This document shows, piece after piece, positions 1 to 53,606 of a stretch of 53,606 nucleotides of DNA (position 1 is the first letter of the stretch; the number at the start of each line of letters is the position of its first letter). The stretch spans positions 1 through 53,606 of the forward strand of contig JAZADL010000095.1 of NCBI GenBank assembly GCA_036123635.1, read 5' to 3'. The notes below the pieces were generated by a model. That model saw only the letters and a program-made list of their open reading frames with translations. It had not been told where the DNA came from and ran no database searches. Position numbers and translations under genes: made by a program. Source of the DNA: Actinomycetota bacterium (GTDB lineage Bacteria > Actinomycetota > Acidimicrobiia > Acidimicrobiales > MedAcidi-G1).

Positions 1-990
1 AATCCCACCCGCCATGCCTACGAGCAGTGCATCGCCAGCCTCGAAGGGGCGACCCACGGTTTCGCATTCGCCAGTGGGTTGGCTGCCGAGGACGTCTTGT
101 TGCGCTATCTCGAACCCGGCGACCACCTCCTGCTCGGTGACGACGCATACGGCGGCACTTTTCGCCTAATCGACAAGGTTCACGGTCGCGGCGGCTTGAA
201 CAGCAGCGCCGTTGACCTGACAGATCCTGAGTCGATTCGCAACGCCTGGACGGCATCGACTCGCATGGTGTGGTTTGAGACACCTACGAATCCGCTACTG
301 ACAATCATCGATATCGAGCAGGTTTGTGCCGTGGTCCACGAACTGGGTGGCCTGGTCGTCGTGGACAACACCTTTGCAACCCCATATCTGCAGCAACCGA
401 TCAGCCTTGGTGCTGACGCTGTCGTGCATTCAGCCACCAAATATCTGGGTGGCCACAGTGACGTTGTCGGTGGAGCGGTAACGACTAGCCACGAGGAGCT
501 AGCCGAACATGTTGGCTTCGCACAGAATGCCGTCGGTGCTGTCGCGGGACCGTTCGATTCGTACCTGGTGCTTCGCGGCATCAAAACTCTCCCTGTCCGC
601 ATGGATCGCCACTGCGAGAACGCAGCGACGATCGTTGATCTACTCATGGGGCATCCCCGGGTCTCGGAGGTGCTCTATCCGGGCCTCGACGACCAGCCGG
701 GCCACGATGTCGCCGTAAGACAAATGTCAGGCTTTGGCGGCATGGTGTCGTTCCGCCTGGCGGGAGGACGGGAGGCGGCCGAGAAACTTGCTATGTCGAC
801 CCGGGTCTTCACGCTCGCCGAGTCCTTGGGTGCAGTCGAGTCGTTGATCGAACACCCCGGGGTCATGACCCACGCATCGGCAGCTGGATCTGCCCTAGAA
901 GTCCCAGACGACCTGATCCGGATATCGGTAGGTATCGAGTCTGTCGACGATCTCGTCGCTGACCTCGACCGCGCTCTAGCCACTGTGTAA
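1..990 (+). CDS. Cys/Met-metabolism PLP-dependent enzyme (cystathionine gamma-synthase/gamma-lyase family), 5'-truncated by window edge
   Basis: Frame 1 is open from nt 1 (NPTRHAYEQCIASLEG...) and continuous with listed ORF 79..990. PLP-lysine motif SATKYLGGHSD and C-terminal LIRISVGIE motif are typical of the family. Confidence 0.9.
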   Translation, partial: NPTRHAYEQCIASLEGATHGFAFASGLAAEDVLLRYLEPGDHLLLGDDAYGGTFRLIDKVHGRGGLNSSAVDLTDPESIRNAWTASTRMVWFETPTNPLLTIIDIEQVCAVVHELGGLVVVDNTFATPYLQQPISLGADAVVHSATKYLGGHSDVVGGAVTTSHEELAEHVGFAQNAVGAVAGPFDSYLVLRGIKTLPVRMDRHCENAATIVDLLMGHPRVSEVLYPGLDDQPGHDVAVRQMSGFGGMVSFRLAGGREAAEKLAMSTRVFTLAESLGAVESLIEHPGVMTHASAAGSALEVPDDLIRISVGIESVDDLVADLDRALATV

Positions 991-1157
991 AGAATCTCCA
1001 GGAAGTGGAGAGTGTGTCGGAGCACCCACGAAGGGGGAGCGGTGAAGCCCCCATTCCGGCACCATGAAACCCCAAGTAGGAATCAAAGAGATCAATGCGG
1101 GTACGGTCGACGTCGGCGGGTCATTCGGACTCGGCGGAACCAAATGTGGAGCCAAAA

Positions 1158-1526
1158 ATGAGAACTGAGAATCTGATTGCGACCACGAACATGCGGGCCA
1201 GGGACATTCAGATGTCAACCCTGCCGTATGTGGCCATTCACGCGGTGGTGCTTCTGTCGATCGTTTTTGGCGGTTCGGGACTGGAGGCCGATGGCGTCAA
1301 GTTGGCGCTCGCGGCGTTTGCCGTATTGGGGTCTCTTTGGTTGACGATGGGTGTCGATGGAGCCATTGCCGACATTGGGGCTTTGGCGAAGGACATGGAC
1401 GAGGAGATGGCGGCCAGTCACATGGGTCAGAATTGGGCAAAGGCGCCCTTTGGGATGTTTCGGGTCATTGGACCTGTCTTTACCGTGCTGCTGCTCATCG
1501 CCGAGTTGATGGCGCTTTACGCCTGA
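1158..1526 (+). CDS. small hypothetical membrane protein
   Basis: ORF 1095..1526. Hydrophobic helices LPYVAIHAVVLLSIVFGG, LALAAFAVLGSLWLTMGV, VIGPVFTVLLLIAELMALY. Start uncertain: ATG at 1095, 1158 (preceded by GGAG), 1191 or 1212. No family recognised. Confidence 0.55.
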   Translation: MRTENLIATTNMRARDIQMSTLPYVAIHAVVLLSIVFGGSGLEADGVKLALAAFAVLGSLWLTMGVDGAIADIGALAKDMDEEMAASHMGQNWAKAPFGMFRVIGPVFTVLLLIAELMALYA

Positions 1527-1568
1527 TCGACGGACAGGCTCCTGGCGGTCACTGTCGAACCGGTGGCC

Positions 1569-2402
1569 TTACCCAATAGCTATTAGGGCGACCGCGAGGC
1601 TTGATCCGCCGAGCCCTAATGCCTGCCACCACCACATTCTCTGGCCTCGTATCGCAACACCAAGGAGCACGGCCACCGCCGCGTACTGCGACCCCACAAC
1701 GCTGACCACGGCGAGGCTCCCCCCTTTGAGAGCCAGAACGAACAGGACCACTGCTGCGATCCCAAATATTCCAGCTCCGAAAGAAGTGATGAAGGCACTG
1801 CGGTCACTCGGAAAGATCCGGGGTCCGGTAGCGCGAGCAACCGAGATGGCAATAAAAAACGCCACGACGCGTTGAAGTAAGAGCGGTGAACCGCCAGCGT
1901 CGTCCCCGATGTAGCTGAGCAGGATCAACAAGATGCCAAAGACGACCCCGGCTAGGCCCGCTATGAAGAGGCCGGCCGAGCCGTTATCAGGTTCTCCACG
2001 CTCGTAGGACGACAACGCGATGGCGACAACGCCCAACGTGAGACCGATTGAGGTGATCGTCGATGGTGAGGTGCCCGAAACGAAAATGTCCCATAGCACC
2101 GGGACGCCAGACATCACCACCGCAGCAGTCGGCGCCGCGGAACGCAACGACCCGCGGGAGTACGCGACAAACAACAACAAAAGACCAACACCGTTGGCGG
2201 CTCCGGCGAGAGCTCCATGTACCAGGTCAGCGGTTGTGGGGTTCCCTGTCCAGAACACGGCAGTAGGTGCCATGACCACAACACCGGCGAAAAGCACGGC
2301 CGAAGTGACTTCGTTGGCTCGCTGTCTCTTAGTAATCCCGGACGCGAAAAAGTCACTCAATGCAATTGAAAATGTTGAGAGCACCGCGTAGATCACCGAC
2401 AC
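1569..2402 (-). CDS. DMT/EamA-family-like integral membrane transporter
   Basis: ORF 1569..2513. Multiple Gly/Ala/Val-rich hydrophobic helices along its whole length, in an EamA-like layout. Start moved to GTG at 2402 because the longer N-terminus is R/C-rich and overlaps the opposite-strand gene at 2439. Confidence 0.7.
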   Translation of the reverse strand: MSVIYAVLSTFSIALSDFFASGITKRQRANEVTSAVLFAGVVVMAPTAVFWTGNPTTADLVHGALAGAANGVGLLLLFVAYSRGSLRSAAPTAAVVMSGVPVLWDIFVSGTSPSTITSIGLTLGVVAIALSSYERGEPDNGSAGLFIAGLAGVVFGILLILLSYIGDDAGGSPLLLQRVVAFFIAISVARATGPRIFPSDRSAFITSFGAGIFGIAAVVLFVLALKGGSLAVVSVVGSQYAAVAVLLGVAIRGQRMWWWQALGLGGSSLAVALIAIG

Positions 2403-2438
2403 AGGGCAGCAGTATGCATTGACAGGCACACTGGAGCG

Positions 2439-2729
2439 GTGAGCCAAACAACCGTCGTGCACAACCAGGTTGACGAATACGACGTCTACATCGGGCGTGC
2501 CGTCCCTGAGCACGGTATCGGCGACAGTAAATGGGGAAACCCATTCGTGATGACTAATGAAAGCGACGCCGAACGCGAGCGTGTCATCAGCGCCTACCGG
2601 AAATGGGTAGTCGCGCAGCCTGAGCTAATGAGCTCACTCGAAGAACTACGGAGCCAAAGACTGGGTTGCTGGTGTGCACCGAAGCCATGTCACGGCGACG
2701 TGTTGGTTGAACTTCTCGATAAGGCTTAG
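2439..2729 (+). CDS. DUF4326-family small protein
   Basis: 96 aa with the family signatures YDVYIGR, KWGNPF and GCWCAPKPCHGDVL. Start may be GTG 2439 or GTG 2457. Confidence 0.75.
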   Translation: MSQTTVVHNQVDEYDVYIGRAVPEHGIGDSKWGNPFVMTNESDAERERVISAYRKWVVAQPELMSSLEELRSQRLGCWCAPKPCHGDVLVELLDKA

Positions 2730-2877
2730 TCGGGCAGCAACCCGTGTGGGACATACAACTCTCAACGAGAGCGTGTCAGATACCAGTAGTTGCGTCTACT
2801 CGTTCGAGTTCCCCTGTCAGGAGAGCCCGGATGGTGCCCCTGCTGGTCCCGACTTGAGAGTCACCTAGCCTTCGTCC

Positions 2878-4092
2878 ATGACTCGTTTGATACTTCACGG
2901 CGGCCAGATCTTTGATGGAACATCGGAAAAGACGTCGACCGGGGACGTGCTGGTCGAGGACGGGCGCATCATCGAGGTGGGTTCCGGACTGGACGGGGAC
3001 GAGATTGTCGACTGCACAGATCGACTGATCACGCCCGGACTGTTTGACTGCCACGTCCACTTCATGGTTGATGGTGACTTCTCTACTAAAGCGCATGCGG
3101 AAACTCCCTTTTCCCTTGGCTTCTTCCAAGCTGCGGAAAGAATGAAACGGACACTCGCAATCGGGATCACCAGCGTTCGCGAGGCAGGTGGGACTGACGC
3201 TGGTGTAAAGGCGGCACGCGAACGGGGCCTAATCCAGGGTCCCCGAATGCAGATCTCCCTAACGATGCTCTCCCAGACCGGCGGACATGCCGACTCATGG
3301 GAGATTTGCGGTGCGCACATGCCCGGGATGACGGACCCCCACCCGGGTCGCCCGCACCCAATCGTCGACAGTCCCGAGGAGATGCGAAAGAAGGTCCGCG
3401 AACTGATTCGTGCCGGCGCCGACGTAATCAAGGTGGCGACATCGGGCGGGGTCCTGTCGCCGCTCTCAAATCCGAAGCATGCCCACTTCCGACCTGACGA
3501 ACTGGATGCGCTCGTGAGTGAGGCAACCGCCGCCGATCGGTTCGTTATGGCTCATGCCCAGGGCACACAGGGAATCAAGAACGCTGTTGCGGCCGGAATC
3601 CGGTCGATAGAACACGGGATCTACCTAGACGACGAAGCCATCGAGATGATGCTCGCTGCAGGGACGTACCTGGTACCCACCCTCATCGCTCCACTCGGAG
3701 TTTTAGACCAGATCGAACGTGGCCTGGAGTTACCCGAAAAGGTCATCGGGATCGCTACCTCGGTAGCCGAGGCCCATCGAGATTCGGTGGAGCGGGCAAT
3801 CGCTGCTGGAGTGAAGGTGGCAATGGGCACCGACACAGGTGTGACGCCTCACGGCGAGAACCTCCGGGAGCTGGCCGAGATGTCCAAGCTGGGAATGTCA
3901 GATGCTCAAGTTCTGCGATCCTCGACATCGGTCGCTGCTGACCTGCTGGGCGTCTCGAACGAGCTCGGCACGGTGGAGGTCGGGAAGATAGCGGATCTAG
4001 TGGTCTGGGAGGGTGGGAGCCTCGATGTGAGCGACATGCGATCCCGTGTCTCGACGGTCATCCAGGGCGGATCGGTCGTCGTCTTCCCCTAG
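2878..4092 (+). CDS. amidohydrolase-superfamily metal-dependent hydrolase (imidazolonepropionase/prolidase-like)
   Basis: 404 aa. N-terminal beta-sandwich (VLVEDGRIIEVG), metal motif DCHVHF, later MAHAQG, IEHG and MGTDTG motifs characteristic of the amidohydrolase fold. Confidence 0.85.
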   Translation: MTRLILHGGQIFDGTSEKTSTGDVLVEDGRIIEVGSGLDGDEIVDCTDRLITPGLFDCHVHFMVDGDFSTKAHAETPFSLGFFQAAERMKRTLAIGITSVREAGGTDAGVKAARERGLIQGPRMQISLTMLSQTGGHADSWEICGAHMPGMTDPHPGRPHPIVDSPEEMRKKVRELIRAGADVIKVATSGGVLSPLSNPKHAHFRPDELDALVSEATAADRFVMAHAQGTQGIKNAVAAGIRSIEHGIYLDDEAIEMMLAAGTYLVPTLIAPLGVLDQIERGLELPEKVIGIATSVAEAHRDSVERAIAAGVKVAMGTDTGVTPHGENLRELAEMSKLGMSDAQVLRSSTSVAADLLGVSNELGTVEVGKIADLVVWEGGSLDVSDMRSRVSTVIQGGSVVVFP

Positions 4093-4150
4093 AGGACGGT
4101 CGCCACTAACGAATCGCCCTGAGCCACCTACGGGTAGAGCTGGAGTCTTC

Positions 4151-5053
4151 ATGTCGCGCTGGTCTGAGAATTTGATGACGGTGTTGGACGGGCGGGCCAC
4201 GACGCTTAAAACCGAACAGGGGCCGATCCAGGTCGCAAGACAAGGCGACGGGCCCAAGGTGATGACCATTCATGGATCACCAGGCGGATTCGATCAAGGA
4301 CTGGTTTGGGCTCGACACCTTCGAGACGGCGGCTGCGAGTTGATCGCTCCGTCACGACCTGGGTACCTCCGGACGCCCCTTGCCTCCGGTCGGAGTCCCG
4401 CCCAACAAGCCGACCTATACGCAGCGATGCTCGACACCCTCCACATCAGCAAGGTGACGGTTCTCGGGATCTCGTCGGGCGGCCCGTCGGCAGTCCACTT
4501 CGCTGCGCGGCATCCCAATAGAACAAGTGCGCTACTTCTTGATGCAGCCGTCCTCCTACCTATCGCTCCAGCGATCAACGCGTTAGAAAGGGCGATCTTT
4601 GAGTCCGCCACCGGGACCTGGCTCTCGTGCCAGATAGCGAAGAGACGGCCGAAACTGGCAGCAACTTTGGTTGTTGACGTGCTATCAGCGGGCCTAACCA
4701 AGGATGAAAAGCGGAACGCAGTGGACTGGATCACATCCAATCCGGCTCGTCTTCACGATGTTGCAGACCTCCCCATCTCTCTCGCACCGAGAAAGTTTCG
4801 GGAACCAGGCCAGAGAAACGATGAATCAAACGAAATCAACCTTGAGCCGCTGCCTTTCGCGAAGATCACGACACCAACACTCATCGCCCAAGGCACCAAC
4901 GACGCTTTCCCTCTCATCGATCATGCAACCCATGCGGCGAACACGATGAATCACGCAGAGTTGATACTCGTCGACGGAGGTCATCACGGGTTGCCCTGGT
5001 GTCGACACGTCAGTGCGGTCGCTCAGAGGCAACTCGAACTCTCGCTCGCCTAG
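4151..5053 (+). CDS. alpha/beta-fold hydrolase
   Basis: ORF 4046..5053. The in-frame ATG at 4151 avoids an R/S-rich extension overlapping the upstream gene. Oxyanion region IHGSPGG, nucleophile elbow GISSGG, C-terminal DGGHHG histidine. Confidence 0.8.
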   Translation: MSRWSENLMTVLDGRATTLKTEQGPIQVARQGDGPKVMTIHGSPGGFDQGLVWARHLRDGGCELIAPSRPGYLRTPLASGRSPAQQADLYAAMLDTLHISKVTVLGISSGGPSAVHFAARHPNRTSALLLDAAVLLPIAPAINALERAIFESATGTWLSCQIAKRRPKLAATLVVDVLSAGLTKDEKRNAVDWITSNPARLHDVADLPISLAPRKFREPGQRNDESNEINLEPLPFAKITTPTLIAQGTNDAFPLIDHATHAANTMNHAELILVDGGHHGLPWCRHVSAVAQRQLELSLA

Positions 5054-5295
5054 CCGGGCTCACCAACTGGAGAGGGTTGGCCGAACTGGGCCCAGACGCG
5101 GAACAACCCCCCGAAGGGGGCTGAACCCGGAGTCTTCCCCGTTTCCGGTTCTTACCCCGAGCGGACCTTCACCGAAGTGTCAACCCGCTGAGATGATTTC
5201 TAGTCGCGGTTCGACGGCAAGCGCAAGTGATTTTTGAAAAATAATTTGTTCCTCGAAGAAATGTGAGACGAGACGCAGAGGCCACTTGCCAGTCG

Positions 5296-5736
5296 TCAGT
5301 AGTTGCCCAAGATGCGCTCGGGGACAACGAAGACCGCCACCCGTTCTTCGTTGGCCATAACCCGGTCATATTCGTCGAAGTCATCGTGGGTGCCGCCTGC
5401 TGCCTGGAACACTTCGCGCATTAGGAGTCGCAGGGCTTCGGCGTCGATCCCGTCCGGCAGGGCGCCGGGTCCTATGAGGTCGGCTGGGCCGGTCACCGAC
5501 CGCCATGTCCAGTCACGACGGATAGCGATGGTCGCTTGGGAACCACGCCGAACATGACTCAGCCGGGCGGCACCAGCAGCCGAGACGAATGCCACACAAG
5601 GGACACCGGTGATGGGATGGTTGATCACCCCGCAGTTGACGACGCTGGACAGGACGCGTCCATCGGCTTGAGTCGTGCTGACTATGGCTAGACCGTTCTC
5701 CTTAGCCAGATAAGCCCTCACCTCTTCGATGTCCAC
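5296..5736 (-). CDS. PPOX-class (pyridoxamine 5'-phosphate oxidase-like) probable F420-dependent enzyme
   Basis: ORF 5296..5874. The in-frame GTG at 5736 gives VDIEEVRAYLAKENGLAIVSTTQADGRVLSSVV..., the typical split-barrel PPOX N-terminus. The upstream 46 aa are R/P-rich and probably not translated. Confidence 0.7.
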   Translation of the reverse strand: MDIEEVRAYLAKENGLAIVSTTQADGRVLSSVVNCGVINHPITGVPCVAFVSAAGAARLSHVRRGSQATIAIRRDWTWRSVTGPADLIGPGALPDGIDAEALRLLMREVFQAAGGTHDDFDEYDRVMANEERVAVFVVPERILGNY

Positions 5737-5943
5737 GAGCCGACGGTAGCTCCGAGGCGACACGGGTCTGAACTGGTTGGGTGTTTCCGTTCGAGGACGA
5801 GCTCTTGGGAAAGGCCAACCACAAGACGCTGTATCCCAGCTGCGCTGAGAACGACCAAGTCCCTCCTCGGGCACTGAGCGCCCCTAGTCGTCTCCCTAGT
5901 TGCCAGATCGGCCACCGCTAGGAGTTAGGCCTACCATCAGTAC

Positions 5944-7197
5944 ATGGTTTTTGAGGGAACAATGAGCGGACGCATGGCTCGTACCACCATTGCTGAGGGG
6001 TTCCACATCCTTCCTGGCATGGGCAACTGTCTGGCTGCCGAGACCGACGCCGGGATGGTGATCGTCGACGGCGGACCGGTTGGGGTGGCCCCCAAGATGA
6101 TCGACCACCTACGTGGAATTACCGATGCCCCTGTCCACGCGATCTGTTACAGCCATGGCCACAACTCGTACAACGCGGGAATGGGAGCCTGGCTAGAGCA
6201 CGCCGCAGACCGAGGGGATCCGCCACCCCGTTTGGTGGCTCACGTCAACCTTTTGTACCGCTACTCCCGCTACCGGGAGACTCACCAGCTCCAAGCCAGG
6301 ATGGCCGCCGTGCAATTCCCGGGCCGCAACGGGGTTCCTATCGCCGCCCTTGATGGTGCATTCCTCCACGTCGATCCCACCGAGACATTCGAAGACCACC
6401 TAGTGCTCGTAGAGGGATCTCGACCTGTGGAGGCCTACTGGGCCCCCTCAGAGACTGACGACGCCCTTGCCCTGTGGTTCCCTGCAGATGGCCTTCTCTA
6501 CGGAGGGCCCGCTACCCCGGCTGACTCCATTCCCAACGTGGGTACTCCTCTGCGTACTCAGAGATTCACCGTCCGGTGGGCCAACACCTTGGACCGGCTA
6601 GCTGCCCTGGGCGCCCAGACCCTGGTTACCGAATTTGGTCCGGTGGTATCCGGCGAAGAGAGGGTGCGAGAACGTCTCACCATGACGGCCGAAGCACTGC
6701 GTTGGCTCCGAACTGAGGTGGTCGAGAGAATGAACCGTGGCATGAGCGAGGCTGAGATTCTTGCCGACGTGTCGTACCCGCCCGAATTGTTTGACCACCC
6801 GTGGATGGCCCCTACCTACGGTTGTGCCGACTACATCGTGCGCGACCTCTACCGAGAAGAAAACGGTTGGTGGGACCGCAACCCCACCACCTTGCATCCA
6901 TCCCCGCCCGACCAGGCGGCTTCCGAGATTCTGTCCGCCCTAGGTGATCCGGCAACTGTGGTGAGCCGGGCCAAGGAACTCGCAGAAGAGGGGCAAACCC
7001 AACTAGCCCTCCACGTAATTGACCTGGTGGCCCTAGCTTCCGGTGACGACCCGGTGGTGGCTGAGGCTCGGGCCGTCAAGGCCGAACTATGTCGAGCGCG
7101 TTCCGACGAGGTGGAACCCTTCGTCTCAAAGTCCTGCTATCGATCATCGGCCCGGCTTCTCGACGAGGGTCACACCTCTTGGCAGGACCTTCCCTGA
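5944..7197 (+). CDS. MBL-fold alkyl/aryl-sulfatase-like protein (SdsA1/BDS1-type MBL plus dimerisation domains, no SCP2 tail)
   Basis: 417 aa. MBL core (MVIVDGGP..., YSHGHNSY at the HxHxDH position). C-terminal helical region ALHVIDLVALASGDDPVVAEARAVKAELCRARSDEV resembles the alkyl-sulfatase dimerisation domain. Confidence 0.65.
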   Translation: MVFEGTMSGRMARTTIAEGFHILPGMGNCLAAETDAGMVIVDGGPVGVAPKMIDHLRGITDAPVHAICYSHGHNSYNAGMGAWLEHAADRGDPPPRLVAHVNLLYRYSRYRETHQLQARMAAVQFPGRNGVPIAALDGAFLHVDPTETFEDHLVLVEGSRPVEAYWAPSETDDALALWFPADGLLYGGPATPADSIPNVGTPLRTQRFTVRWANTLDRLAALGAQTLVTEFGPVVSGEERVRERLTMTAEALRWLRTEVVERMNRGMSEAEILADVSYPPELFDHPWMAPTYGCADYIVRDLYREENGWWDRNPTTLHPSPPDQAASEILSALGDPATVVSRAKELAEEGQTQLALHVIDLVALASGDDPVVAEARAVKAELCRARSDEVEPFVSKSCYRSSARLLDEGHTSWQDLP

Positions 7198-7278
7198 TCG
7201 AAAACGCGTGTTGCAAGGGTTCCAGACTTTTGCAATAGCCGCGACTTCTTCTTTGTCTCGGGTTACGACGTTTCATAC

Positions 7279-8052
7279 CTACGGCGACTCGAAAATGAGG
7301 CTGCAGCAGGTCAGCGCACCTTCTGCTTTAGCCAGTTCGGTGGCCTCCACCGGTTGCACGTCGAAGCCCTCCGCTAGGAGACGTTCCCCGGTTCGTGGAA
7401 AGTCAGATCCGAAGAGAACTGTGTCGCCGACTCGGACGACGTTTGCACCACGGGGCTCCACCGGATCGATAACAACGCAGACCTGGCCGGAAAAGGCGGA
7501 CGGATCTACCCAATCGGGATTGACGAGGAGCGTGTCGTCCGAGACAGGCGTCGCCGATGACTTCAGATGCAGGCAGTCTCTAAAGTCAACGCCTGTCACG
7601 CGATAGCCGTAGCCGGAAACAAATTCCCGCAGCTGTCTTACGGAGTCGACGTTGGTCCGGGTGGAAAGCCCGACATACACGTCCCTGCCGACGACCAAGA
7701 CGTCGCCACCGTCAAGGATCCCCGGTGGCTCGATGCGCTGGATTGGGCGATGGGACTGCAGCGTCGTCTCGATAGACGATCGTTCACCTCGCCGTGACAG
7801 TGCACCCGGCCGTGTGATGATTGCAACCTCGTCAAGTACAACGGCGATGTCCTCCACGAAAACCGAATCGGGGAAATCCGTTTCTTCAGCCAGACGCTCT
7901 ATACGGCAACCGAGGTCAGCGAGCACCTGCTCGTAGCGTGCATGCTGGGTCCTAGCCAGGTCGACGTCGATCGGTTCGCGGTCAAGGTGGGTCAGCTCGC
8001 ATTCGCCGATGTTCGAACTGACACCCCTAGTGACTGCTACTCGAATACCCAC
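7279..8052 (-). CDS. dimethylarginine dimethylaminohydrolase / amidinotransferase-family protein
   Basis: 257 aa. Pentein-fold features: FVEDIAVVLDEVAIITRPG, HLKS, and C-terminal catalytic Cys context GALTCCSLI. GTG start preceded by AAGGAGGTG on the minus strand. Confidence 0.8.
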   Translation of the reverse strand: MGIRVAVTRGVSSNIGECELTHLDREPIDVDLARTQHARYEQVLADLGCRIERLAEETDFPDSVFVEDIAVVLDEVAIITRPGALSRRGERSSIETTLQSHRPIQRIEPPGILDGGDVLVVGRDVYVGLSTRTNVDSVRQLREFVSGYGYRVTGVDFRDCLHLKSSATPVSDDTLLVNPDWVDPSAFSGQVCVVIDPVEPRGANVVRVGDTVLFGSDFPRTGERLLAEGFDVQPVEATELAKAEGALTCCSLIFESP

Positions 8053-8152
8053 CTGCGCACCTCCTTACGGTCCTGAGTCTCGGATCCTTCTGACTGCAAT
8101 CCCTCGATGTTCTCCTAGATGAGACCACCATGTTTCACCCGGACAGCGACCT

Positions 8153-9298
8153 CTATGGTCCGGACTCGCGGAGTTCGGTGGGAAGGGGTCGAGCTAGATG
8201 GGCTGATCCGACAGCAGCCATCGCAGCGAGAAGAAGCGGGAGCCCGTAGCTCCCGACGGCTTCGAACAGCAGACCGGCGCCGATCGGGCCAACGAGGCCC
8301 GCAGTTCCCCAAGCGGTGAACATCCATCCGTAAGCGGCGGGATACCGATCTTCACCAAAGAGTCGATTGACGGCGAACGGGTAGACAGCGATTACCGCGC
8401 CATAGGCAAGGGCAATCCCGGCCACCGCGGCAAGGGCCACCAAGCCGTGACCGGTGAATGCCCCCAGCAGAAGGGCTACGACAGATCCAAGAGGAAGGCC
8501 GACCAGGAACCGTCGCAGCCGGGATCGGTCGGCAACGAGGGCGATCCAGACCCCGCCTACAGCGCAGGTGAAGCCGGCCACCGCGACGGCGACACCGTCT
8601 GGTCCGCCGGCCTCCTGAACGACAGCTGCCGCATGGCCTAGGGCTGTCAGTCCGGCTAGCACGGCCAAGCCGTACGCGGCCCAGAGCCGTCCCACTAGTC
8701 GGCGGTCATCTTCGGACAAGGTCCGGTCGGCGCCACCCGCTGTGGACCGGACCCCTCCGACAAGGAGAGCGGAGATCAAACCAGTCCCAAGGATCAGACA
8801 GGCCAGCAGACGTAAGCCGCCTTCCGGGCCGGCGGCGTCGATACGCGCCTCAAGGGCAACGGCGGCCGTTGCCGCCCCGAGGGCATAAGCCGCGGTAACT
8901 AGACCCAGGGCCCAACCCCGTCGGTCAGGTGTCGCTTCGGCAGACCGCTGAAGAGCGAAGGCGTAGCCGAGTCCGTTAGCACCCCCGAAAACGATTCCGT
9001 AGCCGAGGACTAGGCCAGCGAGAGACGACACCTCAGCAGCCAGCAGGAGACCACCGGCCGCACCGAGAGCGGAAATCGTGGTAATGACCGCTCCAGGAAG
9101 GTGTCGGAATAAGGGGTGGCCGACTAGGACGACCACAGTGAGACTGGCCAGGGCCACTGAGTAGACAGTGCTCATTGCTCCCCGGCCCACACCGAGATCG
9201 GCCTCAAGTGGTATCACAAACAGGCTCCAGGCGTGGATAGTGCCGAGGGATCCGCTCAGTAACACACAACCGGTCAGCGGGCGGACTCCGGAAGGCAC
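8153..9298 (-). CDS. MFS transporter (oxalate/formate-antiporter-like)
   Basis: 381 aa, about 12 hydrophobic helices. N-terminal IHAWSLFVIPLE motif resembles OFA-type MFS proteins. Confidence 0.8.
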   Translation of the reverse strand: MPSGVRPLTGCVLLSGSLGTIHAWSLFVIPLEADLGVGRGAMSTVYSVALASLTVVVLVGHPLFRHLPGAVITTISALGAAGGLLLAAEVSSLAGLVLGYGIVFGGANGLGYAFALQRSAEATPDRRGWALGLVTAAYALGAATAAVALEARIDAAGPEGGLRLLACLILGTGLISALLVGGVRSTAGGADRTLSEDDRRLVGRLWAAYGLAVLAGLTALGHAAAVVQEAGGPDGVAVAVAGFTCAVGGVWIALVADRSRLRRFLVGLPLGSVVALLLGAFTGHGLVALAAVAGIALAYGAVIAVYPFAVNRLFGEDRYPAAYGWMFTAWGTAGLVGPIGAGLLFEAVGSYGLPLLLAAMAAVGSAHLARPLPTELRESGP

Positions 9299-9422
9299 GG
9301 GGGAACGCTAACGGGAGTCCGGACCGCAGCCAGGGAGAGGCTCTGGTCACCGGTCGGGAGTATGTGGTGAGATGGCTATACGGCGGTGACCTCCGTCGAA
9401 CATGGCGGAAGGGGAATAAGCG

Positions 9423-9749
9423 ATGCCGCACTACCTGATCCAAGCTTCTTACACAGCGGACGGCGCCCAGGGGCTGTTGGCCGAGGGGGGAACCTCTCGT
9501 GTTGCCGAGGCCACTGGGCTGATCGAGGCCCTTGGTGGCACGGTTGAGTGCCTCTACTTTGTCTGGGGAACCGACGACATCATCGGGATAACCGAGATGC
9601 CCGACGATGCTTCGGCAGCCGCTACAAGCCTGGCCGTGTCGGCCAGCGGCAAGGTGGGGGTTCGGATGACGCCCCTTCTTTCTCCAGGCGAGATCGACGC
9701 CGCAGCCGAGAAGGCAGGAGAGTTGTCTTATCGACCTCCGGGCGGCTGA
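9423..9749 (+). CDS. GYD-domain protein
   Basis: 108 aa. MPHYLIQASYTADGAQGLLAEGG... with the GTDDIIGITEMPDD segment typical of the GYD family. Confidence 0.75.
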   Translation: MPHYLIQASYTADGAQGLLAEGGTSRVAEATGLIEALGGTVECLYFVWGTDDIIGITEMPDDASAAATSLAVSASGKVGVRMTPLLSPGEIDAAAEKAGELSYRPPGG

Positions 9750-9842
9750 ATCACCGAAAGCGAGTTGCGGCTAGCCACTACCGGCTGAATTGTCAGGACA
9801 GTCATCGATGTCGACCAATCCGGTCAACCGGCAGTAACCGGA

Positions 9843-10754
9843 TCAGGGAGCGAGACGGTTTCGGTCGACTTCTAAGCGCAGCACATCTGGCCGGCCGTAA
9901 TGGCCAACAGGGTCAAAGTTCTGTCGGTGGCGGCGGACCTCAACCAAGTCCAAGTCGGCCCACACGATGCCCTGCTCGTCGTGGACCGGCTCAACAATCC
10001 ATTCCCCATCGGGCCCGGCAATGCAAGTCCCGCCGTTGTGGTACCGCTCACCGTCTGGCAACTGGTTCTTCAGCGGGAAATCGCTCGGCAGGTCCTCGGA
10101 GCAGTAGGGGGCGCCGACGCTGACCACGAACAGCCTGCCCTCCCGGGCGATGAAGCGGGTGATGTCTTGGGTTAAGCCGACCGAGCCTGGCCAGGCCGCA
10201 ACGTGGACCTCCGAACCGGTGCCGTACATGGCTGTCCGAGCGAGCGGCATCCAGTTCTCCCAACAGTTCAGGCCGGTGACCGTGGCACCCCGGTGCCGGT
10301 GGGCTACGAGGCCTGCACCATCACCGTCGGCCCACACCAGCCGCTCACCGTAGGTGGGCTTCAGCTTCCGATGGACCCCAACTACCCCCTCAGCAGGGTC
10401 GATGGCCACTAGCGAGCAGTAGACGGACCCCCCCGACTTCGAGCGTTCCACTATGCCTACATAAGCAAAGGCATCGGCATCCCGGACGGCTTCCACCACG
10501 GCGGTGAACTCGGGGCCGGCTACTTCCACGGCTTGGTCTACATAGCGGGCGTAGGCCTCCTGTTGGTCAGGGTCCTCCCAGGCCGAAGCATTCGTCCGAT
10601 CGATCCAGACCGGATAGCCAGGAACGAAGACCTCCGGGAAGGCCACCAGGTCGGCACCCCCGGCAGCCGCCTCAGCGATCCGGTCCACGACTAGGCCGAT
10701 AGTGGCCGATCGATCAAGGAAAGCAGGAGATACCTGTACAGCAGCTACACGCAC
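9843..10754 (-). CDS. nitrilase / carbon-nitrogen hydrolase
   Basis: 303 aa. Glu motif VAFPEVFVPGYP, Lys region HRKLKPT, catalytic Cys motif LNCWENWMP. Confidence 0.9.
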   Translation of the reverse strand: MRVAAVQVSPAFLDRSATIGLVVDRIAEAAAGGADLVAFPEVFVPGYPVWIDRTNASAWEDPDQQEAYARYVDQAVEVAGPEFTAVVEAVRDADAFAYVGIVERSKSGGSVYCSLVAIDPAEGVVGVHRKLKPTYGERLVWADGDGAGLVAHRHRGATVTGLNCWENWMPLARTAMYGTGSEVHVAAWPGSVGLTQDITRFIAREGRLFVVSVGAPYCSEDLPSDFPLKNQLPDGERYHNGGTCIAGPDGEWIVEPVHDEQGIVWADLDLVEVRRHRQNFDPVGHYGRPDVLRLEVDRNRLAP

Positions 10755-10797
10755 ACGCCCAGTCTGCGACAGGAGGCACCCGTGATGCCTTGTCGGG

Positions 10798-12306
10798 CTA
10801 GCGGGCGTCGACGAATTCCCGATTGGGAGCGGAGAACTCCATGACGTCGTCGACGATGGCGTCTCGGCGGATCATCTTCACATCCCGGCTGTAGTCCTGG
10901 GTGTGCAGCCACGGGGCACGATCTCCCTGACGAGGAAGGAGATGCAAGGAACGTTTCATGTACCCGGCCGGGAAGCCATCGATCCAGGGGCGTTGCGGCA
11001 TGTCAAGGTCCGACGGGCGTAACCGAGGCGTGCAGGTGACGGCCCCCACATCGGCCATGTGGCTGAGGAGTCGACACACGTACTCTGCCGTCAGGTCAGC
11101 CTTCAGAGTCCACGAGGCATTGACGTATCCGAAAGTAGACACGAGATTCGGAACGTCGGAGTAGGCGAGCCCCTTGTAGGTCCACGTGCGGGCGAAGTCG
11201 ACTAGTTCACCGTCGACTTCAAAGTCGATCTCACCCAGGGTGACCAAGTTCAGGCCAGTGGCTGTCACGATGATGTCGGCCTCTAACTCCCCGCCGGACC
11301 GCAGCCGGACGCCTGCCTCGGTGAACGTGTCGATCTCCTCAGTGACCACAGAGGCACTTCCCGACCGGATGGACTGGAACAAGTCTCCGTCCGGGAGGAG
11401 GCACAGTCGCTGGTCCCACGGGTTGTAAGACGGGGTGAAATGGGTGGCTACGTCGTAGTCGGGACCAAGGGCCTGTCGGACACCACCAAGCAAGAGACGC
11501 TTGATTTTGTCGGGATCGGTTCGGGTCTTCCGGTAGACGAGGCCTTGCCGGAAGACGTTCTTGCGTCTGGTCAGGGCGTAGGCCCACTTCTCGGGGAGGA
11601 TCCGCCGCAACCGGTTAGCGAAGAGGTCGCGCGATGGACGAGCCACTACATAGGTGGGAGACCGCTGCAGCATCGTGACGTGGGCCGCCTGTTCGGCCAT
11701 GGCCGGTACGAGCGTCATGGCTGTCGCTCCGGACCCAATGACTAGAACGCGCTTGTCTGTGTAGTCGAGGTCCTCGGGCCAGGCCTGGGGGTGGACAATC
11801 TGACCGCCGAATAGATCTCGACCCGGAAAGGTTGGGGTGTAACCCTCGCGGTAGCTGTAGTACCCGGAGCACATGAACAGGAACCCGCAGGTCAGCGTTG
11901 TGGTCTGGCCAGAGGCGGCAAGCGTGGCGGTGACCGTCCAACGTGCCGAGTCGCTCGACCACTCGGCACGCGATACGAGGTGGCCGAAACGGATGTGACG
12001 CTCCAAGTCCTGTTCGGCCACCGTCTCGCGGAGGTAGTCCATGATGGCGGGGCCTCCGGCGATTGACCGGGCGTCTTTCCAGGGCTTAAAGCTGAAGCCG
12101 AGAGTGTGCATGTCGGAGTCCGATCGAACGCCGGGATAGCGGAAAAGGTCCCAGGTTCCACCAATGTCATCGCGTCCCTCCAGGATGGTGAACGACACCC
12201 ACGGGCACTTGTTTTGAAGGTGGTAGCCGGCGCCGATCCCAGAGATTCCAGCGCCGACAACCAGAACGTCGACATGCTCGGGGCTGGTGGAGAGCGGACC
12301 GGACAT
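10798..12306 (-). CDS. FAD-dependent Baeyer-Villiger/flavin-containing monooxygenase, EthA-like
   Basis: 502 aa. FAD fold VLVVGAGISGIGAG, GGTWDLFRYPGVRSDSDMHTLGFSF, second Rossmann VLVIGSGATA. Colinear by eye with the mycobacterial EthA layout. Confidence 0.9.
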   Translation of the reverse strand: MSGPLSTSPEHVDVLVVGAGISGIGAGYHLQNKCPWVSFTILEGRDDIGGTWDLFRYPGVRSDSDMHTLGFSFKPWKDARSIAGGPAIMDYLRETVAEQDLERHIRFGHLVSRAEWSSDSARWTVTATLAASGQTTTLTCGFLFMCSGYYSYREGYTPTFPGRDLFGGQIVHPQAWPEDLDYTDKRVLVIGSGATAMTLVPAMAEQAAHVTMLQRSPTYVVARPSRDLFANRLRRILPEKWAYALTRRKNVFRQGLVYRKTRTDPDKIKRLLLGGVRQALGPDYDVATHFTPSYNPWDQRLCLLPDGDLFQSIRSGSASVVTEEIDTFTEAGVRLRSGGELEADIIVTATGLNLVTLGEIDFEVDGELVDFARTWTYKGLAYSDVPNLVSTFGYVNASWTLKADLTAEYVCRLLSHMADVGAVTCTPRLRPSDLDMPQRPWIDGFPAGYMKRSLHLLPRQGDRAPWLHTQDYSRDVKMIRRDAIVDDVMEFSAPNREFVDAR

Positions 12307-12443
12307 CGGTGGGACCCTAGGGACGGGCAGCGAAGGGAGCCAATCCCCGGTATTGACCCGACGTGGTGACCGGCCGATCCGGGGAGATTCCTACTGGTCT
12401 CGGCTCCGTCAGCTGCCGGTGGCGGCTCGTAGGCTCGACGGAA

Positions 12444-13376
12444 ATGGACCGCTGGACCACGACGCTCCCCTCAGAGCTCCGCCTGACCCACCTCCGCCAA
12501 CTTGAGGCCGAGGGGATCCACATCCTCCGCGAGGTAGTGGCCCAGTTTGAGCGGCCAGTAATGCTCTACTCCATCGGTAAGGACTCGTCGGTCCTGCTAC
12601 ACCTGGCCCGCAAGGCGTTCTACCCGGGAAGGATCCCGTTCCCGCTCCTCCACGTCGACACCACGTGGAAGTTCCGAGAGATGATCGCTTTTCGGGACCG
12701 CATGGCCGACGAGGTCGGCTTCGACCTGGTCGTTCACTCCAATCCTGATGGGGTGGAACGGGGGATCAACCCGTTCGATCACGGCTCGAAGAATTACACC
12801 GACATCATGAAAACCCAAGCCCTTCGACAGGCCTTGGAAGCCGGCAGGTACGACGCCGCGTTTGGCGGGGCTCGCCGGGACGAGGAGAGGTCCCGGGCCA
12901 AAGAGCGGGTTTTTAGCTTTCGGGATCGTAACCACCGATGGGATCCGAAGAACCAACGACCCGAACTCTGGAATCTTTACAACGGACGGGTTGACCGCGG
13001 TGAGAGCATCCGGGTCTTTCCGATCAGCAACTGGACCGAACTCGATGTGTGGCAGTACATCCACCTCGAAGAGATTCCCATCGTGCCGTTGTACCGGGCA
13101 GCTGTTCGACCAGTCGTAGAGCGGGACGGGACCCTCATCATGGTCGACGACGACCGCTTCCGGTTCACCGATGGGGAGAAGCCCCAAATGAGGTCTGTGC
13201 GGTTCCGGACCTTGGGCTGTTACCCGCTGTCCGGGGCGGTTGAGTCGACAGCGAGCACGTTGCCCAAGATCATCCAAGAGATGCTCCTGGCCACCCGATC
13301 CGAACGCGAGGGACGGGTCATAGACCATGACCAGGTTGGCTCCATGGAGGAGAAAAAGCGAGAGGGGTACTTCTAA
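12444..13376 (+). CDS. cysD: sulfate adenylyltransferase subunit 2
   Basis: ORF 12363..13376. ATG at 12444 gives [31 protein letters not shown].... PAPS-reductase-fold motif [14 protein letters not shown]-terminal [10 protein letters not shown]...[10 protein letters not shown] is typical of CysD. Confidence 0.93.
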
Positions 13377-15295
13377 TGCCCCACGATTCGGACCTCATCA
13401 CTGCCGATATCGACGCCTACCTGGCTGAACACGAGAAGAAGGACCTTCTACGCCTTCTGACTTGTGGAAGTGTCGACGACGGCAAGTCGACCCTCATTGG
13501 CCGCCTCCTACACGATTCCCAGTTGATTTACGAAGACCAGATGGCCGACCTTGAGGCCGACTCGGCAACTATGGGATCGACCGGCGAGCGTGTCGACCTG
13601 GCGTTACTAATGGACGGTCTGAAGGCTGAACGCGAGCAGGGCATCACCATCGATGTCGCCTACCGGTACTTCTCTACGTCACGCCGAAAGTTCATCATCG
13701 CCGATACCCCTGGTCATGAGCAGTACACGCGAAACATGGTCACCGGAGCGTCGACCTGCCAGCTGGCCGTGGTCCTTGTCGACGCCCGACACGGCGTGGT
13801 CGAACAGACCCGGCGACACAGCTTTATTGTCAGCCTGCTGGGTATCCGAGACGTGGTGGTAGCTGTCAACAAGATGGACCTAGTGGGCTGGTCGGAAGGG
13901 GCCTTTGGTGACATCCGAGGCAGATACCAGGAGTTTGCCACCGACCTCGAGCTAGCCGACCCGTACTTCTTGCCAATGTCGGCCCTCCTGGGCGACAACG
14001 TGGTCGACACTGGCCACAACCTCAGCTGGTTCGACGGGCCTCCCCTGATGGAGTACCTCGAGACCGTTGACGTGGCCACTGACGTGGACCTGGACCACCT
14101 ACGCCTCCCGGTCCAGATGGTCCTACGCCCCGACCAGGACTTTCGTGGTTTCGCCGGGACCGTGGCCTCCGGAGTGGTCCGTCCAGGCGACGAGATCGTG
14201 GCCCTGCCGTCAGGAGTGCGTTCCACAGTGGAGCGAATTGTGACCTTCGACGGGGACCTTGAGGTGGCCGGCCCAGGACGGGCCGTGACGGTAACCCTGG
14301 CTGATGAGATCGACGTGAGCCGTGGCGACCTCCTGGTGGGCGGTGACGCTCTACCAAACCAGGCACACGAGATCGACGCCACCGTTGTGTGGATGGACAA
14401 CGAACCAATGAAACCCGGCCGGCAGTACCTCCTGCGGTCGGCCACCGGTCAGACCAATGCGTCGGTGACTTCCATTCGTCATCAGGTCGACATCAAAACA
14501 CTGGCCAAGCAGCCGGCAGCGGCCCTCGAGCTGAATGACATCGCCCGGTGCGCCATCAGCACCGATCGAGAACTCCTGTTTGACCCGTACAACATGAACC
14601 GGCAGACAGGGTCGTTCGTACTGGTGGATCGTCTACGCAATGCCACGGTGGGCGCCGGAATGGTCATTGAGGCTTCCTCCGGATGGGATCGAGAGCCCGA
14701 CGCTGGCCTTGTTCGCCACGCTTCAGAAATCTCCCCGGACGAGCGGTCGGCTCGCTTCGGCCAGCACCCCTGCACCGTCCTGCTGACAGGGCTCACAGCA
14801 GCCGGGAAGTCGACCATTGCCACCAGCTTGGAACGGCGACTCTTCGACCAGGGGAGGGCCACCATCCGTCTGGACGGTGAAAACGTGCGCCTCGGCATCA
14901 GCCGAGATCTCGGATTCAGCGCACAAGAACGCTCGGAGAACCTTCGCCGAGTAGCCGAAGTCGCCCGCCTGGTCAACAATCAGGGCCTCATCGCAGTAGC
15001 GGCCCTAGTCGCGCCCAAGGAGGACGTCCGGGCCCGGGCCCGGAACCTCGTCGGACCCGATCGGTTTGTTGAAGTATTCGTGGATACCCCACTCGAAGTC
15101 TGCCGGCAACGTGATCCCCATGGTCTGTACGAAGCTGCCGAGAGGGGCGAAATCCCAAAGTTCCCCGGCGTATCGGCCTCCTATGACCAGCCCACCGATA
15201 TGGACCTCCGGGTCGACACCTCAGCCCAAAGCGTGGACGAATGCGTAGACGCCATCCTGAGCCTGCTGGACGAACGGGGGTTTCTCCGTGGATGA
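13376..15295 (+). CDS. cysNC: bifunctional sulfate adenylyltransferase subunit 1 (GTPase) / APS-kinase-like domain
   Basis: 639 aa. GTPase motifs GSVDDGKST, DTPGH, NKMD. C-terminal ~185 aa APS-kinase fold with P-loop GLTAAGKST. Start overlaps the cysD stop (TAATG). Confidence 0.93.
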   Translation: MPHDSDLITADIDAYLAEHEKKDLLRLLTCGSVDDGKSTLIGRLLHDSQLIYEDQMADLEADSATMGSTGERVDLALLMDGLKAEREQGITIDVAYRYFSTSRRKFIIADTPGHEQYTRNMVTGASTCQLAVVLVDARHGVVEQTRRHSFIVSLLGIRDVVVAVNKMDLVGWSEGAFGDIRGRYQEFATDLELADPYFLPMSALLGDNVVDTGHNLSWFDGPPLMEYLETVDVATDVDLDHLRLPVQMVLRPDQDFRGFAGTVASGVVRPGDEIVALPSGVRSTVERIVTFDGDLEVAGPGRAVTVTLADEIDVSRGDLLVGGDALPNQAHEIDATVVWMDNEPMKPGRQYLLRSATGQTNASVTSIRHQVDIKTLAKQPAAALELNDIARCAISTDRELLFDPYNMNRQTGSFVLVDRLRNATVGAGMVIEASSGWDREPDAGLVRHASEISPDERSARFGQHPCTVLLTGLTAAGKSTIATSLERRLFDQGRATIRLDGENVRLGISRDLGFSAQERSENLRRVAEVARLVNNQGLIAVAALVAPKEDVRARARNLVGPDRFVEVFVDTPLEVCRQRDPHGLYEAAERGEIPKFPGVSASYDQPTDMDLRVDTSAQSVDECVDAILSLLDERGFLRG

Positions 15296-15875
15296 ACCCA
15301 CATCCAACAACATTGTCCGAGCCGAAGGGCTTGTGGGTTCCGTTGAGCGGCTTGCCGCCCTCGGCCAAGATGGCCATACGGTCTGGTTCACCGGGTTGTC
15401 TGGCTCAGGCAAGTCCACTCTGGCCTTCGCCTTGGAGGAGGCCCTCCTAGCCCAGGCAAGGGCGGCCTACGTTCTAGATGGCGACAATGTGCGCTTCGGG
15501 CTAAACCGCGACCTCGGTTTCTCCCCAGAGGACCGAACGGAAAATGTGCGGCGGATCGGCGAGGTTTGTCGACTCTTCCAGGACGCCGGACTCATTGTGC
15601 TCACGGCGTTTATCTCTCCCTACCGAATCGATCGGACCGCCGTCCGGGACCTCCACCCAGAAGGTGCCTTTACCGAGGTGTTCGTAGACACCCCGCTGGA
15701 GGTGTGCGAAGAACGGGACGTTAAAGGCCTGTACGCCCGAGCCCGAGCCGGGGAGATCACAGAGTTCAGTGGAATCTCGGCTCCGTACGAGCCGCCGGTG
15801 AACCCTGATGTTCGGATTGACACGTCCCGCCCACTGGAGGAATGCGTGGCCATCCTCCTCAACCACCTGACCTGA
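15288..15875 (+). CDS. cysC: adenylyl-sulfate (APS) kinase, stand-alone
   Basis: 195 aa. Canonical GLSGSGKST P-loop, LDGDNVR and AFISPY motifs. GTG start overlaps the cysNC stop by 8 nt. Confidence 0.9.
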   Translation: MDEPTSNNIVRAEGLVGSVERLAALGQDGHTVWFTGLSGSGKSTLAFALEEALLAQARAAYVLDGDNVRFGLNRDLGFSPEDRTENVRRIGEVCRLFQDAGLIVLTAFISPYRIDRTAVRDLHPEGAFTEVFVDTPLEVCEERDVKGLYARARAGEITEFSGISAPYEPPVNPDVRIDTSRPLEECVAILLNHLT

Positions 15876-16005
15876 CCTCGGTGAGATTCGTGTTGATCGA
15901 GTGGTTCGTCTCGCAGGAATTAGTGCAACTCGCCACCGGCTCGCCGTCGACTAGACCATCGAAGTGCAGGCGGCCGTTGGCCGCCCTGGAAGGACACCGA
16001 GGACC

Positions 16006-18039
16006 GTGACCGACCCGCTGCTGGAGCCGTTCGACCTAGGTGGCCTGCACCTACGCAACCGGGTGTTCTCCAGCAGCCACTCACCCGGTTACAACGTTGA
16101 CGGCACGCCCAGCGACCGGTACGTCCGATACCACGAGGAGAAAGCCAAGGGTGGCATCGGCCTGACAATGATCGGCGGATCGTCGAACGTGTCACGTGAT
16201 TCGGCGTCGCTCTGGGGTCAGCTGGACTTTGGGTCGGACTCCATCGTGACGCCCCTAGCGGGCATGGTGGACCGGATCCACGGACACGGCGCAGCAATCA
16301 TGTGTCAACTCACCCATATGGGACGACGGAACGTCTCCAACGACGGCGACTGGCTGCCGACTATTGCGCCGTCACCGGTCCGGGAACCCATGCACCGCTT
16401 TTGGCCTAAGGAGATGGAGCATTCCGATATCCGGCGAGTGGTGAACGATTTTGCGTCAGCCGCCCGCCGTGCGGCTGACGCCGGCTTGGACGGGATCGAA
16501 TTGCTGGCTACCAGTCACTTGCTGGACCAGTTCTGGACCCCGTTGGTGAATCAACGGACCGACGAGTATGGCGGAAACATGGCCAACCGTCTCCGATTTA
16601 CCTTCGAGGTTTTGGAGGCCATCCGAGAGTCGGTAGGGGACCGTTTTCTGGTGGGCTTACGGATGATCGGCGACGAGGACCTAGCGGGGGGCCTGGATCG
16701 GGACGAGTGCTGCGACATTGCGGTCACCCTTGCCTCCTCCGGCCTCCTGGACTTCCTGAACGTGGCCGGGCCGGCCCTTTCGACTGAGGCCGGGCTAGCC
16801 AGAGCTATCCCGCCAGCGGGCACGCCTCTCATGCCATACCTACCGGTAGCGGCGGCTATCAGAGAGGCCGTGGACTTGCCGATCCTGCACGCCACCCGGA
16901 TCACCGACGTGGCGTCAGCTCGACACGCCGTTGTTGAGGAGCTGGTCGATCTGGTCGGAATGACCCGGGCCCATCTCGCTGACCCGCATCTGGTAGCCAA
17001 ACTAGAACGGGGCGATGAGGACCGCATCAGAGTGTGTGTCGGCGCTGCCTACTGCATCAACCGTCTCCACCTGGGGTTGGACTCGGTTTGCGTTCAAAAC
17101 CCGGCCACCGGCCGGGAGGCCTCGGTTCCGCAGTTGGTGGTCCGATCAGAGGGGCCTCGCAAACGGGTGGTCGTGGTGGGGGCCGGACCCGGAGGTCTCG
17201 AGGCGGCTCGCACCTGCGCCGAGCGAGGACACGAGGTGGTGCTTTTCGAAGCTCAGGACCGCGTAGGCGGGCAGATGGCCTTGGCCGCCCGGGCTGGAGA
17301 GCGCCAACGGGAGGTAGCCGGCCTAGTCGACTGGTTGGAGGCCGAGGTCGCCCATGCCGGTGTTGACCTCCGCCTATCGACTCCCGTCGGGCCGGACGAG
17401 GTACTAGCCGAGAGAGCGGACGTCGTCGTGGTAGCCACCGGCGGGTGGCCCGACACGTCATACCTAGAGGAAGGGGAGAACCTCGCCTACACCTCCTGGG
17501 ACGTATTAGCAGGTCGGGCCCGACCGACCGGCCGTGTACTGATCTACGACGACCACGGTGCCGAGCCGGGACTGGCCGTAGTGGAGTATCTGGCTGGCCG
17601 GGACCTGACGACACTTGAAGTGGTGACCCCGGACCGCCACGTTGGTCTCGATCTGGCCACCCCTCTCGGTCCGACCTATCTCCGGATGCTCTACGGCCAC
17701 GGAGTACTTCTAACCCCTGACCATCGGCTGACCCGGATAAAGCAAGTTTCCGGTGGCCTACAGGTCACGTTGTGCAACGAGTACACGCGAGACGAGGTGT
17801 CCCGGGAGGTGGATGCCGTGGTGGTTGAACACGGCGTAGTTCCCAACGCGACCCTTTACGAGGCCCTCCGCTCCAGATCAGCGAACGAAGGTGTCGTGGA
17901 CCTTGACGCCCTGTTGGCCGGCGAACCACAGCCTGTTCCCGCCAGTGGCTATGCGCTGTATCGGGTAGGCGATGCAGTGGCCAGCCGCGACGTCGCTTCA
18001 GCCCTCCTCGACGCCCGCCGCCTCCTCCAGACCCTTTGA
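16006..18039 (+). CDS. two-domain NADH:flavin oxidoreductase (OYE-like FMN domain plus FAD/NAD(P) reductase domain; 2,4-dienoyl-CoA reductase / amine-demethylase family)
   Basis: ORF 15964..18039, with a likely GTG start at 16006. TIM-barrel OYE motifs (LRNRVFSSSH, QLTHMGR), a central Cys-containing linker CVGAAYCINRLHLGLDSVCVQNP, then Rossmann VVVVGAGPGGLEAA. Confidence 0.85.
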   Translation: MTDPLLEPFDLGGLHLRNRVFSSSHSPGYNVDGTPSDRYVRYHEEKAKGGIGLTMIGGSSNVSRDSASLWGQLDFGSDSIVTPLAGMVDRIHGHGAAIMCQLTHMGRRNVSNDGDWLPTIAPSPVREPMHRFWPKEMEHSDIRRVVNDFASAARRAADAGLDGIELLATSHLLDQFWTPLVNQRTDEYGGNMANRLRFTFEVLEAIRESVGDRFLVGLRMIGDEDLAGGLDRDECCDIAVTLASSGLLDFLNVAGPALSTEAGLARAIPPAGTPLMPYLPVAAAIREAVDLPILHATRITDVASARHAVVEELVDLVGMTRAHLADPHLVAKLERGDEDRIRVCVGAAYCINRLHLGLDSVCVQNPATGREASVPQLVVRSEGPRKRVVVVGAGPGGLEAARTCAERGHEVVLFEAQDRVGGQMALAARAGERQREVAGLVDWLEAEVAHAGVDLRLSTPVGPDEVLAERADVVVVATGGWPDTSYLEEGENLAYTSWDVLAGRARPTGRVLIYDDHGAEPGLAVVEYLAGRDLTTLEVVTPDRHVGLDLATPLGPTYLRMLYGHGVLLTPDHRLTRIKQVSGGLQVTLCNEYTRDEVSREVDAVVVEHGVVPNATLYEALRSRSANEGVVDLDALLAGEPQPVPASGYALYRVGDAVASRDVASALLDARRLLQTL

Positions 18040-18085
18040 ATCACGACGGTTGTCGATCGCAGGACATTCCGTCCAGGTCCGAACC

Positions 18086-18973
18086 GTGACAGGATCCGCA
18101 GCCGTGGAAGCGCTATCCGACGAACAAGTGGAGACGTTCTGGCGGGAAGGGTACGTCCTCCTGTCCGAGGCCGTACTTGCCGAAGACTTAGCCGCTCTCC
18201 AAAAGGCTGTGGCCGGCTGGATAGAGGAGAGCCGGGGCCACGCCGGCCCTTGGGGCACCACAATGGATGGGCGGCCGCGTTTCGACGTAGAACCGCACCA
18301 CAGTGCCGAACAGCCCGCCCTGCGCCGGGTGGCCTCACCTCAAGAGGTCTGCGAAACCCATCTACGAGTAATGCGCGACAGCCCGATGGTCGACGCGGCC
18401 GCACAACTAGTGGGCCCCAACCTGGCCGTCAACAATGTGAAGTTGAATGCCAAACAGCCCGGTGCCGGCACAAAGGTTCGTTTCCATCAGGACTTCGCCT
18501 ATGAGGCGCACTCCAACGACGACATGCTTGCCGTGTTGCTCTTCGTTGATGACGTAACGCCGGAAAACGGTCCCCCGGAGATGGTGCCAGGCAGCCATAC
18601 CGGACCGATATACGACCACTGGCACGACGGGGTGTTTACCGGAAGCATCGACGACGAGGTCCTAGGCGACCTAGCACGCCCCGTGCCGTGTTACGGCCCA
18701 GCTGGCACGGCATGCCTGATGCACACTCGACTGGTACACGGTTCGGCCCCCAACCTGAGCGACCGGCCAAGGACGCTCTCGATCTTCAGCTATCGGTCCG
18801 AGGACAGCCACATACTGCACCCAAACCACCTCCCAAGCGTTCACGACGGCGAAGTCGTCCGAGGACGGTTCACGGGCCGGATCCGGAGCGTGGCCTACGA
18901 GATGGCTCTGGCCGAGATGCCAACTGGGGCGTCGTTCTTTGAACAGCAGGCACAAGAGGAGGGTGAGCACTGA
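18086..18973 (+). CDS. phytanoyl-CoA dioxygenase (PhyH)-family Fe(II)/2-oxoglutarate oxygenase
   Basis: ORF 17972..18973. The in-frame GTG at 18086 avoids overlap with the upstream gene. Facial-triad context FHQDFAY (HxD) and LVHGSAPN. Confidence 0.8.
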   Translation: MTGSAAVEALSDEQVETFWREGYVLLSEAVLAEDLAALQKAVAGWIEESRGHAGPWGTTMDGRPRFDVEPHHSAEQPALRRVASPQEVCETHLRVMRDSPMVDAAAQLVGPNLAVNNVKLNAKQPGAGTKVRFHQDFAYEAHSNDDMLAVLLFVDDVTPENGPPEMVPGSHTGPIYDHWHDGVFTGSIDDEVLGDLARPVPCYGPAGTACLMHTRLVHGSAPNLSDRPRTLSIFSYRSEDSHILHPNHLPSVHDGEVVRGRFTGRIRSVAYEMALAEMPTGASFFEQQAQEEGEH

Positions 18974-18990
18974 AACCTGATCTGGAGGCT

Positions 18991-19749
18991 TTGCCGTTTT
19001 CTGTCGACGATGGGTTCGGACCCCGAGCCCGGATCGGGCTGGTCGTCTTGGAAGGGGATCAGACGGTGGAAGCCGAGCTCTCATCGCTGTGGCCAGTCGG
19101 TGTGGCAGCATTCGCCACCCGAATTCCCATGGAGGATCGGGTCACGGCCGAGACGCTTCGGGCCATGGAGGAGCGAATTCCGACCGCTGCCAAGCTCTTA
19201 CCCACTGGATTTGGGTTTGACGTCATTGGGTATGGCTGTACCTCGGCAGCCACGCTGATCGGTGAGGCCCGGGTGGACGCCGCCATTCGACGGGCCCATC
19301 CGGAGATCCCAAATACCAACCCCATTACCGCGGCAGTTACGGCCTTTGGGGCCCTGGGGGCAACCCGGATTGGGGTGGTAACTCCCTACAACGCTGAGGT
19401 AACGAGAGGGATCGTCGACCACCTCTCGGGTCAGGGGTTGGAGGTGATAAGAAGCGGCTCCTTCCTGGAGGAGAGCGACCACACGGTGGCCCGTATCACC
19501 GAAGCTTCGGTGGCTGCCGGAGTGCGACAGATCGCCGGCACCCCGGGGAGCCTGGAAGCCGTTTTCGTCTCGTGTACAAGCCTCCGGTTGTTTGGCATCG
19601 CGAACAGCCTCGAGGACGAACTTGGAATTCCCGTGGTGTCTAGCAACCTGGTCTTCGGCTGGCACCTCCTTCGCCTAGCCGGGATTGATGACCACCTGCC
19701 GGGCTTTGGGAGCCTGTTCGAGCACAACCTGAACGGTGTGTTGTCGTGA
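18991..19749 (+). CDS. Asp/Glu/hydantoin-racemase-superfamily protein (maleate isomerase / EutA-like)
   Basis: 252 aa. RIGLVVLEGDQTVEAEL, IGYGCTSA and VFVSCTSLR (paired Cys motifs) are typical of the arylmalonate decarboxylase/maleate isomerase/EutA group. Confidence 0.75.
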   Translation: MPFSVDDGFGPRARIGLVVLEGDQTVEAELSSLWPVGVAAFATRIPMEDRVTAETLRAMEERIPTAAKLLPTGFGFDVIGYGCTSAATLIGEARVDAAIRRAHPEIPNTNPITAAVTAFGALGATRIGVVTPYNAEVTRGIVDHLSGQGLEVIRSGSFLEESDHTVARITEASVAAGVRQIAGTPGSLEAVFVSCTSLRLFGIANSLEDELGIPVVSSNLVFGWHLLRLAGIDDHLPGFGSLFEHNLNGVLS

Positions 19750-20912
19750 CCGACGGTGCGGAGCGTGGTTTTCCTGTCGCGGAGTTCGAGGAGCGAACGG
19801 CGCGAGCCCAGCGGATGCTGGCCGACAGCGAACTAGGTGCCCTGCTGGTCTGCACCGAGCCGGAAGTCCGCTACTTCACCGGATTCCACACGCCCTTCTG
19901 GCAGAGCCCTACCCGCCCCTGGTTCATAGTGATCCCACAGTGCGGCCAGCCCACCGCAGTGATACCAGGCATCGGCGCCTCGGCCATGGCGCAAACTTGG
20001 GTAGACGACATCCGGACGTGGCCCGCTCCCCGCCCAGAAGACGACGGTCTAATGCTGCTGGCCGAGACGCTGGCTGAACACGCCGGGTCAGGGGATCGGA
20101 TCGGGCTTCCCATGGGCCCCGAAACTCACGTCAGGATGCCTCTGGCCGATTTGGACGCCCTACGAGAGGAAATCCGACCGAAGGAGTTCGTGGACGCAAC
20201 CGACGTGGTCCGCAGCCTTCGCATGGTGAAGTCGGAACGCGAGGTAGCCAAGGTCGCCCACATTTGTTCCGTGGTCTCCGACGGCTTTGAGGGCATTCCG
20301 ACACTCCTATCCGCGGGGATGACCGAACGCGAAGCATTCTCAGCGTTTCGACTGGACCTGCTTCGCCGGGGTGCCGACGAGGTCCCGTACCTCGTTGGAG
20401 CGACCGGCCCAGGCTTTGACGACATCATCAAGCAGCCCTCCGACAGGACCATCGTCGGTGGAGATCTGTTGATGTTCGATACAGGCTCGATATTTGATGG
20501 CTACTCCAGTGACTTCGACCGCTACTACGCCTTCGGCTGGGCCGATGATGGAGCCCGACGGGCCTACGAGACGGTATGGGAGGCAACCGAGGCGGGCCTG
20601 GCCGCCGTACGGCCGGGAGCCACGACCAGTGATCTTTGGCGGGCCATGGCCACCGTCTTGGATGCCGGCGGCTCACTTGGTAACTCGGTTGGGCGAATGG
20701 GCCACGGCCTAGGAATGCAGGTCACCGAATGGCCGTCCAACACCGCCGACGATCAGACGGTGCTTGAGGAGGGAATGGTCCTCACCCTGGAGCCGGGACT
20801 CACCTGGGCGCCGGGCCGAATGATGGTGCATGAGGAGAACCTGGTCGTTCGAACTGACGGCGCCGAACTGCTGTCACGACGAGCGCCCGCCGAACTACCA
20901 CTCATTGGCTGA
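19746..20912 (+). CDS. M24-family metallohydrolase with creatinase-type N-domain (Xaa-Pro dipeptidase / creatinase / ectoine-hydrolase-like)
   Basis: 388 aa. GTG start overlaps the upstream stop (GTGA). Pita-bread metal ligands are visible: MFDTGSIFDGYSSDFDR, GHGLGMQVTE, LTLEPG, VHEEN. Confidence 0.85.
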   Translation: MTDGAERGFPVAEFEERTARAQRMLADSELGALLVCTEPEVRYFTGFHTPFWQSPTRPWFIVIPQCGQPTAVIPGIGASAMAQTWVDDIRTWPAPRPEDDGLMLLAETLAEHAGSGDRIGLPMGPETHVRMPLADLDALREEIRPKEFVDATDVVRSLRMVKSEREVAKVAHICSVVSDGFEGIPTLLSAGMTEREAFSAFRLDLLRRGADEVPYLVGATGPGFDDIIKQPSDRTIVGGDLLMFDTGSIFDGYSSDFDRYYAFGWADDGARRAYETVWEATEAGLAAVRPGATTSDLWRAMATVLDAGGSLGNSVGRMGHGLGMQVTEWPSNTADDQTVLEEGMVLTLEPGLTWAPGRMMVHEENLVVRTDGAELLSRRAPAELPLIG

Positions 20913-20925
20913 GGACGCCGACAGG

Positions 20926-21870
20926 GTGGCCGACAGCATTCCAGTGGTATCTCTCGGCCACTCGGACGCCCTCGTGAGGGCGCTATCTACCACTGGGTTC
21001 GCGGCCGTTCGAGGCCATGGCGTCCCAGATGCCGACCTGGCGGCCATGCGCCGCTTGCTCGTCGACCTGTTCGCTGTGGGCGAGGAAACCAAGCGGCGCC
21101 AAGCCGTCACTCGCCGGAACTACCGAGGGTTTATTCCTCTGCGTTTCTTCTCTCCTAATCGAGATACAGCGGCTCCTCCGGATGCCTTTGAGGGTTACAA
21201 GCTTCACTGGGAATGTCCGTCCGGACATCCGGCACGCGACGAGTGTGACCTATATGGGTCGAACCGGTGGCCCGAACACGTGCCAGAGATGCCAACCGTG
21301 GTGGCTTCGTGGTGGGCGTCGATGGACGCCGTTGCCGACCGTGTAACGGCAGTACTGACCGGCGCCATCGGCATGAATCCGGATGTACTTGCCGAGGCCA
21401 TGGAGGCACCCCTCACCAATACGACGCTTCTCCACTATCCGGAGCGGCATCCCGACGACCCGACGCCAGGATTCCACCCCCACAAGGACATCACTGTGGT
21501 GACAATCCTCAATCCTGACCCCGTGGGTGGCCTGCAGCTCCGGACGAGGGACCAGCGCTGGGTGGAAGCCGAGTGTCCGCACGACGCCCTCCTAGTCAAC
21601 GTGGGTGACCTGCTGGAGGTCTGGTCGGGCGGACGACTGGTCTCTACTCCCCACCGGGTCACCAACCCGGATGGCGCCGAGCGCTACAGCGCACCATTCT
21701 TTGTGGTGCCTAATCACCGGACAGTGGTTGAGCCGCTGCTCGAACCCGTAGAGGGCTTCGAGTGGCGGTCGGTGCCGGTGGGCTATTCCCAGGCCGAAGT
21801 GTGGCGCACCAACTGGCCGGACGAAGAACCCTCGGACCCTGACACGCACCTAGGTGGCGTAGAGGAGTGA
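20926..21870 (+). CDS. 2OG-Fe(II) oxygenase (isopenicillin-N-synthase/ACC-oxidase-like)
   Basis: ORF 20830..21870. The GTG at 20926 lies just after the upstream stop. HxD in HPHKDITVV, distal His in STPHRV, RYSAPFF 2OG-binding motif. Confidence 0.8.
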   Translation: MADSIPVVSLGHSDALVRALSTTGFAAVRGHGVPDADLAAMRRLLVDLFAVGEETKRRQAVTRRNYRGFIPLRFFSPNRDTAAPPDAFEGYKLHWECPSGHPARDECDLYGSNRWPEHVPEMPTVVASWWASMDAVADRVTAVLTGAIGMNPDVLAEAMEAPLTNTTLLHYPERHPDDPTPGFHPHKDITVVTILNPDPVGGLQLRTRDQRWVEAECPHDALLVNVGDLLEVWSGGRLVSTPHRVTNPDGAERYSAPFFVVPNHRTVVEPLLEPVEGFEWRSVPVGYSQAEVWRTNWPDEEPSDPDTHLGGVEE

Positions 21871-21891
21871 CCGGGCCCGAGCCTCAGGCGG

Positions 21892-22812
21892 TTACGGGTT
21901 GGCATGGAGAAACCGGCGAATGTTGTCGACCAGCACGTCAGGGGCGTCCTCTTGGCAGAAGTGACCCACGCCAGGCATCTCCACAACCGGGGCGTCGGGC
22001 CACAGGGCACAGAAATCGGCAATAGCCCGATCCGGTGGGATCGCCCCGTCCTCCATGCCCTCAAGCAGGATCGCCGGCTTTGCGCATAGGTCGCTGACAC
22101 CGACCGCCCCCTCGGCTACGTAGTCCCGGATTCGACCGAGGTAGGCGTCAAGCGGGAACTCCAAACCTCCGATTGCTGAATCCCGGTCCGGGAACGGGTC
22201 CGAGTAGGCCCGGATCCAGGTGTCGTCGACGGCTGCCGAGTTAGTGAATCCAATGATTTTCATCACCGACAGAACGGTAGATCCAAGATTGAGCAGGACA
22301 TCCTCAGTGCGACCAGATTCCAGCCCGCCCCCGATCCACGCAAACCACCGCGATTCAGACATCGGGGTCACTGAAGCCGGGTCAACTCGCCCGTAACCGG
22401 CCAGCGTGTTGGCGAACACAATTCGTTTGACTCGTTCTGGATGTCGCACTGTGTACGCCGTAGCAATAGGCCCACCCCAGTCCTGACCTACGAACGTGAT
22501 ATCGGTCAGCTCCAAGTGCTCGATCAGCGAAGACAGGTTCTCCGTGTGGGCCCGCAGTGTGTACTCCCGGTCCTGCGGGGTTTCCGACTTCCCGAAGCCC
22601 ATGTGGTCGGGTACAACCACACGGTTATTTTCGGCCAGTGGCCCGATCATGTGCCGGTATAGGTATCCCCAGGTCGGCTCGCCGTGCAGGCAGACGATCG
22701 GCTCGGCATCTCTCGGGCCTTCGTCCACGAAGTGTTGGACAAAGCCGTGGCCATCGAATGTGTGCGGGGCGAACGGAAACGACCCGTCGTAGGTTTCATC
22801 GAGAGGGACCAT
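21892..22812 (-). CDS. haloalkane dehalogenase-family alpha/beta hydrolase
   Basis: 306 aa. CLHGEPTWGYLYRHM, PDHMGFGKSE, nucleophile motif FVGQDWGG, C-terminal GVGHFCQED. Confidence 0.8.
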   Translation of the reverse strand: MVPLDETYDGSFPFAPHTFDGHGFVQHFVDEGPRDAEPIVCLHGEPTWGYLYRHMIGPLAENNRVVVPDHMGFGKSETPQDREYTLRAHTENLSSLIEHLELTDITFVGQDWGGPIATAYTVRHPERVKRIVFANTLAGYGRVDPASVTPMSESRWFAWIGGGLESGRTEDVLLNLGSTVLSVMKIIGFTNSAAVDDTWIRAYSDPFPDRDSAIGGLEFPLDAYLGRIRDYVAEGAVGVSDLCAKPAILLEGMEDGAIPPDRAIADFCALWPDAPVVEMPGVGHFCQEDAPDVLVDNIRRFLHANP

Positions 22813-22942
22813 CGCGACCTCCGGGATTCACATGTGGCTCCGGCTAGGTGCCGAGGCGTCGGAACCGATGTTGGCAGACCAGCCGGACAAGAAGGACACT
22901 CAGGAATAGCGGGTCAGCCGTCGCGGGCATTCCGGGGGAGTC

Positions 22943-24130
22943 GTGGAACGAGCCGAACAGGTCGCACAGATCAAGTTGCTGATGTCGCGCCTCGACGATG
23001 GCCTGACCGTCGATGCCGGCGGCTTCTGCCACAACCCGACGAGTGTCTACGCAGACCCTGACCTGGCCGAGCGTGAGCGCAGGGGCTTTTTCGCTGGCCA
23101 TCCCCACCTCGTCGGTCTAACCGGTGACCTGCCTGAACCCGGTGCCTTCCTGACGTGCGCCGACTTACCCACACCGCTCCTAGCCACCCGCGACGACGAG
23201 GGTCGCTTTCGGGCTTTTGTCAATGCCTGTCGACACCGCGGCGTGGTGCTCGAGGAACGTGACCGGGGTGAGGCCAGGCGGTTCACCTGCCCGTTTCACC
23301 GGTGGTCGTACGACATCGGAGGTTCTCTCGTCGGTCTACCCAATGCGGACCACTTCGGTGATCCCGATAAGGCCTGCCTTGGCCTGCTTGAACTACCCGC
23401 CGTGGAAGAGGCCGGCTTGTTGTGGGTCCATCCCGACCCGGAAGGCACCATCGATCTCGAGGAGCAACTGGGGCCTGAGCTTCGGGCCGAGCTGGTCTCG
23501 TGGAACCTCGGCGAGTTGTCGTATCTCGGAAGGGACGACTACGACGTGGCTTGCAACTGGAAGTTGGCCATGGACACCTTCGGGGAGACTTACCACTTTC
23601 CTGCACTCCATTCGGAAACGATCCACCTGAACTTCTACGGGAACGTCCAGTGCTACGACACCTACGGACGAAACCACCGGATGCTGCTGTGCAAGCGCGA
23701 GATCGACGGGCTGCGAGACCTACCGGAGGACAGGTGGGAGATCACCACCGCAGCCCTACCCGTCTACTGGCTCTTCCCTAATGTCCAACTCATGCCGTTC
23801 GCCGAGGGCATTCACCTGGTGCGGGCCTATCCGAGCCCCACTGATCCTGGCCGTCACGTGAGTCGGATTACCTGGTACCTACGGCCCGGCCCAGCAGCGG
23901 ACCCCCAGTCCCGCGAAATGTTGACGATGATCTCGAGGGGCTTCGGGTCGATCATCCGCGATGAGGACTACGTGGTGAGTGCGAGCCAGCAGCGCACCGC
24001 CTCGTCAGGGACCCTCGGTCACGTGGTGTTCGGCCGCAACGAACCCGCCCTGCACCACTACCACGGGACCTACCGACGGATGCTGAACATGGAACCGCTA
24101 CCCCTTCTCGATTATATTACCCATCGGTAA
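22943..24130 (+). CDS. Rieske [2Fe-2S] non-heme-iron oxygenase, alpha subunit
   Basis: 395 aa. Rieske motif CRHRG...CPFHRWSY. Mononuclear-iron region DTFGETYHFPALH. No adjacent beta subunit or reductase gene. Confidence 0.85.
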   Translation: MERAEQVAQIKLLMSRLDDGLTVDAGGFCHNPTSVYADPDLAERERRGFFAGHPHLVGLTGDLPEPGAFLTCADLPTPLLATRDDEGRFRAFVNACRHRGVVLEERDRGEARRFTCPFHRWSYDIGGSLVGLPNADHFGDPDKACLGLLELPAVEEAGLLWVHPDPEGTIDLEEQLGPELRAELVSWNLGELSYLGRDDYDVACNWKLAMDTFGETYHFPALHSETIHLNFYGNVQCYDTYGRNHRMLLCKREIDGLRDLPEDRWEITTAALPVYWLFPNVQLMPFAEGIHLVRAYPSPTDPGRHVSRITWYLRPGPAADPQSREMLTMISRGFGSIIRDEDYVVSASQQRTASSGTLGHVVFGRNEPALHHYHGTYRRMLNMEPLPLLDYITHR

Positions 24131-24167
24131 CTTTCAATAAGTCTTTTGGATCCCCTAAGGAGACCCA

Positions 24168-25106
24168 ATGAGAGCACTTCGTACCCCCGACGAACGTTTC
24201 CTCGATCTACCCGACTTTCCGTTTGAGTCGCACTATGTCGAGATTCCGGCTACTCCCGAAGAAGGCGGTCAGACCGCCGGCGACAGACAGTTGCGAGTGC
24301 ACTATCTCGACGAGGGGCCGACTGATGCTGCGCCGGTGCTACTCCTGCACGGAGAGCCGTCATGGGGTTACCTGTACCGGCACATGATTCCGCCACTGGT
24401 TGCTGCCGGGCACCGGGTCGTCGTACCCGACCAGATTGGCTTCGGCCGCAGTGACAAGCCCACAGAGATGGGTGATTACACGTACGCCCGCCACATCGCT
24501 TGGATGTCGAGCTTGGTGTTCGAACACCTTGACCTCAACGACGTCACATTCTTCGGGCAGGACTGGGGTGGACTGATCGGACTGCGATTGGTCACCGCCG
24601 AACCTGATCGGTTTTCCCGGATCATCTTGTCCAACACCGGCCTTCCTACCGGAACGCCCCCACCCGGGGAGGCGTTTATGGCCTGGCAGAAGTTCTCCCA
24701 GGACTCGCCGGTGTTCCCGATCGGCGAACTGATCAACCGGGCATGCGTGAGCGACCTCTCACCGAACGAGATCGCCGCTTACGACGCACCGTTTCCTGAT
24801 GACTCGTACAAGGCTGGGGCCCGTATCTGGCCATCACTCGTTGTTACGTCACCGGACGGCCCCGAGGGTGCCGATAACACCACTGCATGGGAGACGCTGA
24901 AGGCCTGGGAGAAGCCGCTCTTGTGTTGCTTCAGCGACCAGGACCCGGTCACCCGAGGCGGCGACAAACCGTTCCGGACCCTTGTCCCCGGCGCCCAAGG
25001 GCAACCTCACCGCACCATCGAAGGCGGCGGACACTTCGTGCAAGAGGACTGCGGCCCCGAACTGGCCCAGCTCATTGATGACTTCGTCGGAGGCCGCCTC
25101 ACGTGA
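24168..25106 (+). CDS. haloalkane dehalogenase, DhlA-like (HLD-I type)
   Basis: 312 aa, AAGGAG RBS upstream. RTPDERF...HYLDEG...LLLHGEPSWGYLYRHMIPPL...PDQIGFGRSDKP...FFGQDWGG...APFPDDSYKAG...GGGHFVQED is colinear with Xanthobacter DhlA as I recall it. Confidence 0.85.
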   Translation: MRALRTPDERFLDLPDFPFESHYVEIPATPEEGGQTAGDRQLRVHYLDEGPTDAAPVLLLHGEPSWGYLYRHMIPPLVAAGHRVVVPDQIGFGRSDKPTEMGDYTYARHIAWMSSLVFEHLDLNDVTFFGQDWGGLIGLRLVTAEPDRFSRIILSNTGLPTGTPPPGEAFMAWQKFSQDSPVFPIGELINRACVSDLSPNEIAAYDAPFPDDSYKAGARIWPSLVVTSPDGPEGADNTTAWETLKAWEKPLLCCFSDQDPVTRGGDKPFRTLVPGAQGQPHRTIEGGGHFVQEDCGPELAQLIDDFVGGRLT

Positions 25107-25238
25107 GTGCGGTTCGAGAACACGAGCCGGACAGTGAGACACCATGGCAAATCACTGGACCGTCAACAACGACCTCGTAACCGAACGGAACTTGAGCAAA
25201 GCAACGATGGAGGACCAGTTCATGATGGAGCAACTCCG

Positions 25239-26066
25239 ATGAGTCCTCGCTACGGGCAGATCGACACCGGGTATGGCCGACGCCTGGCATCCACCTCACC
25301 GGACGAAGACGGCCCGGTGTGGATGGTGAACCTAATGAGCTACCGAACGGCAGCCGACTACGCAGATGGTCGCGACTCAACCATCAGCGGGCGCGAGGCC
25401 GACGACCTGTACGCCCCGACGACTCCGTTAGCCGCCGTGGGTGCCGAAATCGTTTTCGTAGGTGACGTGCAGGACCAGTTGCTCGGCGATGAGCCGAAGT
25501 GGGACCGAGTAGCAGTAGTCAAGTACCCGACGCGCCGCAGTTTCATCGACATGCAACAACGCGACGACTTCCAGCGCCTCCACGAACACAAGGACGCGGG
25601 AATGGCCAGAACGATCGTCATGGGGACCCAGCCGATGCTGGGAGCCAATTGGGGCATCTTCGATCTTCCCGACTGGAGCGAGGTGCCCCACCCGCCGACT
25701 ACCGATGACGGCGAGGTGATGGTGGTCCACGTGTTGTCCTTCCACGACGATGTCGGAGCCCAATCGCCGGCAGACATGGAGTCCTACTCCAACCACGCTG
25801 GACAGGTCGCGACCCCACATGGTGGCCGCGTCACAGGATGGTTCGCTGTCGAGGGCACGATCATCGGCGACGGACGACGCTGGGACCAGGTTCGTTTCAA
25901 TACCTTCCCGAGCCGGCGGGCCTTCATGGCCGTTGTCATGGACCCAGACCGTCTTGCAGCTCAACACGACTACCGAGAGCCGGCCATTGCCGATACCTAC
26001 GCGTTGGTGACTCGGCCACTCGTTAATCGACTGGCAGCCTCCGTTGATCAAAAAGAGGGGCTGTAA
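25239..26066 (+). CDS. tandem DUF1330-like (dimeric alpha/beta-barrel) protein
   Basis: ORF 25107..26066, with ATG 25239 the likely start. There are two similar modules: VWMVNLMSYR...WDRVAVVKYPTRRSFIDM and MVVHVLSFHD...WDQVRFNTFPSRRAFMAV. Confidence 0.6.
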   Translation: MSPRYGQIDTGYGRRLASTSPDEDGPVWMVNLMSYRTAADYADGRDSTISGREADDLYAPTTPLAAVGAEIVFVGDVQDQLLGDEPKWDRVAVVKYPTRRSFIDMQQRDDFQRLHEHKDAGMARTIVMGTQPMLGANWGIFDLPDWSEVPHPPTTDDGEVMVVHVLSFHDDVGAQSPADMESYSNHAGQVATPHGGRVTGWFAVEGTIIGDGRRWDQVRFNTFPSRRAFMAVVMDPDRLAAQHDYREPAIADTYALVTRPLVNRLAASVDQKEGL

Positions 26067-26887
26067 TGGAACTCATCCTTACCGGGACCGGTTCGCCCCT
26101 GCCCGACGCCAACCGGGCGGGCCCATCCACCCTGGTGAAGGCCGGCGACACCCACATCCTCGTCGACGCCGGCAGGGGAGTGGTGATGCGAATGGCTGGC
26201 GCCGGGTCGCTTCCAGGATTGCTCGCCGGGGTATTGATCACCCACCTCCACAGCGATCACATATGCGCGCTCAACGACGTGATCACCACCCACTGGGTGA
26301 TGTCGCAAGGCAACGCGACACTTTCGATCTACGGTCCGGCCGGCACGGCTGAGTTCGTTGACCGGCAACTACATGCGCTCGAGCCAGACATCGGTTACCG
26401 GATGGAGCACCACGACGTACTCACCAATCCGCCCCAGGTGCACGTTACCGAGTTGACGCCCGGCGACTCGTTCGCCGTCGGTGGCGTCCAGATCGCCACG
26501 GCGGCGACCGAACACGCACCCGTACGGCCGACAATCGGCTTCCGCCTCGAGCATGACGGCAGCACAGCGGCACTCGTCGGAGACACCGTTCCGTGCGACG
26601 GGGTCGACGAACTAGCTCGCAACGCTGACGTCTACGTCCAGACAGTGATTCGCCGCGACCTCGTCGAAATAATCCCGATCAGCATGATGCAAGACATCCT
26701 CGACTACCACTCCGACGTCGTAGAGGCGGCCCGGACCGCCGAAAGGGTCGGCGCCACGCGACTCGCTCTCACCCATATGGTGCCGGCACCCACGCCTGAG
26801 ACGTACCCGGAGTGGGTAGCTCTGGTTGCCGAGCACTACTCAGGTGAAGTCATCATCGGCGACGACCTCACTACCGTCACCGTCTGA
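26066..26887 (+). CDS. MBL-fold metallo-hydrolase (RNase Z / ElaC-AtsA-like group)
   Basis: 273 aa. MELILTGTGSPLP, ILVDAGRG, canonical ITHLHSDH. Start overlaps the upstream stop (TAATG). Confidence 0.8.
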   Translation: MELILTGTGSPLPDANRAGPSTLVKAGDTHILVDAGRGVVMRMAGAGSLPGLLAGVLITHLHSDHICALNDVITTHWVMSQGNATLSIYGPAGTAEFVDRQLHALEPDIGYRMEHHDVLTNPPQVHVTELTPGDSFAVGGVQIATAATEHAPVRPTIGFRLEHDGSTAALVGDTVPCDGVDELARNADVYVQTVIRRDLVEIIPISMMQDILDYHSDVVEAARTAERVGATRLALTHMVPAPTPETYPEWVALVAEHYSGEVIIGDDLTTVTV

Positions 26888-26900
26888 ATAAGGAGATCCG

Positions 26901-29192
26901 ATGAGCGAATTCAAGGGGACGATCGGCCGGACGCTGGCGGACTCCGAGCCGCACTACATGGAGCCACCACACCCGGGCGAGGCCGCACCCAACGTGGTGA
27001 TCGTGCTCCTTGACGACACAGGCTTCGCCCAACTCGGCTGTTACGGCTCCGACATCGACACCCCAAACGTGGACGCGCTGGCTGCTGGTGGCGTGCAGTT
27101 CACAAACTTCCACGTGACACCACTGTGCTCACCGACGCGTGCGGCGTTGCTAACCGGCCGGTCACAGCACGCAGTCGGACTACGGGGCGTTTCCAACTGG
27201 CGCACCGGGTTCCCACACCAACTGGGCCACATCTCGAACTCGGCGTCCACCATCGCAGAGGTACTCCACGCCGAGGGATACGCCACCTTCTGCGCCGGGA
27301 AGTGGCATCTAGCGCCGACGCAGGACACTTCGGCGGCCGGACCGTTCGACCAGTGGCCGCTGGGACGCGGCTTTGACCGGTTCTACGGGTTCTTGGAGGG
27401 CGAGACCGACCAGTTTTATCCCGAGCTTGTCCGCGACAACACTCACATCGACCCACCGTCAACACCCCGGGACGGATACCACCTCAGCGAGGATCTAGTC
27501 GACCAACTGCTTCAAATGATCACCGACAGCAAGGGTGTGAGGCCGGACCGGCCGTTCTTCGCCTACTTGCCGTTCGGCGCCACACACGCCCCACACCAGG
27601 CCCCGCAGGCCTACCTCGATAAGTATCGAGGTCGATACGACGAGGGCTGGGACGTGGTGCGCCAACGCTGGTACCACCGCCAACTCGAGCTTGGCGTCAT
27701 CCCTCCCGACACAGAACTTGCGCCCCGGAACCCCGGCGTCGAGGCCTGGGACGACCTACCCGAAACGCAACGTCGACTGGCGTGCCGACTCCAGGAGGCC
27801 TTCGCAGCATTCCTGGACCACACCGACGACCAGATCGGCCGACTGGTCGCGGGGCTACGCCACATGGACGAACTCGACAACACGATCCTCGTGGTGCTCG
27901 CCGACAACGGCGCGTCGCAGGAGGGCGGACCGTTCGGAGTGATGCACGAAATGAAGTTCTTCAACGGCATTTTGGAATCACCAGACGAAGCCATCCAACG
28001 CATCGACGACATTGGAGGTCCACACAGCCACACGAACTACCCGTGGGGCTGGGCCCAGTGCGGCAATTCGCCGTTCCGGTGGTACAAGCAGAACACCCAC
28101 GAGGGTGGCGTCCACGTGCCAATGGTCATGCACTGGCCTGCCGGCTTCGATGAAGGACAGGTCGGCACGAAGCGCTCGCAGTTCGTGAACGTGTCCGATA
28201 TCACCCCGACGATCTACGAACTACTCGGCGTCACACCCCCAGAGGTGTACCGGGGAATCGAACAGATGCCAGTCACGGGCCATTCGTTCCGGACCCCCCT
28301 AGGTGATGCAGAGGCACCAGCGACAAACACGCTTCAATACTTCGAGAACTCAGGCAGTCGGGCACTGATCGCGGAATGCGAAGGCGTCTGGTGGAAGGCG
28401 GTGACCAAGCACAATCAGGGCGATGACTTCGACTCCGAGCCTTGGGAACTCTACGACCTCACCGGCGACCCGTCGGAGTGCATCAATCTGGCTGCCGTAG
28501 AGCCACAGAAGCTCGCGCAACTGGTTGACCTGTGGTGGCAGGAAGCCGAACGCCACGGCGTCCTACCACTCGACGACCGGACACTGGAGTTGTTCGCCGC
28601 GCATCCAAGCGACCATTCTCCACACCGCCTCAATCGCCGCTACGTGTACCGGCCGCCGATGTCACCGATTCCTGCAGGCGCTTCGGCCGGGCTCGGCGGC
28701 CGAGCCACCGACCTCATCGCACGAATCACCAGTGCGGCAGGCGATGAAGGCGTCCTATGGGCGACCGGGACCGAGAACTCAGGCTTCTCGGTCTTCTTGC
28801 AGAACGGCCGACTCGTCGTCGACTACAACTCCTTCGATACGCACACAATCGTCGAGTCGACCATTGAAGTACCAACCGGCGATAGCTCGCTCGGCGTCCA
28901 CCTAGAACGCGATAGCCGCACTTCCGGCTGGATCGAGGTGTCCATCGACGGTGAGGCCTGTGGCCGAGCACCGATCCCTTCGTACATGAGGATCATCTCC
29001 TCGGTGGGGGCCAGCGTTGGCCGGGACCACGGTTCGGCCGTGTCGAGCCGTTACTCGGCGCCGTTCGCGTTCACCGGGACCCTGCACGAGGTCGTGATCC
29101 AGTTGCCGGAACACCGGTCCCGAATCCTCGGGGGGGGCGAGGCCAAGGCCGACGAGGCGGCGACGGCCAGAACGGAGATGTCGCGTCAATGA
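26901..29192 (+). CDS. Cys-type formylglycine arylsulfatase, long form with C-terminal LamG/ConA-like domain
   Basis: 763 aa. VVIVLLDDTGF metal site, FGly motif LCSPTRAALLTGR (Cys codon 27126..27128), GKWHL, ADNGAS, WELYDLTGDPSE. About 230 further residues resemble a jelly-roll domain. No signal peptide. Confidence 0.92.
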   Translation: MSEFKGTIGRTLADSEPHYMEPPHPGEAAPNVVIVLLDDTGFAQLGCYGSDIDTPNVDALAAGGVQFTNFHVTPLCSPTRAALLTGRSQHAVGLRGVSNWRTGFPHQLGHISNSASTIAEVLHAEGYATFCAGKWHLAPTQDTSAAGPFDQWPLGRGFDRFYGFLEGETDQFYPELVRDNTHIDPPSTPRDGYHLSEDLVDQLLQMITDSKGVRPDRPFFAYLPFGATHAPHQAPQAYLDKYRGRYDEGWDVVRQRWYHRQLELGVIPPDTELAPRNPGVEAWDDLPETQRRLACRLQEAFAAFLDHTDDQIGRLVAGLRHMDELDNTILVVLADNGASQEGGPFGVMHEMKFFNGILESPDEAIQRIDDIGGPHSHTNYPWGWAQCGNSPFRWYKQNTHEGGVHVPMVMHWPAGFDEGQVGTKRSQFVNVSDITPTIYELLGVTPPEVYRGIEQMPVTGHSFRTPLGDAEAPATNTLQYFENSGSRALIAECEGVWWKAVTKHNQGDDFDSEPWELYDLTGDPSECINLAAVEPQKLAQLVDLWWQEAERHGVLPLDDRTLELFAAHPSDHSPHRLNRRYVYRPPMSPIPAGASAGLGGRATDLIARITSAAGDEGVLWATGTENSGFSVFLQNGRLVVDYNSFDTHTIVESTIEVPTGDSSLGVHLERDSRTSGWIEVSIDGEACGRAPIPSYMRIISSVGASVGRDHGSAVSSRYSAPFAFTGTLHEVVIQLPEHRSRILGGGEAKADEAATARTEMSRQ

Positions 29193-29716
29193 ATGGCCAG
29201 CGCACCATCGACGACGTCCCCGTGGCCCACACCCCTGACGGGGGCTGGACCACCTGGCCGCCCCCGGTCCTGGCTGGCTGCACCGAACCGGCCCCCGTCG
29301 ATGCTCCCGACCTTGACGGCTACTGGCGCACGGTCGAGATCCTGGTCGACGACCAGGAGCAACCCGACCACCCGGGACTGGGCCATGTCCAGCGGGTTGA
29401 ACAACGCGGTGACCGACTGGTCGTCACCGGTGGAGGCATCATCCACGACATGCGCTGTGACGGCACCCTGGAACGGGGAGTCCACGACGTCGCTGAGTTC
29501 GACAAGATCACCGAGATCCACGTGGTGGCCAGCTACGAGGACGGAGAACATGTACTCCGTCCTAAAGGCATGCCGATCGAGATCCGTCGCCGGCGAGAGG
29601 GTGAGAAAATGGTGTGGGACTACCTCGGGTACACGGCGCGGCTCGAACACCTTGCTCCCTCCGAGACTGACCCGGCCAACGTTTCAGCCTTGCAACCAAT
29701 TGCAGGAGATCGCTAA
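29189..29716 (+). CDS. hypothetical protein, translationally coupled to sulfatase
   Basis: 175 aa with balanced composition and GC3-rich codons. ATGA overlap with the sulfatase stop. The competing frame 29193..29738 is S/T/P/R-rich and was rejected. No family recognised. Confidence 0.65.
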   Translation: MNGQRTIDDVPVAHTPDGGWTTWPPPVLAGCTEPAPVDAPDLDGYWRTVEILVDDQEQPDHPGLGHVQRVEQRGDRLVVTGGGIIHDMRCDGTLERGVHDVAEFDKITEIHVVASYEDGEHVLRPKGMPIEIRRRREGEKMVWDYLGYTARLEHLAPSETDPANVSALQPIAGDR

Positions 29717-29786
29717 TGGAGACCCACCGGGCCCCTGAGGACGCCGGACCGACACCGGCCCAGGTCCTGATCAGTTTCTGTAACAA

Positions 29787-30230
29787 GTGATAGAGATCAC
29801 AGAGAAGACGGTCATCTCCCGGTCACCGGAGACCGTCTGGGCGGCAGTGGCCGATTTCGGTGAGATCAGCCGGTGGGCGCCAAACGTCGACCATTCATGC
29901 CTCACAAGCGCACAGAGTGAGGGTGCAGGCAGCGTCAGACGGGTCCAGGTCGACCGAAACGCGCTCCTCGAACGTGTCACGGAATGGGAACCTGGCCGCC
30001 AGCTCTGCTACAGCATCGAAGGGTTGCCGCCCGTCGTTCGCTCGGTAACCAACACTTGGAAACTTGACGGCACAGATGGTGGAACAGCCGTCACGATCAC
30101 GAGCCGTATCGATACTGGCCCCCGACCGCCCCAACAGGTGGTGGCCCGGGTCTTCGGCCGAGTCCTAGCCAAGGCTTCACGCCGCATGCTCGAAGGCCTA
30201 AAGACGCACCTCGAGGAGGGCACGCGATGA
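29787..30230 (+). CDS. SRPBCC (START/polyketide-cyclase-like) ligand-binding protein
   Basis: 147 aa. IEITEKTVISRSPETVWAAVADFGEISRWAPNV is the typical SRPBCC N-terminus. GTG start. Confidence 0.8.
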   Translation: MIEITEKTVISRSPETVWAAVADFGEISRWAPNVDHSCLTSAQSEGAGSVRRVQVDRNALLERVTEWEPGRQLCYSIEGLPPVVRSVTNTWKLDGTDGGTAVTITSRIDTGPRPPQQVVARVFGRVLAKASRRMLEGLKTHLEEGTR

Positions 30231-32833
30231 ACCGTCCCGACGTCGTCGTCCTCATGACGGACCAGGAACGTGCCGCTCCACCATATGAGCCAGAGGAAAT
30301 CGCGGCGTGGCGGCGCGAGAAGCTGACCGGGGCCCGGTGGTTCGAAGACAACGGGGTCTCATTTCGCCGCCACTACACAGGCTCGCTCGCCTGCGTTCCC
30401 AGCAGACCGACCCTGTTCACCGGCCAGTACCCCGACGTCCATGGCGTCACCCAAACAAACGGGCTCGGCAAGATGGAAGACGATTCGCGGATGCGATGGC
30501 TGCGACCCGGCGAGGTGCCGACACTCGGCCACTGGTTCCGCTCCAGCGGATACGACACCAAGTACGTAGGAAAGTGGCACATGAGCCACGCCGACTTGAT
30601 CGACTCGGCTACTGGAAAAGCACTGGCCACCCACGATGCCCGTGGTGCCCTCGACCAAGCAGCAGTGCAGGCCTATCTCGAGGCCGATCCCCTCGATGTA
30701 TTCGGATTTTCCGGATGGATCGGACCTGAACCCCATGGCGCGGCACCAGCCCAGTGGGGGCTGATCTGTGACCCAGTATTCGCCGCTCGTGCCGTCGACT
30801 GGCTCGAAGATCGATACGCACGGAGGCGCGCCGGCGAAGAAATGGCGCGGCGGCCGTTTCTGCTGGTCGTGTGCTTCGTCAACCCTCACGACGTCGTCTA
30901 CACGCCGGCCTGGCTCGGACCAATCGGCCCGGATAATCCGTTCGCAACCGATGCCGACAACCCACCTGACGTCCCCGCGTCGCCTACCGACGACGAAGAC
31001 CTAGCGACGAAGCCTGCAGCACAGGTCGCGTACAGGGCGTCCTATCCATCGACCTACGGCCCACCCCCAGTAGTTGAACGCACTTACCACCAACGAGCAC
31101 AGGAATACCGAAATCTCTACTACCGGCTGCACCTTGCCTCCGACGCTCCACTCGATCGGGTTCGCCGAGCGGTCAGCGAATGTGGCTCCGACAACGCGAT
31201 ATTGGTCCGTACGTCTGATCACGGTGAGTTGCTCGGCGCCCACGGTGGGCTTCACCAGAAATGGTTCAACCTCTACGACGAAGCCACCCGTGTGCCGTTC
31301 ACCATCGCCAGGGTCGGGGCTAAGCAGACGACCGGTCGCGTGGTCAACGATGCGCCCACATCACATGTTGACCTCGTACCTACCCTGCTCGCTGCAGCAG
31401 GCATCGACGTGGCTTCGACGTCCGAACGCATGCAAGCGTCCTTTAGTGAACTACACCCGTTTCCCGGCCGCGATCTCACACCGGTGCTCGACGGCGCTGC
31501 TGACCCAGACCGTGACCGCACCGTCTACGCGATCACTCGAGACAACATGCCAGAGGGCGACTCCGGCGCAAGCGGCGTGGCTCGCCGCCTAGGGCGCATC
31601 GACAGGCAACCGCCGCCGCTACGGATTCGTGTGCCCGCTCACGTCGCCGCGAATTTCGAGAGCATCATCAGTCGCGTCAGCGATATAGATGCCGCCGGCG
31701 GGGGAGGAAACCTCTGGAAGATCGTCCGCAGCTTCGACGATCCAGAGACTTGGACCGAACCCGGCATCCGACACCTGGCCAGCACTGGACCGGCTGGCGA
31801 CATGTACCGCTCAGCTCCGTTGCCCGACCAGTGGGAGCTCTACGACCTCGACGCCGACCCAACCGAAGCCGACAACCGCTGGGAAGAACCGGAAGCGGCA
31901 GCAGTCTTTGAGCTCCTCGCCGGCCGTCTCGCTACTGAACGGATACGGGCTGTTCCCCGTCGTAACCGCCCGTGGCCCTATGCCGTTCGCACCCCAACCG
32001 GAGGTCCCGCCGTGAAGAAGGCGCGCCCCCCTGCACGTGTCTTGCGAAGGCTCCTCAAGCGAGCCGGCATGCATCCAGATGACACTGAGGCCAGTGATGT
32101 CGATCTGACGGGTCGGCGAGCCGTGGTTATCGCCACGAACCATGGCGTGCTGGATGTGGGCAAACCCACGGGCGTCTTCTCCAGCGAGCTCACCGTGGCC
32201 TACTACGCCTTTCTCGATGCCGGCATGACCGTCGACGTCGCCAGCCCCAAAGGCGGCGTAATCCCCGTCGACCCGCAATCACTCAAGGCCGTACTACGCA
32301 CCGACGCCTGTGACCGCTTCCTGGCCGATGACGACTTCAAGGCCAAGGTCAACGATTCCCTGATTGTCGCCGATCTGGAAGTGGTCAACTACGACATCGT
32401 CTATCTCGCCGGTGGTTGGGGCGCAGCCTTTGATCTTGGATTTTCCGAAGAACTCGGACGACAGATCACGGTCGCAAACGAGCACGAGCAAGTAATCGGC
32501 GGAGTTTGCCATGGCCCGCTCGGATTGATCCGAGCTAAGGCCGAGGACGGCTCGCCACTCGTCCAGGGTCGACGGGTCACTGGGGTGACCGACAAGCAGG
32601 TGTACGAGCTCGGCATTGCCAGCACGCCCCAGCATCCCGAAACCGAACTACGCAAGCTTGGCGCCCACTTCGAGAGTGAAACCCGATTCCGTGATCCCTT
32701 CGCAAATCACTGGGTGGTCGACGGCAACCTTGTTACTGGCCAAAACCAGAATGCTGCACCGATGGTTGCCCGCGAGATGCTGCGGCTAGCAGCAGCGGCC
32801 GAAGTGCCGACCGACCTGGAGGAGGTCTCATGA
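30227..32833 (+). CDS. fusion protein: Cys-type formylglycine sulfatase (N, about aa 1-575) plus Hsp31-like DJ-1/PfpI domain (C, about aa 620-868)
   Basis: Single 868-aa ORF. VVVLMTDQ, FGly motif ACVPSRPTLFTGQYP (Cys codon 30392..30394), GKWHMSH, SDHGE, WELYDLDADPTEADN. A basic linker follows. The DJ-1 domain then shows KPTGVFSSELTVAYYAFLDAGMTVDVASPKGG, YLAGGWGA, IGGVCHGP (Cys codon 32507..32509) and VVDGNLVTGQN. ATGA overlap with the upstream gene. Confidence 0.85.
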   Translation: MNRPDVVVLMTDQERAAPPYEPEEIAAWRREKLTGARWFEDNGVSFRRHYTGSLACVPSRPTLFTGQYPDVHGVTQTNGLGKMEDDSRMRWLRPGEVPTLGHWFRSSGYDTKYVGKWHMSHADLIDSATGKALATHDARGALDQAAVQAYLEADPLDVFGFSGWIGPEPHGAAPAQWGLICDPVFAARAVDWLEDRYARRRAGEEMARRPFLLVVCFVNPHDVVYTPAWLGPIGPDNPFATDADNPPDVPASPTDDEDLATKPAAQVAYRASYPSTYGPPPVVERTYHQRAQEYRNLYYRLHLASDAPLDRVRRAVSECGSDNAILVRTSDHGELLGAHGGLHQKWFNLYDEATRVPFTIARVGAKQTTGRVVNDAPTSHVDLVPTLLAAAGIDVASTSERMQASFSELHPFPGRDLTPVLDGAADPDRDRTVYAITRDNMPEGDSGASGVARRLGRIDRQPPPLRIRVPAHVAANFESIISRVSDIDAAGGGGNLWKIVRSFDDPETWTEPGIRHLASTGPAGDMYRSAPLPDQWELYDLDADPTEADNRWEEPEAAAVFELLAGRLATERIRAVPRRNRPWPYAVRTPTGGPAVKKARPPARVLRRLLKRAGMHPDDTEASDVDLTGRRAVVIATNHGVLDVGKPTGVFSSELTVAYYAFLDAGMTVDVASPKGGVIPVDPQSLKAVLRTDACDRFLADDDFKAKVNDSLIVADLEVVNYDIVYLAGGWGAAFDLGFSEELGRQITVANEHEQVIGGVCHGPLGLIRAKAEDGSPLVQGRRVTGVTDKQVYELGIASTPQHPETELRKLGAHFESETRFRDPFANHWVVDGNLVTGQNQNAAPMVAREMLRLAAAAEVPTDLEEVS

Positions 32834-32913
32834 AAGTCGCGGATGCCTTAGTCGATCTTTGCCGCACATGATCAAAATCATCACAAACCTCTGACGGAGT
32901 GTGAGCCCACACC

Positions 32914-33723
32914 ATGCCCAACACCGGCTTTGTCCAAGTTGATGCCTTCGCCGACGAGCCATTCCGGGGTAACCCGGCCGCCGTGGTGGTGCTGGACGGC
33001 CCAGCCGATGAGGCGTGGATGCAGTCGGTGGCATGCGAGATGAACCTTTCGGAGACAGCGTTTTGCCACCCGTCGGACACCCACGGTGGAAGCGGGGCGG
33101 CGGAGTGGAACCTCCGCTGGTTTACGCCGGTTTCCGAAGTCGACCTCTGTGGCCACGCCACGCTCGCCACGGCCCACGTACTGGTTAGCGAACACGAGAT
33201 CACCGGCGAGATCGGCTTCCACACCAGGTCAGGTCGCCTGGCTGCGGTCGCTGGCGACTACGGAATCCGGCTCGACTTTCCAGTGGATGTGATCAAGGCC
33301 CGTGACGTGACACAGAGAATGAGCGACGCCGTCGGAACCGAGGTCGTGGCCGCCGGCCGTGGAGCCACCGACCTGCTACTTGAAGTCGGAATGGCCGCCG
33401 AGGTACGCCAGTGCAGCCCCGACATCGGAATCATCGGGGAGTTGGCGCCCCGCGGAGTGATCGTGACCTCAGTGTGCGACGACCAGCAGGACGTTGACGT
33501 GGTGTCGCGGTTCTTCGCCCCGAATGAGGGGATTATGGAAGACCCGGTGACCGGATCGGCCCATACGACACTGGCCGCCTGGTGGGTGCCACGCCTTGGG
33601 TCGACCTTCCGGGCCGAGCAAGCGTCGGCGCGGGGCGGCGAGATGGACGTCGAGCTGGTGGATGGGCGGGTCCATCTAACGGGTCGTGCCGTGACCGTGG
33701 CCCGTGGGATGCTCCTGGCCTAA
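32914..33723 (+). CDS. PhzF-family isomerase-like protein
   Basis: 269 aa. FVQVDAFADEPFRGNPAAVVV, LSETAF, FTPVSEVDLCGHATLA, DPVTGSAH. Confidence 0.88.
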   Translation: MPNTGFVQVDAFADEPFRGNPAAVVVLDGPADEAWMQSVACEMNLSETAFCHPSDTHGGSGAAEWNLRWFTPVSEVDLCGHATLATAHVLVSEHEITGEIGFHTRSGRLAAVAGDYGIRLDFPVDVIKARDVTQRMSDAVGTEVVAAGRGATDLLLEVGMAAEVRQCSPDIGIIGELAPRGVIVTSVCDDQQDVDVVSRFFAPNEGIMEDPVTGSAHTTLAAWWVPRLGSTFRAEQASARGGEMDVELVDGRVHLTGRAVTVARGMLLA

Positions 33724-33733
33724 GGAGGCCAGC

Positions 33734-34426
33734 ATGAGTGACCGGACCGAACTCCGGCGGAAACCGGACCGTACCGTCGCGGACCGCGATGCCATCCACG
33801 CTGTCCTGGATGAAGGCTTAGTCGCCCACGTGGGCCTGATTGCTGGTGACGGTGACACGGCACACCCGGTGGTTATCCCGATGCTGTACGCCCGGGACGG
33901 AAACGTGATGTACCTGCACGGCTCGCCAGCTAGTCGGCTCCTGCGGACGGCCAAGAAGGGTGCCGAAGTCTGCGTGACAGTGACCCTCCTGGACGCATTG
34001 GTTTTGGCCCGTTCCGGGCTGAATCACTCGATGAACTACCGATCGGTGGTCGTCATGGGCACGGCCACCGAGATCACCGATCGCGAGGAGAAGGTGGCCG
34101 CCCTGAATCGTTTCGTCGATCACACCATCCCCGGCCGCTCCGCACAGATCCGTGCCGCCCACGATGCTGAGGTGAAGGCCACCACGGTGCTCGTTCTACC
34201 GCTGAACGAATGTTCCATGAAGGCCCGGACCACTGGGGTGGTAGATGATCCCGACGATCTAGACGAGCCGACGTGGGCAGGTCTGATTCCGCTCGGTCTG
34301 GCCATCGGAGAGCCCCAGCCCGACGAGGGTTCAGCCGGCGACACGGTTCCCGGCCATGTGGCCTTCTGGTCTCGTGGTCCCGGGCAACTCAACGGGCGGC
34401 CAGCCGATCCTAAGAGAACAGGCTGA
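33734..34426 (+). CDS. pyridoxamine 5'-phosphate oxidase-family FMN-binding protein (Pyridox_ox_2/NimA-like)
   Basis: ORF 33704..34426, with ATG 33734 preceded by [34 protein letters not shown]...YLHGS is typical of this split-barrel group. Confidence 0.8.
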
Positions 34427-34428
34427 CC

Positions 34429-35916
34429 ATGCCTCTCGTCGGCGCGCTCGACCAGGGAACTACCAGCACCCGGTTCCTGGTAGTCGACGAGACAGGGACA
34501 GTGGTGACGTCTGCCCAACGACCCCACGCCCAGCACTTTCCTAGACCCGGATGGGTCGAACACGACGCTACCGAAATCCTCGAGAACACGTGGACGGTGA
34601 TCGCTGCGGCACTGGACCAGGCCGACTTAACCGCCGGGGACCTCGCTGCGGTGGGAATCACAAATCAGCGCGAGACCCTGGTCGTCTGGGACCCTGCGAC
34701 TGGCCAACCACTCCACCAGGCCATCGTCTGGCAGGACACCCGGACTACTGAGATTGTGGATCGGCTAGCCGACGGCGACCCGGACCGCTTTCGGGCCACT
34801 ACCGGCCTTCCACTTGCCACCTACTTCAGTGGCCCGCGGGCTACCTGGCTGCTTGAGCACGTGGACGGGCTACGGGCCCGCGGCGAGAGCGGCGAGGCGC
34901 TACTGGGAACTCTCGACTCGTGGCTGCTCTGGAACCTCACCGGGGGATCAGACGGTGGCCGTCACGCAACCGACGTCACCAACGCCTCTAGGACGCTCCT
35001 CATGGACCTGACCACCTTGGACTGGGACCCGGATCTGCTGGCCGCCATGGGCATCCCGGCAGTCATGCTGCCCCAGGTTGTCCCCTCGATCGGGCGACTA
35101 GGTGTCGGCGTGGGTTCGTTAGCTGGCGTACCCATATCAGGCATCCTCGGCGACCAGCAGGCTGCCCTATTCGGACAGGGCTGCCACGCTGCCGGTCAGG
35201 CCAAGAACACCTACGGCACCGGATGTTTCCTCCTGTTGCACACCGGCCAGCAAATAGTGCCGTCCCGCCACGGCCTGCTCACCACCGTGGCCTGCCAACA
35301 GAAGGGAAAGGCCCCCACCTACGCACTGGAGGGATCGGTGGCAATGGCCGGGGCAACAGTCCAGTGGCTACGCGACGAGATCGGTCTGATTGCCGACTCG
35401 GCCGACGTTGAGACGTTGGCTCGGACAGTCGAAGACAACGGCGACGTCTACCTGGTCCCCGCCTTCTCCGGTCTCTTCGCTCCACATTGGCGAGCCGACG
35501 CCCGGGGTGCCGTAGTGGGTTTAACCCGCTACACCAACAGGGGACACTTCGCCCGGGCAGCTTTGGAATCCACGGCCTTTCAGACCGCCGAAGTGCTTGA
35601 GGCTATGCGGGCCGACAGCGGCGTAGAACTGTCCGAGTTGCGAGTTGACGGAGGCATGGTCGTTAATGATCTCCTCATGCAGTTCCAAGCTGACCTTCTA
35701 GGAGTGCCGGTGGTCCGACCGTTAGTGGAGGAGACCACGGCCCTCGGAGCGGCCTACGCGGCGGGCCTGGCTGAGGGCTGCTGGCCCGAACTAGCCGATG
35801 TTCGCGCAAACTGGCAGGAAGGGGGCCGCTGGACCCCGTCGATGACCGCCGACGATCGGACCCGACTCACCACCCGCTGGAACCAGGCCGTACAGCGCAC
35901 CCTCGACTGGGTCTGA
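34429..35916 (+). CDS. glpK: glycerol kinase
   Basis: 495 aa. [55 protein letters not shown]. Confidence 0.95.
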
Positions 35917-35973
35917 AGTTCATGGCTGGTCTGATCCGAATTCATCGACCACTCCGGCTCTAGCATCCGCGTC

Positions 35974-36822
35974 GTGTCCGCCCCCTTCGAAACGGTCCGG
36001 CTCACTCCGGTTATCGGCGCTGAGGTCCGGGGCCTCGACGTGACCGGCGGAATCGACGAAGCCACCACCGACGCTCTCTACCGGACCCTCCTCGAACACC
36101 ACGTCCTGATCCTGCGCGGCAGGTCACTATCGCCCGAACAGCTGGAGGTGCTCGCCTCAGCCTTCGGGCCCCTGGCACCTTCCCACCACACGTACCCCCA
36201 CCTCCCGGGGCACCCGTCGGTGACAGTGCTCGACAACGGACCTGACAACCCACCCGACAACGCCGAATGGCACACCGATCTGAGCTTCCGTCCCGGTCAA
36301 CCGTTCCTTTCGATCCTCCAGCCGTCACTCCTACCGCCCGTCGGCGGCGACACCCTGTTCGCCAGCCTGTTCGCCGTTCACGACGCTCTCCTCCCAGGAA
36401 TGAGGACCGACCTCGGCGACCTATCCAGCGTCCACGACATGGGCTCATTCCGCACCCACACCTTCCAAGAGGGCGGGGTGGAACTGATGAACGAGCGGAT
36501 GGCCGAAGTCGGATCGACAGTCCATCCGATGATCGACCACCACCCAGTATCCGGTCGACCGTTCATCCACGTGAACGAGTGCTTCACAACCCACGTTCTG
36601 GGCATGCCTATGCCCGAGGGTCGACGCCTGCTGGCCTTCCTGTTCGACATGATCAACCGACCACAGTTCCAAGTACGGGTCCGGTGGGAGAAGGACATGG
36701 TGCTTCTGTGGGACAACCGCGGAACCCAGCACTACGCGGCCGACGACTACCTCCCACACCGGCGGGTAATGCACCGGGTGATGGTTGCCGAAGACCCTCG
36801 AGTCAACGGCTCAGCCGACTAG
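35974..36822 (+). CDS. TauD/TfdA-family Fe(II)/2-oxoglutarate dioxygenase (taurine / alkyl-sulfate-ester dioxygenase-like)
   Basis: 282 aa. GAEVRGLDV, WHTDLSF (HxD), GGDTLFAS, distal His region HPMIDHHP, WDNRGTQHYA. Confidence 0.85.
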   Translation: MSAPFETVRLTPVIGAEVRGLDVTGGIDEATTDALYRTLLEHHVLILRGRSLSPEQLEVLASAFGPLAPSHHTYPHLPGHPSVTVLDNGPDNPPDNAEWHTDLSFRPGQPFLSILQPSLLPPVGGDTLFASLFAVHDALLPGMRTDLGDLSSVHDMGSFRTHTFQEGGVELMNERMAEVGSTVHPMIDHHPVSGRPFIHVNECFTTHVLGMPMPEGRRLLAFLFDMINRPQFQVRVRWEKDMVLLWDNRGTQHYAADDYLPHRRVMHRVMVAEDPRVNGSAD

Positions 36823-36867
36823 CACCCGTCGGGGGATCGTTGACGTCGACGAATCCCCACAGGGAGA

Positions 36868-37926
36868 ATGCGCGGCAACCAACCACCCTCCCCCGACACC
36901 CCATGGAACTTCGGAGCGTGTCCGATGCCCCACAGCCCAAACCCGCCGATTCCCTACGCCGGAGTATCTAACAGCGACTACGAGCCGCCAGTCCCGATCA
37001 CACCCCCACCGATCTACGCCTGGCCGCCTAGACCACTAGCCACAGCCCGGTGGTTTATCGGGCGCCTCCTGTACCCATGGGTGGGCACCTACCTGATCCT
37101 TTCCCTCGTTATATGGAAGTGGCTCCTACCTTCCGAAGATCAGATGGCCACCCTGCAGGCAAACTGGATTTTCCAGATCTGGGTACGCAACCTGGCCGTC
37201 CTTGCCCTGGTGGCCGGCAGCTTGCACTGGTCGCTCTACGCCCGACGCCGCCAGGGCGACGCCTACAAATTCAATCGACGATGGCCGGGACAAGGTGGCA
37301 AGTATCTGTTCGGCGACCAAGTAAAAGACAACGCATTCTGGACTCTGACCAGCGGCGGATTCTTTCTAACGGCCTACGAGGCGCTCACCCACTGGGCCTA
37401 TGCCAGCGGACTAGTAGATCGGCCAGGCTGGGTCTCCAACCCGGCCTATGTATTCGTGATGGCCACTCTGGGTGTGGTCTTGTGGTCCACACTCCACTTC
37501 TGGGCCAATCACCGGCTCCTCCACTGGAAGCCGCTGTACCGGGCGGCCCACCACCTTCACCACCGCAACATCAACCCAGGACCGTGGAGCGGAATTTCCA
37601 TGCATCCCCTGGAGCACCTGATCTACTTCTCGCTCTTCCTTCTCTGGTGGGTAGTACCAGTCCACCCAGTGGTCATCTTGATGTGCGGCTTCTACCAAGG
37701 ACCCGGCCCTGCACCATCCCACTCGGGTTTCGAACGAGTGAGGATCGCCGGCCGGTGGCAAATCCCAGCAGGAGACCTCTTCCACCAACTGCACCACCGA
37801 TGCTTTGAGGTGAACTACGGCAACACGCAGGCGCCAATCGATAGGGTCACCGGGACCTGGCATGACGGGACCCGCGAGGCTCACGAGCGCCTCAAAAGCC
37901 GCCGCCGGGTCGATCAGGTCGCCTGA
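36868..37926 (+). CDS. fatty-acid hydroxylase / sterol desaturase-superfamily membrane di-iron enzyme
   Basis: 352 aa. TM helices plus three His boxes: HFWANHRLLHW, AHHLHHRN, FHQLHHR. Pro-rich N-terminus, so the start could instead be ATG 36925. Confidence 0.8.
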   Translation: MRGNQPPSPDTPWNFGACPMPHSPNPPIPYAGVSNSDYEPPVPITPPPIYAWPPRPLATARWFIGRLLYPWVGTYLILSLVIWKWLLPSEDQMATLQANWIFQIWVRNLAVLALVAGSLHWSLYARRRQGDAYKFNRRWPGQGGKYLFGDQVKDNAFWTLTSGGFFLTAYEALTHWAYASGLVDRPGWVSNPAYVFVMATLGVVLWSTLHFWANHRLLHWKPLYRAAHHLHHRNINPGPWSGISMHPLEHLIYFSLFLLWWVVPVHPVVILMCGFYQGPGPAPSHSGFERVRIAGRWQIPAGDLFHQLHHRCFEVNYGNTQAPIDRVTGTWHDGTREAHERLKSRRRVDQVA

Positions 37927-37976
37927 ATGATGTCCCCGGTTGGGGTCGGGGACGGAGCCTGCGCCACGCTGAAGGC

Positions 37977-40277
37977 ATGGACCATCCCACCGTTGACGGC
38001 CCGATCATCGGGCGCACCACCAGCGAGTCCACCCCTTGGTGGCCTGAGCCCGTTCTGCCGGCCGCCGGCACCCCCAATGTCGTCGTCGTACTGCTGGACG
38101 ACACCGGTTTCGCCCATCTTGGGTGTTACGGAGGACCGGTCGACACTCCAAACTATGACCGTCTAGCCGCCCAGGGCCTTCGCTACACAAACTTTCACAC
38201 CACGGCGCTCTGCTCGCCGACTCGCGCCTGCCTATTAACGGGTCGCAACCATCACTCAGTAGGTATGCGGGCTCTGTCCAACTTCGACACCGGCTTTCCC
38301 AATATGCGCGGTCGAATCGCCCGATCGGCAGGCACGCTGGCTGAGATCCTGCGCGAGGACGGCTTCGCTACGTGGGCCATCGGCAAGTGGCACCTCACCC
38401 CAATGCGAGAAGCCTCGGCTGTCGGCCCATTCGGAGACTGGCCACTCCAGCGGGGATTCGACCGGTACTACGGATTCATGCAGGGTGAAACCGACCAGTT
38501 CCACCCGGAGCTCTACGAGGACAACCACCTAGTTGACGTACCTCAAACTCCGGCGGAGGGCTACCACGTCACAGAAGATCTGGTCGATCACGCAATCGAC
38601 TTGGTCCGGACCCAACACACGATGGTTCCGGAACGTCCGTTCTTTCTTTACCTGGCCTTTGGCGCTACCCATGCTCCCCACCAGGCACCGGACGCCTATC
38701 TCGAGAAGTGGCGGGGACGATTCGACGAAGGATGGGACGTAGTCCGCCAACAGGTTTACGAACGACAACTGGACATGGGAGTGATCCCACCCGGGACGGA
38801 GCTAGCCCCCCGGAACCCAGGAGTGGAGGCGTGGGAAGACCTCTCGACCGACGAACGTGACGTGGCCTGCCGACTCCAAGAGGCCTTCGCCGCCATGCTC
38901 GACCACACCGACACCCAACTAGGGCGACTGCTGGACTCGCTGGACGAGCTGGGCATTACCGACGACACCGTGATCGTGGCACTCAGCGACAACGGGGCCT
39001 CGCAGGAAGGCCGAGCCCACGGAGTCCTGGACACATTCCGACATTTCAACGGAATCAATCAGCCCCTCGACGAAGCGATGGACCGGCTGGACGCCATCGG
39101 GACCCGGACGTCCAACACCAACTACCCCTGGGGGTGGGCCCAGGTAGGCAACACCCCCGGCAAGCGCTACAAGCAGAACACCCACGGCGGCGGGGTCCGC
39201 GATCCCCTGATTGTTTCGTGGCCCAACGGCATCCACCAGGACGCCTCAGGGGGAATCCGAACCCAGTTCCACCATGTGATCGACTTGGCCCCGACGATTC
39301 TCGAACTGGTCGGCTCGGCACCGCCCGATGCGATTGGAGGCGTGGCTCAACAGCCGATCGAGGGGACCAGCCTTGCATACACCTTCGACACAAAGGCCGA
39401 GGACGCCGACGCCGTTCCCACACGGAAGGAGAGCCAATACTTCGAGATGCAAGGGCACCGGGCCCTCTGGCACGACGGATGGAAGGCCGTGGCCTATCAC
39501 CGACACGGCACGGCATTAGACGACGATGTCTGGGAGCTTTACCACCTCGACGAGGACTTCTCGGAGTGTCACGACCTGGCCGATGGCCACCCTGAACGAC
39601 TGGCTGGAATGGTGGACCGATTCTGGGAGGAGGCCGAACGCTACGACGTCCTACCCATCATGGATGACGCCGGAGACCTCGGCGGGTCACGACCCCTGTT
39701 TGCCGGCCACCCCACTCCCGGAACCCCAAAGAACCGGGACGAATTCACCTACCTTCCGCCCACACCGCGTGTTCCCCCGGATGCCGGTCCCGCCTTCGGC
39801 TCACGCAACTGGACAATGCGCTTCGAGGTAGAGCGGCCCGACGGAGAAGAGGCCGGAGTCCTCCTAGCCGTCGGCACAGTGAACAACGGGCTGGTGGCCT
39901 ACGTCGACCAGCGAGGACACCTCATCTACGACCACAACGCCTACGGCAACCACACAGTGCTCCGGTCGCTGTCACCCATTCCAACCGGGTGTTCCGTCCT
40001 AGAGGTTCACCAGGACCGCGTGCGGCAAGGTCCCGGACGGGCCCGCCTGGTGGTTGACGGAACACAGGTTGGAGAGAAGAGCATCCCCGAAATTCCCACC
40101 ATGATCTCACCCGTCGGATTGGACGTGGGCCGGAACCCAACCGGGGTTAGTTCGGACTACGAGCCCCCCTTCGCTTTCCAGGGCCGAATCCACCGAGTGG
40201 ACATTGCCACCCGACGAGCCTTCCGGGCAGAAGATGAGGCGGCAATCGAGTTGGCGGCCGCCGAACGGATGCAGTGA
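37977..40277 (+). CDS. Cys-type formylglycine arylsulfatase, long form (paralog of 26901..29192)
   Basis: 766 aa. VVVVLLDDTGF, LCSPTRACLLTGR (Cys codon 38211..38213), GKWHL, SDNGAS, WELYHLDEDFSE, C-terminal jelly-roll-like extension. No signal peptide. Confidence 0.92.
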   Translation: MDHPTVDGPIIGRTTSESTPWWPEPVLPAAGTPNVVVVLLDDTGFAHLGCYGGPVDTPNYDRLAAQGLRYTNFHTTALCSPTRACLLTGRNHHSVGMRALSNFDTGFPNMRGRIARSAGTLAEILREDGFATWAIGKWHLTPMREASAVGPFGDWPLQRGFDRYYGFMQGETDQFHPELYEDNHLVDVPQTPAEGYHVTEDLVDHAIDLVRTQHTMVPERPFFLYLAFGATHAPHQAPDAYLEKWRGRFDEGWDVVRQQVYERQLDMGVIPPGTELAPRNPGVEAWEDLSTDERDVACRLQEAFAAMLDHTDTQLGRLLDSLDELGITDDTVIVALSDNGASQEGRAHGVLDTFRHFNGINQPLDEAMDRLDAIGTRTSNTNYPWGWAQVGNTPGKRYKQNTHGGGVRDPLIVSWPNGIHQDASGGIRTQFHHVIDLAPTILELVGSAPPDAIGGVAQQPIEGTSLAYTFDTKAEDADAVPTRKESQYFEMQGHRALWHDGWKAVAYHRHGTALDDDVWELYHLDEDFSECHDLADGHPERLAGMVDRFWEEAERYDVLPIMDDAGDLGGSRPLFAGHPTPGTPKNRDEFTYLPPTPRVPPDAGPAFGSRNWTMRFEVERPDGEEAGVLLAVGTVNNGLVAYVDQRGHLIYDHNAYGNHTVLRSLSPIPTGCSVLEVHQDRVRQGPGRARLVVDGTQVGEKSIPEIPTMISPVGLDVGRNPTGVSSDYEPPFAFQGRIHRVDIATRRAFRAEDEAAIELAAAERMQ

Positions 40278-40283
40278 GACCTG

Positions 40284-41627
40284 ATGGCGACGGCGACCGA
40301 ACGGACGGCGGAGACCGTTGAACTTCTCCAGGCTCTGATCCGCAATGCATGCGTGAATGACGGCACCCCAGAGTCCGGCCAAGAGGTTCGCAACGCCGAT
40401 CTGTTGGCGACCTACCTGGAGGGCACCGGGCTGGACCTTCAGCGCTACGAGCCCACCCCCGGCCGGACCTCGCTGGTGGCCCGGATCGAGGGGTCAGACC
40501 CCGCCGCCCCATCTCTGTGCCTCATGGGTCACACCGACGTGGTTCCGGTGAATCCAAGCGGCTGGAGCCGCGACCCGTTTGATGGAGAGGTGGTGGACGG
40601 AGAGGTCTGGGGTCGAGGTGCCGTCGACATGCTGAACCTGACTGCCTCCCAAGCCGTTGCCTTTCGAAGTTTGGCTGACAGCGGTTTTCGGCCTACCGGC
40701 GACCTGATCCTGTTCGCGGTGGCCGACGAAGAGTCTGGCAGCGTCCACGGGGCCCGCTGGATGGCCGACCACGAGGCCGACGCCATCCGAGCCGACTACG
40801 TCCTCACCGAGAACGGTGGCCTCCACTCCGGGAACGCAGAGGCTCCGGCCATCTCGGTCAACGTGGCCGAGAAGGGAGCGTCATGGCGGCGTCTGACCGT
40901 TCGAGGAACCCCAGGGCATGGTTCGACGCCCTACCGGACCGACAACGCCCTGGTGAAGGCGGCCGCTGTAATCCAGCGCCTAGCCGACTACCGACCACCG
41001 GCGCGCTTCCACGAACTGTGGAGGGGTCAGGTGGACGCTATGGCCCTAGATGAGGAGCTCCGAGAGCAACTCCTTGACACGGACCAGATCGACGAGTTTC
41101 TGGCTGCCGTACCAAGCTCGGGAACGGCTGGACACCTGCACGCCTGCACCCACACCACCTTCTCGCCCAACGTGGCTGACGGTCTAGGCAAGACCAACGT
41201 GATACCTGACCGGGTATCCATCGATGTGGACATCCGCACCATGCCCGGCGACCACACCGAAGAGGTCCGAGAACACCTCCGCGAGGCACTCGGAGACCTA
41301 GTCGACCACGTTGAGGTAGAGGTACTCCAAGACGACGCCGCCTCATCCAGCCGGGTTGACACCCCCCTCTGGGATGCGCTGGAGCGGGCTGTGGCACGGC
41401 CATTTCCCACGGCCCGGATCAATCCCCAGTTCATCGTGGGATTCACCGACGCTCGTATCTACCGGGAGATGGGAGCCGTGGCCTACGGGGCGGGTCTCCT
41501 CAGCCCTCGGATCAGTGGTGGAGAATTCTCCCAGAGGTTCCACGGAAACGACGAGCGGATTGACATCGAGTCACTAGGTCTGACCACCGGGCTGTATCAC
41601 GACGTCTGCACGGACCTATTGGGATGA
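40284..41627 (+). CDS. M20-family metallopeptidase/deacylase (ArgE/DapE/ACY1/CPG2 group)
   Basis: 447 aa. LMGHTDVVPV, WGRGAVDMLN, FAVADEESG, dimerisation insert, C-terminal FHGNDERI. Confidence 0.88.
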   Translation: MATATERTAETVELLQALIRNACVNDGTPESGQEVRNADLLATYLEGTGLDLQRYEPTPGRTSLVARIEGSDPAAPSLCLMGHTDVVPVNPSGWSRDPFDGEVVDGEVWGRGAVDMLNLTASQAVAFRSLADSGFRPTGDLILFAVADEESGSVHGARWMADHEADAIRADYVLTENGGLHSGNAEAPAISVNVAEKGASWRRLTVRGTPGHGSTPYRTDNALVKAAAVIQRLADYRPPARFHELWRGQVDAMALDEELREQLLDTDQIDEFLAAVPSSGTAGHLHACTHTTFSPNVADGLGKTNVIPDRVSIDVDIRTMPGDHTEEVREHLREALGDLVDHVEVEVLQDDAASSSRVDTPLWDALERAVARPFPTARINPQFIVGFTDARIYREMGAVAYGAGLLSPRISGGEFSQRFHGNDERIDIESLGLTTGLYHDVCTDLLG

Positions 41628-42433
41628 GTAGCCAGTTCGATCGGGAGACCGAGGTGGAGCCTGTCGGAGAGGGACAATTCACCGCCCAGGTCAGCGGGTC
41701 GTGGAACATCGGAGACAATCCAAACGGCGGTTACCTGACGGCCATCGCCCTCCAGGCCCTACGCCAAACAGGACCTCATCAGGACCCGGTCTCGGTAACG
41801 ACCCACTTCCTCCGTCCCGGCTCTGGGGGGCAGGATGCTGAGGTAACCACCAAGTTGCTGCGCTCCGGACGATCGGTGACCACGGGACAGGCCACGCTCT
41901 CACAGGACGGACGGCCCCGGATTGAAGTGGTAGCCGCCCTAGGCGACCTGTCGGACGCGTCGGGCCACGACCACGAGATCACCTTTCCTCCACCCAGCAT
42001 GCCGCCCCTAGCGGAGTGCGTTGAACGCGACGGGCTAGAGCAGGGCGTCCGCCTATTCATCTCTAGCCGGGTTGATCTCCGTGTGCACCCCGCGATGTCG
42101 ACCGCTGGGGGCTCGAACAAGGCCGAGGTGGTTGGATGGATCCGTTTTGCCGACAAACGGCCCCCCGATGCTCTAGGCGCCGTACTGTTCTCCGACGCCT
42201 TCGCTCCGTCGATCTTCTCCCGGCTCGGAAGGGTCGGCTGGGTGCCCACCATCGAGCTGACCGTCCACGTGAGACGCCGTCCCGGGCCCGGGTGGATGAT
42301 GGGCCGATTCATCACCGAGGACCTGCACGACGGCCGGATGATCGAGGATGGATGCATCTGGGATGCCGATGGGTCCCTAGTCGCCCGGTCCCGCCAACTG
42401 GCCATGCTCCTTCCAGGAACCGTCGGCAGTTGA
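41624..42433 (+). CDS. acyl-CoA thioesterase-family (double hot-dog, TesB-like) protein
   Basis: 269 aa. ATGA overlap with the M20 gene. WNIGDNPNGGYLTAIAL and WVPTIELTVHV motifs are typical of the PF13622-type thioesterases. Confidence 0.75.
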   Translation: MSSQFDRETEVEPVGEGQFTAQVSGSWNIGDNPNGGYLTAIALQALRQTGPHQDPVSVTTHFLRPGSGGQDAEVTTKLLRSGRSVTTGQATLSQDGRPRIEVVAALGDLSDASGHDHEITFPPPSMPPLAECVERDGLEQGVRLFISSRVDLRVHPAMSTAGGSNKAEVVGWIRFADKRPPDALGAVLFSDAFAPSIFSRLGRVGWVPTIELTVHVRRRPGPGWMMGRFITEDLHDGRMIEDGCIWDADGSLVARSRQLAMLLPGTVGS

Positions 42434-42473
42434 ACCGAGGTCCGGCAGGCAGCTGGGAGGGAGTCAGCGCCGT

Positions 42474-43238
42474 TTAGGTCCCGGTCCATTCCGGAGGGCG
42501 TTTCTCGGCGAAGGCTCGAGGGCCCTCTTTAGCATCGTTGGACTTCCAGACGGTGGCCATGTGGGGGCGCTGGATCTTCCACATTTCCTCTTCGGTGGCG
42601 CCTTGGGTTGCCCGGACGAGCTGTTTGGAAGCGGCCACAGCCAACGGAGCGTTCCGGGCGATTCGCTCGGCCAGGGTGAGAGCCTCACCGAGAGCGTCAC
42701 CGGGCTCAGCCAGCCGGGAGACCAGACCGCGGTCGGCAGCTTGCTCAGCTGTGATCGGATCTCCAGTGATGGCCATCTCCATGGCCGTGCCGTAGCCGAC
42801 ACGACCAGGGAGTCGGAATAGGCCAGCTCCTGCGGCAAACAGACCCACCCCGACCTCCGGGATGCCTAACTTGGCGTTACGGGCGGCTACCAGCAGGTCA
42901 CAGGACAGTGCCAGTTCCAGCCCCCCAGCCAGGGCGAAGCCCTCAATCGCTCCGACAAGAGGTTTGGCTGCACCGTTTTGAACGAACTCCAACATCGGTC
43001 CGATGTCCTCGCCTCGCGAGAATGCCTTCAGGTCCATACCAGAGCAGAAGCCCTTTCCGGCACCAGTTAGAACGCCAGCCGTGAGCCCAGAATCACTGTT
43101 GAGATCCTGCACGGCGGACCACAGGCCCTCGGACAGGGCCCCGTTGATGGCGTTCATGGCCTCGGGCCGATTCAACGTAATGACCATCACCCGGTCCCGC
43201 CGCTCGGTGAGCACCGCCGACTCCCCATTGCCGCTCAT
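42474..43238 (-). CDS. enoyl-CoA hydratase/isomerase (crotonase) family
   Basis: 254 aa. VMVITLNRPEAMNAI, GAGKGFCSGMDL, AIEGFALAGGLELAL, EGPRAFAEKR. Confidence 0.9.
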   Translation of the reverse strand: MSGNGESAVLTERRDRVMVITLNRPEAMNAINGALSEGLWSAVQDLNSDSGLTAGVLTGAGKGFCSGMDLKAFSRGEDIGPMLEFVQNGAAKPLVGAIEGFALAGGLELALSCDLLVAARNAKLGIPEVGVGLFAAGAGLFRLPGRVGYGTAMEMAITGDPITAEQAADRGLVSRLAEPGDALGEALTLAERIARNAPLAVAASKQLVRATQGATEEEMWKIQRPHMATVWKSNDAKEGPRAFAEKRPPEWTGT

Positions 43239-43249
43239 CTTCGGTCTAC

Positions 43250-44029
43250 CTACTTGGGAGGCATCCGGATGCCCCCGTCCACCCGGACGACTTCACCGTT
43301 CATGTATGGGTTAGTAAGCAAGTCCATGACCATAAAGGCCAGCTCCTCCGAAGAACCCAGGCGCTTCGGGAATAACACCGATTGGCCCAGGTGAGCTTTG
43401 AAGGCGTCGCTCTGCTCGCCCTCGCCGTAGATGGGCGTGTCGATTAGGCCGGGGGCGATGGTGTTGACCCGCACGCCGACAGCCGCTAAGTCACGGGCGA
43501 TAGGCAGCGTCATGCCCACGATGCCGCCCTTGGAGGCCGAGTAGGAGGCCTGTCCGATCTGGCCGTCGAAGGCCGCTGCCGAAGCCATGTTGACCACGGC
43601 ACCTCGCTGTCCGTCCTCATCCAGCGGCTCGGTCGCCGCCATGGCACCGGCCGCCCGGCTGAGCACGTTGAACGAACCAATCAGGTTCACCCGGACCACG
43701 AACTCGAACCGTTCTAGGTCCATCGGCTCGTTGTCGCGGGAAATAGTACGGGCCGCATATCCGAGGCCAGCTGAGTTGACGAGCGCCCTGAGTGGGCCCA
43801 TCTCGGAAGCGGCGGCGACCGCGGTATCGGCGTCGTCGGTGCTGGTGACGTCGCATCGAACAAATAAGCCACCCAACTCTGAGGCCACAGCCTGGCCACG
43901 ATCTTCGTTCAGGTCGGCGACGACAACCCGACTTCCGGCGGCTGCCAGCTGGCGTGCGCTGGCCTCACCGATGCCGGACGCTCCGCCAGTGACGATGGAG
44001 GAACTGCCCTCCAGGTCCATTCGGGGCAC
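43250..44029 (-). CDS. short-chain dehydrogenase (3-hydroxyacyl-CoA dehydrogenase type-2-like)
   Basis: 259 aa. TGGASGIGEA, NSAG, YSASKGGIVGMT, C-terminal NGEVVRVDGGIRM. Confidence 0.88.
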   Translation of the reverse strand: MPRMDLEGSSSIVTGGASGIGEASARQLAAAGSRVVVADLNEDRGQAVASELGGLFVRCDVTSTDDADTAVAAASEMGPLRALVNSAGLGYAARTISRDNEPMDLERFEFVVRVNLIGSFNVLSRAAGAMAATEPLDEDGQRGAVVNMASAAAFDGQIGQASYSASKGGIVGMTLPIARDLAAVGVRVNTIAPGLIDTPIYGEGEQSDAFKAHLGQSVLFPKRLGSSEELAFMVMDLLTNPYMNGEVVRVDGGIRMPPK

Positions 44030-44079
44030 GCTGATCTCCTCTCGTGTTATCGCTGGTGTGCGGTTGAACCCGGGTCAGG

Positions 44080-45162
44080 TCAACCGTGGGGGAGCAGGAC
44101 GGTTCGGGCCTCAGCGCCGGCCTTCAGGGCGTCGAATGCCTCCTGAAGGCCGTCAAGGCCGGCAGTGTGGGAGACCAACTCGTCCAGTCGAAGCATTCCC
44201 CGGAGGTACAGGCCGGCCAAGAGCGGGAAATCCCGCCGAGGCTTACCACCCCCAGCTCGGATACCCAAGAGGTTCTTATTCTGGTGAAGGGCCTGGAACG
44301 GGTAGGTGACAGTAGCCGTGAGGTCGGGAACCCCTACGGCACAAACGTTTCCGCCAGCCCGGGCCATAGAGATGGCATCGGCCAAGAGTTTGGTGCTCCC
44401 GACCACCTCGAAAGCGTGGTCTACACCGCCTCCGCTGAGCTGTTGAACAGCGGCCACGGCGTCGAAATCGTCGCTGTCGGCCAACAGGAAATCGGTGGCT
44501 CCGAACTCGGTGGCCGTCCGCTCCTTGGAGGGTGCCCGGTCGATAGCGATGATCTGAGAGGCGCCACTGAGTCGGGCCGCCTGGATGACGTTTAGACCGA
44601 CGCCCCCTGCGCCGATGACCACCACTCGGTCACCGACGGCGACCCGGGCCCGGTTAAAAACTGCCCCGGCTCCGGTCATTACCCCGCACCCGATGAGGGC
44701 CGCCGAGGTGAGGGGAACCTCAGTGGGGATAGGGACGGCCTGGTTCTCGTGGACGATGGTCTCCTGGGCAAAGGCGCCCAGGTTGGCGAACCCCCACAAG
44801 GCCTGGTCGCCCTCGACGTGAGTGTGCCGAAGACCACCGAAGCCACAGTTGCCCGGGTCTCCACCCTCGCAGGTCGGGCAGTGGCCACAGTTCCCAAACG
44901 TAGAAAGCACCACGTGGTCACCCACCGAGCAATAGGTGACGGCCGATCCGATCTCCACAACGACGCCGGCTGCTTCGTGCCCGGGGACCAGCGGGGTGGG
45001 CATGTAGTACTTGCCGTGCACGCAACTGAGGTCACTTCCGCAGACGCCGGCCGCCCGGATCTCAACGCGGACCTGCCGCGGTTCTAGGTCCGCTGCGTGC
45101 TCGAGGGCGTCGGACAGCCGGACGTGTTCCTCGCCGTTGTCCTCCTGGATAAGGCCCTGCAT
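44080..45162 (-). CDS. zinc-dependent alcohol dehydrogenase (class III/medium-chain family)
   Basis: 360 aa. GVCGSDLS, GHEAAGVV, structural-Zn Cys cluster CGHCPTCEGG, Rossmann VIGAGGVG. Confidence 0.9.
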   Translation of the reverse strand: MQGLIQEDNGEEHVRLSDALEHAADLEPRQVRVEIRAAGVCGSDLSCVHGKYYMPTPLVPGHEAAGVVVEIGSAVTYCSVGDHVVLSTFGNCGHCPTCEGGDPGNCGFGGLRHTHVEGDQALWGFANLGAFAQETIVHENQAVPIPTEVPLTSAALIGCGVMTGAGAVFNRARVAVGDRVVVIGAGGVGLNVIQAARLSGASQIIAIDRAPSKERTATEFGATDFLLADSDDFDAVAAVQQLSGGGVDHAFEVVGSTKLLADAISMARAGGNVCAVGVPDLTATVTYPFQALHQNKNLLGIRAGGGKPRRDFPLLAGLYLRGMLRLDELVSHTAGLDGLQEAFDALKAGAEARTVLLPHG

Positions 45163-45251
45163 GGGGACGTGCTCCGTTCAACCGAAATCAGACAGAACCC
45201 ATCATCCCGCCCGGATGTCGACAGGGCCAACGCGTGGAACGGTGTCGACGA

Positions 45252-46010
45252 TCACAGCGAGGACCAGAAGCCCACAAGCAGGTCAGCTGCTTCACCGGGC
45301 CGTTCCATCATCCACCAATGGCCAGCACCATCTAGCGGAGCGTGACGGGCCCCCAGGCGGTCGGCTACCTCGGCGGCTCGACCTGGCGGACCTACATAGG
45401 GGTCCTCGGTCGGGTCCAGGGCCAGCCCAGGTGGGAGGTCGGCGGTCGCCAGGACTTCGCCTAACTGGACCATTGCCGGCTGGGCACCCGACCGGTAGAG
45501 CGGAAGGATGCACTCGACCATGGTTTCGAGAGCGTCGGCCATGTCGGCGGCCGCCGCTTCGGTTACGCCGTTATTGCCCATATTGGCGATCCAGTCTTCG
45601 CGTGACACAGAGCGCATGCCTTCTAACACCTGTTCACCGACATCAGGCGTTTGCCAGAGCTCAGCTAAGTCGTGCCACCGGTAATCGGGATGTACAAGGC
45701 CTGTGCAGTCACACGCCCACGAGCGAACCAAATCAGGTCGGGTGGCCAGCACGCCGAACACGTGACCGGCACCCCAGTCGTGACCAACCAGGTGAACCGG
45801 ATTACCACCGGAGTCCAGATCCTCCAGTTCGGCGATCAGCCAGTCCCGGTATTCGACCTGGGTAGCTGTCCACCCATCCGGGGTAGGTGCACCGAATCCG
45901 GGCGGTGACAGCAGTACCAGGTCAGCGACATTGCGGTCGGTGAGCTCGCCGACGAGGTCAGTCCAGATGGCGTCAGTCTCCGGGTTCCCGTGGATCAGGA
46001 CAGTGGTCAT
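45252..46010 (-). CDS. alpha/beta-fold hydrolase
   Basis: ORF 45252..46040. ATG 46010 (GGAG upstream) gives MTTVLIHGNPE.... Nucleophile elbow VGHDWGAG, C-terminal GAGHWWMMERP. Confidence 0.8.
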   Translation of the reverse strand: MTTVLIHGNPETDAIWTDLVGELTDRNVADLVLLSPPGFGAPTPDGWTATQVEYRDWLIAELEDLDSGGNPVHLVGHDWGAGHVFGVLATRPDLVRSWACDCTGLVHPDYRWHDLAELWQTPDVGEQVLEGMRSVSREDWIANMGNNGVTEAAAADMADALETMVECILPLYRSGAQPAMVQLGEVLATADLPPGLALDPTEDPYVGPPGRAAEVADRLGARHAPLDGAGHWWMMERPGEAADLLVGFWSSL

Positions 46011-46036
46011 GCATTCATCTCCATTTCCGGTAGGGG

Positions 46037-47473
46037 TCAACCCCGCTCGGTCAGGTCGTATTCGGCCATGAAGTACGGAGTGTCAGGGTCATAGGAGGTG
46101 AGCGTGACGGGATCAGCCACCCGGCCTACTGGGCGGACATCGGTGCCAATGGTGTCCGAGGCGTCATCGCCGAGTTCGGCTCGAGCCGCCTCGACAAGAG
46201 CCAACAGTTCGGCGACTATCGCGGGGTATTCCTCGACTAAGTCGTTTCGCTCGCCGACATCAGCCTCTAGGTCATAGAGCCTCACCCGTTCCACATTCCA
46301 TTTCCGAACATGGAGCTTCCAACGTCCCTTTCTCACAGCCTCGACGTTTCCGCCAAGGATGTAGAAGAACGGCGCTTCGGGCGGGGCGTCGCCGCCCTCC
46401 AGGACAGTGCTGATGTCGCGTCCGTCCAAGGTTCGGTCGCTGGGGACGTCGATGCCGCACCACCCGGCAATCGTGGGGTAGAGGTCCATGGCATTGACGA
46501 CCTCGGAGACCGTTTGTCCGGCCGGGATCCTTCCCGGCCACCGGACGATGCATGGCACCCGCTGCCCGCCCTCCCACGTTGTGCCCTTTGATGCCCGGAG
46601 CTCACCGTTGCTACCACCGCCGTCGCGAATCAGAGCACCGTTGTCGCTGGTGAAGACAACCACTGTGTCCTCGTCCAGGCCCAGGGCTCGAATCTCGTCA
46701 AGAAGCGCCCCGGTCGACCAATCAATGCATTGCACCGCCGCCCCGTAACGACCATTAGTCGACTGTCGAACGAAGTGATCCCGAACGTAGATCGGCAGGT
46801 GTACGTAGAGGTGCGCGAGGTAGAGGAAGAACGGACTGTCCCGATGAGAGCGTAGGAACTCGATCGCGTCAGCGACGTATGCCTCGGTCAAGGCGGCCTG
46901 GTCGGGCTGCTCGGCTACCACCTCGTCGTCTCGCATAAGGGGAAGAGGTGGGCGGTCAGCCAGCATCGGAGCGTCATCAGGCAATGGCGTCCCCAACTGC
47001 TCCATGATGTCTCGGTAGGGCTGCTCCTCCGGCGACAAGGCTTGCCGACCCATGTCGTTGCTGTAGGGAAGACCAAACCAGCCGTCGAAACCATGGCAGG
47101 TAGGCAGGAACTCCGGTTGGTCTCCGCAGTGCCACTTTCCGACTAGACGGGTGGCGTATCCAGCGTCGTTAAGGAGGCGGGCGATAGTGATCTCGTCAGG
47201 GTGCAACCCTTGGGCTTGGCCGGGGAACAGAACAGGAGCGTTGTCGATGCTCCGCCCACCGAAACCAACCCGGAGCGGATAACTGCCGGTGAGCATTGCG
47301 GCTCGTGACGGCGAGCAGACCGGTGACGCCATGTAGAAGTCAGTGAGGCGAGCCCCCTCGGAGGCCATGTGGTCCAGGACCGGGGTCTCATGCTGAGTTG
47401 AGCCGTAGCACGACAGGTCGCCGTAGCCCAGGTCGTCACAGTTGATGAGGATGACGTTCGGTCGTCGACTCAT
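46037..47473 (-). CDS. Cys-type formylglycine arylsulfatase (about 480-aa form)
   Basis: ORF 46037..47491, with the likely ATG start at 47473 (MSRRPNVILINCDDLGYGD). FGly motif VCSPSRAAMLTGSYP (Cys codon 47315..47317), GKWHCG, SDNGA, RLYDLEADVGERND. No signal peptide. Confidence 0.92.
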   Translation of the reverse strand: MSRRPNVILINCDDLGYGDLSCYGSTQHETPVLDHMASEGARLTDFYMASPVCSPSRAAMLTGSYPLRVGFGGRSIDNAPVLFPGQAQGLHPDEITIARLLNDAGYATRLVGKWHCGDQPEFLPTCHGFDGWFGLPYSNDMGRQALSPEEQPYRDIMEQLGTPLPDDAPMLADRPPLPLMRDDEVVAEQPDQAALTEAYVADAIEFLRSHRDSPFFLYLAHLYVHLPIYVRDHFVRQSTNGRYGAAVQCIDWSTGALLDEIRALGLDEDTVVVFTSDNGALIRDGGGSNGELRASKGTTWEGGQRVPCIVRWPGRIPAGQTVSEVVNAMDLYPTIAGWCGIDVPSDRTLDGRDISTVLEGGDAPPEAPFFYILGGNVEAVRKGRWKLHVRKWNVERVRLYDLEADVGERNDLVEEYPAIVAELLALVEAARAELGDDASDTIGTDVRPVGRVADPVTLTSYDPDTPYFMAEYDLTERG

Positions 47474-47583
47474 GGCTGGCCCTTCAGTCACCCGCGATCA
47501 TCCTGCGCGAGACAGCAGTCTGCCGAAGCGGGGACTGGGACCGGACCCCGTTTGGAAGCCAGACCGAGGCTACGGTCCGCCCC

Positions 47584-48081
47584 ATGAGCGATGAAGCCGA
47601 GAGCCAGAAGGTTGTAATGGAGTGGGAGACCCCCACCCATGCAGAGATTATCGAGATCACGAAGGCGCACATCATGGGGATGGAGGCCTCCGACGACGAT
47701 GCCGTGTGGTGTGTGGTGGGCATGCACCACGTGCTGTTACACACCGTCGGGCGACGATCAGGCAACGAACACAAGGTGGCGTTGCCGTTCTGGCGAGATG
47801 CCGACGGGCACCGAATCGTGGTCGGGTCGTTCGCCGGGGCGACGAAAGACCCGGCGTGGGTCCTAAACCTACGGGACCGAGAGGCCAATCCCCGAGTGAA
47901 GATCAGGGTCCAGGGCGGCATGTTTTGGTCCGAGCACGAAGTTCTCGATGCAGGGCCCACCCGTGACGCCCTGTGGGCCGCCTTGGTGGAGGACCGAGCG
48001 TTTTACGCCGACTATCAGGCAAAGACGGAACGGGTGATACCCCTGGTACGCCTGGCTGAGACTGAGGCCATTACCGACTGA
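47584..48081 (+). CDS. DDN-family (PF04075-like) deazaflavin/F420H2-dependent nitroreductase-quinone reductase
   Basis: 165 aa. HTVGRRSGNEHKVALPF...GSFAGATKDPAWVLNLRDREANPRVKIRV matches the family core. Confidence 0.8.
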   Translation: MSDEAESQKVVMEWETPTHAEIIEITKAHIMGMEASDDDAVWCVVGMHHVLLHTVGRRSGNEHKVALPFWRDADGHRIVVGSFAGATKDPAWVLNLRDREANPRVKIRVQGGMFWSEHEVLDAGPTRDALWAALVEDRAFYADYQAKTERVIPLVRLAETEAITD

Positions 48082-48149
48082 TCAACCGGTCATCGATCAG
48101 GTAAGGCGGTCTATCAGAGTCTGAGTTCAGGGCAGAGGAACCGGGGTCT

Positions 48150-48995
48150 TCATGGCCGGCCTGCATGAGGGCGGTCCACGAGCGTGGTCCAGATGCATCC
48201 GTCCCCGGTACCAGTGCGGTCGGAACCAGCCCCGGGGGCGGTAAGGACGTAAAGAGTCCGTCCATCGGCTCCACCCAGCGTGCAGGCGTAGGGCGTTTGT
48301 GGAGTTTCGATTTGGTGGGTGATCTCGCCACCCTCTACCACCCGAAGCACTCCCGAGGTGGCTACGTCGGCGAACCAGATTCCGTTCGCTTCGTCCATTG
48401 TGCAGCCGTCGGGTGCCGACTGGGGGAGTGGTGCCCACTCTCGGGCCGGTCCGGGCGTTCCGTTTCTGTCCAGGTCAAAGGCGGTGTAGCGCTGACCGAA
48501 TGTTTCGCCCACGATCAGGGTTCGACCGTCGGGGGTGATGACCGAGCCGTTGGGGAACAGCAGGTCGCCAGGCCCGGTGTCTACGGTTCCATCGGGTCGC
48601 ACTACGGCCAGTGTGGCGGTCTGTGGGTGGCCGTAGTTGGCCTCGATATCCCAGCCGAAGTTCCCCACATAGGCCGTGCCGTCAACCGCAACCACCATGT
48701 CGTTGCAATGCCAGGTGGCGACTTCAGAAAGGTCGGCGTGGACACTCACCTCGCCGTCCACGACACGGAGGACCTGTCGGGCGAGCATGGCTACGACGAG
48801 CATGGAGCCATCGGGCATCCATCCAAGGCCAGAGGGCTGCTCGTCGCCTAGGTCGAGCACGGTTTCTCGCTTGCCTTCCAGCGACACGGCGTAGATGCGG
48901 TGCTGGTAGAAGTCGCTGTACCAGAGCCGACCGTCGTGCCAGCGAGGTCCTTCGCCAAAGTCCAGGTCGTCGAGCAGCAGTTCGAGTTGTGCCAT
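48150..48995 (-). CDS. SMP-30/gluconolactonase/LRE-family beta-propeller hydrolase
   Basis: 281 aa. DFGEGPRWHDGRLWYSD, PSGLGWMPDG, NDMVVAVDG, PNGSVITPDG, PDGCTMD repeats. Confidence 0.88.
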   Translation of the reverse strand: MAQLELLLDDLDFGEGPRWHDGRLWYSDFYQHRIYAVSLEGKRETVLDLGDEQPSGLGWMPDGSMLVVAMLARQVLRVVDGEVSVHADLSEVATWHCNDMVVAVDGTAYVGNFGWDIEANYGHPQTATLAVVRPDGTVDTGPGDLLFPNGSVITPDGRTLIVGETFGQRYTAFDLDRNGTPGPAREWAPLPQSAPDGCTMDEANGIWFADVATSGVLRVVEGGEITHQIETPQTPYACTLGGADGRTLYVLTAPGAGSDRTGTGDGCIWTTLVDRPHAGRP

Positions 48996-49078
48996 CCGGG
49001 CCTCCCGGTTCCGACCTCAACATTAAGAGAGGGCCGAAGCGCTGGTGAAGACGGCACCCCGCCTAGCCTTCGGCGCCG

Positions 49079-50248
49079 ATGGGCTTCCGAGCGCTAGCGC
49101 CGTACGTTTGGCCGATCTACGGACCCTGGATGTCGGCCAGCTTGGGTATGAGCCTCCTCCTAGTGGCTCTGCCAATCATCCTGGTTGGCGATGGCTACGG
49201 GTATGCCGTGGCGAGCATCGTGGCTGGTGCTGGGGGTGCGGGAGCTGCTGCTGGGGCGTTACCCGCAGGTTGGGCCACTGATCGGTGGGGTCCAGCCAGA
49301 GTGGGAGCGGGATCCCTCCTGGCCATGGCGGGTTCAGCGGCCGTCATGACAACCAGCGGGACGGTAGCCATCTTAGGATTTGGTCACTTTGTCTTCGGCG
49401 CCGGCGCTCTCGGCGTGCTGTTGTCACGTCAAGCCGACCTGACCCGCCGGATTCCACCGCTGCTCAGAGGTCGAGCCATGTCGCTGATGGGTGGGACAAT
49501 GCGGTTCTCAGTTCTCCTCGGGACCATTGTTGGCGGCACCCTCGTCGATGTGGCCGGTGCCCGTTGGACCTTTGGGGCCGCCGGCCTAGGAGCAGCGATA
49601 GGTATTCCGGCAGTTCTTCCTGGCGCCCTAAAGCCGGAAAGAGAGGTCGCTCCGATTGGTGCCGGAGGTCCGGGCCTGTTTGAGGTGGTACGGGCGAATC
49701 GGCGACGTTTACTACACGCAGGACTGTTCGGAATGGCCGCGATGACAACGCGTGAGGGCCGGATGGTGTTGCTTCCCCTGGTGGGGGTTGCCTTGGACCT
49801 CCGTCCGTCGGCTATCGGGATCCTGGTGGCTGCCGGCTACAGCGCAGACCTGATCCTCTTCCCGCTCTCGGGCTTGATCATGGACCGCTTGGGGCGCCTA
49901 GCGGCAATAGTGCCAGCGTACGGATTACTCGCGCTCGGCCTGCTCAGCCTGCTGGCGGCGGACTCGGCGACGGGGGTTCTGCTGTCGGGGCTAGTGATGG
50001 GCCTCGGGAACGGCCTGAGCGCTGGCTCCCTGTTCACCCTAAGTAGTGACCTGGCTCCCGAAGAGGGAACAGCTTCATTTCTCTCGGCGGTCGCGCTCCT
50101 CACCGACGGCGGTCGAGTATTCGGACCGCTGGTTGTGGCGGTGGTGGCCAGCCTTGGCAGCTTGGATGCTGCAGCGGTCGGTCTGGCCCTTGTCATGATC
50201 CTCGGTCTGGTCTGGCTGGTGGCCGTGGTCGGCGAGACCTCGGCCTAG
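49079..50248 (+). CDS. MFS transporter
   Basis: 389 aa, about 12 hydrophobic helices, with a loop motif DRWGPARV between TM2 and TM3. Confidence 0.8.
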   Translation: MGFRALAPYVWPIYGPWMSASLGMSLLLVALPIILVGDGYGYAVASIVAGAGGAGAAAGALPAGWATDRWGPARVGAGSLLAMAGSAAVMTTSGTVAILGFGHFVFGAGALGVLLSRQADLTRRIPPLLRGRAMSLMGGTMRFSVLLGTIVGGTLVDVAGARWTFGAAGLGAAIGIPAVLPGALKPEREVAPIGAGGPGLFEVVRANRRRLLHAGLFGMAAMTTREGRMVLLPLVGVALDLRPSAIGILVAAGYSADLILFPLSGLIMDRLGRLAAIVPAYGLLALGLLSLLAADSATGVLLSGLVMGLGNGLSAGSLFTLSSDLAPEEGTASFLSAVALLTDGGRVFGPLVVAVVASLGSLDAAAVGLALVMILGLVWLVAVVGETSA

Positions 50249-50249
50249 G

Positions 50250-51335
50250 TTGCCTCGAGTGGTCAGCCTCTTCTCCCCGACGTCGCTCGGAACTCTGGAA
50301 CTCAAGAACCGAATCGTCATGGCGCCCATGACCCGCTCACGATCCACCGAGAATGGTGCAGTAACCGACCTGATGGCTGGGTATTACGGACAGCGGGCAT
50401 CAGCAGGCCTAATTGTGACCGAGGGGAGCGCCCCGAGCGAAAACGGCAAGGGTTATTGCCGTACGCCGGTCCTGGACTCGCCGGAACGGGCCGACGGTTG
50501 GCGGCCCGTAACTAGTGCGGTACATCAGAGCGGCGGATTGATCGTCGCCCAAGCCATGCACTGTGGACGAATTGCCCATAGGGACAACAAGGCCCCAGAC
50601 GCCGAGACTGTGGCTCCGTCGGCTGTGCGTGCCGCCGGAGAGATGTATACGGACAGCAACGGCTTACAGCCCTTTGACCAACCGCGGGAATTGACGGAAG
50701 ACGAGGTTTCCGGAGTGGTGGGGGAATACCGCCGATTTGCTGCCTTGGCTGTCGAGGCCGGATTCGACGGTGTCGAATTGCACGGAACGAGTGGTTACCT
50801 CCCGGCCCAGTTCCTGTGCACGGGCACAAACCGGAGAACCGACGCCTACGGTGGGCCAGTTCGAAATCGGATCCGGTTCGTGGTCGAAGCGCTACATGCC
50901 ATGTCCGACGAGGTGGGGGCTGACCGGGTCGGCTTCCGTATTTGCCCGGGGAACCCGTTCAACGATCTTCAAGATGAGGGACCTTCCGACGTTGAGGACA
51001 CTTTCCGGGCACTGCTAGAGGAGATCCGTCCCATGGGCCTGGCCTACCTGCACGTCATCCGTCTGGCGGGAGCGGATCTGGACAACTTGGCACTGGCCAG
51101 TGACCACCACGACGGGGCACTGGTCGCTAACGACTCCTTCGACGCCCGAGAGGCCGAAGATGCCATCTCCGGTGGACGGTGTGACGCCGTGTCGTTCGCT
51201 CGACACTTCCTGGCCAACCCCGACCTGGTTGAGCGCTTAGCTGACGGCCTGCCACTGGCCCGCTTCGATCCTCGGACCCTCTACACCCCTGGACCCGTCG
51301 GCTACGTCGACTATCCGACAGCCAAAGAGTCATGA
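50250..51335 (+). CDS. Old-Yellow-Enzyme-family alkene reductase (NemA/OPR-like NADH:flavin oxidoreductase)
   Basis: 361 aa. LKNRIVMAPMTRSR, QAMHCGRIAH, GFDGVELHGTSGYL, RTDAYGG, VSFARHFLANPDL. Confidence 0.9.
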   Translation: MPRVVSLFSPTSLGTLELKNRIVMAPMTRSRSTENGAVTDLMAGYYGQRASAGLIVTEGSAPSENGKGYCRTPVLDSPERADGWRPVTSAVHQSGGLIVAQAMHCGRIAHRDNKAPDAETVAPSAVRAAGEMYTDSNGLQPFDQPRELTEDEVSGVVGEYRRFAALAVEAGFDGVELHGTSGYLPAQFLCTGTNRRTDAYGGPVRNRIRFVVEALHAMSDEVGADRVGFRICPGNPFNDLQDEGPSDVEDTFRALLEEIRPMGLAYLHVIRLAGADLDNLALASDHHDGALVANDSFDAREAEDAISGGRCDAVSFARHFLANPDLVERLADGLPLARFDPRTLYTPGPVGYVDYPTAKES

Positions 51336-51441
51336 CAGCAGTCCGGGAACAAGAGGAAAACGCGTACAAGGAACCGGTGAGGTCCGCCTGCCACATTCAG
51401 GGGTTGGCGAACCTGCCGTGGCGCGACGATCCTGATGCGAC

Positions 51442-51714
51442 ATGCACTACGTGATCCACGCCCTTGACCGTTCGGACGCTGGCGACCTGCGGGCCCGAAC
51501 CCGACCGGACCATCTGGCCTACTTGGCCGGCTTTGAGGTGACGTTTGGCGGGCCGCTCTTAGACGATGACGGTCAGATGTGCGGTTCTCTGATCGTCCTT
51601 AACGTTGATACCCGCGAGGCAGCCGAGGAGTTCGCGGCCGGGGACCCCTACGCCGAGGCAGGACTGTTCGAACGGGTCACGATCACAGGCTTCCGACCCC
51701 TACTAGGCACCTGA
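51442..51714 (+). CDS. YciI-family protein
   Basis: 90 aa. MHYVIHALDR...RPDHLAYL...GSLIVLNVDTREAAEEFAAGDPY...FERVTI is typical of YciI. Confidence 0.8.
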   Translation: MHYVIHALDRSDAGDLRARTRPDHLAYLAGFEVTFGGPLLDDDGQMCGSLIVLNVDTREAAEEFAAGDPYAEAGLFERVTITGFRPLLGT

Positions 51715-51736
51715 ACCCCGGCGACGCGCTCACAGA

Positions 51737-52525
51737 TCAGTCCAGGGCAGCCAGGAAGTCGAGCATGGCGGGGTTGACTACGGCCGGTGCCTCAAGGTTG
51801 CTGGTATGGCCGGCGCCGGGAACCACTACGAAGGTCGACGATCCCGAGAGTAATTCCGAGACGAGACGTCCCCTTTCCAGAGGAATGGCCATGTCGGCAT
51901 CGCCGTGGAAAACGATGCTCGGACAGGTGATCTCGCCAAGACGGTCGAGGATCGAGTCGCGCTCGAAGAGGCAATCCTTCGCTCCCTTCCAGGCGGTGAT
52001 CGGCTTGGAGGTCCACTTGCCCCGCCAGTAACGGGCATCGGCGTAACCAGGGGCGAATAAAACCATCTCGAGGGCGTCACCGACCTCGCCGGAAAGCCCT
52101 ATGGCGATCGCGGCGTCAAAGAGCGCCTGATACTGCGTCCGGTCCTCGCCGGAGAGAACTTCGGCTTCGGTGTCGACCAGCACCATGGCCCGGACCCGGG
52201 CAGGAGCGGTGAGAGCGGCCCGCAGCGTCAGGAAACCACCCTGGGACATACCGCCGAGCACCGCACGGTCAATGCCTAGATGGTCCATCAGGCCGATCAC
52301 GTCGGCGGCCAAATCCCAGTAGTCGAACGGCTCGGTGTGAACGGTTTGGCCCCAGCCCCGCTCATCGTAAGTCACGACCCGCCATCCGGCGCCGGTGAGA
52401 GGGCCAACCTGATGGACCCACATCTCGTGGTCCATGCTGAAGCCGTGGCTCAGCAAAATGGCCGGCCCGTCGCCACCGGTGTCTAGGTAGTGGATGGCCT
52501 GACCGTTCACGTCAGCGAAGGGCAT
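51737..52525 (-). CDS. alpha/beta-fold hydrolase (3-oxoadipate enol-lactonase-like)
   Basis: 262 aa. ILLSHGFSMD, nucleophile elbow GGMSQGG, C-terminal PGAGHTSNLE. Confidence 0.85.
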   Translation of the reverse strand: MPFADVNGQAIHYLDTGGDGPAILLSHGFSMDHEMWVHQVGPLTGAGWRVVTYDERGWGQTVHTEPFDYWDLAADVIGLMDHLGIDRAVLGGMSQGGFLTLRAALTAPARVRAMVLVDTEAEVLSGEDRTQYQALFDAAIAIGLSGEVGDALEMVLFAPGYADARYWRGKWTSKPITAWKGAKDCLFERDSILDRLGEITCPSIVFHGDADMAIPLERGRLVSELLSGSSTFVVVPGAGHTSNLEAPAVVNPAMLDFLAALD

Positions 52526-52635
52526 AGAGGATCTCCTCGGGTGCTGTATGTCGGGCCAGCCGAGTGACAGCCAGTGCGGGCTGCGTTCAGGATGGAATTC
52601 GTCAATGGGGCGCGTACAAAATCTAGTCTGGGCCG

Positions 52636-53606
52636 GTGACCGTCGGCTATCGCAACCCGTTTCTGGCCGCCAGTGGGAACCCGATCGCCCACGGTCGATG
52701 CGATCAGCAGGACTGCACAGAGATAGCTGGGGCCATTCCCGACGGTGCGGTCGAGTTAGCCGACGACGAGAGGCAGTTCACCTGGCTCGGGCCCGGCCAC
52801 TTCGGGGGTTTGATCTCTGGCCCGTACCCCGATGGGAAGCGGACAATCTGGAGCAATGGCCGCGAGCGACTGGTCAAGTTGGATTACGAAACCCTGGAGG
52901 TCCTGGCCACTTTGGATCTACCTGGCCCGGAGTCCAGCACGATGGCGGACTGGGAGGCTGGCGTGGCGGGCCTCGACGATCTGGAGGGCGACGAGGCAGT
53001 CCTCCACGCCGTCGATTTGGCCACCCGGTTCTTGACCGGTCTCGACGGGGTGTACTCCCTCCTGGATGCGAACCACACCCTGTTCCTGGGGTGCAAGACG
53101 GGTGCTGTGGCCTACGCCGAGGTGGACCCGACGGATCGTTGTTCACCCCTTGTGGAGGTCGCACGGTGGGCCAAACCAGCAGAGGTCGAGGGGCTGTTCG
53201 TCGGTGTCAATATGACCCCCGACGGTCGCCTGGTGCTGTCCACTGACCACGGGTGGCTGGTCAGCCTGGCCCGGGACTTCTCTGACCACGTGGCCGTCCG
53301 GCTGCCTGGAGCGGACAAGGAGGCAGCCGACCACTGTGCCCGGATGGAGGCCGAGCGGGGTAATACGGGATACGGCTGGGTGCGTACCAGTATGTGTTGC
53401 GACGAGACGGGGGGCATTTACGTCAGTTCGGTGGACCACACCCATCGGGTGGTGTGGACCGGCGAGCGTTTCTCGTTAGACGAGGCCGACGGCGCGTGGA
53501 GTGCTCGTTACCGAAACGAAACCGGCCGGGGCTCAGGAACAACGCCGTCGCTCATGGGGTTCGAAGCTGACGAGGACCGCTTCGTGGTGATCGGTGATGG
53601 CGACGA
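52636..53606 (+). CDS. hypothetical protein, 3'-truncated by window edge
   Basis: Not in the ORF track because it has no stop. My own translation of frame 1 is open from the TAG at 52624 to the window end. GTG 52636 gives VTVGYRNPFLAASGNPIAHGRCDQQD...GERFSLDEADGAWSARYRNETGRGSGTTPSLMGFEADEDRFVVIGDGD. Composition is balanced and GC3-rich. No family recognised. Confidence 0.6.
   Translation, partial: MTVGYRNPFLAASGNPIAHGRCDQQDCTEIAGAIPDGAVELADDERQFTWLGPGHFGGLISGPYPDGKRTIWSNGRERLVKLDYETLEVLATLDLPGPESSTMADWEAGVAGLDDLEGDEAVLHAVDLATRFLTGLDGVYSLLDANHTLFLGCKTGAVAYAEVDPTDRCSPLVEVARWAKPAEVEGLFVGVNMTPDGRLVLSTDHGWLVSLARDFSDHVAVRLPGADKEAADHCARMEAERGNTGYGWVRTSMCCDETGGIYVSSVDHTHRVVWTGERFSLDEADGAWSARYRNETGRGSGTTPSLMGFEADEDRFVVIGDGD

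What the first reader, a model, noticed from the sequence alone, without database searches (positions are those of the whole stretch)
30227..32833. Single-polypeptide fusion of a formylglycine sulfatase with an Hsp31-like DJ-1/PfpI domain
One uninterrupted 868-aa ORF contains two complete domains:
- A type I sulfatase: metal site VVVLMTDQ, C56-V-P-S-R-P-T-L-F-T-G FGly motif, GKWHMSH, and C-terminal WELYDLDADPTEADN at about aa 536.
- A DJ-1/PfpI domain of the Hsp31/glyoxalase-III-like class: KPTGVFSSELTVAYYAFLDAGMTVDVASPKGG, YLAGGWGA, nucleophile elbow IGGVCHGP with Cys761-His762, and VVDGNLVTGQN.

The two are joined by a basic linker (VKKARPPARVLRRLLKRAG). I know of no characterised sulfatase with this architecture.

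Possible logics:
- Desulfation releases a reactive alpha-oxo-aldehyde or hemiacetal that the glyoxalase/deglycase-type domain detoxifies in cis.
- The Cys-His domain acts as an amidase on the same substrate, for example an N-acyl or N-linked sulfated compound.
- The domain has a chaperone or redox-sensing role.

An in-frame ATG at 32069 (M615) would also allow separate expression of the DJ-1 domain.
Basis: partly seen in the sequence, partly recalled or inferred. Interest (0 to 1): 0.8.

Follow-up and report, generated by a model that had tools for sequence, protein, structure and literature searches.

The report
AtsF-type sulfatase fused to DJ-1 enzyme
This is a real gene, conserved across Acidimicrobiia, that joins a sulfate-ester-cleaving enzyme (the counterpart of the uncharacterised mycobacterial sulfatase AtsF) to a cysteine-based DJ-1-type enzyme; the two are most likely steps of one unstudied pathway for breaking down sulfated fatty or steroid-like compounds.

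Summary
It has an N-terminal formylglycine-type sulfatase with every catalytic residue, and a C-terminal DJ-1/PfpI domain with Glu654/Cys761/His762.

It is not an assembly artefact. At least 184 protein clusters and 80 species genomes share the architecture, almost all Acidimicrobiia, including two isolates. They form one tight orthogroup.

The sulfatase half is 65% identical, end to end, to the orphan mycobacterial sulfatase AtsF (Rv3077). The upstream SRPBCC gene, which overlaps its start, matches Rv3076. In another lineage those two are fused.

The DJ-1 half belongs to a distinct Hsp31-like subfamily with three other settings:
- a separate gene two genes after an AtsF-like sulfatase;
- beside exported sulfatases in marine contigs (28 of 37 loci);
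- fused to an RNase-Z-like metallo-beta-lactamase in Myxococcota.

The "basic linker" is the DJ-1 module's own N-terminal helix. The true linker is aa 589-601 and keeps a GGAGG-N7-GTG start signal. M615 is not a conserved start.

Best reading: two enzymes of one uncharacterised catabolic pathway for sulfated hydrophobic compounds have fused. Substrate and DJ-1 chemistry remain unknown. The architecture is common and auto-annotated but unstudied, so it is moderately interesting.

The parts
30227..32833 (+). Whole fusion gene, 868 aa. Its ATG overlaps the stop of the upstream SRPBCC gene (ATGA).
30227..31990 (+). AtsF-type type I sulfatase module (aa 1-588), with no signal peptide.
   Evidence: Pfam Sulfatase aa 4-393 and SGSH_C aa 533-571. 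It is 65% identical over aa 2-588 to the 586-aa M. smegmatis sulfatase. D12, C56, P58, R60, K116, H118, H221, D222, D331, H332 and K345 are invariant in 120-121 sequences. These residues align to the BetC catalytic residues.
30392..30424 (+). Formylglycine motif C56-V-P-S-R-P-T-L-F-T-G.
   Evidence: C56 aligns with the Cys of the corresponding CAPAR motif in BetC 6fny; that this is the FGly residue, Cys54, is from memory and from the C54S entry title 7pth
31991..32029 (+). True inter-domain linker (aa 589-601), variable in sequence and length.
   Evidence: 38% mean pairwise identity against 73% and 77% in the two domains; 12-90 residues long across orthologues. AF2 pLDDT is about 40 here.
32000..32014 (+). 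GGAGG (32000-32004), 7 nt, then in-frame GTG (32012-32014, V596). This is a relic or still-used ribosome-binding site and start of the ancestral DJ-1 gene.
   Evidence: Sequence. A start plus SD-like motif occurs here in 36 of 81 loci, against 7.2% of control windows. GGAGG occurs in 21 of 81 loci, against about 1.6% expected per window; GGA Gly codons are 44% here against 10% background.
32030..32797 (+). DJ-1/PfpI module of a distinct Hsp31-like subfamily (aa 602-857), including its N-terminal helix ending AGMHPDD.
   Evidence: Pfam DJ-1_PfpI aa 650-853. Best PDB matches are 1u9c (about 1e-29) and 4p5p. It is 68% identical to the free-standing 270-aa protein of L089. Subfamily signature residues.
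32507..32512 (+). Cys761-His762, the nucleophile elbow. The partner Glu654 is at 32186-32188.
   Evidence: C761 and H762 are invariant in all 121 aligned sequences, and E654, C761 and H762 in all 16 distant subfamily members. E654 aligns with E27 of 1u9c.
29787..30230 (+). SRPBCC / Polyketide_cyc2 gene (147 aa), the partner of the sulfatase.
   Evidence: Pfam hit. It lies immediately upstream in 76 of 77 loci that have room for it. The same pair occurs in M. smegmatis and M. tuberculosis. It is fused to the C-terminus of the sulfatase in P0123 and relatives, with 44% identity.
29189..29716 (+). 175-aa protein with no Pfam family. Its start overlaps the stop of the 763-aa sulfatase.
   Evidence: homologues lie beside DJ-1 genes in marine contigs
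26901..29192 (+). Second type I sulfatase (763 aa, CSPTR motif, no signal peptide), a conserved cluster member.
   Evidence: found in 51 of the 80 loci
26066..26887 (+). RNase-Z-like metallo-beta-lactamase (273 aa), a conserved cluster member.
   Evidence: found in 44 loci. It is 32% identical to the MBL half of MBL::DJ-1 fusions.
25107..26066 (+). DUF1330-like protein (319 aa), a conserved cluster member.
   Evidence: found in 43 loci. A 32%-identical homologue (E 2e-40) lies in the Myxococcota MBL::DJ-1 cluster.
24168..25106 (+). Haloalkane-dehalogenase-type alpha/beta hydrolase (312 aa), a conserved cluster member.
   Evidence: NCBIfam NF002043 scores 445 bits against a cut-off of 265. QDWGG and GGGHF motifs are present. 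Found in 42 loci, with 36-45% identical homologues in marine DJ-1 clusters.

Best explanation
The gene is a fusion of two neighbouring operon genes that encode two enzymes of one uncharacterised catabolic pathway for a sulfated, hydrophobic small molecule (a lipid, sterol or alicyclic sulfate).

Shown:
- The N-terminal module is an AtsF-type formylglycine sulfatase with a complete active site.
- It has no signal peptide, which implies a cytoplasmic location.
- Its start codon overlaps the stop codon of an SRPBCC (START-like, hydrophobic-ligand-binding) partner gene, which suggests translational coupling.
- The C-terminal module is a separate, fully conserved Cys-His-Glu enzyme of a distinct Hsp31-like DJ-1 subfamily.
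- That subfamily recurs with sulfatases, an RNase-Z-like MBL, a haloalkane-dehalogenase-type alpha/beta hydrolase and a DUF1330-like protein in several phyla.

Inferred:
- The SRPBCC protein hands the substrate to the sulfatase.
- The sulfatase removes a sulfate ester.
- The DJ-1 module uses Cys761 as a nucleophile for a second step on the same compound or its product. That step could be hydrolysis of an ester, amide or thioester, or conversion of a reactive carbonyl.
- The flexible 13-residue tether only keeps the two activities together at 1:1.
- In about a third to a half of the species, this window included, a retained SD plus start codon at the junction may also give free DJ-1 protein.
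For: Both halves are intact and constrained:
- All sulfatase catalytic residues and C761/H762/E654/E794 are invariant in 121 sequences.
- The DJ-1 half (77% mean identity) is at least as conserved as the sulfatase half (73%), while the junction is not (38%).

Three independent 'Rosetta stone' links tie the parts together:
- The sulfatase is fused to an SRPBCC domain in 15 protein clusters, one of them labelled Deltaproteobacteria. That domain is 44% identical to the upstream gene.
- The SRPBCC and sulfatase genes overlap by 4 nt in M. smegmatis and by 8 nt as called in M. tuberculosis.
- The DJ-1 module is a separate gene two genes downstream of an AtsF-like sulfatase in L089, at 68% identity.

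The same DJ-1 subfamily lies within 2.5 kb of a type I sulfatase, on the same strand, in 28 of 37 marine metagenome loci. It is also fused to an MBL that is homologous to the cluster's MBL.

The accessory genes recur across phyla: HLD-type hydrolase, MBL, DUF1330-like protein and the 175-aa protein. Their neighbours include BVMO, esterase, SDR, P450 and TetR genes, which is typical of lipid or steroid catabolism. The window itself is rich in organosulfate genes.
Against: - No substrate is known for AtsF or for any member of this DJ-1 subfamily (PMC3675115). The chemistry of both steps is therefore inferred.
- The AF2 model gives no confident inter-domain geometry (pTM 0.65, linker pLDDT about 40), so nothing supports or refutes channelling.
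- Mycobacteria keep AtsF plus SRPBCC with no DJ-1 gene nearby. Four Myxococcota-type MBL::DJ-1 loci have no type I sulfatase within 6-10 kb. Neither module strictly needs the other.
- The hydrophobic-substrate idea rests on the SRPBCC fold and on the types of neighbouring genes only.
Confidence: 0.5

Rival explanations
1. First reader's logic 1. Desulfation releases a reactive alpha-oxoaldehyde or hemiacetal, and the DJ-1 domain acts as a glyoxalase III to detoxify it in cis.
For: The domain has the Glu-Cys-His set used by Hsp31-class glyoxalases III. Its PDB sequence matches include Glx3 (4lru) and yeast and fungal Hsp31 proteins. A TauD-type dioxygenase of the aldehyde-forming alkylsulfatase class is in the window (PMC3675115).
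Against: - Type I sulfatases yield alcohols, not aldehydes.
- The subfamily replaces the His conserved in YDR533c, Hsp31 and 1u9c (H108/H155/H96) with an invariant Trp731, so it is not a canonical Hsp31.
- NCBIfam HchA scores only 30 bits against a cut-off of 365.
- Exported homologues exist, and the DJ-1 module also occurs fused to an MBL with no type I sulfatase nearby.
Confidence: 0.15
2. The DJ-1 domain is non-catalytic. It would act as a stability, oligomerisation or holdase appendage, like the Hsp31-derived C-terminal domain of large-subunit catalases.
For: There is a precedent for a DJ-1-fold domain appended to the C-terminus of an unrelated enzyme (PMC9137513; PMC1782040 notes that no active site is predicted in the catalase DJ-1 domain). 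Hsp31 proteins have chaperone activity (PMC4981205).
Against: - Cys-His-Glu and about ten further polar residues are invariant across fused, free and MBL-fused members at only about 50% overall identity.
- The domain is more conserved than the sulfatase half.
- Free-standing orthologues exist, so it is an autonomous protein.
Confidence: 0.12
3. The DJ-1 module acts on the sulfatase itself. It could protect or repair the formylglycine aldehyde against thiol or amine adducts, help its maturation, or act as a redox switch through Cys761.
For: It is associated with at least two different sulfatase families: AtsF-like here, and about 550-610-aa exported sulfatases in marine loci. No FGE or radical-SAM maturase was found in the window. 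DJ-1 proteins have been reported to act on aldehyde adducts (bioRxiv 10.1101/2022.09.23.509147, abstract); that this is disputed is from memory.
Against: - MBL::DJ-1 fusions occur in four loci with no type I sulfatase nearby.
- Mycobacterial AtsF has no such partner nearby.
- There is no biochemical precedent.
Confidence: 0.08
4. This rival concerns the N-terminal half only. It would not be a sulfatase in the strict sense but a formylglycine-dependent phosphonate-monoester or phosphodiester hydrolase of the same fold.
For: PDB sequence matches include phosphonate monoester hydrolases (4upk, 2vqr, 2w8s) at scores similar to true sulfatases. NCBIfam PehA (phosphoric/sulfuric ester hydrolase) scores 64 bits. 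The metal site uses a D-H pair, as in BetC; that the PMH group shares this pair is from memory.
Against: - The best full-length structural and sequence analogue is choline sulfatase.
- Sulfate-assimilation genes and other sulfatase classes are in the window.
- AtsF is treated as a type I sulfatase in the mycobacterial literature (PMC3675115).
- All matches are at only about 20% identity, so none is decisive.
Confidence: 0.15

Closest known systems
Mycobacterial AtsF (Rv3077) with its upstream SRPBCC gene (Rv3076)
   Same: The sulfatase half is 65% identical over its whole length (aa 2-588 against the 586-aa M. smegmatis protein). An SRPBCC gene lies immediately upstream and overlaps the start of the sulfatase gene. 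The M. tuberculosis locus has the gene order pgmA, crcB, HpcH_HpaI, SRPBCC, sulfatase, SOI, luciferase-like, then a 1110-aa kinase. I identify this as Rv3068c-Rv3080c from memory of the H37Rv map.
   Different: AtsF is 586-603 aa and has no DJ-1 domain or DJ-1 gene nearby. Its substrate is unknown (PMC3675115). A protein the authors call AtsF (MAB_4469c) was detected in M. abscessus only under carbon starvation (PMC13174468); I did not test its orthology to Rv3077.
Hsp31 / Glx3 / YDR533c class of the DJ-1 superfamily, with structural-genomics proteins 1u9c (APC35852) and 4p5p (Francisella REP24)
   Same: Same fold: Foldseek TM-score 0.83-0.85 normalised to the target. The Cys-His nucleophile elbow is present, and the conserved Glu (E654) aligns with E27 of 1u9c. 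D789 aligns with the predicted site residue D154 of 1u9c.
   Different: - Only 26-29% identity.
- An invariant Trp731 replaces the His that is conserved in Hsp31, YDR533c and 1u9c.
- It has its own signature (Q791, E794, H803, E805, E807, D823) and an N-terminal helix ending AG[LM]HP[DE].
- No member is characterised.
- It fails the NCBIfam HchA, PfpI and DJ-1 cut-offs.
Large-subunit catalases (E. coli HPII, Neurospora Catalase-1), which carry a C-terminal Hsp31-derived domain
   Same: A DJ-1-fold domain is appended to the C-terminus of an unrelated enzyme (PMC9137513, PMC1782040).
   Different: No active site is predicted in the catalase DJ-1 domain (PMC1782040). Here the catalytic residues are invariant, and the module also exists as a free enzyme.
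Choline sulfatase BetC and the arylsulfatase / phosphonate monoester hydrolase group of the alkaline-phosphatase superfamily
   Same: These are the best full-length structural matches (6fny and related entries, E about 1e-17). The CxPxR, GKxH, PHD, DHG and K residues align. Both lack a signal peptide.
   Different: 18-20% identity. NCBIfam choline-sulfatase scores 91 bits against a cut-off of 433. There are roughly 90 extra residues in insertions. It is not a BetC orthologue.

Membership tests
Type I (formylglycine) sulfatase, Pfam PF00884 / SulfAtlas class S1 | Alkaline-phosphatase-like sulfatase domain above the curated HMM threshold | tested here: met
   PF00884 aa 4-393, 138.5 bits against 25. 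Foldseek matches S1 sulfatases at E about 1e-17.
Type I (formylglycine) sulfatase, Pfam PF00884 / SulfAtlas class S1 | C/S-x-P-x-R formylglycine motif followed by xxxxTG | tested here: met
   C56-V-P-S-R-P-T-L-F-T-G. C56, P58 and R60 are invariant in 121 sequences. C56 aligns with the Cys of the CAPAR motif of BetC (its identity as the FGly residue Cys54 is from memory).
Type I (formylglycine) sulfatase, Pfam PF00884 / SulfAtlas class S1 | Metal ligands and the catalytic Lys/His set | tested here: met
   D12 (Q13), K116, H118, H221, D331, H332 and K345 are invariant. Apart from D12/Q13, which lie outside the alignment, they align with GKMH, PHD, DHG and K of BetC.
Type I (formylglycine) sulfatase, Pfam PF00884 / SulfAtlas class S1 | A formylglycine-generating system (FGE or anSME) in the genome, and actual Cys-to-FGly conversion | not testable with these tools
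   No PF03781 or radical-SAM maturase was found among the window ORFs scanned. The rest of the genome is not available.
Type I (formylglycine) sulfatase, Pfam PF00884 / SulfAtlas class S1 | Sulfate-ester hydrolysis preferred over phosphonate or phosphodiester hydrolysis | not testable with these tools
   Needs enzymology. PMH-type structures score similarly to sulfatases.
AtsF (Rv3077) orthogroup | High end-to-end identity to mycobacterial AtsF | tested here: met
   65% identity over aa 2-588 against 586 aa. The M. tuberculosis member is identified by its gene neighbourhood.
AtsF (Rv3077) orthogroup | SRPBCC gene immediately upstream, overlapping the start codon | tested here: met
   Window 29787..30230 against 30227. 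Present in 76 of 77 loci and in M. smegmatis and M. tuberculosis.
AtsF (Rv3077) orthogroup | Single-domain architecture of about 590-600 aa | tested here: not met
   The window protein is 868 aa with an added DJ-1 module. This is the variant feature.
DJ-1/PfpI superfamily, Hsp31-like class | DJ-1_PfpI domain above the Pfam threshold and a class I glutamine-amidotransferase-like fold | tested here: met
   PF01965, 42.5 bits against 26.6. 1u9c and 4p5p match at TM 0.83-0.85.
DJ-1/PfpI superfamily, Hsp31-like class | Nucleophile-elbow Cys followed by His, plus the conserved Glu | tested here: met
   C761, H762 and E654 are invariant in 121 orthologues and in 16 distant members.
DJ-1/PfpI superfamily, Hsp31-like class | Second active-site His (YDR533c H108 / Hsp31 H155 / 1u9c H96) | tested here: not met
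   It is replaced by Trp731. Trp occupies this position in all 12 close subfamily members, and Arg or His in the more distant ones. Residue equivalences come and PMC1782040.
DJ-1/PfpI superfamily, Hsp31-like class | Equivalog-level match to glyoxalase III HchA, PfpI or DJ-1 | tested here: not met
   HchA 30.5 bits against 365, PfpI 26.4 against 139, DJ-1-type 19.3 against 131.
DJ-1/PfpI superfamily, Hsp31-like class | Glyoxalase III, amidase or chaperone activity | not testable with these tools
   Needs biochemistry.

The most novel reading that the evidence does not exclude
The Trp-type DJ-1 module would define a new enzyme family that is a dedicated partner of desulfating hydrolases. It is fused to a type I sulfatase in Acidimicrobiia, fused to an RNase-Z-like MBL of the kind once proposed as a type III sulfatase in Myxococcota, and adjacent to exported sulfatases in marine Gram-negatives. 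On this reading it catalyses a previously unknown Cys-dependent step that follows desulfation of sulfated lipids or steroids. The conserved set of sulfatase, SRPBCC, DJ-1, MBL, dehalogenase-type hydrolase and DUF1330-like protein would then be a new cross-phylum catabolic pathway, and it would at last point to the substrate class of the orphan M. tuberculosis sulfatase AtsF.
Probability: 0.25. Interest if true: 0.75.

Novelty: new variant of a known kind. Interest (0 to 1): 0.55.

Why it matters
None of the M. tuberculosis type I sulfatases has a known substrate, and that has been an open question for more than a decade (PMC3675115). This locus places the AtsF orthologue in a much richer, conserved genetic context than mycobacteria offer. 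That context includes an SRPBCC partner, a fused Cys-His enzyme, a second sulfatase, an MBL and a dehalogenase-type hydrolase.

This gives concrete, testable hypotheses about the substrate class, and a set of proteins to co-express.

It also singles out an uncharacterised DJ-1 subfamily whose genomic associations (sulfatases, MBL, exported forms) do not fit the usual story of cytosolic methylglyoxal detoxification. That is relevant to the long-running debate about what DJ-1-fold enzymes really do.

Ecologically, the gene is near-universal in marine, freshwater, sponge-associated and wastewater Acidimicrobiia, so the pathway probably matters for turnover of organosulfates.

Tried and rejected
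- Assembly artefact or frameshift: rejected. Hundreds of colinear orthologues exist, including isolates, and the junction in a near-identical separate MAG assembly has no indel.
- M615 as an internal start: rejected as a conserved feature, and no SD-like motif precedes it.
- Inter-domain geometry from AlphaFold2: inconclusive. Mean pLDDT is 74.7 and pTM 0.65, the linker and several active-site loops score below 50, and neither PAE nor coordinates were available.
- Literature searches found nothing on this architecture or gene cluster. The terms tried were sulfatase with PfpI and Acidimicrobiia, SulfAtlas with DJ-1/ThiJ/PfpI, Rv3077 with sulfatase, REP24, and haloalkane dehalogenase with sulfatase and chlorosulfolipid. 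One search failed on syntax, and the first AtsF search returned unrelated acronyms.
- My first strict clustering of neighbouring ORFs under-clustered small genes. I relied on tblastn counts instead.
- A neighbour-joining tree of sulfatase domains interleaves stand-alone and fused forms. It is too crude to say whether fusion or fission happened more than once.
- Chlorosulfolipids, sterol sulfates and bile-alcohol sulfates were considered as substrates because of the dehalogenase, SRPBCC, BVMO, esterase, SDR and P450 neighbours. These remain speculation, since no tool here can test substrate identity.
- SulfAtlas subfamily assignment could not be made with the tools available.

Full report
**1.

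The window has one uninterrupted ORF at 30227..32833 (+), 868 aa.

Pfam assigns three families:
- Sulfatase (PF00884) to aa 4-393, E 3.9e-40.
- SGSH_C to aa 533-571.
- DJ-1_PfpI (PF01965) to aa 650-853, E 7.8e-11.

The Sulfatase and DJ-1_PfpI assignments are well above their curated cut-offs. NCBIfam gives only sub-threshold hits: choline sulfatase 91 bits against 433, and HchA 30 bits against 365. Both domains are therefore assigned to superfamilies but not to any characterised equivalog.

**2. It is not an artefact, and it is not rare**

- The best 120 relatives among 5.8 billion proteins are all 842-947 aa, 68-97% identical, and carry the same three Pfam domains. JGI already names some of them 'arylsulfatase A-like enzyme/putative intracellular protease/amidase'.
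- A scan of one genome per species found at least 587 genomes with a relative. The best 80 loci are nearly all Acidimicrobiia, and all but a few contig-truncated ones are full length. They include Ilumatobacteraceae, Microthrixaceae, the sponge symbionts Ca. Poriferisocius and Poriferisodalis, and the isolate Actinospongicola halichondriae. The isolate Iamia majanohamensis also has the gene.
- The window is 98% identical to MAG 'Acidimicrobiaceae bacterium SP351'. Across the domain junction the two assemblies differ by 3 SNPs and no indel, and GC content is even.
- Against 1.84 billion representatives clustered at 50% identity, only one full-length fusion representative appears, plus fragments. 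The architecture is therefore one tight orthogroup.
- Among the proteins I fetched, 184 are sulfatase+DJ-1, 107 are sulfatase alone and 15 are sulfatase+SRPBCC.

**3. What the N-terminal half is**

- Residues 2-588 are 65% identical, end to end, to a 586-aa stand-alone sulfatase of Mycolicibacterium smegmatis. Many Mycobacterium species have the same protein at 586-603 aa.
- The M. tuberculosis member sits between an HpcH_HpaI gene plus a 158-aa SRPBCC gene on one side and an SOI-domain gene, a luciferase-like gene and a 1110-aa kinase on the other, with crcB and pgm further upstream. From my memory of the H37Rv map this is Rv3077 (atsF), with Rv3076 as the SRPBCC gene.
- AtsF is listed among the type I sulfatases of M. 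tuberculosis 'whose substrates are not known' (PMC3675115). In M. abscessus, a protein the authors call AtsF was detected only under carbon starvation (PMC13174468).
- The active site is complete. D12, C56, P58, R60, K116, H118, H221, D222, D331, H332 and K345 are invariant in 120-121 sequences. Apart from D12, they align with the corresponding residues of choline sulfatase BetC.
- The closest solved structures are only 16-20% identical: choline sulfatase, S1_11 sulfatases and phosphonate monoester hydrolases.
- None of the orthologue N-termini I inspected has a signal peptide.

**4. The SRPBCC partner**

- The 147-aa Polyketide_cyc2/SRPBCC gene at 29787..30230 ends inside the fusion's start codon (ATGA).
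- It lies directly upstream in 76 of the 77 loci that have room for it.
- The same two-gene unit occurs in mycobacteria, with a 4-nt overlap in M. smegmatis and 8 nt as called in M. tuberculosis.
- In another lineage (15 protein clusters, one of them labelled Deltaproteobacteria) the sulfatase carries this domain fused to its C-terminus, with 44% identity to the window's SRPBCC protein.
- This is strong evidence for a functional pair. Given the fold, a hydrophobic ligand is likely, but that is an inference.

**5. What the C-terminal half is**

The best sequence and fold matches are two proteins of unknown function, 1u9c (APC35852) and 4p5p (Francisella REP24). After them come fungal Hsp31 and Glx3.

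Residue equivalences, and PMC1782040:
- E654 corresponds to E27 of 1u9c.
- C761-H762 corresponds to C126-H127.
- D789 corresponds to D154.
- The His conserved in 1u9c, YDR533c and Hsp31 (H96/H108/H155) is replaced by Trp731.

Trp731, together with Q791, E794, H803, E805, E807, D823 and an N-terminal helix ending AG[LM]HP[DE], defines a subfamily that occurs in four settings:
- (a) Fused to AtsF, as here.
- (b) As a free 270-aa protein 68% identical to aa 602-857, two genes downstream of an AtsF-like sulfatase. The order in L089 is sulfatase, P450, SRPBCC, AtsF-like sulfatase, SDR, DJ-1.
- (c) As free proteins of about 284 aa in marine metagenome contigs.
- (d) Fused to the C-terminus of an RNase-Z-like metallo-beta-lactamase in Myxococcota and 'Deltaproteobacteria'.

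The real tether is aa 589-601, which is 38% identical across orthologues and 12-90 residues long. By comparison, the sulfatase half is 73% identical and the DJ-1 half 77%.

**6. A relic, or still working, internal start**

- In the tether the window reads GGAGG (32000-32004), then 7 nt, then an in-frame GTG (32012, V596).
- An in-frame start with an SD-like motif occurs here in 36 of 81 loci, against 7.2% of control windows in the same genes.
- GGAGG is present in 21 of 81 loci, against about 1.6% expected per window.
- Gly codons in the tether are 44% GGA, against 10% elsewhere in the gene.
- ATG or GTG occupies the equivalent codon in 26 of 81 loci.

This marks the ancestral start of the DJ-1 gene. 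Because it persists in genomes that have diverged to about 65% identity, it may still produce free DJ-1 protein in some species.

**7. The wider gene cluster**

In Acidimicrobiia the fusion usually sits with the following genes:

| Gene | Window coordinates | Loci of 80 |
|---|---|---|
| Second sulfatase, about 760 aa | 26901..29192 | 51 |
| RNase-Z-like MBL | 26066..26887 | 44 |
| Haloalkane-dehalogenase-type alpha/beta hydrolase | 24168..25106 | 42 |
| DUF1330-like protein | 25107..26066 | 43 |

- The alpha/beta hydrolase scores 445 bits against a cut-off of 265 for NCBIfam NF002043 and has QDWGG and GGGHF motifs.
- Iamia has the order TetR, SDR, sulfatase, MBL, alpha/beta hydrolase, HTH, SRPBCC, fusion.

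The accessory genes follow the DJ-1 module into other phyla:
- The MBL half of MBL::DJ-1 fusions is 32% identical to the window's MBL.
- A Myxococcota-type MBL::DJ-1 locus also encodes an alpha/beta hydrolase, a homologue of the DUF1330-like protein (E 2e-40) and a second MBL.
- Of the marine loci with at least 2.5 kb on both sides of the free DJ-1 gene, 28 of 37 have a type I sulfatase within 2.5 kb, always on the same strand.
- Those marine loci often also hold dehalogenase-type hydrolases (36-45% identity), the 175-aa protein family of 29189..29716, DUF1330, MBL, BVMO, an Abhydrolase_3 esterase, SDR, TetR and GST genes.
- In those Gram-negative contigs the DJ-1 protein and the sulfatases have N-terminal signal or anchor sequences.
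- Four MBL::DJ-1 loci have no type I sulfatase within 6-10 kb.

**8. Interpretation**

Shown:
- Two autonomous, catalytically intact modules.
- They are genetically linked in three independent ways: fusion, adjacency and shared accessory genes.
- The fusion arose by joining neighbouring operon genes.

Inferred:
- The SRPBCC protein delivers a hydrophobic sulfate ester.
- The AtsF module removes the sulfate.
- The DJ-1 module performs a Cys761-dependent step on the same compound or its product, within a pathway that also uses the MBL, the dehalogenase-type hydrolase and the DUF1330-like protein.

The neighbouring P450, SDR, BVMO and esterase genes, and the window's alkylsulfatase-like MBL, TauD-type dioxygenase, fatty-acid hydroxylase and beta-oxidation-type genes, point loosely to lipid, alkyl or steroid sulfates. 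I hold this at about 0.5 confidence.

The main rivals are as follows:
- A purely structural role, like the DJ-1-fold domain of large catalases (PMC9137513), is contradicted by the invariant catalytic residues and by the free-standing orthologues.
- A role in maintaining the formylglycine residue of the sulfatase is attractive but unsupported. It is disfavoured by the MBL::DJ-1 loci that lack a type I sulfatase.

**9. Novelty and score**

The architecture is a new variant of known kinds. It combines two well-known folds in a conserved, uncharacterised arrangement that annotation pipelines already see but nobody has studied.

Its value lies in three things:
- the link to orphan AtsF;
- the definition of a sulfatase-associated, Trp-type DJ-1 subfamily;
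- a conserved multi-hydrolase cluster spanning several phyla.

Interest: 0.55.

Noticed in passing
window 5944..7197, 12363..15875, 26901..29192, 35974..36822, 37977..40277, 46037..47491(-): The window is an organosulfate island. Besides the fusion it holds three more type I sulfatases, an alkylsulfatase-like MBL with an Alkyl_sulf_dimr domain, a TauD-type dioxygenase, CysD, a CysN/CysC fusion and a second stand-alone APS kinase. No FGE or radical-SAM sulfatase maturase was found among the ORFs scanned.
   Followed up: partly
window 32000..32014: GGAGG, 7 nt, then an in-frame GTG inside the inter-domain linker. This start signal is enriched about 6-fold (start plus SD) to 16-fold (GGAGG) over background across 81 orthologous loci, and GGA Gly codons are over-used there. 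It could be the relic start of the ancestral DJ-1 gene or a working internal initiation site.
   Followed up: yes
window 29189..29716 and 29193..29738: Two long ORFs overlap here in different frames. The 175-aa frame (29189..29716), whose ATG overlaps the stop of the 763-aa sulfatase, has homologues in 15 Acidimicrobiia loci and beside DJ-1 genes in 14 marine contigs, where one inspected example has a hydrophobic N-terminus. It has no Pfam family. The other frame matches only two loci (median identity 94%) and is probably spurious.
   Followed up: partly
window 24168..25106: This alpha/beta hydrolase passes NCBI's haloalkane dehalogenase subfamily cut-off (445 bits against 265) and has the QDWGG nucleophile and GGGHF His motifs. 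It is conserved next to sulfatases and DJ-1 genes in several phyla. That raises the untested idea of halogenated, sulfated substrates such as chlorosulfolipids.
   Followed up: partly
L087 8001..16288; L088, L172, L173: MBL::DJ-1 fusion proteins of 680-810 aa occur in Myxococcota and 'Deltaproteobacteria' (including Ca. Magnetomorum). In three of the four loci they sit next to alpha/beta hydrolases (large, 609-682 aa, in two), and a two-component system lies next to the fusion or within a few kb in all four. None of the four loci has a type I sulfatase nearby.
   Followed up: partly
L085 6001..8271 (M. tuberculosis strain assembly GCA_000661855.1): In some M. tuberculosis assemblies the AtsF orthologue is called as 756 aa with two separate Sulfatase Pfam stretches, against 586-603 aa in other mycobacteria. 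This could be an internal duplication, an insertion or a gene-calling difference. Logan assemblies also contain 756-759-aa proteins carrying both SRPBCC and sulfatase domains, which cluster with the mycobacterial sequences in the tree.
   Followed up: no
L019, L060, L070: Three of the 80 fusion loci come from MAGs labelled Polyangiales, Mycobacteriales and Ca. Azotimanducaceae. L019 and L070 are contigs of about 6 kb, while L060 lies on an 86.7-kb contig. They are 65-74% identical to the Acidimicrobiia gene and are probably mis-binned rather than evidence of a wider host range.
   Followed up: no
window 25107..26066: This 319-aa protein has only a weak DUF1330 match (28.6 bits, aa 107-171). 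It has a 32%-identical homologue (E 2e-40) in a Myxococcota MBL::DJ-1 cluster, and short DUF1330 genes lie in marine DJ-1/sulfatase clusters. It is an uncharacterised, recurring member of the module.
   Followed up: partly
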